Virus record (IMG/VR): IMGVR_UViG_3300028025_003938
Location: 1-52,238 of that record
Length of the DNA: 52,238 nt
Origin: a virus
Lineage: Duplodnaviria; Caudoviricetes
Strand: one strand, 5' to 3'
Numbering within the stretch: position 1 is the stretch's first letter; the number at the start of each line of letters is the position of its first letter. Made by a program: the position numbers and the translations under genes. Positions 1-52,238 of the stretch are shown here, piece after piece. Under the pieces are notes generated by a model that saw only the letters and a list, made by a program, of their open reading frames with translations, was not told the origin of the DNA and made no database searches.

Positions 1-4
1 AATA

Positions 5-130
5 GAGAGCGCAGGGCAAGCCAGCGCCGACACCGGAGCCGACGCCCGCACCAATACCAGAACCGACACCAACGCCAGCGCCGACACCGGAACCTGTACC
101 GCCGCAGACTGGTCCGGTTTCTCCTCGTAA
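5..130. repeat. Terminal direct repeat (126 nt, identical to 52113-52238); assembly overlap indicating a circular or circularly permuted genome
   Basis: GAGAGCGCAGGGCAAG...GGTTTCTCCTCGTAA is identical at both ends; nt 1-4 do not match; the MuF reading frame is continuous across the join. Confidence 0.93.
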
Positions 131-2246
131 GCCCGGTGAATCCGACGCTGATTACGCACGACGACTTGAAACCAATCGCAAGAGCCGAGAGGCTAAAGCG
201 GCTGCGAGAGCACGGGCTCAAGGTAAACCAGCGCCAGCGCCCGAACCTGTAGCAGCGCCTCAACCAGCGCCAGCACCGACGCCTGCGCCAGCACCAGCGC
301 CAGCGCCAACGCCAACGCCAACGCCAGCGCCAGCAGGTCCGGTATCGCCTCGTAAAGTGGGAGAAAGCGACGCTGACTACGCACGACGTCTTGAAGTTAA
401 CCGTAAGAGTCGTGAAGCAAAAGCAGCAGCACGAGCCCGAGCACAAGGCAAAGTACCGCCAACACCTACAGCGTCGGCACCGATACCTGCACCAGCGCCA
501 GCACCTGCTCCGGCTGTAATTATTCCAGACTCGCCAATAGCAGGAACGAAAACGATTAAGCAATTAAACCGACGACGATTCAAGTCCACCGATAAAACCC
601 GAACCGCCGCGCTAGACGCAAGACAAAGCCAGAGAGCCGCAGCACTAGACGAGGTCGATGCGTTTATCGACGCAACGCATGTTCAAGCGGGACGTCAAAC
701 CGAGTTAGTAACTGAACTTAACGGCGCTCATCAAACAACAGGTGGATCGTTTGGTCAGAGACCTGACTTAGAGTATCGGGCAACTGCGCCGAACTTTCGT
801 GCTTCTTTGCAAGAGCGAATGGAATACAACGCATGGGCTTTGAGGTGGAACGCTGAAGCAAGAGACTTTGATAAGACTATTGGTTTCGTCAAAGTGTATG
901 AGCGTGGTGCAGCAATCGGTGAACAAATGGATTCTTACGCTCACGAGTTAGGTCACTGGTACGACGCTGGAGTAGCAAGAACAATAACCGGCAAAACGGA
1001 GCAACACTTCTTTACCGATCTCGTCGCAGAAAAAGTAAGAGCCGGCAAGCCACTCAACGCTGCTGAGCAAGCGATGGCGAATCTTCTTAAAGCAATGTCT
1101 GAATCAGACACGATCCAATACATGTCAAAGCGTCTCGCTACTGATCCAAAGTATCGTCGGTATTTCTTGTCACCAACAGAATCTTGGGCACGAGCGTACA
1201 GCCAATATATCGCTGAGGTGTCCGGCGATCCACGAATGTTGAAGGCGCTCAAAGGGCATCAACTTACTAGATACCAATGGGGCGACGAAGAGTTCGCAAT
1301 ACTTAGACCGTTGATTGAAGAATATCTGAAAGCGAACGGGCACTACGTCGGCAGAGCGATTCCGAAAGTAAGCGAAGAAGTAGTGACTGTCGTTTCTCGT
1401 CTTAGCGATGCTGACCGAAGACGCCTTATTCAACTTGATGAGCAAATTGCCGATCTGCAAAACGATCTAAGCGTTTACTTCCGCACACGAGAACGCTACT
1501 TAAAACTTCAACAACAAGACGGTGCTAATGCCTATTACGCAGACGCTTTAAGAAAACTTGATGAAGCAAACGCTGAGTTCGTTGAAGAACTTCAAGGCTA
1601 TGTTCAGTTTAGAGCCAAGAAAAGTCACGGCACATTCGAGGCGTTAGAAGACGACGATGTTTCTGGTCGCTGGAAGAAAGTCACTCAAGAGTTAGAAGAC
1701 TTTAAGGGTGGTGATGAAGGTCGTTCATTAGGTCTCAGTAATAAATACAAGATCAGCGAGCCAAATGATCGCAACGGTACTAAGTGGAAGAAGGCTCGTG
1801 ATCGTTACGTCGTAGCCGATACCCCAACTCTTGAAATGAATGCGGCGATGCGAGAAGGACCGCCACCATATCCGGCTGGTATTACTGCACGAATTAGAGA
1901 AGCAAACTTTTTGACTGAAGGCGTATTAGAGCAAGATACGATTCTTTATCGCAACATGGCGCTAACAGTAGAAGACATAGACAAGATCGAACCCGGTGCC
2001 GTTTGGGAAGCCAAAGGATTCCAGTCCACACAATTAGGTCAGCCGTCTCCTTATAACCGAACAGGGAAAAACGCTGGAACGATTCAAACTGAAGTTGTTA
2101 TTCGCGCACCAAAAGGAACTCACGCTGGCAACGTCGGTTATGGAGAAGTAATCTTAAGACCGGGAAAAATGAGAGTAGTGTCAAGAGAGTTCGTTGCTAA
2201 CGATCAGGGCGGCGTTCTCAAAGTAGTGATGGAGATTATTTCGTGA
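6..2246 (+). CDS. 3' part of the MuF minor head protein (gene starts at 50794): Pro/Ala linkers, basic repeats, zincin-like metallopeptidase, coiled coil, C-terminal ADP-ribosyltransferase
   Basis: Same frame as 50794-52238 through the overlap. HELGH (HExxH) plus YFLSPTESWARAY; ART motifs MNAAMR, LYR, GFQSTQ, YGEVILRPG. Confidence 0.85.
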   Translation, partial: RAQGKPAPTPEPTPAPIPEPTPTPAPTPEPVPPQTGPVSPRKPGESDADYARRLETNRKSREAKAAARARAQGKPAPAPEPVAAPQPAPAPTPAPAPAPAPTPTPTPAPAGPVSPRKVGESDADYARRLEVNRKSREAKAAARARAQGKVPPTPTASAPIPAPAPAPAPAVIIPDSPIAGTKTIKQLNRRRFKSTDKTRTAALDARQSQRAAALDEVDAFIDATHVQAGRQTELVTELNGAHQTTGGSFGQRPDLEYRATAPNFRASLQERMEYNAWALRWNAEARDFDKTIGFVKVYERGAAIGEQMDSYAHELGHWYDAGVARTITGKTEQHFFTDLVAEKVRAGKPLNAAEQAMANLLKAMSESDTIQYMSKRLATDPKYRRYFLSPTESWARAYSQYIAEVSGDPRMLKALKGHQLTRYQWGDEEFAILRPLIEEYLKANGHYVGRAIPKVSEEVVTVVSRLSDADRRRLIQLDEQIADLQNDLSVYFRTRERYLKLQQQDGANAYYADALRKLDEANAEFVEELQGYVQFRAKKSHGTFEALEDDDVSGRWKKVTQELEDFKGGDEGRSLGLSNKYKISEPNDRNGTKWKKARDRYVVADTPTLEMNAAMREGPPPYPAGITARIREANFLTEGVLEQDTILYRNMALTVEDIDKIEPGAVWEAKGFQSTQLGQPSPYNRTGKNAGTIQTEVVIRAPKGTHAGNVGYGEVILRPGKMRVVSREFVANDQGGVLKVVMEIIS

Positions 2247-2509
2247 GTGACAACTTCGTTTATGGAAGCGCAGAATATCTTAGAGAGGCACGGATAACCG
2301 GCGAGCCGATGACGCCTGTACCTCAAAAACAATTAGATAGAGAAGCGAAAGAAGCCGACGAAGAGCAACGGCGAATAAACGATCTTGAACGTTCTCCGTA
2401 CGCCGAAGGTTTGGAATACGATCTCGTTTTAGAGTTGGATCAAACTCAAAGAGAATACTCAATAGTTATCACGGACTTGTTCCCACTTACAGGCGATCAA
2501 AACGATTAG
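2243..2509 (+). CDS. Small acidic protein, candidate immunity or partner of the MuF toxin
   Basis: GTGA overlap with the MuF-ART stop; 88 aa, acidic; function inferred from position only. Confidence 0.6.
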   Translation: MSDNFVYGSAEYLREARITGEPMTPVPQKQLDREAKEADEEQRRINDLERSPYAEGLEYDLVLELDQTQREYSIVITDLFPLTGDQND

Positions 2510-2525
2510 CGAGTAACCTGTAGTT

Positions 2526-4376
2526 ATGGTTGCCGTTCCGTCGTTCATGTCTGCTAACGCTAAGCGAGGACTAAAACTTTTAGAGTACGCCGGCGACGGT
2601 CTCCAACCTAAAACAGTTAGAGAAGCACGAGCGATGGCAAGCGGCGACGTTACCGCCGAGAAGGTTCGTCGGATCGCTGCGTGGTTCGCCCGGCATATTG
2701 TTGATCTTGATTCCCCTAAAGCCGACGACTATTTGCAGGGTCGTTCCGAAAGACCGACACCGGGTCAGGTTGCTTGGTTGCTATGGGGTGGAGACCTCGG
2801 TAGCGCACAACGGCTCAGAGGACAGAAATGGGCTGAACGCAAGCGTGACCAGTTAATCGCTGAAGGCGAGTTATCAAAAGAGATCAGCAAAGAAATATCG
2901 GCGGCGGTTCGTGACGGCTTAAACAGGAAAGTCAAAGAACACAACGAAGCCGTCAACAATGCCAAAGGCAAACGAGTTACTTTCTCAATGCTTGAACAAG
3001 TCTTTGATCGTGGCGTCGGTGCGTATCGGACTAACCCGTCCAGCGTACGACCCTCAGTTACCGGACCGGAACAGTGGGCTTACGCACGAGTCAACGGATT
3101 CTTAAGTGCTGTTCGGACCGGCAAATACAAAAGCGGGAAGTTTGATACGGACCTGCTACCAGAGGGACACCCGCTGAAGAGCAATAACGAGAATAAGACC
3201 GCTAGCGCACCTGCTACTCTCACGAACATGATGTACATGAATGAGTCTTCTAAAGGTTCATACGAAATGGACGACGAAGCAGACCCGTTGCAACACTTGC
3301 TTGACGCTTACGGTGCGTCGGTCCGGTCAAATATGCCGAACCTAATGCCGCGCATTATGGAAGCAATTGAGATGATACGAGGAATGTATCAATCAACCGA
3401 AGCCATGATGCCGATGATGAAGAACGGCACGACTTACCACAATCCGGTGAAGTGTTTGCTCAATGCTTATAGCGGTTTAATTGACGTAGAAAATACAAAC
3501 AAAGTTCGTGCGCTGATCATGGAAATTATTCATGATGCAGAACAAATGATGTATGGAGAAGAGAATGAAGACGATTCTGAAGAGCCTGCTATGGGCAACG
3601 AAGATGGCGGCGGCATGGTCGTTGTTAATGACAACGCTGACAGTCGTCGTTCTGTATACCGAACTGTTCAACAGGAAGACGGTCAATACTGCGTCTACAG
3701 CGAAACAGGCAGAGCCTTCGGTTGCTACACATCGGATACGGAAGCACTCGCACGCCTCGCACAGATTGAACGGTTCTCAGCCGATAAGTTGGTATCGCCA
3801 ACGGTGAAGCAACTCGTTGACTGGCATAACGCAATGCACAAGCAAACGACGATTACGCCGGCGATGAAACTTGTTCACGATCTCATTGAAGATCAACTTG
3901 AATCACGAGGCCAATCACGGCCATATGAAATTACTTCTGACGAGAAACTAAGTTTGCTTGTTGATAAGAGTGCTGACGTCGTTACTAAAGCGAACGAGCA
4001 GCGTTATACGCTTGGACCTTGGTACGTTCCCGGTACCGAAGACGCTCACGGAGAGTTCACCGACAGCGAGACTCTTCAGAAAGCGTTATGGGAATGGGTA
4101 CGCAAAGGTGACCGAACGATCTATCTTCAACATTCGGCGAAGCCTGCCGGAGAGATGGTTGAGATCATGACTGTTCCGTTTCCGGTGGAAGCCAATTTGA
4201 CGGTGCCGAATCAGGGCGTAACTAAGTTTAAGTTTCCAGCCGAGACCCCGTTTATGGGAGTTGTCTGGGAGCCGTGGGCTTGGGAGATGGTCAAAGCCGG
4301 AACGCTGCGTGGATATTCAATCGGCGGTACCGCCAAACGAATGACCGTAGATATGCCAGAACTCGTCGTTGCCTGA
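2526..4376 (+). CDS. Multidomain head protein with C-terminal XkdF-like (peptidase S78-type) prohead protease
   Basis: C-terminal EQRYTLGPWYVP..DAHGEF..IYLQH..GEMVE..WEMVKAGTLRGYSIGG matches the XkdF pattern; N-terminal domains AWFARH/VAWLLWGG and RGVGAY..QWAYARVN are of unknown function. Confidence 0.8.
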   Translation: MVAVPSFMSANAKRGLKLLEYAGDGLQPKTVREARAMASGDVTAEKVRRIAAWFARHIVDLDSPKADDYLQGRSERPTPGQVAWLLWGGDLGSAQRLRGQKWAERKRDQLIAEGELSKEISKEISAAVRDGLNRKVKEHNEAVNNAKGKRVTFSMLEQVFDRGVGAYRTNPSSVRPSVTGPEQWAYARVNGFLSAVRTGKYKSGKFDTDLLPEGHPLKSNNENKTASAPATLTNMMYMNESSKGSYEMDDEADPLQHLLDAYGASVRSNMPNLMPRIMEAIEMIRGMYQSTEAMMPMMKNGTTYHNPVKCLLNAYSGLIDVENTNKVRALIMEIIHDAEQMMYGEENEDDSEEPAMGNEDGGGMVVVNDNADSRRSVYRTVQQEDGQYCVYSETGRAFGCYTSDTEALARLAQIERFSADKLVSPTVKQLVDWHNAMHKQTTITPAMKLVHDLIEDQLESRGQSRPYEITSDEKLSLLVDKSADVVTKANEQRYTLGPWYVPGTEDAHGEFTDSETLQKALWEWVRKGDRTIYLQHSAKPAGEMVEIMTVPFPVEANLTVPNQGVTKFKFPAETPFMGVVWEPWAWEMVKAGTLRGYSIGGTAKRMTVDMPELVVA

Positions 4377-4506
4377 CGCAACCACCGGGCACCAGAGCGT
4401 CTTAAAACTCGTTTTAACGGCTTCTATCCAGTTCGGCGGGTATTTCGTCGCTTGATTAAGTATCGGCAAACCGGGGAGATCCTGCGCTCAGACCCGGTGA
4501 ATAGGT

Positions 4507-4546
4507 TGGTCCTGTGACCCGAAAGGGGGTAAGAGCCACAGGACCA
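4507..4546. terminator. Stem-loop between convergent transcription units, probable terminator or structured RNA
   Basis: TGGTCCTGTG...CACAGGACCA 10-bp stem enclosing CCC-GAAA-GGG; lies just beyond the stop of the last island-A gene. Confidence 0.55.
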
Positions 4547-4557
4547 GAACCAGACTA

Positions 4558-5064
4558 TCAGAATTGCCTACCGCCTCGGCGATATCTAGCCTTCTGTTTT
4601 GACGATGCCCCGAAGAATATCCACGAGCCGTCGTAAGCCTCAACCGCCAAACAAAGACCGTCGGTCGAACTTCGCCAGTCAAGAATCGTTAACAGGCGAG
4701 GTATTCCGATGACGTCGGTTAACTGAGCCAAGCACTTCAACAAGTCGTTAGCGAAGTTCGTTTCCGATAAGAATCCAACGTGCTCAAAGTATTCAGTCAG
4801 ATACGCCTCACGATCAGGATATTCCTTTACGGCTTTATCCTGAAGAATATCTTCCGCAAGACTCAACGTCTTAAACAAGACGCTGTGATTCGGTACGAGA
4901 ATCCACGACGGTAATTCTTTGAGTTCTATGAATCCGGTTTTGTTATGAATCTCAGACTCGTAACCGCCGATGCCGTTCATTAACTTTGCTAATAGAACCG
5001 CATTTTCAAAAGCCTCTTGTGGTGTTGAACCTTCGCTTTGTTGCGTGAATCCGACGGCACCCAT
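4558..5064 (-). CDS. Hypothetical protein (island A)
   Basis: 168 aa ORF abutting the upstream gene in a coupled minus-strand operon. Confidence 0.75.
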   Translation of the reverse strand: MGAVGFTQQSEGSTPQEAFENAVLLAKLMNGIGGYESEIHNKTGFIELKELPSWILVPNHSVLFKTLSLAEDILQDKAVKEYPDREAYLTEYFEHVGFLSETNFANDLLKCLAQLTDVIGIPRLLTILDWRSSTDGLCLAVEAYDGSWIFFGASSKQKARYRRGGRQF

Positions 5065-5556
5065 TTAGTACCAGCAATCCGAGCCGTTAGCGAAGTCGGC
5101 GACGAACTTCAACCACCACGCAGCGTACAGCAAGTCCGTGATCGTATCGTCAACAAGTAACTCTTCTTCGTCGTTCCACTCTTTAAGAGTGTCAGTGATC
5201 AGGCTTGAAAGCGCATTGCAACGAGACGGGCTTTTATATGTTTCGTTTTCGTCGTTGCCGTAGAAACTGTCGTCCAAGATGCGTATCTGATCAAGGAGCA
5301 CATTCCCGTACTTACCCCGATACCAACAAGGCGCACCGAATATTCCGTACGTCTGACCACCGGTTAAACCGGACTTCTCATATTCACGAACATAGGGACA
5401 GCCACCGGATTCCGTCGTTGCTTCGCAGTCAATCCGCATTTCGTTTGTTCCGGTGTCGGTCAAGATCGGGTTGCCAGCCCGATCTTTTACGATCACCATC
5501 ACAGCCGTATTCTCACGCTTGCACGGATACTGATTCGGGATATTGTCCAGACCCAT
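5065..5556 (-). CDS. Hypothetical protein with MGLD N-terminus (island A)
   Basis: ATG at 5556 overlaps the upstream stop (TGATG); MGLD starts are common in phage hypotheticals. Confidence 0.75.
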   Translation of the reverse strand: MGLDNIPNQYPCKRENTAVMVIVKDRAGNPILTDTGTNEMRIDCEATTESGGCPYVREYEKSGLTGGQTYGIFGAPCWYRGKYGNVLLDQIRILDDSFYGNDENETYKSPSRCNALSSLITDTLKEWNDEEELLVDDTITDLLYAAWWLKFVADFANGSDCWY

Positions 5557-5915
5557 CAGATGTTCTCGCTTTCTTTTAACGCTGCGCTGATCGCTTGAGC
5601 GATTACCTGAGCCTGTGAACCACGCCCGTGACACTGAGCGTAATTATAGATTCCGTTTTCTCGTGCGAGCCATTCAAGAAACGAAAGGTTGTAAACGCCT
5701 GAGAGACTCTTAATTGGCGATCCGGTTTTCGTATCGAAGATCGTAGACTTTGAAGACGACGTATCAGACTTGAATGTTTGAACGAGTCCGGCTTTACGCA
5801 ATTCGTCTTCGCTGAAGTGTGGCGCATAGAAGTCTGGATTAAAGATCGTATGGCCGTCGCCGATAATCTTTCCGTCGGTGAGCGCTGCTCGTGTTTTGTC
5901 TTGGATCGTTTTCAT
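5556..5915 (-). CDS. Hypothetical protein (island A)
   Basis: ORF 5556-5969; the ATG at 5915 follows an A/C-rich leader, alternative start 5969. Confidence 0.7.
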   Translation of the reverse strand: MKTIQDKTRAALTDGKIIGDGHTIFNPDFYAPHFSEDELRKAGLVQTFKSDTSSSKSTIFDTKTGSPIKSLSGVYNLSFLEWLARENGIYNYAQCHGRGSQAQVIAQAISAALKESENI

Positions 5916-5971
5916 GTTGTTCCCACTTTTCTTGGTTGGTAGTTGAATTATTACTTTGATTGTTTCCATTT

Positions 5972-6577
5972 TCAGACCGATGCTTTCAAGTTGAGTAATG
6001 CTTCAAGTTGTTCAAACGAAAGCGTGATAGTGATTCCGGCGTGAGTATTCGTACGGTAGTGATCGTCGGTATTAACCACTGTGCGGGTATCTTCAGGAAG
6101 TCCGAGTGCTTTCAAAACTTGTTTCGCCACGACTCGTCCGGCTTTGCTCCGCTCGCTGTAATCGCTGGTCATCGGAATACCTAGAACACGACTCTTGAGA
6201 TCGTCTTTTTGAACTTGACTCATATGAACCTTGTGCTTCATGTTGCACATTCCTTCAACCGTTGAATAGGCATCTTCAAGACTGCTGATTGCGACAGTCT
6301 CAAGACTGTTTGCGTATCGGAAAGTATTCTTGGCAACATCAAAAGTTACGCCGTAAACTTTGGCGACGTTAACTTCTTTCATTTTCGTGCGTGCCGCCCG
6401 ATACGTTCCGGTAAACACTTGGGTCTCAGTCTTCGCTAACGACACGAGAACGAAATACTGTTCCGTTACACCGGGAATATATTTGCCGTCCTTGAGTCGT
6501 ACTAACGGGTAATCGCAAGTTTCGTCTTCGGCTTCTGCTGCTTTGTCTAAAAGGTTTTGGGCTTCTTTGATGTTCAT
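5972..6577 (-). CDS. Hypothetical protein (island A)
   Basis: 201 aa; leader CAAACAAACAACAGGAGAAAACC-ATG. Confidence 0.8.
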   Translation of the reverse strand: MNIKEAQNLLDKAAEAEDETCDYPLVRLKDGKYIPGVTEQYFVLVSLAKTETQVFTGTYRAARTKMKEVNVAKVYGVTFDVAKNTFRYANSLETVAISSLEDAYSTVEGMCNMKHKVHMSQVQKDDLKSRVLGIPMTSDYSERSKAGRVVAKQVLKALGLPEDTRTVVNTDDHYRTNTHAGITITLSFEQLEALLNLKASV

Positions 6578-6607
6578 GGTTTTCTCCTGTTGTTTGTTTG
6601 TTGGTTG

Positions 6608-6976
6608 TTAGAACTTGATTGCTGGTTGTGCTTTTCCTGAACCGTTGCAGGCGTAGCAAGTGCTTCCGGTAGCGATCCACTTATCGGCACGACCCGCACC
6701 GCCACAGCGCAAGCACTTGCCGTCGGACTTGAGTGCTTCACGCTTGATCTTCTTTTGCTTGGCTCGTGCTCGATCGCTGACGTCCATGATGACTTTCTCA
6801 ACTTCACGATAAGACATTTCGTTCAAGTCGGTGGTCCGACCGTTTGAAGCCTTGAGAAGAATCTTCTCGTACGTCGCTGGTCTGAGGTTCGCATCTTCAA
6901 GCCAACTTGGAATCCATTTGTTGATCCATTGTTGGCGAGTTTCTTCTTCGGGTGTGAGTGTCGTTGTTTCGTTCAT
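6608..6976 (-). CDS. Hypothetical protein with DnaJ-type CxxCxGxG zinc finger; first gene of island A, leaderless
   Basis: CLRCGGAG...CYACNGSG; -10 TACGAT lies 6 nt before the ATG. Confidence 0.8.
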   Translation of the reverse strand: MNETTTLTPEEETRQQWINKWIPSWLEDANLRPATYEKILLKASNGRTTDLNEMSYREVEKVIMDVSDRARAKQKKIKREALKSDGKCLRCGGAGRADKWIATGSTCYACNGSGKAQPAIKF

Positions 6977-7056
6977 GGTTTTATCGTAACCCGGTTAAAG
7001 GGTGGTTGTACACTCTTTCTTTAACTTTTCCCAAAATATGCCTCTGATCTCGTGTT
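6977..7056 (-). promoter_or_regulatory. Promoter cassette copy A (drives island A)
   Basis: Minus strand: AACACGAGATCAG-N4-ATATTTTGG...TGTACA-N18-TACGAT-N6-ATG; homologous to copies B, C, D. Confidence 0.85.
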
Positions 7057-7205
7057 TTGCCCGAAAAGCCGTACCGGAATAAGGCAGATATCCGGCGAAA
7101 GTCACACCGGGTTGACGACGATCGGACGAGTTATTACAAGCCAAACCGGATCCGGTGAAGTATCTTCAAAGCGGAAGTGCGCAGCGTCGCCCGATGGGAG
7201 AAACG

Positions 7206-8393
7206 ATGCGGCGCTTCATACAAGCCTTAAGTAAGTTTGGGCTTTATTGCGGACTCGCTATCGCTTGGGTTGGACCTGCGTACGCCAACAGCAATCCGAT
7301 AATTACGCAGCCAACGGACTTCTGGTTTGAGTACACAGAAGAAACGCATTTCGTTGCTCGTACTTTTCAATCGGGCGACTTGCTGAGCGATCCTCAACTG
7401 TGGTTGTACAACGACGTTACAGGTGTGCTCATCGTTGAGAACGACGACTTCTTCGGACTTCAATCAAATATCGAACTTGATCTTCCTGCTGGCCGTTATC
7501 GGTTGCGTGCTGGTACTTGCTGTTATGAGCCTGATGTGTGGCGTGACGGTATTCAATGGAATATCCAATACGAGTTGTCATTCAATGGGTTACAAAGTAA
7601 CCCGGCAACAACGAGCACCGAACCGGAAACGACTACTAGCACCGAACCGGAAACAACAACGACGACTAGCACGAGCACGACCAGCACCACTACAGAGCCT
7701 GCTACGACAACTACAAGCACAGAGCCGAGTACCACAACTACACTTGTACAAACTACGACGACCAGTGAGGTGACGATATCGCTCCCACCAGAAGCATCTA
7801 CGACGACGACCCAAGCCGAGTTGCCTACCACAACTTCGTCGCTTGGAGTACAACCATCAACGACCTCGCCGACTACATCAACAACCTCTACGATTCCGGT
7901 AGCACCGCCGAGTGCGACGACGACCTCAACGACGACTACCACAACGACGACACCAGAATCCATAGATGGTCCGACGACAGAGCCTACTACTGCCCCAACA
8001 ACGACTGTCCCTGTCACTGAATCAACTATCGTTGAAAGCCTGCCAGAAGAAGCCTCGCCCGAAGAGATCGTTACTTATCTTCAAGACTTAACAACAGACG
8101 ATCTTGCGAACCTCACCGACACGCAAACAGAAGAACTCATAGCCACTATCGCCGGCGCAGAACTTACCGATGAGCAGGCAGAACAGATCGCTGAAGCACT
8201 CTCAGAAGCACCCTCGGAAGTCAAGCAGCAATTTGAAGAAACGATCAACGTCTTCGGCGGTCAGTTTGATACTTATGTTCCTGACGGCTCAACGATCTCA
8301 GTCGGCGCTCGTCGTGCTGTCGTCGCCGTTACAGCCGTCGCTTTTATGCTGCCAGCACCCGTTCCTACGACTCAATCAAGGAGATTGAAGTGA
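7206..8393 (+). CDS. Secreted or surface mucin-like protein: signal peptide, PPC-like beta domain, long Thr/Ser/Pro stalk, C-terminal hydrophobic anchor
   Basis: GGGAG RBS; signal MRRFIQALSKFGLYCGLAIAWVGPAYA; DPQLWLY..ENDD..LPAGRYRLRA; TTTSTEP repeats; AVVAVTAVAFML. Confidence 0.8.
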   Translation: MRRFIQALSKFGLYCGLAIAWVGPAYANSNPIITQPTDFWFEYTEETHFVARTFQSGDLLSDPQLWLYNDVTGVLIVENDDFFGLQSNIELDLPAGRYRLRAGTCCYEPDVWRDGIQWNIQYELSFNGLQSNPATTSTEPETTTSTEPETTTTTSTSTTSTTTEPATTTTSTEPSTTTTLVQTTTTSEVTISLPPEASTTTTQAELPTTTSSLGVQPSTTSPTTSTTSTIPVAPPSATTTSTTTTTTTTPESIDGPTTEPTTAPTTTVPVTESTIVESLPEEASPEEIVTYLQDLTTDDLANLTDTQTEELIATIAGAELTDEQAEQIAEALSEAPSEVKQQFEETINVFGGQFDTYVPDGSTISVGARRAVVAVTAVAFMLPAPVPTTQSRRLK

Positions 8394-8560
8394 AACTTAT
8401 TAAAGAATTGCACGCGCAAGTATGGACTCTTTGCGGAGTCGCCTTAGTTTTGATAACACTTAGCGGAGCGACACTCTCAAAAGCCGCTTGGACATTCGGC
8501 GTAAGCCTCGTCCTACATTTCGCCGGCGCTTTGCTTACAAAAGATAACCACTCGGAGTGA
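8390..8560 (+). CDS. 56 aa two-TM membrane protein (not in the ORF track)
   Basis: GTGA overlap, GGAG RBS; MKLIKELHAQVWTLCGVALVLITLSGATLSKAAWTFGVSLVLHFAGALLTKDNHSE. Confidence 0.7.
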   Translation: MKLIKELHAQVWTLCGVALVLITLSGATLSKAAWTFGVSLVLHFAGALLTKDNHSE

Positions 8561-8589
8561 CCCACAAGTTGTCCACAGTTTGTTAGGCT
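8558..8589 (+). promoter_or_regulatory. DnaA-box-like pair next to an extended -10 promoter
   Basis: TGACCCACA (8558-8566), TTGTCCACA (8569-8577, actinobacterial DnaA consensus), TGtTAGGCT (8581-8589). Confidence 0.45.
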
Positions 8590-8616
8590 AAACCGAACTT
8601 GACAGATCGGACCGTT

Positions 8617-8865
8617 ATGCCTGACGACAAACGTCTATCTTCTGCAATCAATAATTACGGCAAGTCACACGGCGCTCGTGTCTGTGGTGTTCAGCGTGCG
8701 CTTGACGAACTTACCGGAACCGATGTTGAAGACTTGACCGAAGCATTGAAAGATCGTTCAATTACTAATAAGTCAATTTCGCTTGCGTTAGCCGATAGAG
8801 ATATTGATCTCAGTATTGATGTGCTTAAGCGACACCGCCGAGGAGAATGTGCTTGTGAGTCTTAA
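8617..8865 (+). CDS. Small HTH or Zn-binding protein
   Basis: N-terminal CGV and C-terminal RHRRGECAC; precedes the phosphoesterase. Confidence 0.7.
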   Translation: MPDDKRLSSAINNYGKSHGARVCGVQRALDELTGTDVEDLTEALKDRSITNKSISLALADRDIDLSIDVLKRHRRGECACES

Positions 8866-10006
8866 AGACGAAATAGAACGAGAGAACGCATCTACTTCAA
8901 AGAAACTTTCTCTTGGTCGTATCGCAGAACTATTAGACCGGAACGGTATTGACATCGACGAGATCGGTGCAATCAAACGAGTCTCGCTATATCAAGCCGT
9001 TACGAAAGATACAGAAACCGGAGAAGCATCGGTTCACGATCTTACGGGTATTCAGTTTTCTCCGAAATGGGAGACAGGTCCTGAGTGGCCAGTAATCCAG
9101 CCGGGACCGGCAATTAAGATCTCTGCACCAAAGGCAACCAAAACTCGTTCTGGCTGGCCCGTCGCCGTCGTCCTACCGGATATTCAATGCGGCTACTTCA
9201 CCGCCGCAGACGGCTCATTAGAAGCGATACACGACGAACGAGCAATTAGTGTTGCGTTATCTATTTTAAGTGACGTTAATCCTGATCTCGTCGTTCTTGT
9301 CGGCGACAATCTTGACTTTGCCGAACTCGGAAAGTACATCGTCACCAAGGCTTATCAACAAACAACACAAGCGACTATTGACAGAGCAACAAAACTCGCT
9401 GCCGAAATACGATCAGCCGCACCAAACGCAAAGATTATCTGGCTGGCAGGCAACCACGAAGAACGCTTACCGAAGTTCTTGTTGCAAAACGCCGCTGCTG
9501 CTTTTGGATTAAAGCGAGGCAACCTTCCCGATTCATGGCCAGTGATGAGTGTTCCGTATCTATGCCGACTTGACGAAGTCGATATTGAGTATCGCCCCGG
9601 TTATCCGGCATCGTCGGTATGGATTACCGAACGCTTAAGAGTTATCCACGGAGATCGTGTTGCAAGCGGCGGTTCAACGGCACACAAGTATCTCAGTCAA
9701 GAGAAGTCGTCGGTTATCTACGGTCATATTCATCGGCGAGAATGGGCAGAACGTACTCGTGAAGATCACGACGGACCGAAGACGGTTCTAGCGGCTAGCC
9801 CCGGTTGTTTGTGTCGGGTTGACGGCGCTGTTCCAAGTACACGAGGCGGCACCGACTTAGAGGGAAGACCGCTTACACGATACGAAGATTGGCAACAAGG
9901 TTTAGCCGTTATTCCGTACGACTTAGAAACAGGTAACTTCTGCTATGAACAGGTAGCGATTCACGACGGGTGGGCGATGTACAGAGGCAAGGAATACAAA
10001 GCATGA
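8855..10006 (+). CDS. Calcineurin-like metallophosphoesterase
   Basis: Motifs PDIQ, GDNLD, GNHE, IHGD, GHIH; AGGAGA RBS. Confidence 0.88.
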   Translation: MSLKDEIERENASTSKKLSLGRIAELLDRNGIDIDEIGAIKRVSLYQAVTKDTETGEASVHDLTGIQFSPKWETGPEWPVIQPGPAIKISAPKATKTRSGWPVAVVLPDIQCGYFTAADGSLEAIHDERAISVALSILSDVNPDLVVLVGDNLDFAELGKYIVTKAYQQTTQATIDRATKLAAEIRSAAPNAKIIWLAGNHEERLPKFLLQNAAAAFGLKRGNLPDSWPVMSVPYLCRLDEVDIEYRPGYPASSVWITERLRVIHGDRVASGGSTAHKYLSQEKSSVIYGHIHRREWAERTREDHDGPKTVLAASPGCLCRVDGAVPSTRGGTDLEGRPLTRYEDWQQGLAVIPYDLETGNFCYEQVAIHDGWAMYRGKEYKA

Positions 10007-10281
10007 AACACCAACTGATTCAGGTGACATGGCACGACGCTCACGCAGTAGCCGAAACGTGGACGACCAGAGACGACGTTGACGACGAGCCGTGCGTTGT
10101 TACTTCAATTGGTTATTTAATCGCCGGCGTAAAAGCCAATCACGTTGTTATTTCTCAATCGCTAATTGTTGGCGAAAGCAATCATATGGATCATGTAATT
10201 GCGATACCAAACGGAATGATTAAGCGTATTGACCGATTAAAAGTTTCTACGCTGCTACCGCTTGAAAGCGTTGAAGAGTAA
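10003..10281 (+). CDS. Hypothetical protein (VxWxDAH type)
   Basis: ATGA overlap; QVTWHDAH..VTSIGYL..IAIPNGMI pattern. Confidence 0.75.
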   Translation: MKHQLIQVTWHDAHAVAETWTTRDDVDDEPCVVTSIGYLIAGVKANHVVISQSLIVGESNHMDHVIAIPNGMIKRIDRLKVSTLLPLESVEE

Positions 10282-10578
10282 TTACCGGAAGAGTTCTTCG
10301 TCAGAGATCATGTCTCGGCGTGGTGGTTGTGGTTTGGACTTGAGTCCGTTGCTGGCAAGAACGCCGCTTAACGCACCACTCAAAAACAATGTGATCGGAA
10401 TAAGCACACCGTCAAGAAACGCTTTGTCGTTTGGTGATTGAGTCATCGGTTGCGTAACGAATACCAAAGCCCAAAGCACTGCAAACACGATCATCACAAA
10501 CGTTGCACAAAGCGCAAGCCCAACGGCCAGCACGAGCCGTGCGTGTATTTCTTCCGGTGCGTAACGTTTACGGCTCAT
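10282..10578 (-). CDS. Two-TM membrane protein
   Basis: MSRKRYAPEEIHARLVLAVG...; two hydrophobic helices; coupled to the upstream lipoprotein. Confidence 0.8.
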   Translation of the reverse strand: MSRKRYAPEEIHARLVLAVGLALCATFVMIVFAVLWALVFVTQPMTQSPNDKAFLDGVLIPITLFLSGALSGVLASNGLKSKPQPPRRDMISDEELFR

Positions 10579-10769
10579 TTGGATTCTCCCCATACAAGAG
10601 TTTCGGAACAGTTACCTGTTGGTTCACAGATTGGCGGCTTGCACTCTGCTAGTTCCCAATTCGCCGGGTCTTGACAGGTGTAACGATATTTGCCGTCGTA
10701 TCCGCACGACGAAGCAATAGCAGTTAAAACAACAACTGCAACGCAAGAAGAAACAAGTCGCATCGGCAT
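10575..10769 (-). CDS. Small Cys-rich lipoprotein
   Basis: Signal with lipobox-like ASSC; YRYTCQDPANW..ECKPPICEPTGNC; leaderless promoter TGaTATGTT-N6-ATG. Confidence 0.75.
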   Translation of the reverse strand: MPMRLVSSCVAVVVLTAIASSCGYDGKYRYTCQDPANWELAECKPPICEPTGNCSETLVWGESK

Positions 10770-10862
10770 AAAGCCAACATATCAGTCACGAGATTATTTC
10801 TATTGGAAGTTTCTTATTAACCTACAACGGCTCTGAGAACGATGTGTTTAGGATTAGCAGCG

Positions 10863-11507
10863 ATGGCACGTTCAACGAAACTCGCAGACCTCATGGTTAA
10901 AGAGACAAGTGGCGTGGATCACCCTGCTCATCTTCACGAAGGCTGGCTAGTCATGAAGTCGGAAGACCTCTCTGCTACTCTTGAAGAACTTACTGATGTT
11001 AATAAGGAGACGAATATGGATCTGGAAATTACTCAACCCGAATCTTTGGAAGTTGAAAAGTCTTCCGATACTGAAGACATTCGCAAAGAATTGTTTGACT
11101 TGCGTAAGCAGTTAGACGACGCTCGTAAAGAAACAGAAATTATGAAGAGCGTTCGCTTGTTAGAAAAGGCTACTGAGACCGCTAACGGCTGGTCAATTCT
11201 GCCCGAACTAAACGCCGCTGAGTTTGCTCCGGTCTTGTGTTCACTACGAGAAGAACTTCCGCTTGAGGCTTTGATTATCGAAAAAGTTCTTGAGGCTTCA
11301 GCCGTGGCGCTGCGTGAATCCGGTTTGTTAAAAGAACTCGGAACCACCACACCGGCAAACGATGCAGACGCATGGTCAACGATCTCCGCACAAGCAAACC
11401 AACTTGTCAGCGAAGGACGAGCACCAACGTTCGCAAAAGCAGTAACAATTGTTGCTGGCGCAAACAAAGATCTATACAACCAATACCTGATTGAGAAAGG
11501 CCGCTGA
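10863..11507 (+). CDS. Scaffolding protein with an N-terminal protease fragment
   Basis: Upstream of capsid genes; acidic coiled coil; ETSGVDHPAH..GWLVMKS resembles the XkdF/HK97-protease E-x-S-x-VD-x-P-A-N strand. Confidence 0.75.
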   Translation: MARSTKLADLMVKETSGVDHPAHLHEGWLVMKSEDLSATLEELTDVNKETNMDLEITQPESLEVEKSSDTEDIRKELFDLRKQLDDARKETEIMKSVRLLEKATETANGWSILPELNAAEFAPVLCSLREELPLEALIIEKVLEASAVALRESGLLKELGTTTPANDADAWSTISAQANQLVSEGRAPTFAKAVTIVAGANKDLYNQYLIEKGR

Positions 11508-11509
11508 AC

Positions 11510-11893
11510 ATGGCTTACGAAGGCGCACAAATTAAACTCGGCAATCTTGTTGCCGCTGCTGACTTATCTGCAAAGCAGTTTTACTTCGTCAAGTTGGCTT
11601 CTGCCACGACTGTGAACGTTTGCTCAGGTGTCACTGACAAGCCGATCGGCGTATTGCAGAACACCCCAAAGAGTGGTCAATCCGCTGAGATCGTTCTGTT
11701 CGGTATCTCGAAGGTGAGTTCAGATGGAACGACCGCCGCTGGCGATCTTCTCGGAACTTCCGCTGACGGTCAAGCCGCTGTCTACACCTCAAGCGACACC
11801 ACCAAGTTCGTCTGTGGTCAAGCGATTGAAGCCGGCGCTGCTGGCAACGTCGTCACTGCTTTTATCAACATCACCAACTCACGCTTCGTCTGA
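11510..11893 (+). CDS. Capsid cement/decoration protein (DUF2190-like)
   Basis: AAADLSAKQFYFVK, PIGVLQNTPKSGQ, GQAIEAGAAG; between scaffold and MCP. Confidence 0.8.
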   Translation: MAYEGAQIKLGNLVAAADLSAKQFYFVKLASATTVNVCSGVTDKPIGVLQNTPKSGQSAEIVLFGISKVSSDGTTAAGDLLGTSADGQAAVYTSSDTTKFVCGQAIEAGAAGNVVTAFINITNSRFV

Positions 11894-11913
11894 TCTACTA
11901 AGGAGATACAGAA

Positions 11914-12864
11914 ATGCCTCAGCCCACACAGAACCAAGTCCATATTGATGCGGTGCTCACTAACCTGAGCGTCGCATACATGAACGAAGTTGACAACTTT
12001 GTTGCTTCAAAAGTGTTCCCAACTGTTTCGGTGAACAAGCAATCGGACTTGTACTTCACATACTCGCAAGCAGACTTCTACCGTGATCAGGCGCAATATC
12101 GTGCTGACGGTACTGAGTCGGCTGGTAGCGGTTACTCGTTGTCAACCGGTACTTACTCGTCAAGTGTTTGGGCTTTGCACAAAGATATTGGCGATCAGGT
12201 TCGTGCGAATAGCGACTCGCCACTTGATCCGGACATGGACGCCACCAAGTTCCTCGCTCATCAGATGATGATTCGTCAAGAGCGTGACTGGGCTAGCAAG
12301 TTCTTCACCACTTCGGTGTGGGGAACCGACGCTACGCCGTCAACCTTGTGGGACGCATCGGGTTCAGATCCGATCGGTGACATTCAGACCGGTGTTAATA
12401 CCGTTCTGAGCAACACCGGATACTTGCCTAACACGCTCGTGCTTTCGTACGCAGCATACAAGACTCTCCGTAACCACTCAGACTTCGTTGATCGTTACAA
12501 GTACACCTCAGCCGACAGCATCACGCCTGAACTCATCGGCAAGGTTCTTGACGTTCCTCGTGTCATGGTTATGAAGGGCGTCTACAACTCAGCGCAGGAA
12601 GGTGCTTCGGCAACCTACGCTCAGATGGGCGACAAGGACGCACTCTTGTGCTACGTCGCACCGGCTGCCGGAATCATGACTGCTTCTGCTGGATACAACT
12701 TCGTTTGGAACGGCGTTGGCGGCGGACTCGGAACTTCAACCGCTGTGAGCCGTTTCCGTATGGATCACTTGCGTGCTGATCGTCTTGAAATTGAATCCGC
12801 TTGGGACTTCAAGGCTGTTGGTACACCGCTCGGTTACTTCTTCAGCAACTGCGTCACGGCGTAA
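11914..12864 (+). CDS. Major capsid protein
   Basis: 316 aa; HIDAVLTNLSVAY..FVASKVFP..; PNTLVLS; AAGGAG RBS; position. Confidence 0.9.
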   Translation: MPQPTQNQVHIDAVLTNLSVAYMNEVDNFVASKVFPTVSVNKQSDLYFTYSQADFYRDQAQYRADGTESAGSGYSLSTGTYSSSVWALHKDIGDQVRANSDSPLDPDMDATKFLAHQMMIRQERDWASKFFTTSVWGTDATPSTLWDASGSDPIGDIQTGVNTVLSNTGYLPNTLVLSYAAYKTLRNHSDFVDRYKYTSADSITPELIGKVLDVPRVMVMKGVYNSAQEGASATYAQMGDKDALLCYVAPAAGIMTASAGYNFVWNGVGGGLGTSTAVSRFRMDHLRADRLEIESAWDFKAVGTPLGYFFSNCVTA

Positions 12865-12879
12865 TTAGGAGACTGAACA

Positions 12880-13305
12880 ATGGCTCTCAATCGACTCACT
12901 CGTGGTACTGCAATCGTCGGTGCTCTTGACGTAACAGGTCCAGCACGTTTGCGTGGCACTGCAAGCGTCAAGCGTACTGCGGCAACTATTGCTGACGGTG
13001 CGTCAATGACTGCCACTGCGGCTCATATCGTTACCAACACTCTCGTCACTGCAACGCCGACGACTGCTCGTGCTGTAACAACAGCAACTGGTGCGGAGAT
13101 TATTGCTTTGCTCGCTGGTGAACAAGTTGGCGACTGCACAGAGTTTACTATCGTGAACCTTGCTGCTTCGGCTGCGACTATCACGCTGACCGCTGGTGCT
13201 TCCGGCGTGACGCTTGTTGGTTTGGCAACCGTTCCTGCTGCAACTTCGGGTACTTGGTTGGTTCGTTACGACTCAGCATCGGGCGTTACTTTCTACCGCA
13301 AGTAA
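12880..13305 (+). CDS. Putative virion decoration protein
   Basis: Ala/Thr-rich beta protein directly after the MCP, with AGGAG RBS. Confidence 0.7.
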   Translation: MALNRLTRGTAIVGALDVTGPARLRGTASVKRTAATIADGASMTATAAHIVTNTLVTATPTTARAVTTATGAEIIALLAGEQVGDCTEFTIVNLAASAATITLTAGASGVTLVGLATVPAATSGTWLVRYDSASGVTFYRK

Positions 13306-13324
13306 TAAAACTTTTGGTACGGCA

Positions 13325-13370
13325 CTAGAAGCCGGTTCTGGTGTGGTGCTCACATCAGGACCGGCTTTAG
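13325..13370 (+). terminator. Long stem-loop after the capsid genes (terminator or mRNA stabiliser)
   Basis: GAAGCCGGTTCTGGTGTG-GTGCT-CACATCAGGACCGGCTTT, about 18 bp with G-U pairs. Confidence 0.7.
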
Positions 13371-13389
13371 TCGTTATTGGAGATAACTC

Positions 13390-13692
13390 ATGAACAACAC
13401 AAGCAATACAAACCCGGTTCTGTCTGTGAAACTTACAGGCTCAGATCAAGTGATCGCTAATGCGAAAGTATTTCTCGGCGCAACATTAATTAATGAATCG
13501 GGTGCGAGCGCAAGATTCCATGTTCACAACGGCTCGTCTGCTGATGCCGCTAATCCGATTATCGCAGGTTTGTCTCAAGCGACATTGACCTATGGCAACG
13601 TGTGGTACGGACCGAATGGTATTGCTTGCCCGAACGGTGTCTTCGTTGACGCTGTAGCAGGTACCTTTAGTGGATCAGTTTTTTACCGCTGA
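13390..13692 (+). CDS. Hypothetical virion protein
   Basis: 100 aa, GGAG RBS, in the head operon. Confidence 0.7.
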   Translation: MNNTSNTNPVLSVKLTGSDQVIANAKVFLGATLINESGASARFHVHNGSSADAANPIIAGLSQATLTYGNVWYGPNGIACPNGVFVDAVAGTFSGSVFYR

Positions 13693-13698
13693 TATCTG

Positions 13699-14190
13699 AT
13701 GACATGGACTTACGGCGGCGACCCGTCTGCTAACGCTAAAGACGCAATCCGGTTTCTTATCGGCGACACAGATACAACGGATCAACTCTTAAGCAACGAA
13801 GAGATTCTGTGGGTAAACACTGAGGCTTCCGGTACTACGACTGGCACGAACGCTTTGTACGACGCTGCGTATCGTTGCTGTTTAACTATCGCATCTAAGT
13901 TGGCTCGTCTTGCCGATAAGCAGATCGGGGACTTGAATGTGAAGTTGTCGCAGAAAGCACAAGGCTATTTAACTCAGGCTGCACAATTTAACAAGATGGC
14001 ACAAGTTCAGAACTTCGTACCAATTCCTTACGCCGGTGGAATCTCTATCAGCGATAAAGAAATTGACGAAGATAACACTGATTCGGTTAGACCATATTTC
14101 AGTTCAGGTCAATTCCAAAACGTCGCCGATGGTGGTGGAATCCAAGAACAAACCGGAGTTCAATACTTTGGACAGGGCGCTGACACATGA
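13699..14190 (+). CDS. Head-tail adaptor/connector
   Basis: MTWTY..DAIRFLIGDTD..QLLSNEEI pattern. Confidence 0.8.
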   Translation: MTWTYGGDPSANAKDAIRFLIGDTDTTDQLLSNEEILWVNTEASGTTTGTNALYDAAYRCCLTIASKLARLADKQIGDLNVKLSQKAQGYLTQAAQFNKMAQVQNFVPIPYAGGISISDKEIDEDNTDSVRPYFSSGQFQNVADGGGIQEQTGVQYFGQGADT

Positions 14191-14537
14191 CGGCCATAGA
14201 TATGTTTATGACCGAACTTTTGCAACTTGCGACGCAGACTGTAACTATTACGCCTCGCTCGTCTATTAACTCGTACGGCGAAGTCTTGAACGCTGGAAGT
14301 GGTACGACTTACAAGGCTTACGTACAGAAAATATCTGCGAGCCAGCGTAATAGCACTTCAGATCAAACGGCTGTGGAATACATCGCTTATATTCCGTCAA
14401 CGTCGTATGCGCCGTCTACTGATGATGTTCTTACCGTTAGCGGCGTGACCAGAGTGATCGTTGAAGTCGATGTTCGGTCAGACGAGTTCGGGCAACAATG
14501 TGTCGTGCTCGCTTTAGGTGAACCGAGACGCAACTAA
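14187..14537 (+). CDS. Head closure/stopper protein
   Basis: QTVTI..NSYGE..; size and synteny. Confidence 0.7.
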   Translation: MTAIDMFMTELLQLATQTVTITPRSSINSYGEVLNAGSGTTYKAYVQKISASQRNSTSDQTAVEYIAYIPSTSYAPSTDDVLTVSGVTRVIVEVDVRSDEFGQQCVVLALGEPRRN

Positions 14538-15019
14538 TGGCTAAGCCTGTGACTATCAAAATTAAGTCTCAGAATATGGCTGAGATTCGTCGTGGCTTAT
14601 TGGCTGATGCTGAAGGTGTTTCTCTTGCGCTGCGTGCCGGATTAAAGAACATGGCTGAAGATATCAGTAACGAAAGCGAACAACTCGTTCCGGTTGACGA
14701 AGGTATTCTGCGTACTAGCAGAAGCATTGACGAAACGAACATAGGAACGACGTACCAGATTGAAGTCGGCTATGGAAATAGTGCGACGCCTTACGCTCTC
14801 GTGCAGCATGAACGCCTTGACTTCTGGCACCCACCAAAACCACCAGCAAAAAGCAAAGTCGGTGGGCGTCAAGGAACCGGACCCGGTATTGATCCAACAA
14901 CAGGGCGAGGACCGAAATATCTTGAACGCCCGTTCAAAAAATATACGGCGAACTTTGCCGAAACTTTAACGGCGTATGTTCGTAAGCATTACCAACTTGG
15001 AACAGGTCGTGGCTCGTGA
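14537..15019 (+). CDS. HK97 gp10-like neck/tail-completion protein
   Basis: VPVDEGILRTS, PYALVQHE, KYLERP. Confidence 0.85.
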   Translation: MAKPVTIKIKSQNMAEIRRGLLADAEGVSLALRAGLKNMAEDISNESEQLVPVDEGILRTSRSIDETNIGTTYQIEVGYGNSATPYALVQHERLDFWHPPKPPAKSKVGGRQGTGPGIDPTTGRGPKYLERPFKKYTANFAETLTAYVRKHYQLGTGRGS

Positions 15020-15411
15020 GCACCCTCGTAGATATCGCAACGTATCTTGATTCACAACAAGCGTCTCTCACGCTTGGCACTAATTTGTTTCTTGGCCGTA
15101 TGCCCGATTCACCGGATACTTGTGTTGCGCTTTACGAGTACGGCGGTTCCGCACCGGATAACACGATGGGCACCGGACTTCCGGTATTACAGAATCCAAG
15201 CGTACAGATCAACGTGCGTGCTGCGTTATATGCGACGGCTGAAAGTTTAATTAATTCTTGTTGGGGAACTCTTGAAGGTATTATCAACACCTCGTTATCG
15301 GGCACAAGATATAACCGTATGACAGCGATTCAATCGCCGTTTGTTCTTGAACGAGACAGCCAAGATCGTGTTATTTTCGTACAGAACTTTAATGTCACTA
15401 GAGAGTTCTGA
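15016..15411 (+). CDS. Tail terminator (minor capsid family)
   Basis: LGTNLFLGRMPDSPD, PSVQINVR, QSP..LERD..R..FVQNF. Confidence 0.8.
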   Translation: MSTLVDIATYLDSQQASLTLGTNLFLGRMPDSPDTCVALYEYGGSAPDNTMGTGLPVLQNPSVQINVRAALYATAESLINSCWGTLEGIINTSLSGTRYNRMTAIQSPFVLERDSQDRVIFVQNFNVTREF

Positions 15412-15578
15412 TGAGCGCCGATCCGTATGCGGAGACGCGACTTGTACCGGAGCAAGAACGTTCTACACGCACGAGCGTACGCTGCGGTAATTGTGGAAAG
15501 TTGCTTGCTGAGATGGTTACTTCGCCGTGGCGTATTCGTTGCCCACGCTGCAAAGAGATCAACGAGTCAGCGAATTAA
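15411..15578 (+). CDS. Mu Com-like zinc-finger translational regulator, 55 aa (not in the ORF track)
   Basis: TGATG overlap; MSADPYAETRLVPEQERSTRTSVRCGNCGKLLAEMVTSPWRIRCPRCKEINESAN carries the Com signature RCxxCxKLL...IxCPRCKxxN. Confidence 0.85.
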   Translation: MSADPYAETRLVPEQERSTRTSVRCGNCGKLLAEMVTSPWRIRCPRCKEINESAN

Positions 15579-16150
15579 TTGCAAGACATTGACCACGGCT
15601 TCCAACCGCATTGACCGTTTTCTTCTCTAGACGAAAACAGTTTGTAAGCAAACCAAAGATTATTGCGAGCATCAAACATATCGTCAGGGTGCTTCAATCC
15701 GAAGTCCGATAACCACGATGAATGTATTTGATTAATCTGGCTCAAGCCTGCATCGGCTCCGTTCCATGCGTCAGTCGTACAACGACTTTCACGAAATAAG
15801 ATCCGGCTGAGTTTTGGCCAGTGTTCTTCTAGCCAACCGACTTCAAGAGCGAGGTCGTGCCATTCGCCGCATTGACCATGCAACATGCGCTGCTCGTCAA
15901 TGTAATCAAGCGGATCAGACTGCAACGGAACTTCTGTTGTCGTCGTGCTCGTTGCTTCTACGAGATCTTCTTGTAAAGCCTCGTGAGCGTTTAATTCCGG
16001 TTGTGTTGTCGTGGATATTATTGTGGTCGTCGGTTGCGTAATAATCACAGTTTGAAAAGACGGGCGAGTTTCAGAAGAAGTATTTGTGCCGGTCCCACAA
16101 GACGAGATTACCAACAACGTCAAGACCGCTGATGCGGTGAGTCGTTTCAT
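15575..16150 (-). CDS. Lipoprotein with C-terminal lysozyme-like/SLT transglycosylase domain
   Basis: Lipobox-like ISSC, Thr-rich linker, RESRC..DAGLSQIN..W.PW; leaderless TAAAGT-N6-ATG. Confidence 0.82.
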   Translation of the reverse strand: MKRLTASAVLTLLVISSCGTGTNTSSETRPSFQTVIITQPTTTIISTTTQPELNAHEALQEDLVEATSTTTTEVPLQSDPLDYIDEQRMLHGQCGEWHDLALEVGWLEEHWPKLSRILFRESRCTTDAWNGADAGLSQINQIHSSWLSDFGLKHPDDMFDARNNLWFAYKLFSSREENGQCGWKPWSMSCN

Positions 16151-16208
16151 TGTTCTACTTTACTTGGTCGGGTGAATAAAGTGTTGTCGCAATCGGATTC
16201 TCCAATTG

Positions 16209-16430
16209 TTATAGGTAGCCGCTTATTTTATTTTCGTACCGGATTAAGAGTCCGGTGTTGATCGCAGATAAAACAGCAGGGATAGCCAAAACATTTTGAG
16301 TGTGAAAATAAATAATGCTTAACCAAAAGATGATTATGTTTGACCATGTAACGACCGATAACCATCGTCCTACGGAAACGGCGTTCTGGATCAGTTTACG
16401 GCGCTTGAATGTTGTTTGCTTGTGTGTCAT
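16209..16430 (-). CDS. Small membrane protein (island B)
   Basis: Two hydrophobic stretches; ATGA coupling. Confidence 0.65.
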   Translation of the reverse strand: MTHKQTTFKRRKLIQNAVSVGRWLSVVTWSNIIIFWLSIIYFHTQNVLAIPAVLSAINTGLLIRYENKISGYL

Positions 16431-16750
16431 AGCGAATCCTGTTCTACGTCGTCTAAATAGGTTTTAAGCGCCTTTGTGGCGTCGTTGAGAGTTGCGTATG
16501 CACGAAAGTCTCCGATAGTAATAATTCGTCCACGATATTCCGCACGAATAGAGAACCGGTGTTCGTCGGAATCTAATCCGGTTTCGCTGGTAATGAAGTA
16601 CCAAAAGTTTCCATTCAGTACAGGGTTTGATTCAAGTCGTGTATTAAAAAACTTCATCGCTGCTGGCGAGAACCAGTGTTCGCCGATATCAAGATTCCGT
16701 TGAACGATAGAGACCATATTTTCGTCGGGCTTGATTATTCGTTTCCTCAT
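16427..16750 (-). CDS. Hypothetical protein (island B)
   Basis: GEHWFSPAAMKFFNTR..YFITSE pattern seen in phage early proteins. Confidence 0.75.
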   Translation of the reverse strand: MRKRIIKPDENMVSIVQRNLDIGEHWFSPAAMKFFNTRLESNPVLNGNFWYFITSETGLDSDEHRFSIRAEYRGRIITIGDFRAYATLNDATKALKTYLDDVEQDSL

Positions 16751-16914
16751 TTTTTTCCTCCGGTCGTTTCTAAATGAATTACTAAATGGTGTAAAGCGGT
16801 AATCGTTTCGTCAATATAACGAAGAGTGGTTTCGTCTTTAGCGTGCGGAGTGTCGTACCAACCTCGTTCTGTACGAAGTACCAACAGCGTTTGTTCTAGG
16901 TCCGAAAGTTTCAT
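16747..16914 (-). CDS. Hypothetical protein (island B)
   Basis: MKLSDLEQ... start follows the upstream stop; coupled. Confidence 0.6.
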   Translation of the reverse strand: MKLSDLEQTLLVLRTERGWYDTPHAKDETTLRYIDETITALHHLVIHLETTGGKK

Positions 16915-16915
16915 T

Positions 16916-17185
16916 TCAAACCTCGCAGTCGTGGCCGTTGTAAAACTCGTCGGCTTCTGTTTCGTCGTTGAGATTGAACGTGCGATCACATTCACGGCAC
17001 TGTTGCAAATACCACGGCGCTACTTTTCGGGTGTAGTCGTCTAGTGCTTCTCGTGTTCCACAGTCGGAACAGATCATCGTCGTGTTATCGATTCTTGAAA
17101 GCGCACCGGGATATTTCCCTCGTTCAAGATTGTTTGGGATACCGCCCAAGCATTTCGGGCAAGTGTGTTCTTTAACGTCATTCAT
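16916..17185 (-). CDS. Zinc-finger protein (island B)
   Basis: CPKC..YPGALSRIDN..ICSDCG..CREC..HDC; AACAGGAGA leader. Confidence 0.8.
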   Translation of the reverse strand: MNDVKEHTCPKCLGGIPNNLERGKYPGALSRIDNTTMICSDCGTREALDDYTRKVAPWYLQQCRECDRTFNLNDETEADEFYNGHDCEV

Positions 17186-17215
17186 GGTTTTCTCCTGTTT
17201 GTTGTTTGATGATTA

Positions 17216-17383
17216 TTAAGAGCGGAACATTATTTCTAGTTCGTGGTGGTCGTCTTGACATTCGGAACAAGTGCCGTCGGGGTTCATAACCGATTCGTCG
17301 TAATGGATATCACAGACTTTGTCGTGAACTTTGTGGGCTCGTTCGGACGATGCTGCTAGTCGTGAAGTGTTTGTTGTTTTCAT
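17216..17383 (-). CDS. 55 aa hypothetical protein with C/H motif (not in the ORF track)
   Basis: MKTTNTSRLAASSERAHKVHDKVCDIHYDESVMNPDGTCSECQDDHHELEIMFRS; fills a gap in the operon. Confidence 0.6.
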   Translation of the reverse strand: MKTTNTSRLAASSERAHKVHDKVCDIHYDESVMNPDGTCSECQDDHHELEIMFRS

Positions 17384-17385
17384 GA

Positions 17386-17622
17386 TCACATCAAGTTTCC
17401 GTCAACGACTGACATACCTCGTGCGAGGCGTGCGTCAATCTCATTTAGTGCTCGTTTGACATTCATCGGCTGTGTCGTTTGAGCGAACGAGTACCCGCAA
17501 CGGCAACCGTAAACAACTGATCGCTCACTTACCAAAAGAAGTTTGACGCCTTTGTAGGTGAAGCCGATGAGTGAACCGTCTCGTCCGAAGCGTTCTGTAA
17601 AGTCTTCGTTCATGTCAGGCAC
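17386..17622 (-). CDS. Hypothetical protein (island B)
   Basis: 78 aa, coupled. Confidence 0.6.
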   Translation of the reverse strand: MPDMNEDFTERFGRDGSLIGFTYKGVKLLLVSERSVVYGCRCGYSFAQTTQPMNVKRALNEIDARLARGMSVVDGNLM

Positions 17623-17839
17623 CGATCTTCATCGTGTACAAGGTTGCTTCTTGAAGAGTCGTAAACGGCTTTGCGCTGCGATCTTGGCTGACGTTGCGCT
17701 TGAGTGTCCCATGTTCGTAAACGTAATAGAACGTCATTCCAAGCGACTTCGCTTTCAGAATCCGGTAGTCGCCGACGACATAGAAACCGGGACGAACTTT
17801 AATAACTCTTGAGGGTGTTGTGTTGTTCATGTTGTTCAC
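17615..17839 (-). CDS. Hypothetical protein (island B)
   Basis: 74 aa, coupled. Confidence 0.65.
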   Translation of the reverse strand: MNNMNNTTPSRVIKVRPGFYVVGDYRILKAKSLGMTFYYVYEHGTLKRNVSQDRSAKPFTTLQEATLYTMKIGA

Positions 17840-18081
17840 ACTTCCTCTCGGCGAGCCATGACGGCGTTCGTGCGTCGGGCTTGAGTATTAAGTGCGACGT
17901 TCAAAAGTGCACGAGCCTGAACGAACTCGGACTCGGTCTTAGCAAGTCGGATCTCGTGGCGAAGGTGGCGAACGATAACTGTCAAGTGGTTTCCGGTTTC
18001 TTCGGAACCGAGGCGACCTTTGCCGATCTCGTAGATCGCTGATCGTAATTCTTCTAATCTTTCTTCGGATTGCTTGCTCAT
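17836..18081 (-). CDS. Hypothetical protein, first gene of island B
   Basis: GAAAGGG RBS after promoter cassette B. Confidence 0.75.
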   Translation of the reverse strand: MSKQSEERLEELRSAIYEIGKGRLGSEETGNHLTVIVRHLRHEIRLAKTESEFVQARALLNVALNTQARRTNAVMARREEV

Positions 18082-18100
18082 GACTTTTCCCTTTCGTTCA

Positions 18101-18196
18101 GTACGCTCTTGCGTACGAAAACGATCGTAGCAGGTCTAAGGGTACTTGTACACGCTTTCTTTAAGTTTTTCCAAAATATGCTTCTGATCTCGTGTT
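18101..18196 (-). promoter_or_regulatory. Promoter cassette copy B (drives island B)
   Basis: AACACGAGATCAG..ATATTTTGGAAAAACTTAAAGAAAG..TGTACA-N17-TACGAT..GTACGC-AAGA-GCGTAC hairpin. Confidence 0.88.
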
Positions 18197-18367
18197 TTGT
18201 ACCGGAATTAAACCGGATTCGCCTAATAAACCCGGTATCGGCGTTAGATCCGGTGTACGCTCGCCGTTCCCGAAGATCGTCTATTTCATCGCCTTAAGGA
18301 TTAGAAACGACCACAGGCGATTCTAGACGCCCCTGATCTGAACCTACGCTAGATAAACCGATGCTTC

Positions 18368-18465
18368 TGTTATCCTGAAGTCAAGTCGTGCGCTCGTCGC
18401 CTTAGGTGTCCTTGTGGCCGTCTTGATTGACTGTCGCTCGGCGTTATCTCAGATGAGGAAACTTT
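18368..18465 (+). promoter_or_regulatory. Tail-operon promoter and structured 5' leader with GTGNCC-like repeats (putative Com-binding RNA)
   Basis: Extended -10 TGtTATCCT (18368-18376); AGTCAAG/CTTGATT stem enclosing GTGCGC, GTCGCC, GTGTCC, GTGGCC. Confidence 0.6.
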
Positions 18466-18675
18466 ATGCGATTCAGAGTCACAGGCGGCGAAGACGGCAG
18501 CGCAGGAATTGACGTTGCTGGTAAACGCTATGAACCGGGTCAAGAAGTAGAACTCACCGCTAAAGATTCTGAGTGGCTCGTTGAACAGGGTTACGTTGAA
18601 GCATTAGACGCAGCAACAAAAAAAACCAAAGCCGTAGTCGTTGAAGAAGTTTTAACTGAATCCGAGGTTGTCTGA
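18466..18675 (+). CDS. Small tail-operon protein
   Basis: GAGG RBS; GKRYEPGQEVEL..WLVEQGYVE pattern typical just before tail-tube genes. Confidence 0.75.
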   Translation: MRFRVTGGEDGSAGIDVAGKRYEPGQEVELTAKDSEWLVEQGYVEALDAATKKTKAVVVEEVLTESEVV

Positions 18676-19430
18676 TGCCTACATTTATTCACGGTAAGTC
18701 AACTGGCGTATTCTTAGACGCTTACGATCTGTCAACCTATTTCAACTCTGCTGATTACGCATCTTCAATTGATACCGCTGAAACAACTTCCTTCGGTTCT
18801 TCTGCTAAGTCTTATATAACCGGATTAAACGATGCGACGCTAAGTCTTTCCGGTATGTACTCGCAAGACGCTGGCGGTTCTGACGTCGTTCTAGAAACTC
18901 TTCTCGGTCAAGCAACAAGCCCAGCCGTTACCGTCGTATTCCAAACCGGAACTATAGGTAATCGTTGCATCGTCGGTCAAGCCCACGAAACTTCATACTC
19001 AATCTCAAACCCCGTAGCCGATGTATCAACCGTTACTGCGGACTTCAACGCCACAGCCGGCGCTGTCGCCGATCAGGTTTACGGTATTCGTGGTGGTGTC
19101 ATTCTCACTACGGGTGGCTCTATCGCTTTCGGTTCTCTCGGTAACCTCGCAAGCGTTGACAACGGTGCATCGTCAGCGGCTGGTGCGCTCGCAACACTTC
19201 ACGTAACAACGAACTCTATTGCTGGTGGTGCTACGACCATTAAGGTTCAGCACTCTACGAACAACAGCACTTGGGCAGACTTGATTACATTTACCGCAGT
19301 CGCGGCAGCAACGACAGTCGGCGTATCAAAAGCAAGCACAGGTACAGTCAATCGTTACGTCCGAGTTACAGCAAGCACAGCAGGTTCTTCAGGTTCAATC
19401 ACTTTCAACGTCGGGTTCGCCCGCAACTAA
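18675..19430 (+). CDS. Tail tube protein paralogue 1 with a C-terminal extra beta domain
   Basis: MPTFIHGKST, DTAETTSFGSSAKSYITGLNDAT, TSYSISNPV. Confidence 0.8.
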   Translation: MPTFIHGKSTGVFLDAYDLSTYFNSADYASSIDTAETTSFGSSAKSYITGLNDATLSLSGMYSQDAGGSDVVLETLLGQATSPAVTVVFQTGTIGNRCIVGQAHETSYSISNPVADVSTVTADFNATAGAVADQVYGIRGGVILTTGGSIAFGSLGNLASVDNGASSAAGALATLHVTTNSIAGGATTIKVQHSTNNSTWADLITFTAVAAATTVGVSKASTGTVNRYVRVTASTAGSSGSITFNVGFARN

Positions 19431-19442
19431 TAGGAGATAGTC

Positions 19443-19853
19443 ATGCCCACATTCGTTCACGGTAAGTCAACTAACTTCACTCTTGACGACACCGCTGGTT
19501 CCGTTCGGGATATCAGCAACACTGTCACGAGCGTCGACTTCCCCGAAACTCTTGATACCGCTGAGACAACTGCTTTCGGTTCTTCGGCTAAGTCATATAT
19601 CGTCGGTCTCACCGATGCGACGATCAGCGTTTCCGGTATTTGGGACGCAACCGTAGACGGCTACATTGCCGGAGGCGCAGAGCCTGCTTCACGCTCGTTC
19701 GTATTCGGACCTGCCGGCTCAACCGCTGGCAATGTCAAGTACACCGGAGAAGCAATCGTTACTTCGTACTCAATCTCAAACCCGGTTGGCGACGTCGTAA
19801 CTTATAGCCTTGACCTTCAGGTTACTGGCTCAATCACCCGTACAACCTACTAA
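19443..19853 (+). CDS. Major tail tube protein (paralogue 2)
   Basis: MPTFVHGKST, DTAETTAFGSSAKSYIVGLTDAT, KYTGEAIVTSYSISNPVGDVVTYS. Confidence 0.85.
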   Translation: MPTFVHGKSTNFTLDDTAGSVRDISNTVTSVDFPETLDTAETTAFGSSAKSYIVGLTDATISVSGIWDATVDGYIAGGAEPASRSFVFGPAGSTAGNVKYTGEAIVTSYSISNPVGDVVTYSLDLQVTGSITRTTY

Positions 19854-19886
19854 ACCTAAAAACAACTACATAGGAGTGTGACCCAA

Positions 19887-20300
19887 GTGTCCATCAAAGC
19901 CAAGATCAGATTAGCCCAAGACCTTGATCGTGAAATTATTGCGATTCCTGAATGGGACGTATCCATTGAAGTACGTTCTATGACTGTGCGTCAGCGAGCA
20001 TCGTTTGTTGCTGCGAGCCAAGACACCTCAGACAACGGCGACAAGATCGAAAACGTTTACGGCCAGATTCTTGTTACCTGCTGTCTTGACCCTGAAGACG
20101 GTTCTCCGGTATTTACCGAAGACGATCTTTCATGGCTCATGACCGAGAAGTCCGGTGCGGTAATTGACCGACTCGTAACAAGTTGTCTTGAAGTTTCAGG
20201 TTTGAAAGAGAAAGCAATTGATGAAGCGGGAAAGTCTTACTCGGCTTCCCCGACCGATTCGGTAGAAGCCAACCTGAACGCAGAGCGTACTTCCATCTAG
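19887..20300 (+). CDS. Tail assembly chaperone (gpG-like)
   Basis: Between tube and tape measure; IPEW.V.IEVRSMT, G.PVFT.DD; GTG at 19887 is 10 nt from AGGAG. Confidence 0.85.
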   Translation: MSIKAKIRLAQDLDREIIAIPEWDVSIEVRSMTVRQRASFVAASQDTSDNGDKIENVYGQILVTCCLDPEDGSPVFTEDDLSWLMTEKSGAVIDRLVTSCLEVSGLKEKAIDEAGKSYSASPTDSVEANLNAERTSI

Positions 20301-20443
20301 CACGTGAACTGGGCATGACAGTCGGCGAACTTATGAACACGATGACGAGTTCAGAGTTCGTTGAATGGTGTGCGTTGTTCAAGATTGAAGCAAGCGAACG
20401 AGAACAACAACAACAGCGAGCAAAGTCAAGATCGAGAAGATAA
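20228..20443 (+). CDS. gpGT-like extension made by -1 frameshift at GGGAAAG
   Basis: G GGA AAG at 20228-20234 (the lambda G-T slippery heptamer); -1 frame reads ..YFHLARELGMTVGELMNTMTSSEFVEWCALF.. Confidence 0.85.
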   Translation, partial: GKVLLGFPDRFGRSQPERRAYFHLARELGMTVGELMNTMTSSEFVEWCALFKIEASEREQQQQRAKSRSRR

Positions 20444-20446
20444 CTC

Positions 20447-23400
20447 ATGGCACAAGCAACAGTCGGCACAGTCAACGTCGTTCTTGGTCTTGACTCAAAG
20501 CCACTTGTAGCCGGTGTTAAAGCGGCGCAGAAAACTGTTGAAACTCTTGGCGAACAGTTTGACAAGATCGGTCAAGACGCATCTGCCGGGGCGGCGAAGG
20601 CTGAGAAAGCCGTTCAGAAAGTTGCTCAAGAAACTAAGTCAAGCCTTAGCAAAGTTGAGGCGGCATATCAGCAGGCATCGTATGGCGTAGACGAGTTTAG
20701 TCTTGCGTATCACGAGATGGCTCGTAAGGTAGCCAACGATACTAAGAAAATTAATAGCGCCACTGATAGTGCTGCTCGTGTAGGTAACAAGTTCACCGAC
20801 ATGGGTAGCAAGATGACTTCTGTCGGTACGAAAATGTCAATGGCATTGACCGCACCAATGTTACTCGCTGGCGGTCAAGCAATTAAAACGGCAAACGACT
20901 TTGAGTTCTCGATGCAATCAATCGTGGCTATGGTCGGTTTGTCTGAAGACAAAGTTGCTGATATGGGTATCGCTGCTCGTGAGATGGCGAAGCAATACGG
21001 CGGTAGTGCGGTTCAGGCTGCTGACGCTTTGTACTTTGTTGCCTCAGCGGGTATTGATGGTGCGACGGCTATGCAAGTTCTTGAACAGTCGTTAAAAGCA
21101 TCGGCGATTGGTATGGGCGATACAGCAATTATTGCTGATACTGTTTCTTCTGCGTTGAACGCTTATGGCATAGAGAATCTTTCTGCGGCGCAGGCAACAG
21201 ACTTAATGGTTGCCGCTGTTCGTGAAGGCAAGATGGAAGCCGATGCGCTCGCTGGTGCGTTGCCACGAGTCTTACCAATTGCGTCTGCTATGGGAGTTTC
21301 GTTTGAAGAAGTCGGTGCGTCGTTTGCTGCTATGAGCCGTAACGGTACTGACGCAAGCGAAGCGGCTACACAGATACGAGGAATACTTTCGTCGTTATTA
21401 AACCCGGCGAAACAAGCAGAAGAACAACTAAACGCTCTTGGTCTTAGCGGTGCTGGCTTACGTAAAGAGATTAGAGAAAAAGGTCTTCTATCGGCGTTAT
21501 CCACTTTGACGACAGCGTTTGGTGACAACGAAGAAGCGCAAGGAATTGTATTCGGAAACGTACGAGCCTTAACAGGTGTTATGAGTTTGTTCGGCGCTGC
21601 TACCGAAAGTACCACAAAGATATTTGCGAACCTAACCGATAACACCGGGGACGCCGACAAAGCGTTTCAAGCAATGTCTTCAACCGGTGCTTTCAAGATG
21701 AAGCAAGTTATGGCAGAAATGAAAGACGCTTTTATTAGCCTCGGTCAAGTGCTCGTGCCAATCGTCGTGCCTGCTCTGAAGATGCTTGCTACAGCATTTG
21801 AAAAAATAATGACAGCAATCAACGCTTTGCCAAACTTTATGAAAACGATTATCGTCGTGCTCGCAGGTCTTGTTGCCGCGGGCGGGCCGTTGTTAATTAT
21901 GCTTGGTTCTTTGGCAAAAGCATGGGCGGCTTTGAAAGCGGCTATGGCTACTCAGGCTTTCACTTCTGCTATCGCTCAATTCGCCGCTGCCGGTCCGATT
22001 ATTGCTGGTGTTGCTATCGCTGTCGTCGCTATTGCCGCAGCGTGGTATGCGTTTAGTCAAGACGCTAAAGAAGCAAAAGAAAGACAAGAGCGATTAACTG
22101 AAGCATTCAAGTCAGCCGGGGAACCAACCGCTGTACTTCACGATCAGGTTAAGGGTCTTGTTGAAGAGTACGTAAAACTACAAAACGCTTTACCAGCAAC
22201 CGCTAATGCTGCTGATACTGTCGCAACCGCTTTCGCTACTGCTGAATCTGTAACTCTCGGGATTAACGATGAGATATCTACTCTCGGTTTAACAATGGAA
22301 CAAATTGGTGCGGCGGTATCAACTGGTACTAATGCGTTCGACGATCTCGGTGATGTATTGCTTGGTCTGTCGTATGATCAACTCGTTCAGACAGGTGACG
22401 CTGCGATAAGTGTTCAAGACGCTTTGCTAACTGCTGCGAACGCCGGTACGCCGTTTGCTAGTGCAATGCTTGAAGCGGTTAAAGCCGGCGAAATGACGGG
22501 CGTTCAAGTTAAAGACCTATTGTTTGACTTGCATGATCTATCTAATGCTTTTGATGACAACAGAGAAGCGATTGATGACGAGAATAAAAAACTTCTACAA
22601 AGTGCTGATACTGCTTTGTATTTCTCTTCAATACTTGGTACGGAAATGTATAACGCAATCCTCGGCTCCGGTGCTGCTATGGCTGATGCTGCCGGACGAA
22701 CCGATATTTATACGTTCACACTTCAAGAGTTACAGAATAAAGCCGTAAGCGTTACAGCCGCACAAAACGCTTTCCTCGGTGGACTCGCCGGAGTATTCCC
22801 TCAAGTAGTAACTACTGCCGGTGTAAAGGTAAAAGAACTAGCCGCTATCTATGGTGAGTTGGCAAAGGAAAGCGATAAAGGTACTGTCAGTCAAGATGCG
22901 TTCTTGCTGAAAATTGGTTTGCTTGACGAAATGCTTGCTAACGAATTGGTCGTCAGCACGCAAGATGCGATCGATAAAAATATTAAACTTGCTGAAACTC
23001 TTGGCGACTCAGAGGGTACGACACTTGATCTTAGTTCCGCTTATCGCAATCAAGCCAAAGAGATTACGACATTGTTACTTAAGACGGCTCAGTACGGCGG
23101 TTCTAATAAAGACGCAATGCAATCAGTCGCTCTTATGGTTCTTCGCTTAGGAGACGCCGCTCGTGCTGCCGGTTACACCGATGAAGAAGTACGTGGGTTA
23201 ATTGACTCAATGGGAATACTTGACGGCATTGAAGCAGAGTTTGGTGTGAACTTTGCAATCAATACCGCTGATCTTGATAAACAGATCGCAAATATAGAAT
23301 CGGCTATCGGAAATATGTTGTGGGCTGCTGGTGCCGCTACTGGCGACACGACAATGAAACTTAGTAAAACTCTTGCCGACTTAAAAGGTATTCGATCTGC

Positions 23401-24946
23401 GATTGGTACGACGAGCAGTAGTTCAAATAATCGTGGTGGCGGTGGCGGTTCATCTAAAGCCGATAAACAAAACGACTTTGCTTGGGTTGACAATTGGGTT
23501 ACTGATATCGCAGACTATGCAAACAATTTGATATCAACCGACTTCCGTGACACTCTCTTATCGGGTTCAGCGAAAGATATTGGCAAAGCATTAGAAGCAA
23601 CACTTGATGAGGCTGTACGTCTAGGTCTTGACAAGTTGCCTCAATTCGCCGGATTCGTAGACAAAATTAAAGAGCAATTCAATCGTCTTGGTGATATCGC
23701 TAATCTAAGAGATTCGCTGACTACTCAACTTGACGACGCTACGAAGTCTTTAGACAAACTGAAGTCGGCGTTAGACGATACTGCCCAAGCCGCAGGCAAG
23801 TTCGATTCTACGATTACCGGAAGTAAAGCGCCGTCAAACACACTTCTAGATCAGGCGTTAGCAGCACAGTCAAAATACGACGAACTGTTTTCAAAGAGTG
23901 AATCGCTTAAGCAGCAACAAAGCGATCTTGCGAAGAGCGTTTCTTCGTCGGTTCTTCAACCGATTACCGCACGCAACCCTCTTGGTAATACACGCAAACT
24001 ATTACAGCAAGCGACAACGTTCCGTGACAATCTTTCAGCGTTACGAGATAAAGGTTTTGGTCCGGACATTATTGGGCAAGTCGCTCAAGCAGGAATCCTT
24101 GAAGGCAACAAGATCGCCAAAAGTCTTCTTAACTTGTCGTCCGGTGATATCGCCGAACTAACACAAATGCGAGCAGACATTTCTGCTATTGGCACGCAAG
24201 CAGGCGAGATCGCTGGCAGCGTCGTCTTCGGTGCTGATATTGCTAACGCAAATAGTGAACTTGATACACAACGTTCACTTGTACGTTCTCTATTCACCGA
24301 CGCTGTCGCTCAAGCACAAACACAATTTGATCAGCAGAAAACTCTCGTTGACGGCCTTGAAGCAAGTCTCGCCACAACGAACACTCAGATGGCTGATCTT
24401 GTGTACGCAATTCAAGTTGATCTATACAACACGATGTTCGGATTCTTGGCTGGATTCAACGGCGGTATCGACAAACTCAAAGGCGCACCGACTAACGCAA
24501 ACACGCCGACAGTATCTATGCCAACAGCACCAGCAGTGTCTGCACCGGCAATGCCCGATCTACCTATTGGTATCGACTTCGGTGCTATCGGTAGAGAGAT
24601 GAACAAGAAGATCGCAACGTTCAAGCCGGGTCAGAAGACAGACTTCAACGACGGTCCGTTGCCGAACGGCGGTGCAATCGTAAACGGCTACTACTTGCCA
24701 CCGGGTCTTGACTTCAGTGGATTCCATGCTGACGGTGGTGTGACTACTCGTGCGTCACTCGGTGTCATTGGAGAGAACGGGCCTGAAGCGATCATTCCTC
24801 TGTCACGTATGGGCGACTTCGGTGGTGGCGACACGTACATCACTGTGAATGTTTCAGGCACTGTTACGAGTGAACGTGATCTCGTTGAGCAGATTCGTCA
24901 AGGTCTTATTCGTTCACAAAAGAGTGGCAAAGCGTTGATCATATGA
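20447..24946 (+). CDS. Tape measure protein (TP901-type core)
   Basis: 1499 aa, Ala-rich; TP901-like repeats; C-terminal ADGGV..GENGPEAIIPL. Confidence 0.95.
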   Translation: MAQATVGTVNVVLGLDSKPLVAGVKAAQKTVETLGEQFDKIGQDASAGAAKAEKAVQKVAQETKSSLSKVEAAYQQASYGVDEFSLAYHEMARKVANDTKKINSATDSAARVGNKFTDMGSKMTSVGTKMSMALTAPMLLAGGQAIKTANDFEFSMQSIVAMVGLSEDKVADMGIAAREMAKQYGGSAVQAADALYFVASAGIDGATAMQVLEQSLKASAIGMGDTAIIADTVSSALNAYGIENLSAAQATDLMVAAVREGKMEADALAGALPRVLPIASAMGVSFEEVGASFAAMSRNGTDASEAATQIRGILSSLLNPAKQAEEQLNALGLSGAGLRKEIREKGLLSALSTLTTAFGDNEEAQGIVFGNVRALTGVMSLFGAATESTTKIFANLTDNTGDADKAFQAMSSTGAFKMKQVMAEMKDAFISLGQVLVPIVVPALKMLATAFEKIMTAINALPNFMKTIIVVLAGLVAAGGPLLIMLGSLAKAWAALKAAMATQAFTSAIAQFAAAGPIIAGVAIAVVAIAAAWYAFSQDAKEAKERQERLTEAFKSAGEPTAVLHDQVKGLVEEYVKLQNALPATANAADTVATAFATAESVTLGINDEISTLGLTMEQIGAAVSTGTNAFDDLGDVLLGLSYDQLVQTGDAAISVQDALLTAANAGTPFASAMLEAVKAGEMTGVQVKDLLFDLHDLSNAFDDNREAIDDENKKLLQSADTALYFSSILGTEMYNAILGSGAAMADAAGRTDIYTFTLQELQNKAVSVTAAQNAFLGGLAGVFPQVVTTAGVKVKELAAIYGELAKESDKGTVSQDAFLLKIGLLDEMLANELVVSTQDAIDKNIKLAETLGDSEGTTLDLSSAYRNQAKEITTLLLKTAQYGGSNKDAMQSVALMVLRLGDAARAAGYTDEEVRGLIDSMGILDGIEAEFGVNFAINTADLDKQIANIESAIGNMLWAAGAATGDTTMKLSKTLADLKGIRSAIGTTSSSSNNRGGGGGSSKADKQNDFAWVDNWVTDIADYANNLISTDFRDTLLSGSAKDIGKALEATLDEAVRLGLDKLPQFAGFVDKIKEQFNRLGDIANLRDSLTTQLDDATKSLDKLKSALDDTAQAAGKFDSTITGSKAPSNTLLDQALAAQSKYDELFSKSESLKQQQSDLAKSVSSSVLQPITARNPLGNTRKLLQQATTFRDNLSALRDKGFGPDIIGQVAQAGILEGNKIAKSLLNLSSGDIAELTQMRADISAIGTQAGEIAGSVVFGADIANANSELDTQRSLVRSLFTDAVAQAQTQFDQQKTLVDGLEASLATTNTQMADLVYAIQVDLYNTMFGFLAGFNGGIDKLKGAPTNANTPTVSMPTAPAVSAPAMPDLPIGIDFGAIGREMNKKIATFKPGQKTDFNDGPLPNGGAIVNGYYLPPGLDFSGFHADGGVTTRASLGVIGENGPEAIIPLSRMGDFGGGDTYITVNVSGTVTSERDLVEQIRQGLIRSQKSGKALII

Positions 24947-26913
24947 GCGGGATTCTTGAAGCAACACCATACGTGAAGATATCGAACAACAACGGGTTCT
25001 CGTTCGGTGACTTCATGGTGCTTGATACAGGCATCATCGGTGAAGCAGTTGTCGGTTCAGAAGATTCAATCAGTCAGACGTTCTCTAATCCTCAAGCAAT
25101 TGATATTCGTCGTGGTCGTGAGCGTGCTCTTGATGTTTACAACACGGGCAGTGCGTCTGTAACAGTTCAAGATTCTTCTGTTTGGAATCCGCTTGCTGTC
25201 ACGTCGTTGTGGGCAGGCAAGATCGTACCGGGTATTCAGATGAAAGTATGGGCAGAGTTTCCATCAACGATACTGTCTTGTACAGGTAGTGGTGGAATAT
25301 CAACGCCGTACACCGCTACACGCTTTGTGCCTATAGAGGTTGCAGGTAATCTTGATATTCGTCTTGCTTTCGTTGTCACTGATGGTCTTGATGGGCAACA
25401 AAGAAGTCTTGCTCGTGTTGCTGACACAGTGTCGACTTTCGGGTGGACTGCTTGGATAAATTATGGAACACTCAATCTTGACTTATCTATTGACGGCAGT
25501 GTTGTGTATACGTTCACGAGTACACAGTTGCCACAAGTCGAAGTTGGTACTTCTGTTGCGTTGCGCTTTTGTCTTGACGGGCAGACAGGTCGTGTGTCTT
25601 TCTATTATTGGCTCACTGCACCTGTTGTTGCTTTTGATGATGTTACAAGCGACGTGAGTTGGATTCTTCTAAGCACTGATGAGGATTCAGCGTTCTTCAC
25701 AGCGTTCGCCGCTAACACTTATAGGTTGTATCAGTCAATCAGCGATCTCAAGATTGCGTCAGCGTTGACGTACGGGAACTTCAAGTTCAATCTGCTTGCG
25801 TTCTGCTTGCGTACAACTACAGGTGCAGGTGTTGCGACTACGTTGTCTTCGTTCGATATGTGCGATGGACTTAAGTCACCGGGTATGAGTTCATTCTTTG
25901 ACAAGCAAAGTCTCTTGTGGACAGTTAGCGGTTCAACAGTTGCATCAGTGAACTATGTGTATCCGTTGTTCGCAGGGTACATATCTTCATTCAACTATGA
26001 CTGGACTAAAGGTGTCGTCGGTCAGAACACTGTCACGTTCAATGCTGAAGATGCGTTCAGACCGTTGAACATGGTTGAGATTGAAACAGTTACAGGCACA
26101 GCGACGAACGATCTTCCGGGTGCCCGAATCAATCAAATACTTAACACGATCACCTATCCAACTTCGGGTCTCTCTATCAGCACAGGTTCAACACCACTTC
26201 AAGACGACGCAAACGAAGTACGTACAGTATTGCCGTTGTTGCAGGCCGTTGCTGAAGCAGACTTAGGTTCTTTCTACGCTGACGCTACAGGCTTTGTTCG
26301 CTTTGACAGTAGAGACGTGAACGCTCGCAGACACCAATCAACACCGATTGCCTTTGACGATGTTGTGGGTAACGGTTACGCATACCAAGCGTTTAGCGTT
26401 TCGTATGACGACGATCTCATATCTAACGAGGTCAGTATTGACAACGGTGGCGACGTACAACAAGCGTCTGATCAGACAAGCATCACAAAGTATTTCCGTC
26501 GTTCTATGAGCAAGACAGGTTTACTGATGGAGAACGATGCTGACGCTCTGAGCATGGCACAAACAATTCTTGCATCACGAAAAGACCCAACTGTTAGAGT
26601 CACGAATATCGGTCTTGATATAACAAAACGGCAAGCCACTGATACGGTAAAATACTTTAGGCAAGTTCCGTCTGTGTTGAGCACAGAGTTTGGTCGCCCA
26701 CTCGCCTTGCAAAAGAATTGGTATCAGACAGACCCTGCCGGAATCGGCTTTGATGTTACGACTTTCAGTTCATCTCTTGTCGTTGAAGGTATTTCTCATA
26801 CGATTCGACCTGATCGTTGGATCATTGAGTTATCTACTAGCGAACCGATTGTTACGCAGTTCATTCTTGACGACAGCGAATACGGCGCATTTGGTGATGC
26901 GCTTTCTTACTAA
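24943..26913 (+). CDS. Minor tail/baseplate hub protein with an inserted domain
   Basis: Follows the tape measure; IRRGRER..GSASVTV; YPLFAGYI; GARINQIL; VEGISHTIRPDRW. Confidence 0.8.
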   Translation: MSGILEATPYVKISNNNGFSFGDFMVLDTGIIGEAVVGSEDSISQTFSNPQAIDIRRGRERALDVYNTGSASVTVQDSSVWNPLAVTSLWAGKIVPGIQMKVWAEFPSTILSCTGSGGISTPYTATRFVPIEVAGNLDIRLAFVVTDGLDGQQRSLARVADTVSTFGWTAWINYGTLNLDLSIDGSVVYTFTSTQLPQVEVGTSVALRFCLDGQTGRVSFYYWLTAPVVAFDDVTSDVSWILLSTDEDSAFFTAFAANTYRLYQSISDLKIASALTYGNFKFNLLAFCLRTTTGAGVATTLSSFDMCDGLKSPGMSSFFDKQSLLWTVSGSTVASVNYVYPLFAGYISSFNYDWTKGVVGQNTVTFNAEDAFRPLNMVEIETVTGTATNDLPGARINQILNTITYPTSGLSISTGSTPLQDDANEVRTVLPLLQAVAEADLGSFYADATGFVRFDSRDVNARRHQSTPIAFDDVVGNGYAYQAFSVSYDDDLISNEVSIDNGGDVQQASDQTSITKYFRRSMSKTGLLMENDADALSMAQTILASRKDPTVRVTNIGLDITKRQATDTVKYFRQVPSVLSTEFGRPLALQKNWYQTDPAGIGFDVTTFSSSLVVEGISHTIRPDRWIIELSTSEPIVTQFILDDSEYGAFGDALSY

Positions 26914-26922
26914 GGAGATCAT

Positions 26923-27384
26923 ATGGCTATTGCACCGAACACAACGTTCTTCACGGGTTACACGCTCACAGCGACACAACTCAACGCCTTCCCTCGTGGG
27001 ATAGTTGCGTTTACCTCGTCAACTACAACTGACTCAACTATCACAAGCGAAGAGGTACAGATCACGGGTGGTTCGTTCACTGCTGTTGCTAATCGTTACT
27101 ACAAGATCACGTATTACGAACCGTCTATGCTTCACAACTCAGGCAGTACCGTTACTGTTACGGGTCGAATAAGACTTACAAATATTAGTGGGGCGGTTCA
27201 GCAGACAACAAGTTCTTGGACTTATTCAACATCTGATGATATGTCTTGCGTTGCTGTCACAACTCTGTCTGCTGGTACGACGAACTTTGTTGCAACGTTG
27301 CAAAGTGCTAGCGGTACAGTTACCGCGACTCGTAGTGCTACGCAGTATGCGTTCCTGTTAGTAGAAGACTTGGGGCCAGCCTGA
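26923..27384 (+). CDS. Minor tail/receptor-binding paralogue 1
   Basis: NTTF..NAFPRG..RYYKITYYEP..VEDLG. Confidence 0.75.
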   Translation: MAIAPNTTFFTGYTLTATQLNAFPRGIVAFTSSTTTDSTITSEEVQITGGSFTAVANRYYKITYYEPSMLHNSGSTVTVTGRIRLTNISGAVQQTTSSWTYSTSDDMSCVAVTTLSAGTTNFVATLQSASGTVTATRSATQYAFLLVEDLGPA

Positions 27385-27845
27385 TGCCTAGTGTTGCTGG
27401 CAATACTCGGTTCAGTCCGGGTGATTCTTTCACGACGACGAAGGCTAATGCTTTCCCTCGCGGCTGTTTCTCGTACACGTTGAACGATGCGTCGATTAAC
27501 TTGACAACAAGTGCGGTACTCATGTCGTCAGTTACATGGACAGCAGAGTCGACACGTGTTTACAAGATCACGTACTACGAACCGCAGATTCTTTTACCGT
27601 CAAGCGGTAACGTTGACATGACGATACGTGTTACTAATGCGGCTGGTGCTCAAGTTGCTTTAACTCGTGCCGCAGGCGGTATCACGACGACTGATCTGTT
27701 CTGTTCAGTAATCTTGACGGGTCTTTCAGGCACAACTGTGTATGCAGGTTGCTTGCTGGCATCATCAATATCAGGTACACCATCAGCGACTCGTGGTGCT
27801 ACACAGAAGTCAGTGATGCTCGTTGAAGATATCGGCGGTACGTGA
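27384..27845 (+). CDS. Minor tail/receptor-binding paralogue 2
   Basis: NTRF..NAFPRG..RVYKITYYEP..VEDIG. Confidence 0.75.
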   Translation: MPSVAGNTRFSPGDSFTTTKANAFPRGCFSYTLNDASINLTTSAVLMSSVTWTAESTRVYKITYYEPQILLPSSGNVDMTIRVTNAAGAQVALTRAAGGITTTDLFCSVILTGLSGTTVYAGCLLASSISGTPSATRGATQKSVMLVEDIGGT

Positions 27846-28333
27846 TGGCAGGTCCCGTTACTACAGCAATCGCAGGCAATACTTCATTCTCTTCATTGAG
27901 TGTGTTTCGTTCTATTCATGCGAACGAGTTTCCTCGTGGCACTCTTGTCTATTCAACAAAGACAACTTCAACTGCGCTCGCTACGTCACCGGGGACTACA
28001 GAGTTCACCGTAACTTGGACAGCAGAGTCGAGCCGTGTGTATCTGCTGACGTACTTTGAGCCTGACGTGTTACACACGACGCAATCAGGACCTGTGAACA
28101 CTGACCAAACAATTCGAGTCACCAACGCATCTGGTGCTCAAGTTGCTTTGACGAGACACGCATCAATCGGTACTAGAAGTCGTATGCTTTGCATGGCGAT
28201 TCTTACGGGTCTCACTGGTTCTGTCACGTATGCGGGTTGCTTACTTACTGCAAGCACAACAGGTGCGCCTACTGCAAATCGTGATGCAACTACACCTGCG
28301 TATATGACAGTTGAAGATATTGGTGGTTTCTGA
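27842..28333 (+). CDS. Minor tail/receptor-binding paralogue 3
   Basis: NTSF..NEFPRG..RVYLLTYFEP..VEDIG. Confidence 0.75.
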   Translation: MMAGPVTTAIAGNTSFSSLSVFRSIHANEFPRGTLVYSTKTTSTALATSPGTTEFTVTWTAESSRVYLLTYFEPDVLHTTQSGPVNTDQTIRVTNASGAQVALTRHASIGTRSRMLCMAILTGLTGSVTYAGCLLTASTTGAPTANRDATTPAYMTVEDIGGF

Positions 28334-29145
28334 TGACAAGTTTTGGTGCGACAACACCTGTGAGTTCTCGTGCGTTGAATACTGCGTTCTTACAAGTTGA
28401 AGCGCAGATTGCGGCGGCTGGTGGCGGTGCGCCGCTGGGTGCGATCTTAATGTGGGCTGGTACGACTGCGAACATTCCTGCTGGATACGCATTGTGTAAC
28501 GGTGCGCCGTTGCCGACGTCAGGAACTTATGAACCTTTGTTTACGTTGATTCAATATCGCTACGGTGGAAGCGGTGCTACTTTTAATCTGCCCGACTTTA
28601 CGAGTCGTGTGCCTGAGGGAATCACAGGTGTGCCGACTGTTCCGGCAACCGATACAACTTCAGCGTCGTCGGCGGTTGATGCTCACGTTCATACGGTAAA
28701 TAGTTCTCTGACTGCTGGTAATGCAGCGTCGCACGTTCACTCAAACAGTTTTAGTGCTGGTTCTGTAAACAGTTCGTTCACTGCTGGTAACGCTAACAAC
28801 CACACTCACGGCGTAGTAGGAAATACTGGCAACGCCTCAGCAAACCATACTCACGTTTACTTCAAGCCGAACTCAGGTGCGAATAACAACACAGGTGGTG
28901 ATGGTGCGGCTCATACTCACGGATTCAACGTAACGTCGGCAGGCTCAAACTCGACTATTAGCGTGAACAGTTCGTTCACCGCAGGCAACACGAATACCTC
29001 GTTCACCTCAGGCGGAGTGAATACGGCTATCGGGGTGAACACTTCTCTCACTGCTGGCAACGCAAGCACGATCAACAGTTCGACACCAGCGCACACGCAT
29101 ACCGTCAACATCACTCAAGTGATCTTCATAATCAAGGTGGTCTAA
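28333..29145 (+). CDS. Tail fibre with tail-collar domain and HxH metal-binding needle
   Basis: PLGAILMWAG..PAGYALCNG..FNLPDF; six HxH motifs; C-terminal FIIKV. Confidence 0.88.
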   Translation: MTSFGATTPVSSRALNTAFLQVEAQIAAAGGGAPLGAILMWAGTTANIPAGYALCNGAPLPTSGTYEPLFTLIQYRYGGSGATFNLPDFTSRVPEGITGVPTVPATDTTSASSAVDAHVHTVNSSLTAGNAASHVHSNSFSAGSVNSSFTAGNANNHTHGVVGNTGNASANHTHVYFKPNSGANNNTGGDGAAHTHGFNVTSAGSNSTISVNSSFTAGNTNTSFTSGGVNTAIGVNTSLTAGNASTINSSTPAHTHTVNITQVIFIIKVV

Positions 29146-29147
29146 CT

Positions 29148-29816
29148 ATGAGCATCGGCAACGCTTTCGGAACTCATGAGGGATACTTGAAAGTTATTGG
29201 CAACAACGACAACAAGGGTTTGTTTTGTTTCGCAAAACTAGACAACCCTAGAAACTTTTTAGACGACGATGCCGTTACCAAGCGTTGTGACTTTGATCAG
29301 CCCTTAGCGCTCAGAGCGTTTCATCGTTGGGAAAACGGCTCGTGCATTTGTGGCTCGTCTGATATGCCGTCATCATTAACCGGTGCACATTGGAAACTTG
29401 AAGAGTTAACTGCTTTATTCGTCGTTGTTGATGCGTCGCCGGCTGGATTAATTTCGTACATTGAGTTCGTAGATGGTGAAGACTTTTATTTAACACAACC
29501 TGCGAATGTGTTTACACGAACTCTTCAAGAGCAATTCCGCTTGCTTATAGAGTGGAAGTACGCACACGAACACCTCGGTAATAATGAAGAGGTGGCTATT
29601 ACGGCAACAGAAATATTAAACGTTTTAGATATTCCGCAGTCAATTCAAGAGTGGATTCTTTCTGATGTTCCTAATGAGCAGGTTAACAGATATCTTGAAG
29701 GACGTACTGACGCACTTCAAAGAACAGAAGACGTGATTCCTGATCTTACTGATGAGTTCAAGGAATGGTTACTTAGCAAGTTTAAGGTAGCAAAAAACTT
29801 TGGCGAACACCGATAG
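29148..29816 (+). CDS. Hypothetical protein (possible fibre chaperone or modifier)
   Basis: 222 aa between fibre and oxygenase; C..H..CxC cluster. Confidence 0.7.
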   Translation: MSIGNAFGTHEGYLKVIGNNDNKGLFCFAKLDNPRNFLDDDAVTKRCDFDQPLALRAFHRWENGSCICGSSDMPSSLTGAHWKLEELTALFVVVDASPAGLISYIEFVDGEDFYLTQPANVFTRTLQEQFRLLIEWKYAHEHLGNNEEVAITATEILNVLDIPQSIQEWILSDVPNEQVNRYLEGRTDALQRTEDVIPDLTDEFKEWLLSKFKVAKNFGEHR

Positions 29817-29828
29817 TGAGGTTGAGTA

Positions 29829-30617
29829 ATGATAAGCGTTGAATATCCCGCTGGTAAGGCAGGCTTAATTCAAGTTGTTGATGGTTTGCTTGATAAAGAA
29901 TCGTGTCAAAACTTTTTGACACGTATGAATCAACTTTGGTCAAAGTCATTTGCTGGACAAACTTTAGGTGGTGTTGATCCTAAAACGAAGTTAAGCGAAG
30001 ACTTGCACTACAGCGAGAGTGTGCTTGAAAACACTTGGAATAATCTTGATAAAGAATTAGACCTGCATATTTGTGAAGCAATAACTTCGGCTATCGCAAT
30101 CTACAAACAGCAGTACCGTCATCTTGACAACTGGGTTGAGGTTTCGGATTGCGGCTTTCAAGTACAGAGATACCCGAAGTCTTTCGGGTATTACAGACCA
30201 CACGTAGATTCATTCCCGTCGCCGTTCTCGACTATCAGTGACAGAGTGCTTGCAATGGTTATCTATCTCAACGATGTTGATTACGGCGGCGAAACAAACT
30301 TTCCGCTACACGAAGTCGCAGTGACCCCGAAAGCAGGGCGTATCGTATTCTTCCCTGCGACGTGGACACACCCTCACGAATCACGAGTACCGATATCCGG
30401 TGACAAGTGGATTATTTCTTCTTTTATCAATAACTTACAGCCGATCAACATTGAGTCACGTCAACCGATAGAGAGTACGCTTTATGAGCACGATGATCAT
30501 ACGCATCATGAGCACGAGTCGCCACCGCTTATTCTTGGTGGACTTCAAGACTTAACCGACGAACACGATCACATTCACGACGAGCCGAAACGAAAGTCTC
30601 GTGCTAAGAAGAACTAG
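29829..30617 (+). CDS. 2OG-Fe(II) oxygenase (prolyl-4-hydroxylase-like)
   Basis: HVD, YLND..GGET.F, HPHES, K.IIS; His/acidic tail. Confidence 0.9.
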   Translation: MISVEYPAGKAGLIQVVDGLLDKESCQNFLTRMNQLWSKSFAGQTLGGVDPKTKLSEDLHYSESVLENTWNNLDKELDLHICEAITSAIAIYKQQYRHLDNWVEVSDCGFQVQRYPKSFGYYRPHVDSFPSPFSTISDRVLAMVIYLNDVDYGGETNFPLHEVAVTPKAGRIVFFPATWTHPHESRVPISGDKWIISSFINNLQPINIESRQPIESTLYEHDDHTHHEHESPPLILGGLQDLTDEHDHIHDEPKRKSRAKKN

Positions 30618-30724
30618 AATTGTCATGGTCTGCTGGTGGCTGGCTGTAATTGTCTGTCTCGTATCGCTCGCCCGGTGTGACAGTTCCAACGAGACTACGG
30701 TTCAGTCCGATAAGGTGGTTCACT

Positions 30725-31138
30725 ATGACCACTAAGACCCCGTTAGTGCGTAAGACGCAAGACGTTTTTGAGCGTGCCGTTTCTACGTATGTACAAGTCT
30801 TCGCCGGATTACTCGTCGCAGCGAATGTTGGCGTAAACGAGATCTCCGACTTGTCTATTGTTAAGACTTGTGCGATATCGGCTTTGCCTGCGTTCTTATC
30901 GGTTTTGAAGAGTCTCGCCGCTATTAATCTTCCGGTCGGCGATAGTTCGGCATCGTTCTTACGAGTTGGCTATCACACTCTCAAGCGCATACAAGTACCT
31001 TACGAGGTTATCAAATATATTGATCGCCCTGAAAAAGTCGCTGCGCCAAAGCGTGTTATTAAGAAACTGTCAACGGCACCAGTTAAACCCGAAAAGAAAC
31101 CAGCAGTAAAAAAACCTGCTATCAAGAAAGCAAAGTGA
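30725..31138 (+). CDS. Holin-like membrane protein with a Lys/Pro/Ala-rich tail
   Basis: ERAVSTYVQVF..SVLKSL (r1t-holin-like); directly upstream of the endolysin. Confidence 0.7.
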   Translation: MTTKTPLVRKTQDVFERAVSTYVQVFAGLLVAANVGVNEISDLSIVKTCAISALPAFLSVLKSLAAINLPVGDSSASFLRVGYHTLKRIQVPYEVIKYIDRPEKVAAPKRVIKKLSTAPVKPEKKPAVKKPAIKKAK

Positions 31139-31139
31139 C

Positions 31140-31892
31140 ATGGCACGCAAATACACCGGCTGGGATAAAGACGCTACCGGAAAGCGGTTAGGTACGGAAA
31201 AACTCGTACAACTTTTGTGCGCTCACTTTAACGGTGCGATCTGTAATAACGGTACTTGGAACGTTCGTCCGTCACGAGGTTCCGGTAAGCCGAGCGTTCA
31301 CGGAACTGGCCGAGCCGCTGATATTTCTTGGCGACGTCAAGCCAGCGGTAAGGGATACGGGAATTACAAAGCCGCTTTAGAAGTGCTTGACTTTCTGGTC
31401 GCTTACGCCGATGTTCTTTTCATTGAAGAATTACACGACTACTTCTTAGCACCTCATGGTCGTGGCTGGAAGTGTGATCGTGCTGCGTGGAAGATCTACG
31501 ACAAGCCGACGATCGGCACGCCCGGTGGGGATTGGTGGCATTTAGAAATTGCCAACGATCACGCCGACGATCCGGCGTACTACGAGCAAGTCTTTGCTGG
31601 AATCAAAGCCGGAACGATTACGCCGTCGTCAAGCGTACCAGCAACGAGCGCACCAGCACCAAAAGTAATTGTCTCACCGCAAATGTCTTTCGCTTATCCC
31701 GGCAAAGCCGTGAAGATCGGTAGTAAGGGCGACGCAGTAAAACTCGTTCAAGCAATGGTTGGCGTAACCGCTGACGGAAACTTTGGTCCGCAAACAGCAA
31801 ACGCTGTTAAGGCTTGGCAGGCATCAAAGAACGTTGCGCCTGCTGACGGAATTGTTGGCAAGCAAACTTGGGCAGTGATGTTTGGTGCATGA
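31140..31892 (+). CDS. Endolysin: M15-like Zn peptidase plus peptidoglycan-binding domain
   Basis: SVHGTGRAAD..WWHLE; GSKGDAVKLVQ..DGNFGPQT..DGIVGKQTW. Confidence 0.88.
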   Translation: MARKYTGWDKDATGKRLGTEKLVQLLCAHFNGAICNNGTWNVRPSRGSGKPSVHGTGRAADISWRRQASGKGYGNYKAALEVLDFLVAYADVLFIEELHDYFLAPHGRGWKCDRAAWKIYDKPTIGTPGGDWWHLEIANDHADDPAYYEQVFAGIKAGTITPSSSVPATSAPAPKVIVSPQMSFAYPGKAVKIGSKGDAVKLVQAMVGVTADGNFGPQTANAVKAWQASKNVAPADGIVGKQTWAVMFGA

Positions 31893-31895
31893 GTT

Positions 31896-32141
31896 ATGTC
31901 GGCGTGGGTTGCTGTCGTTGTTGCTTTAGTCGGTGCCGGTGGTCCGTTAACTTTGTTGATGACTCGTTTTGATCGGCGCAATAGTGAACAGCATCGTCAA
32001 GGAATTGAAGCGCAGCATCGTACGCTTGCTGAAGTAACTGCTACTCGTCAAGACTTGCGTCGTGTTGAAGATCGTTTGTCTTCTGATATAGACCGGGTTG
32101 AACGTCGTCTTGATTCGCATATTGATCTCACGCCACGATGA
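31896..32141 (+). CDS. Lysis-module membrane protein (N-terminal TM plus coiled coil)
   Basis: Hydrophobic N-terminus; position after the endolysin. Confidence 0.75.
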   Translation: MSAWVAVVVALVGAGGPLTLLMTRFDRRNSEQHRQGIEAQHRTLAEVTATRQDLRRVEDRLSSDIDRVERRLDSHIDLTPR

Positions 32142-32314
32142 CGGCTCGCCCAAAAGAATTGATCTGTAAGACTTGCGAAGTTCTTTGGCTTGCGTCGTTT
32201 AGTTCGACCTGCTGGTTGTGTTCGGTTACCGGATCTGAGGTACTTAGACCGATACCTATGACCCCTGAAGAGGACGCCAACCAGCGTTTAATGGATCTTT
32301 GTTTTCTGGCATAA
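32138..32314 (+). CDS. 58 aa zinc-ribbon protein (not in the ORF track)
   Basis: ATGA overlap; CKTCEVLW..CWLC. Confidence 0.55.
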   Translation: MTARPKELICKTCEVLWLASFSSTCWLCSVTGSEVLRPIPMTPEEDANQRLMDLCFLA

Positions 32315-32408
32315 CACGAGATCAGGAGTATATTTTGGAAAATATCTCCCATAAGTGTACAAGTACCCTTTAACCCTGCTACGATAATTCTCGTACGCAA
32401 GAGCGTGC
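32313..32408 (+). promoter_or_regulatory. Promoter cassette copy C (drives island C and the recombination genes)
   Basis: AACACGAGATCAG..ATATTTTGGAAAA..TGTACA-N18-TACGAT..GTACGC-AAGA-GCGTGC. Confidence 0.88.
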
Positions 32409-32427
32409 ACTTAACAGGAGAATCAAA

Positions 32428-32790
32428 ATGTCAAATATTCAGAGTTTCAAAGTCCCGACAAAACAAGGAATCGGAAGAACCCTTAACGATACCTTGATTC
32501 GCAAGATGGGCTATACCCATTCTTCTATGGTTCGTGGTTGGTCAACCCAGTATTCCGGTTGGACTTCCGAAGAAACAGAAACCGGATTCGTCGTTGGTTA
32601 CGTTCGTGCCCAAGGTATGTGGGGTTCACGAGGTAAGACCGAACAAGAGATCGCTGATCACCAAGACATGATCGTGCGAACAATTGATATCAACATTCAA
32701 AAAATGTTTACCGCTCTCGTCGCTAAAGGTTACGACGCCTCACTCGTTGGTCAAACAATTTTCGTTAACAAAGTGGCGGTGCAGTCATGA
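32428..32790 (+). CDS. Hypothetical protein (island C)
   Basis: AACAGGAGA RBS. Confidence 0.8.
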   Translation: MSNIQSFKVPTKQGIGRTLNDTLIRKMGYTHSSMVRGWSTQYSGWTSEETETGFVVGYVRAQGMWGSRGKTEQEIADHQDMIVRTIDINIQKMFTALVAKGYDASLVGQTIFVNKVAVQS

Positions 32791-33107
32791 TCTCCAGCCA
32801 ACACAATCTTCCGACAACGAAACAATTAGACGCACTACCCACACTTATCGTCGGTCATGTTTGCGATCTCAAAATAGAAGTAGACGAATATCGGTTCTGG
32901 TTGTCTCGCTGCGATACGAGAGACGGTGAACCGTTTGACAATACCGTTTATGTAGAAGAACGCATAGATGGTGTTTGGCTTGCGCTTGATCATTACGACG
33001 GCGACAAAACTATTACCTGCATCGGCAATGAGAAAATGTCTTGGATTACCGGAATGTATTTCCTTGAAGAAAAAAAATTAGCCGACCAGATCATCGGCGA
33101 AAACTAA
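32787..33107 (+). CDS. Hypothetical protein (island C)
   Basis: ATGA coupling. Confidence 0.7.
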   Translation: MISSQHNLPTTKQLDALPTLIVGHVCDLKIEVDEYRFWLSRCDTRDGEPFDNTVYVEERIDGVWLALDHYDGDKTITCIGNEKMSWITGMYFLEEKKLADQIIGEN

Positions 33108-33151
33108 AAATGAATACTTCAACCAACAACAAACAAACAACAGGAGAGAAC

Positions 33152-33730
33152 ATGGAAACGAAAGTATCAGTACGAGGAATGGTTAGGGATATCGTCCTTG
33201 ACTTTGAAAAAGCAAACACCGGAATAGAAGTACCTCAAGTCTGGACGAATACCGAAGACCTCAAGTCAGGGCGCAAAGTTTTGGCTGACGCTCAGACAGC
33301 GGAAGAGATGGTTCACTTCTTAACCAAAGTTCGTGAGTGGGCCGTCGTCGCTGCGACGTTCGCCGATCCACGAGCGAAAGCAAACGCCATGTTCTATCTG
33401 ACGGCGATTACCAAAGAGTTCGCCACTATCGCCGGGATTACGATCGAGAATCCACGACGAGTGGTACGAGGTAAAGACATTGACGCCGGAACTTCTACCG
33501 CACCGACGCTACCTTCAGAGATCGTTGACGATCTAGAACCCGGCGACGAAGTCATGGTCGTTCGCCATATCACCCGATGGGGAATGAACAAGTACGAATC
33601 TTTCCCGGCACGAATTAAGGGAAGAGCCGCTAACGGCGACTACTGGTTGACGAGTCTTGAAGACATGTCTAGCCGTGCTTGTCGCAACGACGAAGTGATC
33701 GTTACTAAGCGCATGAAAGTGGGTGCGTAA
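33152..33730 (+). CDS. Hypothetical protein (island C), possible C-terminal SH3/KOW-like fold
   Basis: CAAACAAACAACAGGAGAGAAC-ATG; DLEPGDEVMV. Confidence 0.75.
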   Translation: METKVSVRGMVRDIVLDFEKANTGIEVPQVWTNTEDLKSGRKVLADAQTAEEMVHFLTKVREWAVVAATFADPRAKANAMFYLTAITKEFATIAGITIENPRRVVRGKDIDAGTSTAPTLPSEIVDDLEPGDEVMVVRHITRWGMNKYESFPARIKGRAANGDYWLTSLEDMSSRACRNDEVIVTKRMKVGA

Positions 33731-33924
33731 TGGCGCATCTATATTTAGTTACCGATCCCGCAACCGACGACGTCGTAGATGTAATTTCGTTTTGTTCTGA
33801 CGGGTGCCATCGTTTGTGGTGTTTAGAAAACGAAATGGAATACGCCGGCTGGTTTGGTTGCCAAGAAACGAGCGACTTAGTTTGTGCGTCGTGCTCTACA
33901 CCAATCGGGAATCCGGCGTCTTAA
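33730..33924 (+). CDS. Small Cys-rich protein
   Basis: FCSDGC..CASC; TAATG overlap. Confidence 0.65.
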   Translation: MAHLYLVTDPATDDVVDVISFCSDGCHRLWCLENEMEYAGWFGCQETSDLVCASCSTPIGNPAS

Positions 33925-33971
33925 TCTGCCACACCCCTTAGATACTTTTAATTAACAACAGGAGAAACCAA

Positions 33972-34508
33972 ATGACAACAAAAACTATCGGCGAACTCAG
34001 AACCGATCTCACCACTATCGCTGCGCTAGTTAATCAAGTGGCGATGGACATTGACGACATGAAAAAAATGGATATAGAAGATCTGTTTAAGTCGTCGTTG
34101 TGGTCAGGCGAAATGAAAAAAGTTCTGGCTGTAATCCATAAAGAATTAGAACAACGACTAACTCAGGTAATCCCTAGCGATACGAAAGTCCGTGACTGGA
34201 CCGATAGCGACGGTATCCAGTATCGGTCGGAGTTGAAATGGAAGTCGGTTAGAACCGGTGTTGATCGTGACGAACTCGTCAAAGCCGTACGAGAAACAGT
34301 CAAGACGGTGGACGAGCAGACAGGCGAAATTGTTATGGACCACGAAAGCCTCGTCGCTCTCTTGTCTAAAGCGTTTCGCTTTGAGCCACGCTGGACAGAA
34401 ATAAAAGAACTTGGGATTGATCCCGATCAATACTGCAAAACGAAATACGAAGCAAACGTAATCACCATTACCGGTGCAGACATAGAAGAAATAGGAGAAG
34501 CATTTTAA
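33972..34508 (+). CDS. Hypothetical recombination-module protein
   Basis: AACAGGAGA RBS; VDEQTGEI motif; coupled to the RecT-like gene. Confidence 0.75.
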   Translation: MTTKTIGELRTDLTTIAALVNQVAMDIDDMKKMDIEDLFKSSLWSGEMKKVLAVIHKELEQRLTQVIPSDTKVRDWTDSDGIQYRSELKWKSVRTGVDRDELVKAVRETVKTVDEQTGEIVMDHESLVALLSKAFRFEPRWTEIKELGIDPDQYCKTKYEANVITITGADIEEIGEAF

Positions 34509-35398
34509 TGAACACTCAATCGGTTGCTTTGGCAACGACACAAGACAGCGTTATGTCGTTTGACTTACTTGTTCGGCAAGCCGACATTCTGGCGACGAGC
34601 AAAATTATTCCTCGTGCATATCAGAATCGTTCTACCGATGTGATCGCAGCCGGACTTGCCGGGTTCGCTTTCGGTTGGGACGTCATGACTTCGCTCAGAA
34701 ATTACCACGTAATTGAAGGCACGGCGTCAATGCGACCAGAAGCAATGCTCGGTCTCGTTCGTCGTTGTGGTCACAGCGTCATGCTTGAAGTCGTTGATGC
34801 TCGTATCAACAACGAGAATTGCAGACTCGCACGAGCCGTTGGTGTGCGTCGGGATAACGGCGACAAGCATACGGCAGAGTTCACCACGCTTGATGCGAAG
34901 AAAGCAGGTCTGGCTCATAAGAACAATTGGAAGCAGTACGAAGATTCAATGCTTACTTGGCGAGCCGTTTCGGCGTTGTGTCGTGTTCTGTTTCCTGACG
35001 TCGTTCTCGGTGCCGGATATGTACCGGAAGAATTAGGTGTTCCTGTAAACGAATCCGGTGACGTCGTTGAGACCATCGTTTTTGACGGCTTAACATCGGC
35101 TGCAGCGAAAACCGAATTGCTTGAAGTCTGCGCCGGCGATAAAGAAAAAGCAAAAGCAATTTGGGGTGACCGTGGAAACAAGTCCATCACTCGTGAAGAG
35201 TTAGACGAATTATTTAATGTCGCCTTTGAAATGGAAGACGAAATAATTGTTTATGAAACCAAAGAAGAACCTGCAAAAAACATAGAAGAAGTAATTGAAG
35301 TCGACTCGTTAGAAGACTTCTTCACTAAACCGAATACCAAAAAGTCAATTGAAGAACTAATTAATAAAACAACCACCAACAGTCAACAGGAGAAATAA
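34508..35398 (+). CDS. recT: RecT-like single-strand annealing recombinase
   Basis: IIPRAYQ..G..VIEG..AKKAGL..NWKQY..MLTWRA..R.LFPDV.LG.Y..EEL. Confidence 0.75.
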   Translation: MNTQSVALATTQDSVMSFDLLVRQADILATSKIIPRAYQNRSTDVIAAGLAGFAFGWDVMTSLRNYHVIEGTASMRPEAMLGLVRRCGHSVMLEVVDARINNENCRLARAVGVRRDNGDKHTAEFTTLDAKKAGLAHKNNWKQYEDSMLTWRAVSALCRVLFPDVVLGAGYVPEELGVPVNESGDVVETIVFDGLTSAAAKTELLEVCAGDKEKAKAIWGDRGNKSITREELDELFNVAFEMEDEIIVYETKEEPAKNIEEVIEVDSLEDFFTKPNTKKSIEELINKTTTNSQQEK

Positions 35399-35400
35399 AA

Positions 35401-36390
35401 ATGATTATTCAAGAACAACGTCAGACGACGTTCAGGCGGTTAGGTACGAAAGTCCAAGGCTTAAGTATTCCTGACGCAATGAAAGCCAGCGGCATTGACT
35501 TCCATGTTGGTATTACACCGCTGGTGGTTTCAGTACCAACAATTTACACCGGACCCGACGACGAAGTTATTTCCGAAGCGAAGCCGTTTATCGGTCAGCA
35601 TCTGACGTACCGAGCCGACACGAGAGAACCTCTCGCCACAGTCGGTTCACGTTACGAAGTTATTCAAACGCTAGATGCGATCAGGCTCGTAGAAGAAATG
35701 ACTGCGTGCGGTTGGGAACCTGAGTTCGCTGGTCTCGTCGGTAAAGGCAAAGTCGTTTTCATGGCTGGCAAGTTGGCATTTGATTCTTCTACGCACGAAA
35801 TTGATCCGTATCTTTGTTTCGTTAATTCGTTTGACGGCACGAGTGGTTTGAAGTTTGCGTCTACCCCGTACCGTCCAGCGTGCACCAATCAGATCAAAGC
35901 AATCTTTCGTCGTGGCGCCCATCGCCCGGTAGTGTCCCTCAGACATACTTCAAAGGTTCTTGAACGAGCCGAAGGTATCCGAGAAGCACTTGGACTTAGC
36001 GCCGCTTACTACAAGTTCCTAGACGATTCTGTAGATCGACTTTTGAATATCACGCTTTCAGAAAGCCTCATTAAAGAAGTGCTTGAAGCCGTCGTTCCGA
36101 TTCCGGCAGCACGCAATTCAGAAGTGAGTGAACGAGTGATCGCAAACAAAATGGAAAAGCGATCTTTGATTATGAACAATTTGAATCAGTCGCCGACGTT
36201 AAATGGAATACGCACGACGGCTTGGGGTATCTACAATTCGGTTACCGAGATTGAACAATGGAGTCGGACAACACCAACGACTGTTGCTCAAGCAGAATCT
36301 CAATTAGGTAATCACATTGGCAGCGTACCGATGACAACGGCTGGTGACAGGGCGTTCAGAGTCATGGAAAGATTGTTGGTTCCTGCTTGA
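35401..36390 (+). CDS. DUF932/DUF945 family protein
   Basis: VGSRYEVIQ, NSFDG, R.ACTN, LRHT, TAWG.YN.VTE. Confidence 0.85.
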   Translation: MIIQEQRQTTFRRLGTKVQGLSIPDAMKASGIDFHVGITPLVVSVPTIYTGPDDEVISEAKPFIGQHLTYRADTREPLATVGSRYEVIQTLDAIRLVEEMTACGWEPEFAGLVGKGKVVFMAGKLAFDSSTHEIDPYLCFVNSFDGTSGLKFASTPYRPACTNQIKAIFRRGAHRPVVSLRHTSKVLERAEGIREALGLSAAYYKFLDDSVDRLLNITLSESLIKEVLEAVVPIPAARNSEVSERVIANKMEKRSLIMNNLNQSPTLNGIRTTAWGIYNSVTEIEQWSRTTPTTVAQAESQLGNHIGSVPMTTAGDRAFRVMERLLVPA

Positions 36391-36411
36391 CATAATGTCG
36401 GCAAATAAGAA

Positions 36412-36440
36412 ACGCCGGATCCCCCGACGGGATCCGGCGT
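36412..36440 (+). other. Perfect 12-bp hairpin in the leader of the replication initiator
   Basis: ACGCCGGATCCC-CCGAC-GGGATCCGGCGT. Confidence 0.7.
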
Positions 36441-36463
36441 CCACACCAACAGGAGAGCCAGTG

Positions 36464-37234
36464 ATGAATGAAGACTATCAAAAACTTAGATCAGATACAG
36501 GTCCTTTCAGCATCGTTCCTGAGTGGTTAATCGTCGCACCAATTAGTCATGGAGCCGTCAGGCTTTACGCATTACTTGCACGCTACGCCGACTACACAAC
36601 CGGAGAAGCGTTCCCAAGCAGAACAACGCTTGCGTCACGGCTAAGAATTACCACAGACCCGATAGATCGTTTCATTAAAGAGTTAACGAATATTGGAGCA
36701 CTTGAAGTTGTGAAGCGTCACAACGGTTCTACTTGGCAATCTAATTTGTATATCTTGCGACGGCTTGAACCTAGCCGTACAGACGAGCCTAGTAGCCGTA
36801 TTTCTGAGGCTACCCCTAGCCGCGATATTACGGCTAAGGGTAGCCGTGAAATTAAGGCACTAACGAGAACCATTAAACAAGAACTAATTAAACAAGAACT
36901 CTCTGACATTGAACTTGTTTTTCAAAGATGGTTAATCTCTACGAACAAAGACCCGGCGAGAACTAAACTTGATACGAAGCGACGCAAAGCAATTGAATGG
37001 GCGTTATCAAATTATTCGTTAGACGAAGTTACAGATGCCGTTAACGGTTGGAAGAAGTCGGCGTTTCATTCCGGTGATAATTCGCAGCGCAAGGTATACA
37101 ACGACGTCACCCTGATTCTTCGTAACGCCGAACGCTTAGAGTTCTTTCGTGACTGCGAACGAGGACAGACACAAGAAAAACTTCCGCAAGCGTGGCATAA
37201 ATTAAAAGCGATTATGGAAGAAGACGATGAGTAA
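36464..37234 (+). CDS. Replication initiator (N-terminal winged HTH, lambda O-like)
   Basis: FSIVPEWL..AVRLYALL..AFPSRTTLA..SNLY; internal iterons; followed by a loader-type gene. Confidence 0.82.
   Translation: MNEDYQKLRSDTGPFSIVPEWLIVAPISHGAVRLYALLARYADYTTGEAFPSRTTLASRLRITTDPIDRFIKELTNIGALEVVKRHNGSTWQSNLYILRRLEPSRTDEPSSRISEATPSRDITAKGSREIKALTRTIKQELIKQELSDIELVFQRWLISTNKDPARTKLDTKRRKAIEWALSNYSLDEVTDAVNGWKKSAFHSGDNSQRKVYNDVTLILRNAERLEFFRDCERGQTQEKLPQAWHKLKAIMEEDDE
36772..36900. other. Putative replication origin: four palindromic iterons plus an AT-rich tandem repeat
   Basis: TAGCCG at 36772, 36793, 36817, 36841, each with a downstream (A/C)GGCTA-like half; then ATTAAACAAGAACT twice. Confidence 0.7.
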
Positions 37235-37703
37235 GAACGGCGTAATTAATGTGCTGGCGATTCTCACCGCAGCGTATATGAAAGACTTACCGGATCCGAC
37301 GATCAGACTTTATGTTGAAGCGTTAAAAGACTTAGACGACGATGCTTTAGAAGCAGCAGCCAAAGTCACGATTATCACCAACAAATGGTTTCCCACTATC
37401 GCCGAACTCAGAGAACGAGCGATCCTTAATTCTTTACCCGGTGGTCTTCCACCGACGGCTGAAGAAGCGTGGCAGGAAATAGTCGGGCAAGTCGTATCGG
37501 TTGGCCGTTACGATCAGCCGATCTTCTCGCATCAATTAGTTTCGGATACGTTGCGGAAAGTCGGTGGCTTTTATGAAGTCTGTAACTCAACGAGAATAGA
37601 ACCGCTTAAAGCCGCGTATCTCAAGGCTTACGCAAAAACGATTCATACGCTGGTAATAGAAGCGATCTCAGTTCCGGTCTCGGCGTTAAAGGAATTGAAT
37701 TAA
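37227..37703 (+). CDS. Helicase loader/inhibitor (G39P-like)
   Basis: L.AAY..Y...L.DL..KWFPTIAELR..AEEAW. Confidence 0.75.
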   Translation: MSKNGVINVLAILTAAYMKDLPDPTIRLYVEALKDLDDDALEAAAKVTIITNKWFPTIAELRERAILNSLPGGLPPTAEEAWQEIVGQVVSVGRYDQPIFSHQLVSDTLRKVGGFYEVCNSTRIEPLKAAYLKAYAKTIHTLVIEAISVPVSALKELN

Positions 37704-38239
37704 TGAAACCTCGTAAACCTATTCGCCGGGTATCGGCTAAACGAGCACGAGAGAACGCTCAGCGTCGCCGTATCATCGCCGAAGTGACTTCGCATAGGAA
37801 TATGTGTGAAGCGGGTGCTTTGATCGCCACAGCGGACCAGAAGCATCGCTGTCAAAGAATCGGCGTAGATATCCACGAGCCGTTGACACGAGCACGGGGT
37901 GGCAGCATCACCGATCCGGAAAATATGGTGGTGGTTTGTCGGGCTTGCCATGACTGGATTCACCACAACCCGGCGTCAGCGACGTCTCTCCGACTACTTG
38001 TTCATGCGTACGAGAACAAGTATACTAAGAGTCGTGACTCGTCAATGGATAATAGAAGACAAGACGAAGCCGTGGACGACGAACTCAGAACGAACTTGGC
38101 ACTATCACAAGCGAGCGAAGATAGTCAAGGAAACTCGGGAACGCTGGTTCTATCTAACGAAGCAAGCACAAGTCCCGGTGCTGAATCAGATATCGGTTCT
38201 CGTAATCCCGTTAGCGATCAACAAGAAGTCGAGACCTGA
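37703..38239 (+). CDS. HNH endonuclease with an extended C-terminus
   Basis: C..DIHEPLTRARGG..EN.VVVCRACHDWIH. Confidence 0.82.
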   Translation: MKPRKPIRRVSAKRARENAQRRRIIAEVTSHRNMCEAGALIATADQKHRCQRIGVDIHEPLTRARGGSITDPENMVVVCRACHDWIHHNPASATSLRLLVHAYENKYTKSRDSSMDNRRQDEAVDDELRTNLALSQASEDSQGNSGTLVLSNEASTSPGAESDIGSRNPVSDQQEVET

Positions 38240-38399
38240 CGTCGGTGCGTGTTATCCAACAGTCAAAGCAGCGATAGACGGAATCGTTGACGCCGGCGTA
38301 ATCGCCGACGATGATCCCGATCACTTGCTGTCAATAACTTTTTACCCGGTAGATATCGCTGGCAGAAACGGCTTGCGATTAATCGTGAAAGAAAACTGA
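38034..38399 (+). CDS. rusA: RusA-like Holliday junction resolvase
   Basis: PWTTN..H...R; RPD.GA..P.VKAAIDGIVDAGVIADDD; leaderless TATACT-N7-GTG. Confidence 0.82.
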   Translation: MTRQWIIEDKTKPWTTNSERTWHYHKRAKIVKETRERWFYLTKQAQVPVLNQISVLVIPLAINKKSRPDVGACYPTVKAAIDGIVDAGVIADDDPDHLLSITFYPVDIAGRNGLRLIVKEN

Positions 38400-38743
38400 T
38401 GAGCACTCAAGCCATTACACAAATAGATCTAGAAACTCAGATGCTCAAGATCTGCGACGCAATAGAAACAGAAATTGATTCTCTGAAAAAGTTATCGGAC
38501 CATCGTGCTGAAGCAGAATCCGAATACAAATACAAGCAAGCCCGGTCAATGGTAAACCAAACCACCAAAATACCGATTGCTACTAAAGAAGCCGTGGCTC
38601 ATCTCCATGCTCAAGAAGACTTCCGGTTATGGAAAATACTTGAAGCGAGAGAGAAAGCAACACAACAAGCCTTGATCGGTTTACGGTCAAGATTAGATGC
38701 GTTACGCACAATCTGTGCGAACGTCAGAGCAGCCGGAGGTTGA
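38399..38743 (+). CDS. Coiled-coil hypothetical protein
   Basis: TGATG coupling; LDALRTICANVR. Confidence 0.75.
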   Translation: MSTQAITQIDLETQMLKICDAIETEIDSLKKLSDHRAEAESEYKYKQARSMVNQTTKIPIATKEAVAHLHAQEDFRLWKILEAREKATQQALIGLRSRLDALRTICANVRAAGG

Positions 38744-38744
38744 T

Positions 38745-38948
38745 ATGAGTTCATTAGAACAAGCAAAAGAAATAACAGACAAGATGCGTTGGCACGAAGC
38801 AGAAATTATGCGCATCAATACCGAACGTCGAAAACTTATTCGCAAAGCGTGGAAAGAAGAAGGCGTCGCTCAAGCGAAGATCGCTGTTGCTCTCGGTATT
38901 ACTAACCAAACTATTTGGAACGAGATTCACAAAGCCGATAGCGAATGA
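38745..38948 (+). CDS. Small HTH DNA-binding protein
   Basis: GGAGG RBS; GVAQAKIAVALGITNQTIWNEI. Confidence 0.75.
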   Translation: MSSLEQAKEITDKMRWHEAEIMRINTERRKLIRKAWKEEGVAQAKIAVALGITNQTIWNEIHKADSE

Positions 38949-39133
38949 GAATCCTTAAACCTTGTGGAACGTTTGCGTCGTATCAGCGCGGCTGTAAATG
39001 TTCAGAGTGCCTTAAGGCGGCTGCGGATAGACAGCGCCGTCTCCGAGCGAGGTATTACGCCGACGGTTACGTATTCCGGAAGGGATATTTGCGTCGCCCG
39101 GCGAAGCCCAAAAGCGTAGACCCGGTGGCATAA
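38945..39133 (+). CDS. Small zinc-binding protein
   Basis: PCGT.ASY..GCKCSEC..A. Confidence 0.7.
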   Translation: MRILKPCGTFASYQRGCKCSECLKAAADRQRRLRARYYADGYVFRKGYLRRPAKPKSVDPVA

Positions 39134-39228
39134 CACGAGATCAGGGATATATTTTGGAAAAACTTAAAGAAAGACTGTACAAGTACCCCTTATCTGGGAT
39201 ACGATAATTCTCGTACGCAAGAGCGTAC
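39132..39228 (+). promoter_or_regulatory. Promoter cassette copy D (drives island D)
   Basis: AACACGAGATCAG..ATATTTTGGAAAAACTTAAAGAAAG..TGTACA-N18-TACGAT..GTACGC-AAGA-GCGTAC. Confidence 0.88.
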
Positions 39229-39247
39229 CCAACGAAAGGGAATCATC

Positions 39248-39556
39248 ATGTACGGATACGAAGCCAAAGTCTTGGAGACACTGGCAGCCAACAATATCAC
39301 CCCGAATAATGAGTACGCCGGAGTGCAACTTCTACGACTTGAGTACGACATACGCAATAATCTTGAAGAGATCGTTCGTCGTGCGCAGGAACTAATCAAA
39401 AACATAGATGAAGGTAGAGTCGCCGATACTGCAAACCGGATCGCAGATTCAGCAAGTGCGAGTGGACCCATCAACTCAACGTATGCGAAGGTAATCGCTC
39501 AAGCCGCAGAAATGAACACACTTATCCGCTACGCCACAACTCGTAAGGTGAAGTGA
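39248..39556 (+). CDS. Hypothetical protein (island D)
   Basis: GAAAGGG RBS. Confidence 0.8.
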   Translation: MYGYEAKVLETLAANNITPNNEYAGVQLLRLEYDIRNNLEEIVRRAQELIKNIDEGRVADTANRIADSASASGPINSTYAKVIAQAAEMNTLIRYATTRKVK

Positions 39557-39936
39557 TGAACGTAACAACAGTCGTTATCCCCAAAGCGTTTTACGCCGAT
39601 CACATTAGTCGTGCGAATATCGGCGGCGTAATCGTTAAAGAAACGAAAACGCAATTAACAATTGAAGTTACGCAGTCGGCGTTCCATGACTTGCTAAGCG
39701 ACGCAAAGCACTACGCAGAATCTGGAGTAAGTGTTTACGGCAAAGACTTCGTCGGGATCGTTCGTTCTGCTCAAATAACTTTTGACCGATTGAAGGCTTA
39801 CGAAGAACTTGGCTTACTTTACAAAGAACCAACTTCTCAAAAACAAAAAGTCGTATTGCAGAAAAAACTTATCCGGTACGGAAACTTTATGGACCAGTTC
39901 GGAAACTGGCACAAACTAGAAACGGAAGGTAAGTGA
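39553..39936 (+). CDS. Hypothetical protein (island D)
   Basis: Coupled ORF, 127 aa. Confidence 0.75.
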   Translation: MMNVTTVVIPKAFYADHISRANIGGVIVKETKTQLTIEVTQSAFHDLLSDAKHYAESGVSVYGKDFVGIVRSAQITFDRLKAYEELGLLYKEPTSQKQKVVLQKKLIRYGNFMDQFGNWHKLETEGK

Positions 39937-39937
39937 A

Positions 39938-40213
39938 ATGAAAAGCCTACGAGATCAAGTCTTAGAACTTTGCGACGCAAACGACTGCGAACTTTATACC
40001 CACGCCGGATCGCACTTCATTGTCGCAAGCAAAGTCTTTCACGACGCAAGAACATGGATCACCGATAGCCATAGTCTGACGGCTTACTTTGACAACAATG
40101 TCAACGACGCCTATCGGGACTTACTTGATTACATGAAACAAGGTTTCGTTGATGGCGGTATCGCTTGCCACGACGACTCGTGCGAAACCTGCGAAGCGTT
40201 AGGACGATCATGA
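39938..40213 (+). CDS. Hypothetical protein (island D)
   Basis: C-terminal C...CxxC. Confidence 0.7.
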   Translation: MKSLRDQVLELCDANDCELYTHAGSHFIVASKVFHDARTWITDSHSLTAYFDNNVNDAYRDLLDYMKQGFVDGGIACHDDSCETCEALGRS

Positions 40214-40437
40214 GCAGCATAGAAATACTTGCGGACCGGATCGCCGATCTAGAAGACGAGTTCCATCTTTGCTCATGGGGCGAAGACGACACTCTAGAAA
40301 CAGTTGAAGATATCCGGCAAGACATTTTCAACATAGAAAACAACCGGAACATAGAAGCACTTGACGAACTTCACGCTCGCCTAGATCTTTTAATTCTGGC
40401 CTACAAACAACAAAACGGAACAGGAGAAGAGTCATGA
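40210..40437 (+). CDS. Acidic hypothetical protein (island D)
   Basis: ATGA coupling. Confidence 0.65.
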   Translation: MSSIEILADRIADLEDEFHLCSWGEDDTLETVEDIRQDIFNIENNRNIEALDELHARLDLLILAYKQQNGTGEES

Positions 40438-40796
40438 ACGAAACTCAGATCATGCGTCACTCGCTCAAACAAGTCGGAACATCTAAGTGGTACTTCGTTG
40501 AGAACCATTTAGTATCGGATAAGTCGTGGGCTAAATATACGGTCACCTACTTAGGCAGCACTCGTGGTGCCGACAAGAAAGACATTGTTACTTTCACTAA
40601 GTACGCACAGACCAGCGAGTCTTATTCAACGTACACCGGGAAGCGTCTTCCGAAGTTCGTCGCCGAAGCCGTATGGGCAGACCTGAAAAAAACATTTACT
40701 TGCGAACAGTGTCAGCAGGTATCGCACGAAGTTGAAGACAACCTTTGCGACGAGTGTTTCTTAGGATCGCCGATAGACGAGCAGGTCAGCGCATGA
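40434..40796 (+). CDS. Hypothetical protein with C-terminal Zn ribbon
   Basis: AACAGGAGA RBS; CEQC..CDEC. Confidence 0.75.
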   Translation: MNETQIMRHSLKQVGTSKWYFVENHLVSDKSWAKYTVTYLGSTRGADKKDIVTFTKYAQTSESYSTYTGKRLPKFVAEAVWADLKKTFTCEQCQQVSHEVEDNLCDECFLGSPIDEQVSA

Positions 40797-42214
40797 GCAG
40801 ACTCACTTACGGTTCACTCTTTTCCGGCGTCGGCGGAATGGATCTTGGGTTTGACAAATACTTTGACTGCGTATTCCAAGTTGAATGGGATAAGCATTGT
40901 CAAAGCATCTTGCGTAAGCACTGGCCGTCGGTTCCGAAGTGGACCGACGTTCAAGAAGTTAACGGCGCAGAAGTTCCACCATGCGACGTACTCACTTTCG
41001 GTTCACCCTGCCAAGACTTATCAGTCGCAGGTAAGCGAGCCGGATTAGACGGTGGACGTTCATCAATGTTTTACGAAGCAACCAGAATAATTAAGGAGAT
41101 GCGTTATGCAACAAGAGAACGAGCAACTGGCCCTCTTCCAAGAGTCGTCGTATGGGAAAACGTTTGCGGTGCCCTCACTTCTAATGGTGGAGCCGACTTC
41201 GGGGAAGTCCTTGACACGCTGGCAGAATGCGGGGCGGTGGACATACAATGGTCCGTCCTCGATGCTCAGCACTTTGGAGTGCCCCAGCGACGACGGAGAG
41301 TATTCGTCATCGCTCAGTTCGATCCTGCAACCGCCGGCAGAAGTCCAGCCATGCTATTACCTGTCAAAGAAAGCAGCAGTCGGGATTCTAAGAAGGGCAA
41401 GCAACAGAAACAAAACGTTACCGCCGAAACTTCTAGCAGCGTTGAAGATTCTAGCGGAGACACCGTCGGAGCCCTGACTTGTTCAGACTTGATGAAGGGG
41501 CAGACAAGCAATCAAGCCGTTTCGCTTGGCTTACTTCAGGTAGAACAAACGCTATTCGCTGAAGGTAGTTTCGCTACGTATACGGAAGATCGTGTTTCTA
41601 TGATTCGTGCAGCCGGTGGAACTCAGGGTGGCGGTAGTGAGAACATAGTTCTTGAAGCGCCGTATCTGTTTGACGCTAAGCGTAACGAGAGCATCAGGAT
41701 ATCTGAGATATCGCAAACGCTTACTCAGAATATGGGTACCGGAGGAAACAATGTTCCGATGCTTGCTGAGCCGTTATCGTACGACGGCTATAACCAGAAA
41801 CTTGACGACTCAGGAATCCACCGGACTTTGCGTATCGGCAGAGATAGCAGCGACTTCATCGCACAAGAAACGTTCTTCATAGATCGTAGTGCTTTTAATC
41901 AAGGAACAAACGGAACGTATAACTCTACTGTTTCTAATACGCCGGTTACAAACACACTTCTCGCTAGCGGTCCTCACGCCGTCGGTCAACCAAACGAAAC
42001 GGAAATAGGTGTTGCTATCCGACGCCTTACCCCGATGGAATGCGAAAGACTTATGGGCTGGCCCGACGATCACACTAAATGGACAGCCGCCGGAAATAAG
42101 CAATCAGACTCTCATCGCTATAAGCAATGTGGAAATGGAGTCGTCGCACCGGTCGCAGCGTGGATCGCAAAACACATCAACAAACTTTTTCAAACAACAG
42201 GAGAAACAACATGA
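40793..42214 (+). CDS. DNA cytosine-5 methyltransferase with a long, possibly multispecific variable region
   Basis: FSGVGG (I), GSPCQD (IV), ENV (VI), QRRRR (VIII), RRLTP.ECERL (IX), YKQCGNGV (X). Confidence 0.93.
   Translation: MSRLTYGSLFSGVGGMDLGFDKYFDCVFQVEWDKHCQSILRKHWPSVPKWTDVQEVNGAEVPPCDVLTFGSPCQDLSVAGKRAGLDGGRSSMFYEATRIIKEMRYATRERATGPLPRVVVWENVCGALTSNGGADFGEVLDTLAECGAVDIQWSVLDAQHFGVPQRRRRVFVIAQFDPATAGRSPAMLLPVKESSSRDSKKGKQQKQNVTAETSSSVEDSSGDTVGALTCSDLMKGQTSNQAVSLGLLQVEQTLFAEGSFATYTEDRVSMIRAAGGTQGGGSENIVLEAPYLFDAKRNESIRISEISQTLTQNMGTGGNNVPMLAEPLSYDGYNQKLDDSGIHRTLRIGRDSSDFIAQETFFIDRSAFNQGTNGTYNSTVSNTPVTNTLLASGPHAVGQPNETEIGVAIRRLTPMECERLMGWPDDHTKWTAAGNKQSDSHRYKQCGNGVVAPVAAWIAKHINKLFQTTGETT
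41106..41477 (+). CDS. Nested alternative-frame ORF inside the C5 MTase (candidate beta subunit)
   Basis: AAGGAG RBS 7 nt upstream; SLSSILQ..YYLSKKAAVGILRRA..LP..L..AL. Confidence 0.55.
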   Translation: MQQENEQLALFQESSYGKTFAVPSLLMVEPTSGKSLTRWQNAGRWTYNGPSSMLSTLECPSDDGEYSSSLSSILQPPAEVQPCYYLSKKAAVGILRRASNRNKTLPPKLLAALKILAETPSEP

Positions 42215-42435
42215 ATGAAACATGGCAAATACAAACCACACCAATGCTCAGGCTTCAGTTAAAACTTGAAACGCCGGGTCACGATACAACGAGAGTTAAA
42301 GCCTTGGTGCTCGCTATCTGTTACAAAGACGATCGGCTGCATTACTTAACGATTAACGGCGCAGACATTACGCCGAACAGCAAAATGTTTATGTACGCCG
42401 AAGCGTTTATCAACAACGAATGGATAGCGCAATGA
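42211..42435 (+). CDS. Hypothetical protein (island D)
   Basis: CAAACAACAGGAGAAACAAC-ATG. Confidence 0.7.
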   Translation: MNETWQIQTTPMLRLQLKLETPGHDTTRVKALVLAICYKDDRLHYLTINGADITPNSKMFMYAEAFINNEWIAQ

Positions 42436-42662
42436 ACTTAACCAAAGACGAACTCGTCAACGAAATTATTGCGATCATGAGATTAGACGGCGAAGACTTT
42501 ACAGACGGCGAATGTCTTGATCTCATCGATGAATTACTTAGGGAAGAAGGATACTCAGCGTTTGAGGCTGTTCAAGTTATCCCCGAAGAAAACATCATAG
42601 AGAAGCGACCTGACGGTACGTTCTTGTACATAGAACACTACGGAGACAAAGACAATGAGTGA
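42432..42662 (+). CDS. Acidic hypothetical protein (island D)
   Basis: ATGA coupling; TDGECLD. Confidence 0.7.
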   Translation: MNLTKDELVNEIIAIMRLDGEDFTDGECLDLIDELLREEGYSAFEAVQVIPEENIIEKRPDGTFLYIEHYGDKDNE

Positions 42663-43152
42663 CATGACTTTGTTTGATCAACTCGTAGAGATTACAGAAC
42701 CGATTACGCCGTACGCAAACACTTCAGGCTGGTCCGGTTCAACGACGAGCCGTGAACGAGCAGAGCGCCAAGACACCGACGGTACAACATCTAAACGTCA
42801 ACAAGCCGTTCTAGATGCTCTTGATCGGCGCTGGCGTCACGGCGCAACATGGAACGAACTCGGAGAAGAATTAAACCTGCATCACGGTGCTATATCCGGT
42901 GTGCTTTCAACGCTGCACAAGCAAGGAATTATCTGTCGTCTTACCGAACGCCGGTCACGAAGTCAGGTTTATATTCTTCCGAAGTATGTCAATCAGCGTA
43001 AGACTGAAGCGTACAAACCAAATGTCAGCGCCCGGTTGCTAAACGAAATACTTAAAGAATTAGATGCTGATCTTGCGAGAGGTTCACTATCGCTTGCTCG
43101 TGAGCGTATCGCTATCACTCTTCATTACTTATCCACAGGAGAACAATCATGA
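42655..43152 (+). CDS. Winged-helix DNA-binding protein
   Basis: GATWNELGEELNLHHGAISGVLSTLHKQGII. Confidence 0.78.
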   Translation: MSDMTLFDQLVEITEPITPYANTSGWSGSTTSRERAERQDTDGTTSKRQQAVLDALDRRWRHGATWNELGEELNLHHGAISGVLSTLHKQGIICRLTERRSRSQVYILPKYVNQRKTEAYKPNVSARLLNEILKELDADLARGSLSLARERIAITLHYLSTGEQS

Positions 43153-43391
43153 AAGACCTTAAAGAATTAATTGCTTATCCGGAGACGTTGCTTGTCATGC
43201 TTGAACAAGCACAAGCAAGAATCAAAACGCTTGAGACGTCGTTAATGACTTGGCGTAAGATCGCCGACGATCTCGTATACGTAGAACACGACGACTACGA
43301 CCACTACCACCGGAATCCGATAAGCCCTTGCGCTCGTTGCGTCGTGCATAAGACTTACCACGAACAGGTTAGTTACGAGGAAAACCCGTGA
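43149..43391 (+). CDS. Hypothetical protein (island D)
   Basis: CAGGAGA RBS; coiled coil plus H/C cluster. Confidence 0.7.
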   Translation: MKDLKELIAYPETLLVMLEQAQARIKTLETSLMTWRKIADDLVYVEHDDYDHYHRNPISPCARCVVHKTYHEQVSYEENP

Positions 43392-43585
43392 GGTTCTTGT
43401 TTCCTGAATCGTATTGCTGTGATACGCCTCGGCCAGAAGGTTTTAGTTATTTCAGTTTCGTTACTGTCTGCGATAAATGCTTAACGCAATTCCCTTACTA
43501 TGACTGTTACTGCGAACTAAGACACACCGACTGCAACGAAACAACACGACAAGCAAACATTGAATACAGAGAACTCAACCGATGA
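43388..43585 (+). CDS. Small Cys-rich protein
   Basis: GTGA coupling; CC..CDKC..CYC..H.DC. Confidence 0.65.
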   Translation: MRFLFPESYCCDTPRPEGFSYFSFVTVCDKCLTQFPYYDCYCELRHTDCNETTRQANIEYRELNR

Positions 43586-44469
43586 GCGAAGCAACTTTGC
43601 TAATTGGAGATGTTCGTTCTCGTCTCGTCGATATCGCCGACCAAACAATTCAATGCTGCGTAACCTCACCGCCTTATTGGGGGCTGAGAGATTACGGCAA
43701 AGCAGATCAGATCGGTTTAGAAACAACCTGCTCAGAGTACGTCGCTGAAATAGTCGCAGTCTTTCGGGAAGTCAAAAGAGTTCTCTCCGACACCGGAGTG
43801 CTTTGGTTAAACCTCGGAGACAGTTACGGCAAAGACAAAAACATTCTCGGCGTACCTTGGAGAGTTGCTTTCGCTTTACAAGACGACGGCTGGATTCTCC
43901 GGCAAGACATTGTCTGGGCTAAACCGAATCCGATGCCAGAGTCGGTAAACGATAGATGCACAAGATCGCACGAGTATCTGTTCATGCTTACCAAGTCTCG
44001 TAAGTATTACTTCAACGACAAAGCGATAGCCGAAGAAGCAAAAACAAAACCCGGTGCGACATGGCAAGAACGCAAAGCAGCCGGAGCCACAGCAGGCAAC
44101 GTCATCGTCGGGCACGAGACACGCAACGGCACACAACGAGTTGTTCACGGCAAAGGCGTTACAAGCAACCTCACAAGACAAGACGGCCTACGAAACAAGC
44201 GCAGCGTCTGGACGATCAACACCAAACCATTCCGAGGCGCTCACTTCGCTGTAATGCCTGAAGCACTCGTTGAACCTTGCGTACTCGCCTCAACGAAAGA
44301 GAACGATCTCGTACTAGACCCGTTCACCGGATCGGGAACAGTCGGCGTTGTCGCACTACGACACAACAGAAACTTCGTCGGAATAGAACTCAACGAAGAC
44401 TACGTACAAATAGCCCGTCAAAGAATCAGCGCCACGCAATCGCAGTTAAACGAAAGCAACAACGGCTAA
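43582..44469 (+). CDS. DNA N4-cytosine/N6-adenine methyltransferase (beta class)
   Basis: TSPPYW ... HFA.MP ... DPFTGSGT..GIELN. Confidence 0.93.
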   Translation: MSEATLLIGDVRSRLVDIADQTIQCCVTSPPYWGLRDYGKADQIGLETTCSEYVAEIVAVFREVKRVLSDTGVLWLNLGDSYGKDKNILGVPWRVAFALQDDGWILRQDIVWAKPNPMPESVNDRCTRSHEYLFMLTKSRKYYFNDKAIAEEAKTKPGATWQERKAAGATAGNVIVGHETRNGTQRVVHGKGVTSNLTRQDGLRNKRSVWTINTKPFRGAHFAVMPEALVEPCVLASTKENDLVLDPFTGSGTVGVVALRHNRNFVGIELNEDYVQIARQRISATQSQLNESNNG

Positions 44470-44496
44470 CGGCATCAGACTGCTACAGTTAAAGAG

Positions 44497-44709
44497 ATGA
44501 ACACGCAACACTATTGGCAAGTCACTCGCTCAACAGCCAAGTCCTCGGCATGGCTCGCAGTACACAAAACAAGCGACGAGACACCCACAGAAGCGTTCGC
44601 CTTCACAACACTCGCCGCAGCCCGTCACCACATCGGTGCGCTACGAAACAAACGAATCCGATTAAACAAGATCCACGATCGGAAATACGACTACACCTAC
44701 ACCGTATAA
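44497..44709 (+). CDS. Hypothetical protein, leaderless
   Basis: TGcTACAGT-N7-ATG. Confidence 0.6.
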   Translation: MNTQHYWQVTRSTAKSSAWLAVHKTSDETPTEAFAFTTLAAARHHIGALRNKRIRLNKIHDRKYDYTYTV

Positions 44710-44713
44710 GTCT

Positions 44714-44995
44714 TCAAGGCTTATTAAAAAGAACCGGGTCCAACGGGTGAACAACACCCGAACGCCGAGCCTTCTTCACCGAAAAACGCTGACGCTCAGT
44801 CAAGCCACCCCACACACCCCAATGCTGATGCGTATCAAAAGCATACTCAGCACAGTCCACACGCACAGGACACAACTCACAAATAGCAATAGCCTGCAAC
44901 GGACGATTCCCCGCAACCGGAAAAAACATATTCAAGTCCGAACCACGACACAAAGCAGACTCAACCCACACACCAGCAGGCTCACACTTAAACAT
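44714..44995 (-). CDS. whiB: WhiB-family Fe-S transcription factor
   Basis: W...ALC..FFP..A.AIC..CPV..DC..GVWGGLTERQR; start uncertain (44995 or upstream). Confidence 0.92.
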   Translation of the reverse strand: MFKCEPAGVWVESALCRGSDLNMFFPVAGNRPLQAIAICELCPVRVDCAEYAFDTHQHWGVWGGLTERQRFSVKKARRSGVVHPLDPVLFNKP

Positions 44996-45111
44996 CAAAC
45001 TAACGTCGTCGTCACGCACCCACAGAAGTCTATAACAACACCACACAACAATAGGCGACACCTGCTAACCTCAAAACAGGAAACACGCCAAGAAACGTAT
45101 GGAGAGAAACA

Positions 45112-45624
45112 ATGGTCCCGGCGAATACTGAAGCAGCAACCAAACAGATAACGGCTTTACAGATGCGTAACCTCGGTTACTCGTACGACGCAATCGCTGA
45201 TCGGTTGAAATACGCTAATCGTTCCGGTGCTTGGAAAGCCGTTCAAGCAGCGTTGAATCGGGCGGTGCGTGAACCTGCTCGGGAGCAGCGGATTATTCAG
45301 GCTGAGCGTCTTGACATTCTTGTGAACAAATGTATGGCGGCTGTGTTGACCGGAGACTTAGATCAGGTTCGGAATGTTCTGCTGATTGAGAAGCGTCGTG
45401 CTGATCTGTTCGGGCTTGATGCCAAGGTTGGCGTGGAGATCACCGGACCCGATGGCGGCGCAGTCCAAACCGACGTTGGTCAGTTGCTTATGGAACGTCT
45501 TGCGTCGCTGGCTACCGTGAATCGACCCGAGTTAATTGAAGCCGAAGTTACCAGCGAAGCCGAACGGCTCGGGCTGATAGACGATCCGGCTTTAGCGTTA
45601 CAGGAAAAGATAATGGGGCAGTGA
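45112..45624 (+). CDS. terS: Terminase small subunit (HTH)
   Basis: ALQMR..GYSYDAIA..L.Y; RRA.L.GLD; EITGPDGG; directly upstream of terL. Confidence 0.8.
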   Translation: MVPANTEAATKQITALQMRNLGYSYDAIADRLKYANRSGAWKAVQAALNRAVREPAREQRIIQAERLDILVNKCMAAVLTGDLDQVRNVLLIEKRRADLFGLDAKVGVEITGPDGGAVQTDVGQLLMERLASLATVNRPELIEAEVTSEAERLGLIDDPALALQEKIMGQ

Positions 45625-45748
45625 TCTCAGCCGGTGACCGATCACGGCCAGTTCAGTCTCAGGCAGCGTTAAAACCGCCCCAGACCGCCCCGAAGACCCA
45701 AAGCGACGAAATACCCGCCCAAACCAATCTTGGAGATCCAGCGAGAAT

Positions 45749-47092
45749 ATGAACGTTCCCGATGAACGCAGTCTTGCCGAGCAACTGGCTGACCTCACAC
45801 CAGAGGCGCTTAAAACGCTCATAGGCGATCTCACGCCGAACCAGCAACGGGAAATGCTTTACGACTGGTCGGTGTGGCGTAGGCGCAAACAAACAACCCC
45901 TGAAGGCAACTGGCGAGTCTGGCTGATCCTCGCCGGGCGTGGATTCGGAAAGACCCGAACGGGAGCCGAGTTCATTCGGGAGCAGGTCGTCGCCGGGCGA
46001 GCCCGTCATATCGCTCTCGTCGGCGCAACCGCCGCTGACGCCCGAGACACGATGATTGAAGGCGAATCCGGTTTGCTCAGAGTCTTCCCGCCCGATCAGC
46101 GCCCGAGATACGAGCCGTCAAAACGACGTATCACTTTCTTCAACGGAGCCAGCGCAAGCACCTACTCAGCAGACGAGCCCGACAGACTACGAGGACCGAA
46201 CCACGAATTGGCTTGGGCTGACGAGTTAGCAGCGTGGAGATACTCAGATGCTTGGGACCAGTTAATGCTCGGACTTAGAATCGGAGACCACCCGAGAGTA
46301 GTAGTAACAACCACGCCTCGCCCGGTAGACGTCGTCAGAAAACTGATTAGCACCACCGACGGAAGCGTGGTGATTACACGAGGTTCAACCTACGAGAACA
46401 CAGCGAACCTAGCGCCGGCGTTCATTGAAGAAATGCGTCGGCGTTACGAAGGCACGACGCTAGGACGACAGGAACTACACGCCGAAGTCTTAGACGATCT
46501 TGAAGGTTCGCTATGGCAGAGAACCGATATTGATAAAGCCCGAGCGATCAAGACACCACCGATGAAGAGAATCGTCGTGGCTATTGACCCGGCAACAACC
46601 AGCAGAACTACCAGCAACGAAACCGGAATCATCGTCGCTGGCTTAGGCGCAGACGATCGGGGATATATCCTTGAAGACGTTTCATTACGAGGCTCACCCG
46701 ATGAATGGGGAAGAGCAGCGGTCACGGCTTACCATCGGCACAACGCTGATCGGATCGTCGCTGAATCAAACCAAGGCGGCGACATGGTCAGACATACTTT
46801 GTTTACCGTTGACCGGAATGTTCCGGTAAAACTCGTTCACGCCAGCCGAGGCAAACGAACCAGAGCCGAACCTATCGCAGCGCTTTACGAACAGGGAAGA
46901 GTCAGTCACGCCGGCTCGCTAACAATTCTTGAAGATCAGTTGTGCGGTTGGGTACCAGACTTATCGGATTCACCGGACCGCTTAGACGCTCTCGTATGGG
47001 CGTTAACAGATCTCATGATTGACGGCGGTAAGAGTGCTCCGGTCGTATCACCAATATCGTTAACGCAAGTATCCCAATGGAGAGTTTCATGA
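45749..47092 (+). CDS. terL: Terminase large subunit
   Basis: Walker A LAGRGFGKT, Walker B AWADE, VTTTP; nuclease AIDPA..ESNQGG..SPDRLDA. Confidence 0.96.
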   Translation: MNVPDERSLAEQLADLTPEALKTLIGDLTPNQQREMLYDWSVWRRRKQTTPEGNWRVWLILAGRGFGKTRTGAEFIREQVVAGRARHIALVGATAADARDTMIEGESGLLRVFPPDQRPRYEPSKRRITFFNGASASTYSADEPDRLRGPNHELAWADELAAWRYSDAWDQLMLGLRIGDHPRVVVTTTPRPVDVVRKLISTTDGSVVITRGSTYENTANLAPAFIEEMRRRYEGTTLGRQELHAEVLDDLEGSLWQRTDIDKARAIKTPPMKRIVVAIDPATTSRTTSNETGIIVAGLGADDRGYILEDVSLRGSPDEWGRAAVTAYHRHNADRIVAESNQGGDMVRHTLFTVDRNVPVKLVHASRGKRTRAEPIAALYEQGRVSHAGSLTILEDQLCGWVPDLSDSPDRLDALVWALTDLMIDGGKSAPVVSPISLTQVSQWRVS

Positions 47093-47868
47093 TCACAGCA
47101 CCAGCCCGACTACTCACACAGAACAGCGAACTCAAACGAGTCGGCGTTTGGAACTGGACTATCCCCGCTCACGTCGTTACGCTCACCACCGGAGAACGAT
47201 TCAACTGTTGCCCGAACGCTGGCTCGTGTGGTCGTGTTTGTTACGCCAAGTTCGGAACGTACAACTTCAGCAACGTCAAAGCCCGACACATTCAAAACCT
47301 TGAATACTTATTGTACGACGGCGACCAATGGGAAGCACAGATGCTTACTGAAGTACGACACAAACGAATGCGATATACAGGTAAACCACACGACCTACCA
47401 TACGATCCTAAAGATGCTTGGCTTAAAGGTTGGGTTCAATCCGGTGGCAAGGCGGTGCGTATCCACGACGCAGGAGACTTCTACTCAAACGAGTACCTAG
47501 ACAGATGGACGAGCATCGCCCGCAAAGTACCTCAAGTTTTGTTCTATGCGTACACAAAAGAAGTCGCAATGATTCTTGAACGTAAAGACATTCCGATCAA
47601 TATGAGAATCGTTTTCTCGTACGGCGGTAAACAAGACCACCTAATTAATAGAGAGCAACACAGGCACGCCGACGTCTTCCCAACGGTTCAAGCATTAGAA
47701 GAAGTCGGATATTGGAATCAAGAAGAGAACGACCTGCTGGCCGTCGTAGCCCCGACAAACAAGATCGGCATCGTTGCCAATAATCTTCCAGTAGCGATAA
47801 AGCGTTTTGATGGGCGTTCAATGAGTATGCTAAGAGCACTACCCTCAACTACGGAGACAGAAACATGA
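47089..47868 (+). CDS. Gp88-like (radical-SAM-related) protein
   Basis: CPNAGSCGRVCYA, RIHDAGDFYS..Y...W..IA, FYAYTK; ATGA overlap with terL. Confidence 0.8.
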   Translation: MITAPARLLTQNSELKRVGVWNWTIPAHVVTLTTGERFNCCPNAGSCGRVCYAKFGTYNFSNVKARHIQNLEYLLYDGDQWEAQMLTEVRHKRMRYTGKPHDLPYDPKDAWLKGWVQSGGKAVRIHDAGDFYSNEYLDRWTSIARKVPQVLFYAYTKEVAMILERKDIPINMRIVFSYGGKQDHLINREQHRHADVFPTVQALEEVGYWNQEENDLLAVVAPTNKIGIVANNLPVAIKRFDGRSMSMLRALPSTTETET

Positions 47869-48371
47869 TCAGAGAAGAACTAGCAGCGTACGCCGAAGAC
47901 ATTAAAACTTTCGTTACGCACCCGAAGAACGTTCGTGAAGGCAACGTCACAGCGATCATGGATTCGCTAACGGCTCACGGACAGTACCGCCCGATCGTTG
48001 TTCAGCGTTCAACAAAACATGTTCTCGCTGGCAACCACACTCTTGAAGCCGCTCGTCTTCTCGGCTGGTCCAAGATCGCCGTTACTTACATTGACTGTGA
48101 CGACGATCAAGGTTTACGCATCTTGCTCGCCGACAACCGGACTAACGACCTCGCCTCATACAACGACGACAAGTTATCGGAACTGTTGAAGATCCTTAAA
48201 GAAACGCCGACCGGGTTTGAAGGAACGTTGTTCGACGACGCAGCACTCACAAACCTTTTGCGTAAGACCGAGCCGGTGATCCGGCAAGACAGCACGCACG
48301 AAGTAAACCACGAGGCTTGGGACATGGCTCACAAGTGCCCGAAGTGCGGCTTTGAATACGACGATGAATAA
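47865..48371 (+). CDS. ParB/Srx-like domain protein with a C-terminal Zn ribbon
   Basis: HPKNVR.G..SL..HGQYRPIVV..LAGNHT..AA..LG..LADNR; CPKCGFEY. Confidence 0.88.
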   Translation: MIREELAAYAEDIKTFVTHPKNVREGNVTAIMDSLTAHGQYRPIVVQRSTKHVLAGNHTLEAARLLGWSKIAVTYIDCDDDQGLRILLADNRTNDLASYNDDKLSELLKILKETPTGFEGTLFDDAALTNLLRKTEPVIRQDSTHEVNHEAWDMAHKCPKCGFEYDDE

Positions 48372-49419
48372 ACAGAACCCTCACCAATGGTTCTTGAGTG
48401 ACCTTGACTCAATGCCGAAGAACGGCTTGAAAGTATTTTCAACGTTCTCTTGTGGCGGCGGTTCTTCAATGGGATACAAACGAGCAGGCTACACAGTCGT
48501 CGGTGCGAACGATATAGATCCGGTAATGCAGCAACACTATGAAGCGAACCTGCACCCGCCGTTGTATATCCTTGCGCCGATTAAAGACCTGCTCACGATG
48601 GACTTACCACCGGAATTGTTTGACCTAGATGTTTTAGACGGCTCGCCGCCGTGCTCTACGTTTTCTATGTCAGGTCATCGAGAAAAAGACTGGGGGAAAA
48701 AGAAGTTTTTCAGAGAGGGTCAAGCCGCTCAAGTGTTAGATGACTTGTTTTTTGATTATCTTGACGTTGTAGAACGGCTCAAACCTAAAGTCGTTATCGC
48801 AGAAAACGTTAAGGGCATGATCTTTAGTTCAGCCAAAGGCTATGTCAGGCTTATTATGGAACGACTCAAAGAGATCGGTTACACAGCGCAGATCTTTCTT
48901 GTTAACGCTGCGTACTGCGGAGTGCCTCAAGCACGAGAACGCATATTTATTATCGGTTACCGGAACGATCTTAATTTGCAACCGCTTACCTTAAAGCCAA
49001 ACGATAAGCCGTTAACACTTAAAGAAAGTCTTGAAGGAATTAAGTACGACGCCTCGCATATGCCAGCACTTACCAAAATGAGACAGGAACTTTGGTTCAA
49101 CACGCAACCCGGTGCGAACTTCACAGCAGCCAGAAGGAAAATGGCAAACATCGACGGCTGGTTTAATCACGTTCGTCTGAACGTTAATAAGCCGTCAGCA
49201 ACGATGCCTGCGTGCAGTATGCTTTACCATTGGACCGAGCCGAGAATGCTTTGCAAAGAAGAGATGATCGCAATCAGTTCTTTCCCGTCGGACTACCATT
49301 TCAATTCATTAAAAATGGCTGAGTACCTGATGGGTATGAGCGTCCCACCGAAGATGATGGAGTTCGTCGCTAAGAACGTCGCAGAACAATGGTTACAACC
49401 AAACCAAACCTCAATGTGA
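48364..49419 (+). CDS. DNA cytosine-5 methyltransferase
   Basis: FSCGGG, GSPPCS, ENV, QARER, SFP.DY, GMSVPP. Confidence 0.93.
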   Translation: MNKQNPHQWFLSDLDSMPKNGLKVFSTFSCGGGSSMGYKRAGYTVVGANDIDPVMQQHYEANLHPPLYILAPIKDLLTMDLPPELFDLDVLDGSPPCSTFSMSGHREKDWGKKKFFREGQAAQVLDDLFFDYLDVVERLKPKVVIAENVKGMIFSSAKGYVRLIMERLKEIGYTAQIFLVNAAYCGVPQARERIFIIGYRNDLNLQPLTLKPNDKPLTLKESLEGIKYDASHMPALTKMRQELWFNTQPGANFTAARRKMANIDGWFNHVRLNVNKPSATMPACSMLYHWTEPRMLCKEEMIAISSFPSDYHFNSLKMAEYLMGMSVPPKMMEFVAKNVAEQWLQPNQTSM

Positions 49420-49453
49420 TACCACCAACGAAACAACGATTAAGGCGACTACT

Positions 49454-50791
49454 ATGGGCAGTGTGAACCAAACCGGAAGAACTACGCCGACTCGTACGGC
49501 TAAAGCAAAGTCTTCAACGGACTTCATGGAAGTAGGTTCATCAGGTCTCGTTCAATCCGGCGGCATCGTCAACGAAGACTTCCTAAGGCAGATGCGAGGC
49601 AAGCAAGCCTTCGCAAACTTCAGAGAAATGTCAGACAACGATCCGGTCGTTGGTGCAATGCTCGGCGCAATTGAGATGATCGTTCGTTCGGTTGACTGGT
49701 CGGTATTACCTTCAGACAATAATAACGAGCAGGCAGTAGAAGAAGCAGCGTTCGTATCGTCGTGCATTAACGACATGAGTACCTCGTGGGACGACACTCT
49801 CTCCGGTATTTTAACTTTCCTCGTCTACGGCTTTTCGTTGCACGAGATCGTTTACAAGTATCGCAGAGGCGATTCCGACGACGCAGCAGGACGATCAAAA
49901 TATAACGATGGTCGTATCGGTTGGCGCAAACTTCCTATCCGAGCACAAGACACCATTGACCGCTGGGACTTTGATGAATCCGGTGGAATCAAAGGCGCTT
50001 ACCAGATGGACCCGTCTAGCGACAGAGGACTCGTCTTCTTGCCGATGGAGAAGTGCTTACTGTTCCGCACAACAACAAAAATGAATAACCCCCAAGGGCG
50101 TTCAATTCTACGTAACGCATTTTTGCCGTGGTACTACAAGAAGCGTATCCAAGAGATAGAAGCAATCGGCATTGAACGAGACCTCGCTGGTATGCCCGTC
50201 GCTTATGTGCCACCGCAATTGCTGTCTAACAACGCTACCGCCGACGAGAAAGCAGCGTTGAACGCAATCAAGCAGATCGTTAGAAACATTAAGCGTGACG
50301 AGCAAGAAGGCATCGTCTTCCCGTTGGCGTACGATCCCGATACGAAGATGCTCGCTTATGATCTCAAACTTCTAAGCACCGGAGGACGACGTCAGTTCGA
50401 TACTGACGCAATCATCACCCGGTACGACCAGCGAATCACGATGACGGTTCTAGCGGACTTCATGTTGCTTGGTCACGAAGGCGTCGGTACGCAATCGCTA
50501 TCTGTTTCAAAAGTAGAGTTGTTCTTAACTTCGCTCACGGCTTATCTGTCCAATATCGCCGAGACTTTCAACAGCCACGCAATCCCAAGACTGATGCGCT
50601 TGAACGGAGTGGATTCTTCTTTGTCGCCGATCCTGACTTACACCCCGCCAAAGAACATTGATCTTGATGCGATCAGTAAGTTTGTAACGTCGCTCGCCCA
50701 AGCCGGCGCACCGCTGTTCCCCGATACGGAACTAGAAAACTATCTCAAGGGTATCGCAGGGTTACCGCAAGGCTCGGCAGAAGAAGTCTAG
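49454..50791 (+). CDS. Portal protein (DUF935/Mu gp29-like)
   Basis: D..VGA.L, YGFS.HEIVY, NPQGRSILR, IERD..G.P, IPRL..LN. Confidence 0.9.
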   Translation: MGSVNQTGRTTPTRTAKAKSSTDFMEVGSSGLVQSGGIVNEDFLRQMRGKQAFANFREMSDNDPVVGAMLGAIEMIVRSVDWSVLPSDNNNEQAVEEAAFVSSCINDMSTSWDDTLSGILTFLVYGFSLHEIVYKYRRGDSDDAAGRSKYNDGRIGWRKLPIRAQDTIDRWDFDESGGIKGAYQMDPSSDRGLVFLPMEKCLLFRTTTKMNNPQGRSILRNAFLPWYYKKRIQEIEAIGIERDLAGMPVAYVPPQLLSNNATADEKAALNAIKQIVRNIKRDEQEGIVFPLAYDPDTKMLAYDLKLLSTGGRRQFDTDAIITRYDQRITMTVLADFMLLGHEGVGTQSLSVSKVELFLTSLTAYLSNIAETFNSHAIPRLMRLNGVDSSLSPILTYTPPKNIDLDAISKFVTSLAQAGAPLFPDTELENYLKGIAGLPQGSAEEV

Positions 50792-50793
50792 TT

Positions 50794-52238
50794 ATGCCGA
50801 TCAACGGCAAACACTTATTCAAAACTGCTGCGATCCCGGTAAGCAAAACACGAGAAGCGGTTCAGCCGTCTCATCGGGCTATTGCCAGCAACCGTCTCAC
50901 CGGGCTTGAAGAACAATTATTCAAAGTAATTCTTCAAGGCTTTAGCGATATACCGGAGTCGGCGTATCTCAGCGTAATCAACGGCGACAACGACGGAACG
51001 CAATACCTCAGCGTCGTTACAGATTCTTTGCGTAAGGTTCAACCAGAGATCACAGATATTCTTCTCCGGCAATTAGTAGCCAGCGGTACCACAGAAGCCC
51101 TTGACTTATCCAAGATGCTCGTAGAGCAGTTCTCGCAGATCTTCGGCAAAGCAACCGAACCGACGCCCGTCAGTATCGCTGCCGGATTCCGGTTTGATGT
51201 AAACAGTCAAGACGCCTTGAACTACGCACGCAACGAGTCAGGGCAATTAATCACGAACATGGCTAACGAGCAACGAGCCGTGATGCGTCAAGTCGTCGGG
51301 CAATCAATGTCTCAAGGCGCAACACGAGCAGCGACGAGTTCAGCGTTACGAGATGCGCTAATGGATATCGGTACAGGTTCCGAGTTTGGCCGTATTACAG
51401 CGGCGACTATCGGAGCCAACGTCAACGGGTTAACGCTTGGATATGAACAAGCAGTCTGGAACCGAGCCAATACGGTTGCTGCTGATCTCGCTAAACGAGG
51501 TATCACTGGAACTAAAGCAGTAGAAGAAGTAAAGAAGAAGACCGAAGCGTACGCCGAAAAACTACGACGAGCCCGAGCACGCACTATCGCCCGTACCGAA
51601 ATTATCCGAGCAGCGGAAGAAGGACGCCAGCAGTCTTGGGAACAGGCAGCGAATAAAGGTTTGATCGACAAAAACAAAGCAACTAAAACTTGGAGTGCGT
51701 CGCCGATGGACGTCTGCCAAATATGTTCTAGGTTGCAGGGTAAGACCGTTCCGTTGATGGGAAAGTTTTCCACAGGTATCGGCGAAGTTAAAACGCCGCC
51801 AGCGCACCCGAATTGTCGTTGCACTATGCGCTTGAATACGGGCAAACAGTCACCACGAGCGTTGGGTTCTAATAGCCCCGGTGATCCGTTCCGGTTGGAG
51901 CCAACTTCGGGACCGCCTAACATTGATGACTTCCCGCCGTTACCCGGTTCGGAAGCAGCGAGACCAAACGTATTGAGCGATCGGGTTACTCAACCGCCGA
52001 CAGTGAATACGGCGACTCAAGCGCCGAGACGACCGGGCGAATCTGATGCTGATTACGCTCGTCGGTTAGAAGTTAATCGTAAGAGCCGTGAAGCGAAAGC
52101 CGCTGCTCGTGCGAGAGCGCAGGGCAAGCCAGCGCCGACACCGGAGCCGACGCCCGCACCAATACCAGAACCGACACCAACGCCAGCGCCGACACCGGAA
52201 CCTGTACCGCCGCAGACTGGTCCGGTTTCTCCTCGTAA
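50794..52238 (+). CDS. 5' part of the MuF (SPP1 gp7-like) minor head protein; continues across the join to 2246 (about 1186 aa in total)
   Basis: ATG 2 nt after the portal stop and open to the window end; RARTIARTE, KTW..C..C, PPAHPNCRC (MuF signature). Confidence 0.9.
   Translation, partial: MPINGKHLFKTAAIPVSKTREAVQPSHRAIASNRLTGLEEQLFKVILQGFSDIPESAYLSVINGDNDGTQYLSVVTDSLRKVQPEITDILLRQLVASGTTEALDLSKMLVEQFSQIFGKATEPTPVSIAAGFRFDVNSQDALNYARNESGQLITNMANEQRAVMRQVVGQSMSQGATRAATSSALRDALMDIGTGSEFGRITAATIGANVNGLTLGYEQAVWNRANTVAADLAKRGITGTKAVEEVKKKTEAYAEKLRRARARTIARTEIIRAAEEGRQQSWEQAANKGLIDKNKATKTWSASPMDVCQICSRLQGKTVPLMGKFSTGIGEVKTPPAHPNCRCTMRLNTGKQSPRALGSNSPGDPFRLEPTSGPPNIDDFPPLPGSEAARPNVLSDRVTQPPTVNTATQAPRRPGESDADYARRLEVNRKSREAKAAARARAQGKPAPTPEPTPAPIPEPTPTPAPTPEPVPPQTGPVSPR
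52113..52238. repeat. Terminal direct repeat (copy of 5-130)
   Basis: Exact 126-nt identity. Confidence 0.93.

Follow-up and report, generated by a model that had tools for sequence, protein, structure and literature searches.

Covarying mini-hairpins found with a Com-like zinc-ribbon gene suggest trans control of virion-gene translation in a siphophage

SELEX with a Com zinc finger yielded GAG(N)2CC, mostly as two copies around a variable stem of 3-4 nt; when presented in a loop of 6 nt, the motif CC(N)2-3GAG was bound by Com (PMC6483171). An earlier note on the DNA analysed here had taken Mu Com to recognise short repeats, whereas the target reported there is a hairpin-loop motif and not plain repeats (PMC6483171). 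Other PF10122 proteins, including those of the FluMu pair HI1522.1-HI1523 (methyltransferase) and of the Pseudomonas com-llpA bacteriocin, tailocin cargo and lysis genes, are presumed to be translational controllers of their neighbour (PMC3299994, PMC6240691). Until now, Com has remained a curiosity of single genes: Mu mom and a few cargo genes that directly follow a com-like gene. In the present phage, a Com-family protein was tied to a precisely defined, covarying candidate RNA operator at several control points of virion genes.

The stretch under study (the window, 52,238 nt) is a complete siphophage genome. The large family to which it belongs also takes in the cultured Arthrobacter phages of Cluster AL, whose unusual island-interrupted layout was noted by Klyczek et al. 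2017. The proposal that the + strand ORF at 15411-15578 is a com-like gene was borne out by profile searches. Its 55-aa product matched Pfam PF10122 (Zn_ribbon_Com) with 27.1 bits (E 2.8e-6; gathering cut-off 22.9) as well as phrog_6417 ("translational regulator") and phrog_13819 ("gpCom", E 1.4e-5), and its profile aligned with Mu Com by hhalign with a probability of 95.9% (E 5.8e-9, 28 aligned columns), showing 54% identity over the zinc ribbon. These comparisons showed that the protein is a member of the Com family. The CxxC-N15-CxxC zinc ribbon occupies residues 22-49, after a conserved N-terminal DPYAE...TR segment. The four cysteines C25, C28, C44 and C47 were invariant in 16 of 16 aligned homologues, and the AF2 model showed a beta-hairpin zinc-ribbon region with a pLDDT of 87-93.

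The start of com overlaps by one base the stop codon of the tail terminator gene (15016-15411, +; PF12691, E 2.7e-20), and com lies in the head operon (7206-15578, +), which opens with the ATG at 7206. Homologues of com were found in 57 of 99 related loci; L001-L014 have the gene directly 3' of the tail terminator, as do most of the com-bearing loci among L022-L100. The next + strand gene beyond com begins at 18466, 2.9 kb away, past the leftward genes of island B (15575-18081, − strand in the ORF list, with SLT-like and DUF7447 matches), from which the earlier note had argued for an action in trans. The relatives strengthened that argument: the gap between com and the tail leader ranged from <0.1 kb to ~10 kb, so that any action of com must be in trans. 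The tail operon begins with a DUF7210 gene (18466-18675, +, 69 aa; PF23843, E 7.3e-9), which follows the leader hairpins in relatives too, and continues with two major tail (tube) protein genes (18675-19430 and 19443-19853, +; phrog_9522, E 3.5e-53, and PF06199, E 9.5e-8) and the tail assembly chaperone gene (19887-20300, +; phrog_344, E 6.4e-19). The chaperone was 34% identical (E 4e-17) to the annotated chaperone of phage Ottawa. Putative promoter pairs of the same layout stand before both operons, namely TACAAG-N20-TATCTT (7135-7166, +) ahead of the hairpin at 7177 and TACGCT-N20-TATCCT (18345-18376, +) ahead of the tail operon, the latter backed by TANNNT spacing in relatives. The combined promoter-plus-hairpin pattern occurred only at these two places in the window, and transcription is predicted to start at both operon leaders.

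All hexamers listed in the earlier note were located as claimed. The tail leader contains GTGCGC (18388-93), GTCGCC (18396-401), GTGTCC (18406-11) and GTGGCC (18414-19), and AGGAG (19872-76) at the chaperone start is followed by GTGACC-CAA-GTGTCC (19878-92). They had been described as tandem repeats, with the four leader hexamers enclosed by one stem; our analysis showed instead that adjacent hexamers pair with each other. GTGCGC and GTCGCC form one hairpin, GU[GCG]C-UC-GU[CGC]C (18388-18401, +), and GTGTCC and GTGGCC form a second, GU[GUC]C-UU-GU[GGC]C, with one G-U wobble (18406-18419, +). The candidate operator unit is a hexamer pair that forms a covarying mini-hairpin, GU[s]C-N2-3-GU[s']C, and not a tandem repeat. 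It consists of a 3-4 bp stem of free sequence and a loop C-N2-3-G-U; pairing of the outer G and C, with the U bulged out, is also possible. The proposed enclosing stem of AGTCAAG (18379-85) and CTTGATT (18422-28) is present in the window, but the closest relatives, L002 and L007, have not retained it; the transcription start probably falls within it.

A general hairpin scan located a further unit, GU[GCG]C-AGC-GU[CGC]C (7177-7191, +), 4 nt 5' of the Shine-Dalgarno sequence GGGAG (7196-7200) in the leader of the head operon that carries com, so the candidate targets are not limited to tail genes, as had been supposed. At the chaperone start, the Shine-Dalgarno sequence AGGAG and the mini-hairpin GU[GAC]C-CAA-GU[GUC]C together span 19872-19892 (+). 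The element overlies the start, as the earlier note had it, although the start codon is the second GTG; this GUG (19887-19889) lies within the loop and the closing pair of the hairpin.

Covariation of the arms carried the structural assignment. In tail leaders of relatives, the arms were fully complementary in 42 of 42 cases in the 3-bp register and in 4 of 4 in the 4-bp register, with nine distinct stems, and all 90 of 90 cells of the leader alignment were paired. The covariation score was 0.726, compared with 0.141 for shuffled alignments (0 of 500 shuffles as high) and at most 0.09 for slid controls. In every array, the N of units 1 and 2 were complementary, as were those of units 3 and 4 (A/T, T/A, C/G, G/C or T/G). 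When both strands of 15300-20400 were searched with the Rfam 15 covariance models, no match reached E<=1.

The elements were also kept on the sense strand of relatives. All 73 tail-leader loci (all 56 when only unique ones are counted) had at least one hairpin, and 67 of them had at least two units. Of 81 loci examined at the chaperone start, 72 had the canonical hairpin, as did 44 of the 49 unique ones. The hairpin at 7177 recurred in L001, L002 and L006, and every additional hairpin site in relatives was in a 5' UTR or at a start codon. The predicted co-occurrence with com was likewise observed: the com-bearing L001-L014 contained hairpins wherever the relevant region was covered, and none of six com-less terminator relatives did. 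The cultured Arthrobacter phages Laroye, Waltz, Ottawa and Kovu had both com and the chaperone hairpin; the canonical hairpin was not found in the Laroye tail leader. Mae-JY09, ValentiniPuff and CRP-811, which have homologous tube genes, had neither com (at E<=1) nor the hairpin. The chaperone hairpin was not found in six tube-family loci, at least one of which (L079, genome G001) keeps com. Part of this co-occurrence is inherited, because most such genomes come from a single phage family. L107, a Dehalococcoidia element, is the one clearly independent instance of com with hairpins.

On balance, we favour the explanation that the Com-like protein and four RNA operators control the initiation of virion-gene translation in trans, and we infer the link between Com and the hairpins in this phage from sequence comparison. 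The Com-like protein would be produced from the head/neck operon and would act in trans on the mini-hairpins, binding them in the manner of Mu Com at the CC(N)2-3GAG hairpin loop of the mom message and thereby changing translation initiation at its target messages. In the earlier note, such control was proposed to set tube:chaperone ratios and to time tail synthesis to head expression. The candidate operators, all on the sense strand, lie at the predicted 5' ends of the head (7177) and tail (18388, 18406) messages and at the chaperone GUG (19878-19892). Since the bound chaperone start codon would be occluded, repression or limitation is suggested there. At the two leaders, the hairpin may compete with pairings to the ribosome-binding site, so that Com binding may activate, as in Mu, and the site at 7177 would provide feedback on the operon of com itself. 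In the minimum-energy fold of the 7177 leader (z -1.64), the hairpin was base-paired to both the AUG and the ribosome-binding site, the tail-leader fold had a z of -0.03, and the chaperone-region fold contained the hairpin (-3.2 kcal/mol, z +0.99) with no competing structure there. None of these folded window segments stood out from shuffles, and RNAalifold on 25 leaders gave no conserved translation-inhibition structure or long-range pairing. The mini-hairpins are thermodynamically weak, as the -3.2 kcal/mol indicates.

That the GTGNCC pattern reflects chance or a by-product of coding constraints is scarcely credible. The window has 23 copies of GTGNCC on the + strand and 16 on the − strand, and the tandem GTGNCC-N2-3-GTGNCC was found only at 18406 and 19878, both on +. 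The rarity put forward in the earlier note therefore holds as a count, but two tandems of a rare hexamer in one 52-kb genome are not significant, since 123 other one-N hexamer patterns per strand also gave at least two; among such patterns, GTGNCC was the rarest hexamer. The motif is not attributed to chance because the same two places are kept in relatives with diverged flanks. It also stands in non-coding leaders, and the first chaperone hexamer is non-coding, as follows from a spacer of TAA or of just 2 nt in some relatives. In addition, the hairpin was conserved across genomes of 42% to 65% G+C, and a tandem search on both strands gave 1-6 matches per record in 9 of 10 records (none in one half-complete record), against 0-1 match per genome for the reversed pattern. 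It is also very improbable that the hexamers are DNA operators of a transcription factor, possibly the zinc-ribbon protein itself at late promoters. The motif is made of direct repeats, and in nearly all of 38 anchored leaders the first hairpin began 7-14 nt past a -10-like TANNNT hexamer, a typical operator position. The arms, however, covary as antiparallel complements, including G-U wobble variants that are non-complementary in DNA, and spacers of 2 to 6 nt lose helical phase. Over 786,853 bases of loci, hairpin matches numbered 226 on the + strand and 28 on the − strand (many of them redundant), a sense-strand bias that does not suit a DNA site. Nor does the chaperone site, which is inside an operon, between the Shine-Dalgarno sequence and the start codon, with no conserved -10, or L107, where the hairpins overlap the arms of intrinsic terminators. 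Mu Com itself is reported to bind RNA (PMC6483171).

An alternative that deserves serious weight, although we consider it unlikely, accepts the hairpins as functional RNA but assigns their reading to the ribosome, a host factor or a phage protein other than Com, or regards them as self-acting 5'-terminal stabilisers or processing sites, with com merely co-inherited within one family. Conservation and covariation prove an RNA element and by themselves point to no particular binder, and the co-occurrence lies mostly inside one family. The leader hairpins are at the predicted 5' end of the message, and stem-loops at such ends often act on stability; moreover, the loop has GU and not the GA of the Mu-type site. 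Against this explanation, the hairpin architecture is close to the SELEX-derived Com site, and a 3-bp stem is too weak to work without protein. The chaperone hairpin is missing from Mae-JY09, ValentiniPuff and CRP-811, the phages with homologous tube genes and no com. In L107, where com is all that is shared with the window, three GUGSCC hairpins lie within 20 kb on the strand of com, for which a rough hand estimate of the chance expectation is about 0.03.

Together with com, the hairpins point to a mode of virion-gene control that has not been described before, and the operator was seen in hundreds of uncultured phages besides the cultured Arthrobacter phages. If the Com-hairpin link holds, a post-transcriptional layer would be added to the control of tail assembly genes, and this may account in part for the coordination of structural modules that insertion islands interrupt. 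A broader interpretation is possible but doubtful: zinc ribbons of the Com family may serve phages and mobile elements in general as trans-acting RNA-operator proteins and not as single-gene helpers, with one protein reading a modular GU-loop mini-hairpin at mRNA 5' ends, at start codons or, as in L107, in the 5' arms of terminators. In that case, it would act as a post-transcriptional late-gene switch by which island-split phages could keep head, tail and chaperone synthesis coordinated. The element is also of value for annotation, as it fixes the chaperone start codon and draws attention to a com-like ORF left unannotated in several deposited genomes.

In the SAS/ESAS system of Cluster K mycobacteriophages, a short conserved motif is repeated beside the translation starts of several genes and is thought to act in translation. 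Both systems place repeated short motifs at actinobacteriophage gene starts, but the sequences differ, and to our knowledge neither a covarying hairpin nor a dedicated RNA-binding protein has been proposed for SAS/ESAS. The resemblance to Mu is closer. Both Com proteins are small CCCC zinc-ribbon proteins of one Pfam family, and the Mu target and the window candidate alike are short hairpins, often paired, in which a variable stem of 3-4 bp carries a loop C-N2-3-G-x of 5-6 nt (PMC6483171). In both, the translation initiation region contains the site or has it slightly 5', and mom, like the window chaperone, begins with GUG. Within this common architecture, the GAG of the Mu site is replaced by GUG (A to U), giving GUGNCC in place of GAG(N)2CC and a loop dinucleotide GU in place of GA, and the closing pair in the window is not always C-G. 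The zinc ribbon is C-terminal in the window protein, whereas that of Mu Com is N-terminal with a disordered tail (PMC6483171). At the window chaperone, the start codon in the loop suggests occlusion, in contrast to the unfolding of an inhibitory structure in Mu. Mu com is immediately 5' of its single target, a cargo gene, and overlaps it, while the window com ends the head/neck operon and is accompanied by three candidate target loci (four hairpins), all in virion-gene messages. The com-like genes of FluMu and Pseudomonas stand directly 5' of one accessory gene, and the accounts cited above define no RNA site for them. Unlike every described com, that of the window does not adjoin its target gene; its candidate targets are structural operons far from com and are defined by a covarying RNA motif.

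The rightward virion genes of the 52,238-base window, an entire IMG/VR virus record with a completeness rating of 100%, are split by two inserted leftward gene islands, A (about 4558-6976) and B (about 15575-18081), both on the minus strand. The head/neck operon (about 7206 to 15578, plus strand) ends with the tail terminator gene (15016-15411, plus; PF12691) and then, as its final gene, the 55-aa com-like ORF (15411-15578, plus). The tail operon runs from 18466 on the plus strand and encodes a DUF7210 protein, two major tail proteins, the tail assembly chaperone, and a 1499-aa tape measure. Its two tube genes (18675-19430 and 19443-19853) are paralogous and have a common N-terminus, MPTF(I/V)HGKST, and the longer of the two is extended at its C-terminus, where there is a weak F5/8 type C match. 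This pair is kept in Arthrobacter phages, where both genes are annotated as major tail protein. Searching the phage collection for DNA relatives of the window, near or distant, gave nothing beyond a 68-base match.

The 55-aa product scored 27.1 against Pfam Zn_ribbon_Com (gathering score 22.9) and matched PHROG families named "translational regulator" and "gpCom control of modification". Comparison of a 16-sequence profile with Mu Com by hhalign gave a probability of 95.9% (E 5.8e-9), with 54% identity across the zinc ribbon. The four Cys residues were invariant among the homologues, and the AlphaFold model was zinc-ribbon-like, with a mean pLDDT of 77.6. Foldseek comparison of this model with the PDB returned no match at E<=0.001, only generic zinc ribbons, and a sequence search of the PDB found no solved Com-like chain, the zinc-ribbon rows being at chance level (E>=0.015). 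In contrast to Mu Com, the window protein has its zinc ribbon at the C-terminal end, after a conserved N-terminal segment, DPYAE...TR.

The earlier note had described tandem GTGNCC hexamers in the tail-operon leader, enclosed by a stem, and at the chaperone start; all of the hexamers, the stem arms, and the Shine-Dalgarno sequence were confirmed at their positions in the window sequence. GTGNCC is rare in the window (23 on the plus strand and 16 on the minus strand), and the tandem with a 2-3-nt spacer, for which a genome-wide count had been proposed, was present only at positions 18406 and 19878. In the all-patterns control, 123 patterns per strand also reached at least two tandems; two tandems in one genome are therefore unremarkable alone, the count is not decisive as proof, and the case rests on the comparison with relatives.

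This comparison showed that the unit is a hairpin and not a tandem repeat, as had been assumed. Neighbouring hexamers always had complementary centres, units 1-2 and 3-4 of the arrays being paired as A/T, T/A, C/G, G/C, or T/G. With the first unit of each leader picked with free triplets, all 42 leaders in the 3-bp register were fully complementary (GCG/CGC, GAC/GUC, GUC/GAC, GCC/GGC, GCU/AGC, GGG/CCC), as were 4/4 in a 4-bp register (CUCC/GGAG, CUUA/UAAG, CGCU/AGCG). In the 30-row alignment 90/90 cells were paired, and the covariation score was 0.726 versus 0.141 for shuffles (0/500 as high), with 0.09 or less in all slid-register controls. Since the arms are complementary and covary, the element is 5'-GU[s]C-N2-3-GU[s']C-3', of which the 5' GU, the loop C...GU, and the 3' C are the conserved parts. 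In the fold of the chaperone site the outer G also pairs with the outer C, which leaves a U bulged. Rfam contained no match to the element.

A general hairpin scan of the window found four units on the plus strand, at 7177, 18388, 18406, and 19878, and two on the minus strand, each with two G-U pairs, against a null mean of 1.4 per strand. The unit at 7177-7191, previously overlooked, is followed after 4 nt by GGGAG and after 14 nt by the ATG at 7206; it is within the leader that follows island A and is kept in three related loci (L001, L002, L006). This is the leader of the com-containing operon itself, so that the putative regulon extends beyond the tail genes first proposed. The gap between the ORFs 7206-8393 and 8804-10006 also holds GTGACC-CACAA-GTTGTCC (8557-8579), a near-canonical unit whose second arm has one additional U.

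The head and tail leaders have a common layout, TAC..-N20-TANNNT-N10-11-hairpin, a combination found only twice in the window, and in nearly all of the 38 anchored leaders hairpin 1 is preceded by a TANNNT hexamer at a distance of 7-14 nt. At the usual distance between a -10 box and the transcription start, the messages would carry the leader hairpins at their extreme 5' end. The 5' arm of the proposed enclosing stem, AGTCAAG/CTTGATT, starts 3 nt after the -10-like hexamer and would straddle the same predicted start. That stem is not kept in the related loci L002 and L007 and is absent from the minimum-energy fold, and it was rejected.

Two further sequence features were observed in the window. 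A repeat of 77-114 nt has four copies in the window, at 6983-7059 (+), 18087-18199 (+), 39242-39129 (-), and 32406-32310 (-), which are 81-86% identical to the copy at 18087-18199 by BLAST. It includes the inverted repeat GTACGCTCTTGCGTAC plus a long conserved block and is oriented towards the leftward genes in islands A and B and towards the rightward operons at 32428 and 39248; it is probably a common promoter and 5' UTR module of non-structural genes. Upstream of the two late leaders, 7060-7160 and 18200-18260 contain many short CCGG-containing words (accggaat, atccgg, aaccggat), which might be sites of a DNA-binding regulator.

Relatives were collected by searches with the tail terminator (20 loci) and the small tube protein (274 relatives, 80 kept). 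At the chaperone start, a Shine-Dalgarno sequence followed by GTGNCC-N2-3-GTGNCC was present in 72/81 loci (44/49 unique sequences). Its spacer is free to vary: L096 and L099 have TAA there, and L050, L052, and L055 have just 2 nt. The first hexamer must therefore be non-coding, and the chaperone starts at the GTG of the second hexamer, which is position 19887 in the window. The nine exceptions comprise six loci (L077, L079, L091, L093, L094, L098) with a plain ATG or GTG start and three (L047-L049) with the complementary arms GTGTCC-N11-GTGACC and an ATG start inside the 11-nt loop. A second site with a Shine-Dalgarno sequence, hairpin, and GTG start was seen at L105:1535 (= L047:2853), before a 98-aa ORF upstream of the terminator. 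In the tail leader, upstream of the DUF7210 gene, at least one unit was found within 150 nt in 73/73 loci (56/56 unique), and two or more in 67 of the 73. Every additional unit in the relatives lies in a 5' UTR or over a start codon. In the loci, which total 786,853 bases and are in many cases redundant, 226 units were on the sense strand versus 28 on the other. The G-U variants, the strand bias, and the variable spacers argue for a hairpin that acts as RNA rather than DNA. With very high confidence, we regard the hairpins as functional RNA elements.

In four cultured Arthrobacter phages, com and the chaperone hairpin also occur together. By tblastn, a com-like ORF was present in 13 Arthrobacter phage records (e.g., Laroye 24684-24809), in 9/13 rows without an annotated feature, including Waltz, Shrooms, and both records each of Salgado, LiSara, and Wheelbite. 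In Laroye, the annotated start (35786) of gp66, which is encoded between the second tube gene and the tape measure, closes the site GTGTCC-TCA-GTGACC at 35777; the tail leader of this phage had no canonical hairpin. Waltz has a site at 34014 with the spacer TAA and an annotated chaperone start at 34023. The other GTGNCC pairs in Laroye and Waltz were mostly non-complementary, those located being at Laroye 7948 (terminase gene) and 20025 (gene 27), and were taken as the background of a 65% G+C genome. In Ottawa the sole genome-wide match is at 16673, where the first GTG is the annotated chaperone start; on comparative grounds we favour the second GTG. Kovu has com by profile (E 1.5e-12) and GTGTCC-CC-GTGACC at the chaperone start. 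The remaining phages with a homologous tube protein, Microcystis phage Mae-JY09, Microbacterium phage ValentiniPuff, and Roseobacter phage CRP-811, lacked com at E<=1; in all three the chaperone begins at ATG without the hairpin.

A profile built from the homologues located com in 57/99 related loci, mostly directly 3' of the tail terminator. The six com-less terminator relatives (L015-L020) had zero units. The complete relatives G006, G007, G009, G010, and G011 had com. The tandem pattern matched each of them 2-6 times, counted on both strands with non-complementary pairs included, versus 0-1 match for the reversed pattern. In the 34-kb record G001 (L079), the tail operon directly follows the portal and Mu-F-like genes and com lies at 28695-28826, about 12 kb from the tail leader; the leader hairpins are kept there and the chaperone hairpin is absent. 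Searching genome contigs with the single Com-like protein gave no matches, and a profile from a smaller alignment (A5) gave two contigs, L106 and L107. In L106, of 65% G+C, com is followed within about 150 nt by a terminator-like hairpin, a -10-like hexamer, a pair of hairpins, and finally the DUF7210 gene. In L107, a Dehalococcoidia MAG region, com is the sole thing common with the window, and three GUGSCC hairpins lie on its strand within 20 kb, with none opposite. A viral-contig scan with the pattern GTGCCCNNNGTGGCCNNGTGNCC gave 10 matches, nine in DNA of about 70% G+C and one in 60% G+C DNA; most have one common conserved flank, judged coding by eye, and none was accompanied by com or tail-gene matches. 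The co-occurrence of com and hairpins in the relatives and in L106 and L107 supports a link between the predicted protein and the RNA element. In L107, strong terminator-like hairpins before U-tracts have 5' arms that coincide in part with the Com-type hairpins (2227-2312, 5483-5530, 2529-2543; -57.3 kcal/mol, z -8.3, and -28.8 kcal/mol, z -5.1). The first hairpin begins 7 nt after a TTGACA-N17-TACACT promoter and is upstream of an excisionase-like gene, assigned by reading the ORF. These overlaps suggest antitermination by a Com-like protein.

The Com-like protein from the head/neck operon would bind the hairpins in trans. At the chaperone site the loop and closing pair contain the start codon, with no competing structure (minimum energy -4.6 kcal/mol, z +0.99), and binding would most simply block initiation, holding chaperone levels down in relation to the tube protein. 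In the minimum-energy fold at 7177, nucleotides of the hairpin are paired with the ribosome-binding site and AUG (z -1.64; 10/200 shuffles as good), and in the tail leader UCCUU pairs with GAGGA in an unremarkable fold (z -0.03). Given these pairings, Mu-like activation is possible at the leaders, without backing from conserved pairings: RNAalifold of 25 main-family leaders gave nothing but an invariant alternative pairing, CGCC/GGUG, which showed no covariation, was not retained in other subfamilies, and was rejected. That Com reads the hairpins and acts on translation appears somewhat probable from these comparisons. The core of the earlier interpretation is retained, but not its details of repeat, enclosing stem, and tail-only regulon.

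Text searches on Mu Com/mom, PF10122/Com-like proteins, start-associated sequences, and Arthrobacter phages found no account of a system of a Com-like protein and hairpins. Klyczek et al. 2017 (PMC5513430) describe the virion genes of Cluster AL as interrupted by large insertions, and the word "zinc" is absent from their paper. Nowacka et al. 2019 (PMC6483171) report that in SELEX a Com zinc finger selects GAG(N)2CC, usually as two copies flanking a variable stem of 3-4 nt that is closed by a C-G pair. The target bound by Com was CC(N)2-3GAG, located in the six-residue loop of a hairpin beside the structure containing the mom GUG start. The hairpins of the window have the same design, CC(N)2-3GUG, with GU in place of GA. 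Compared with the Mu system, this is probably a new form of Com system, which would act in trans on several sites of the virion messages and has a defined, covarying RNA operator.
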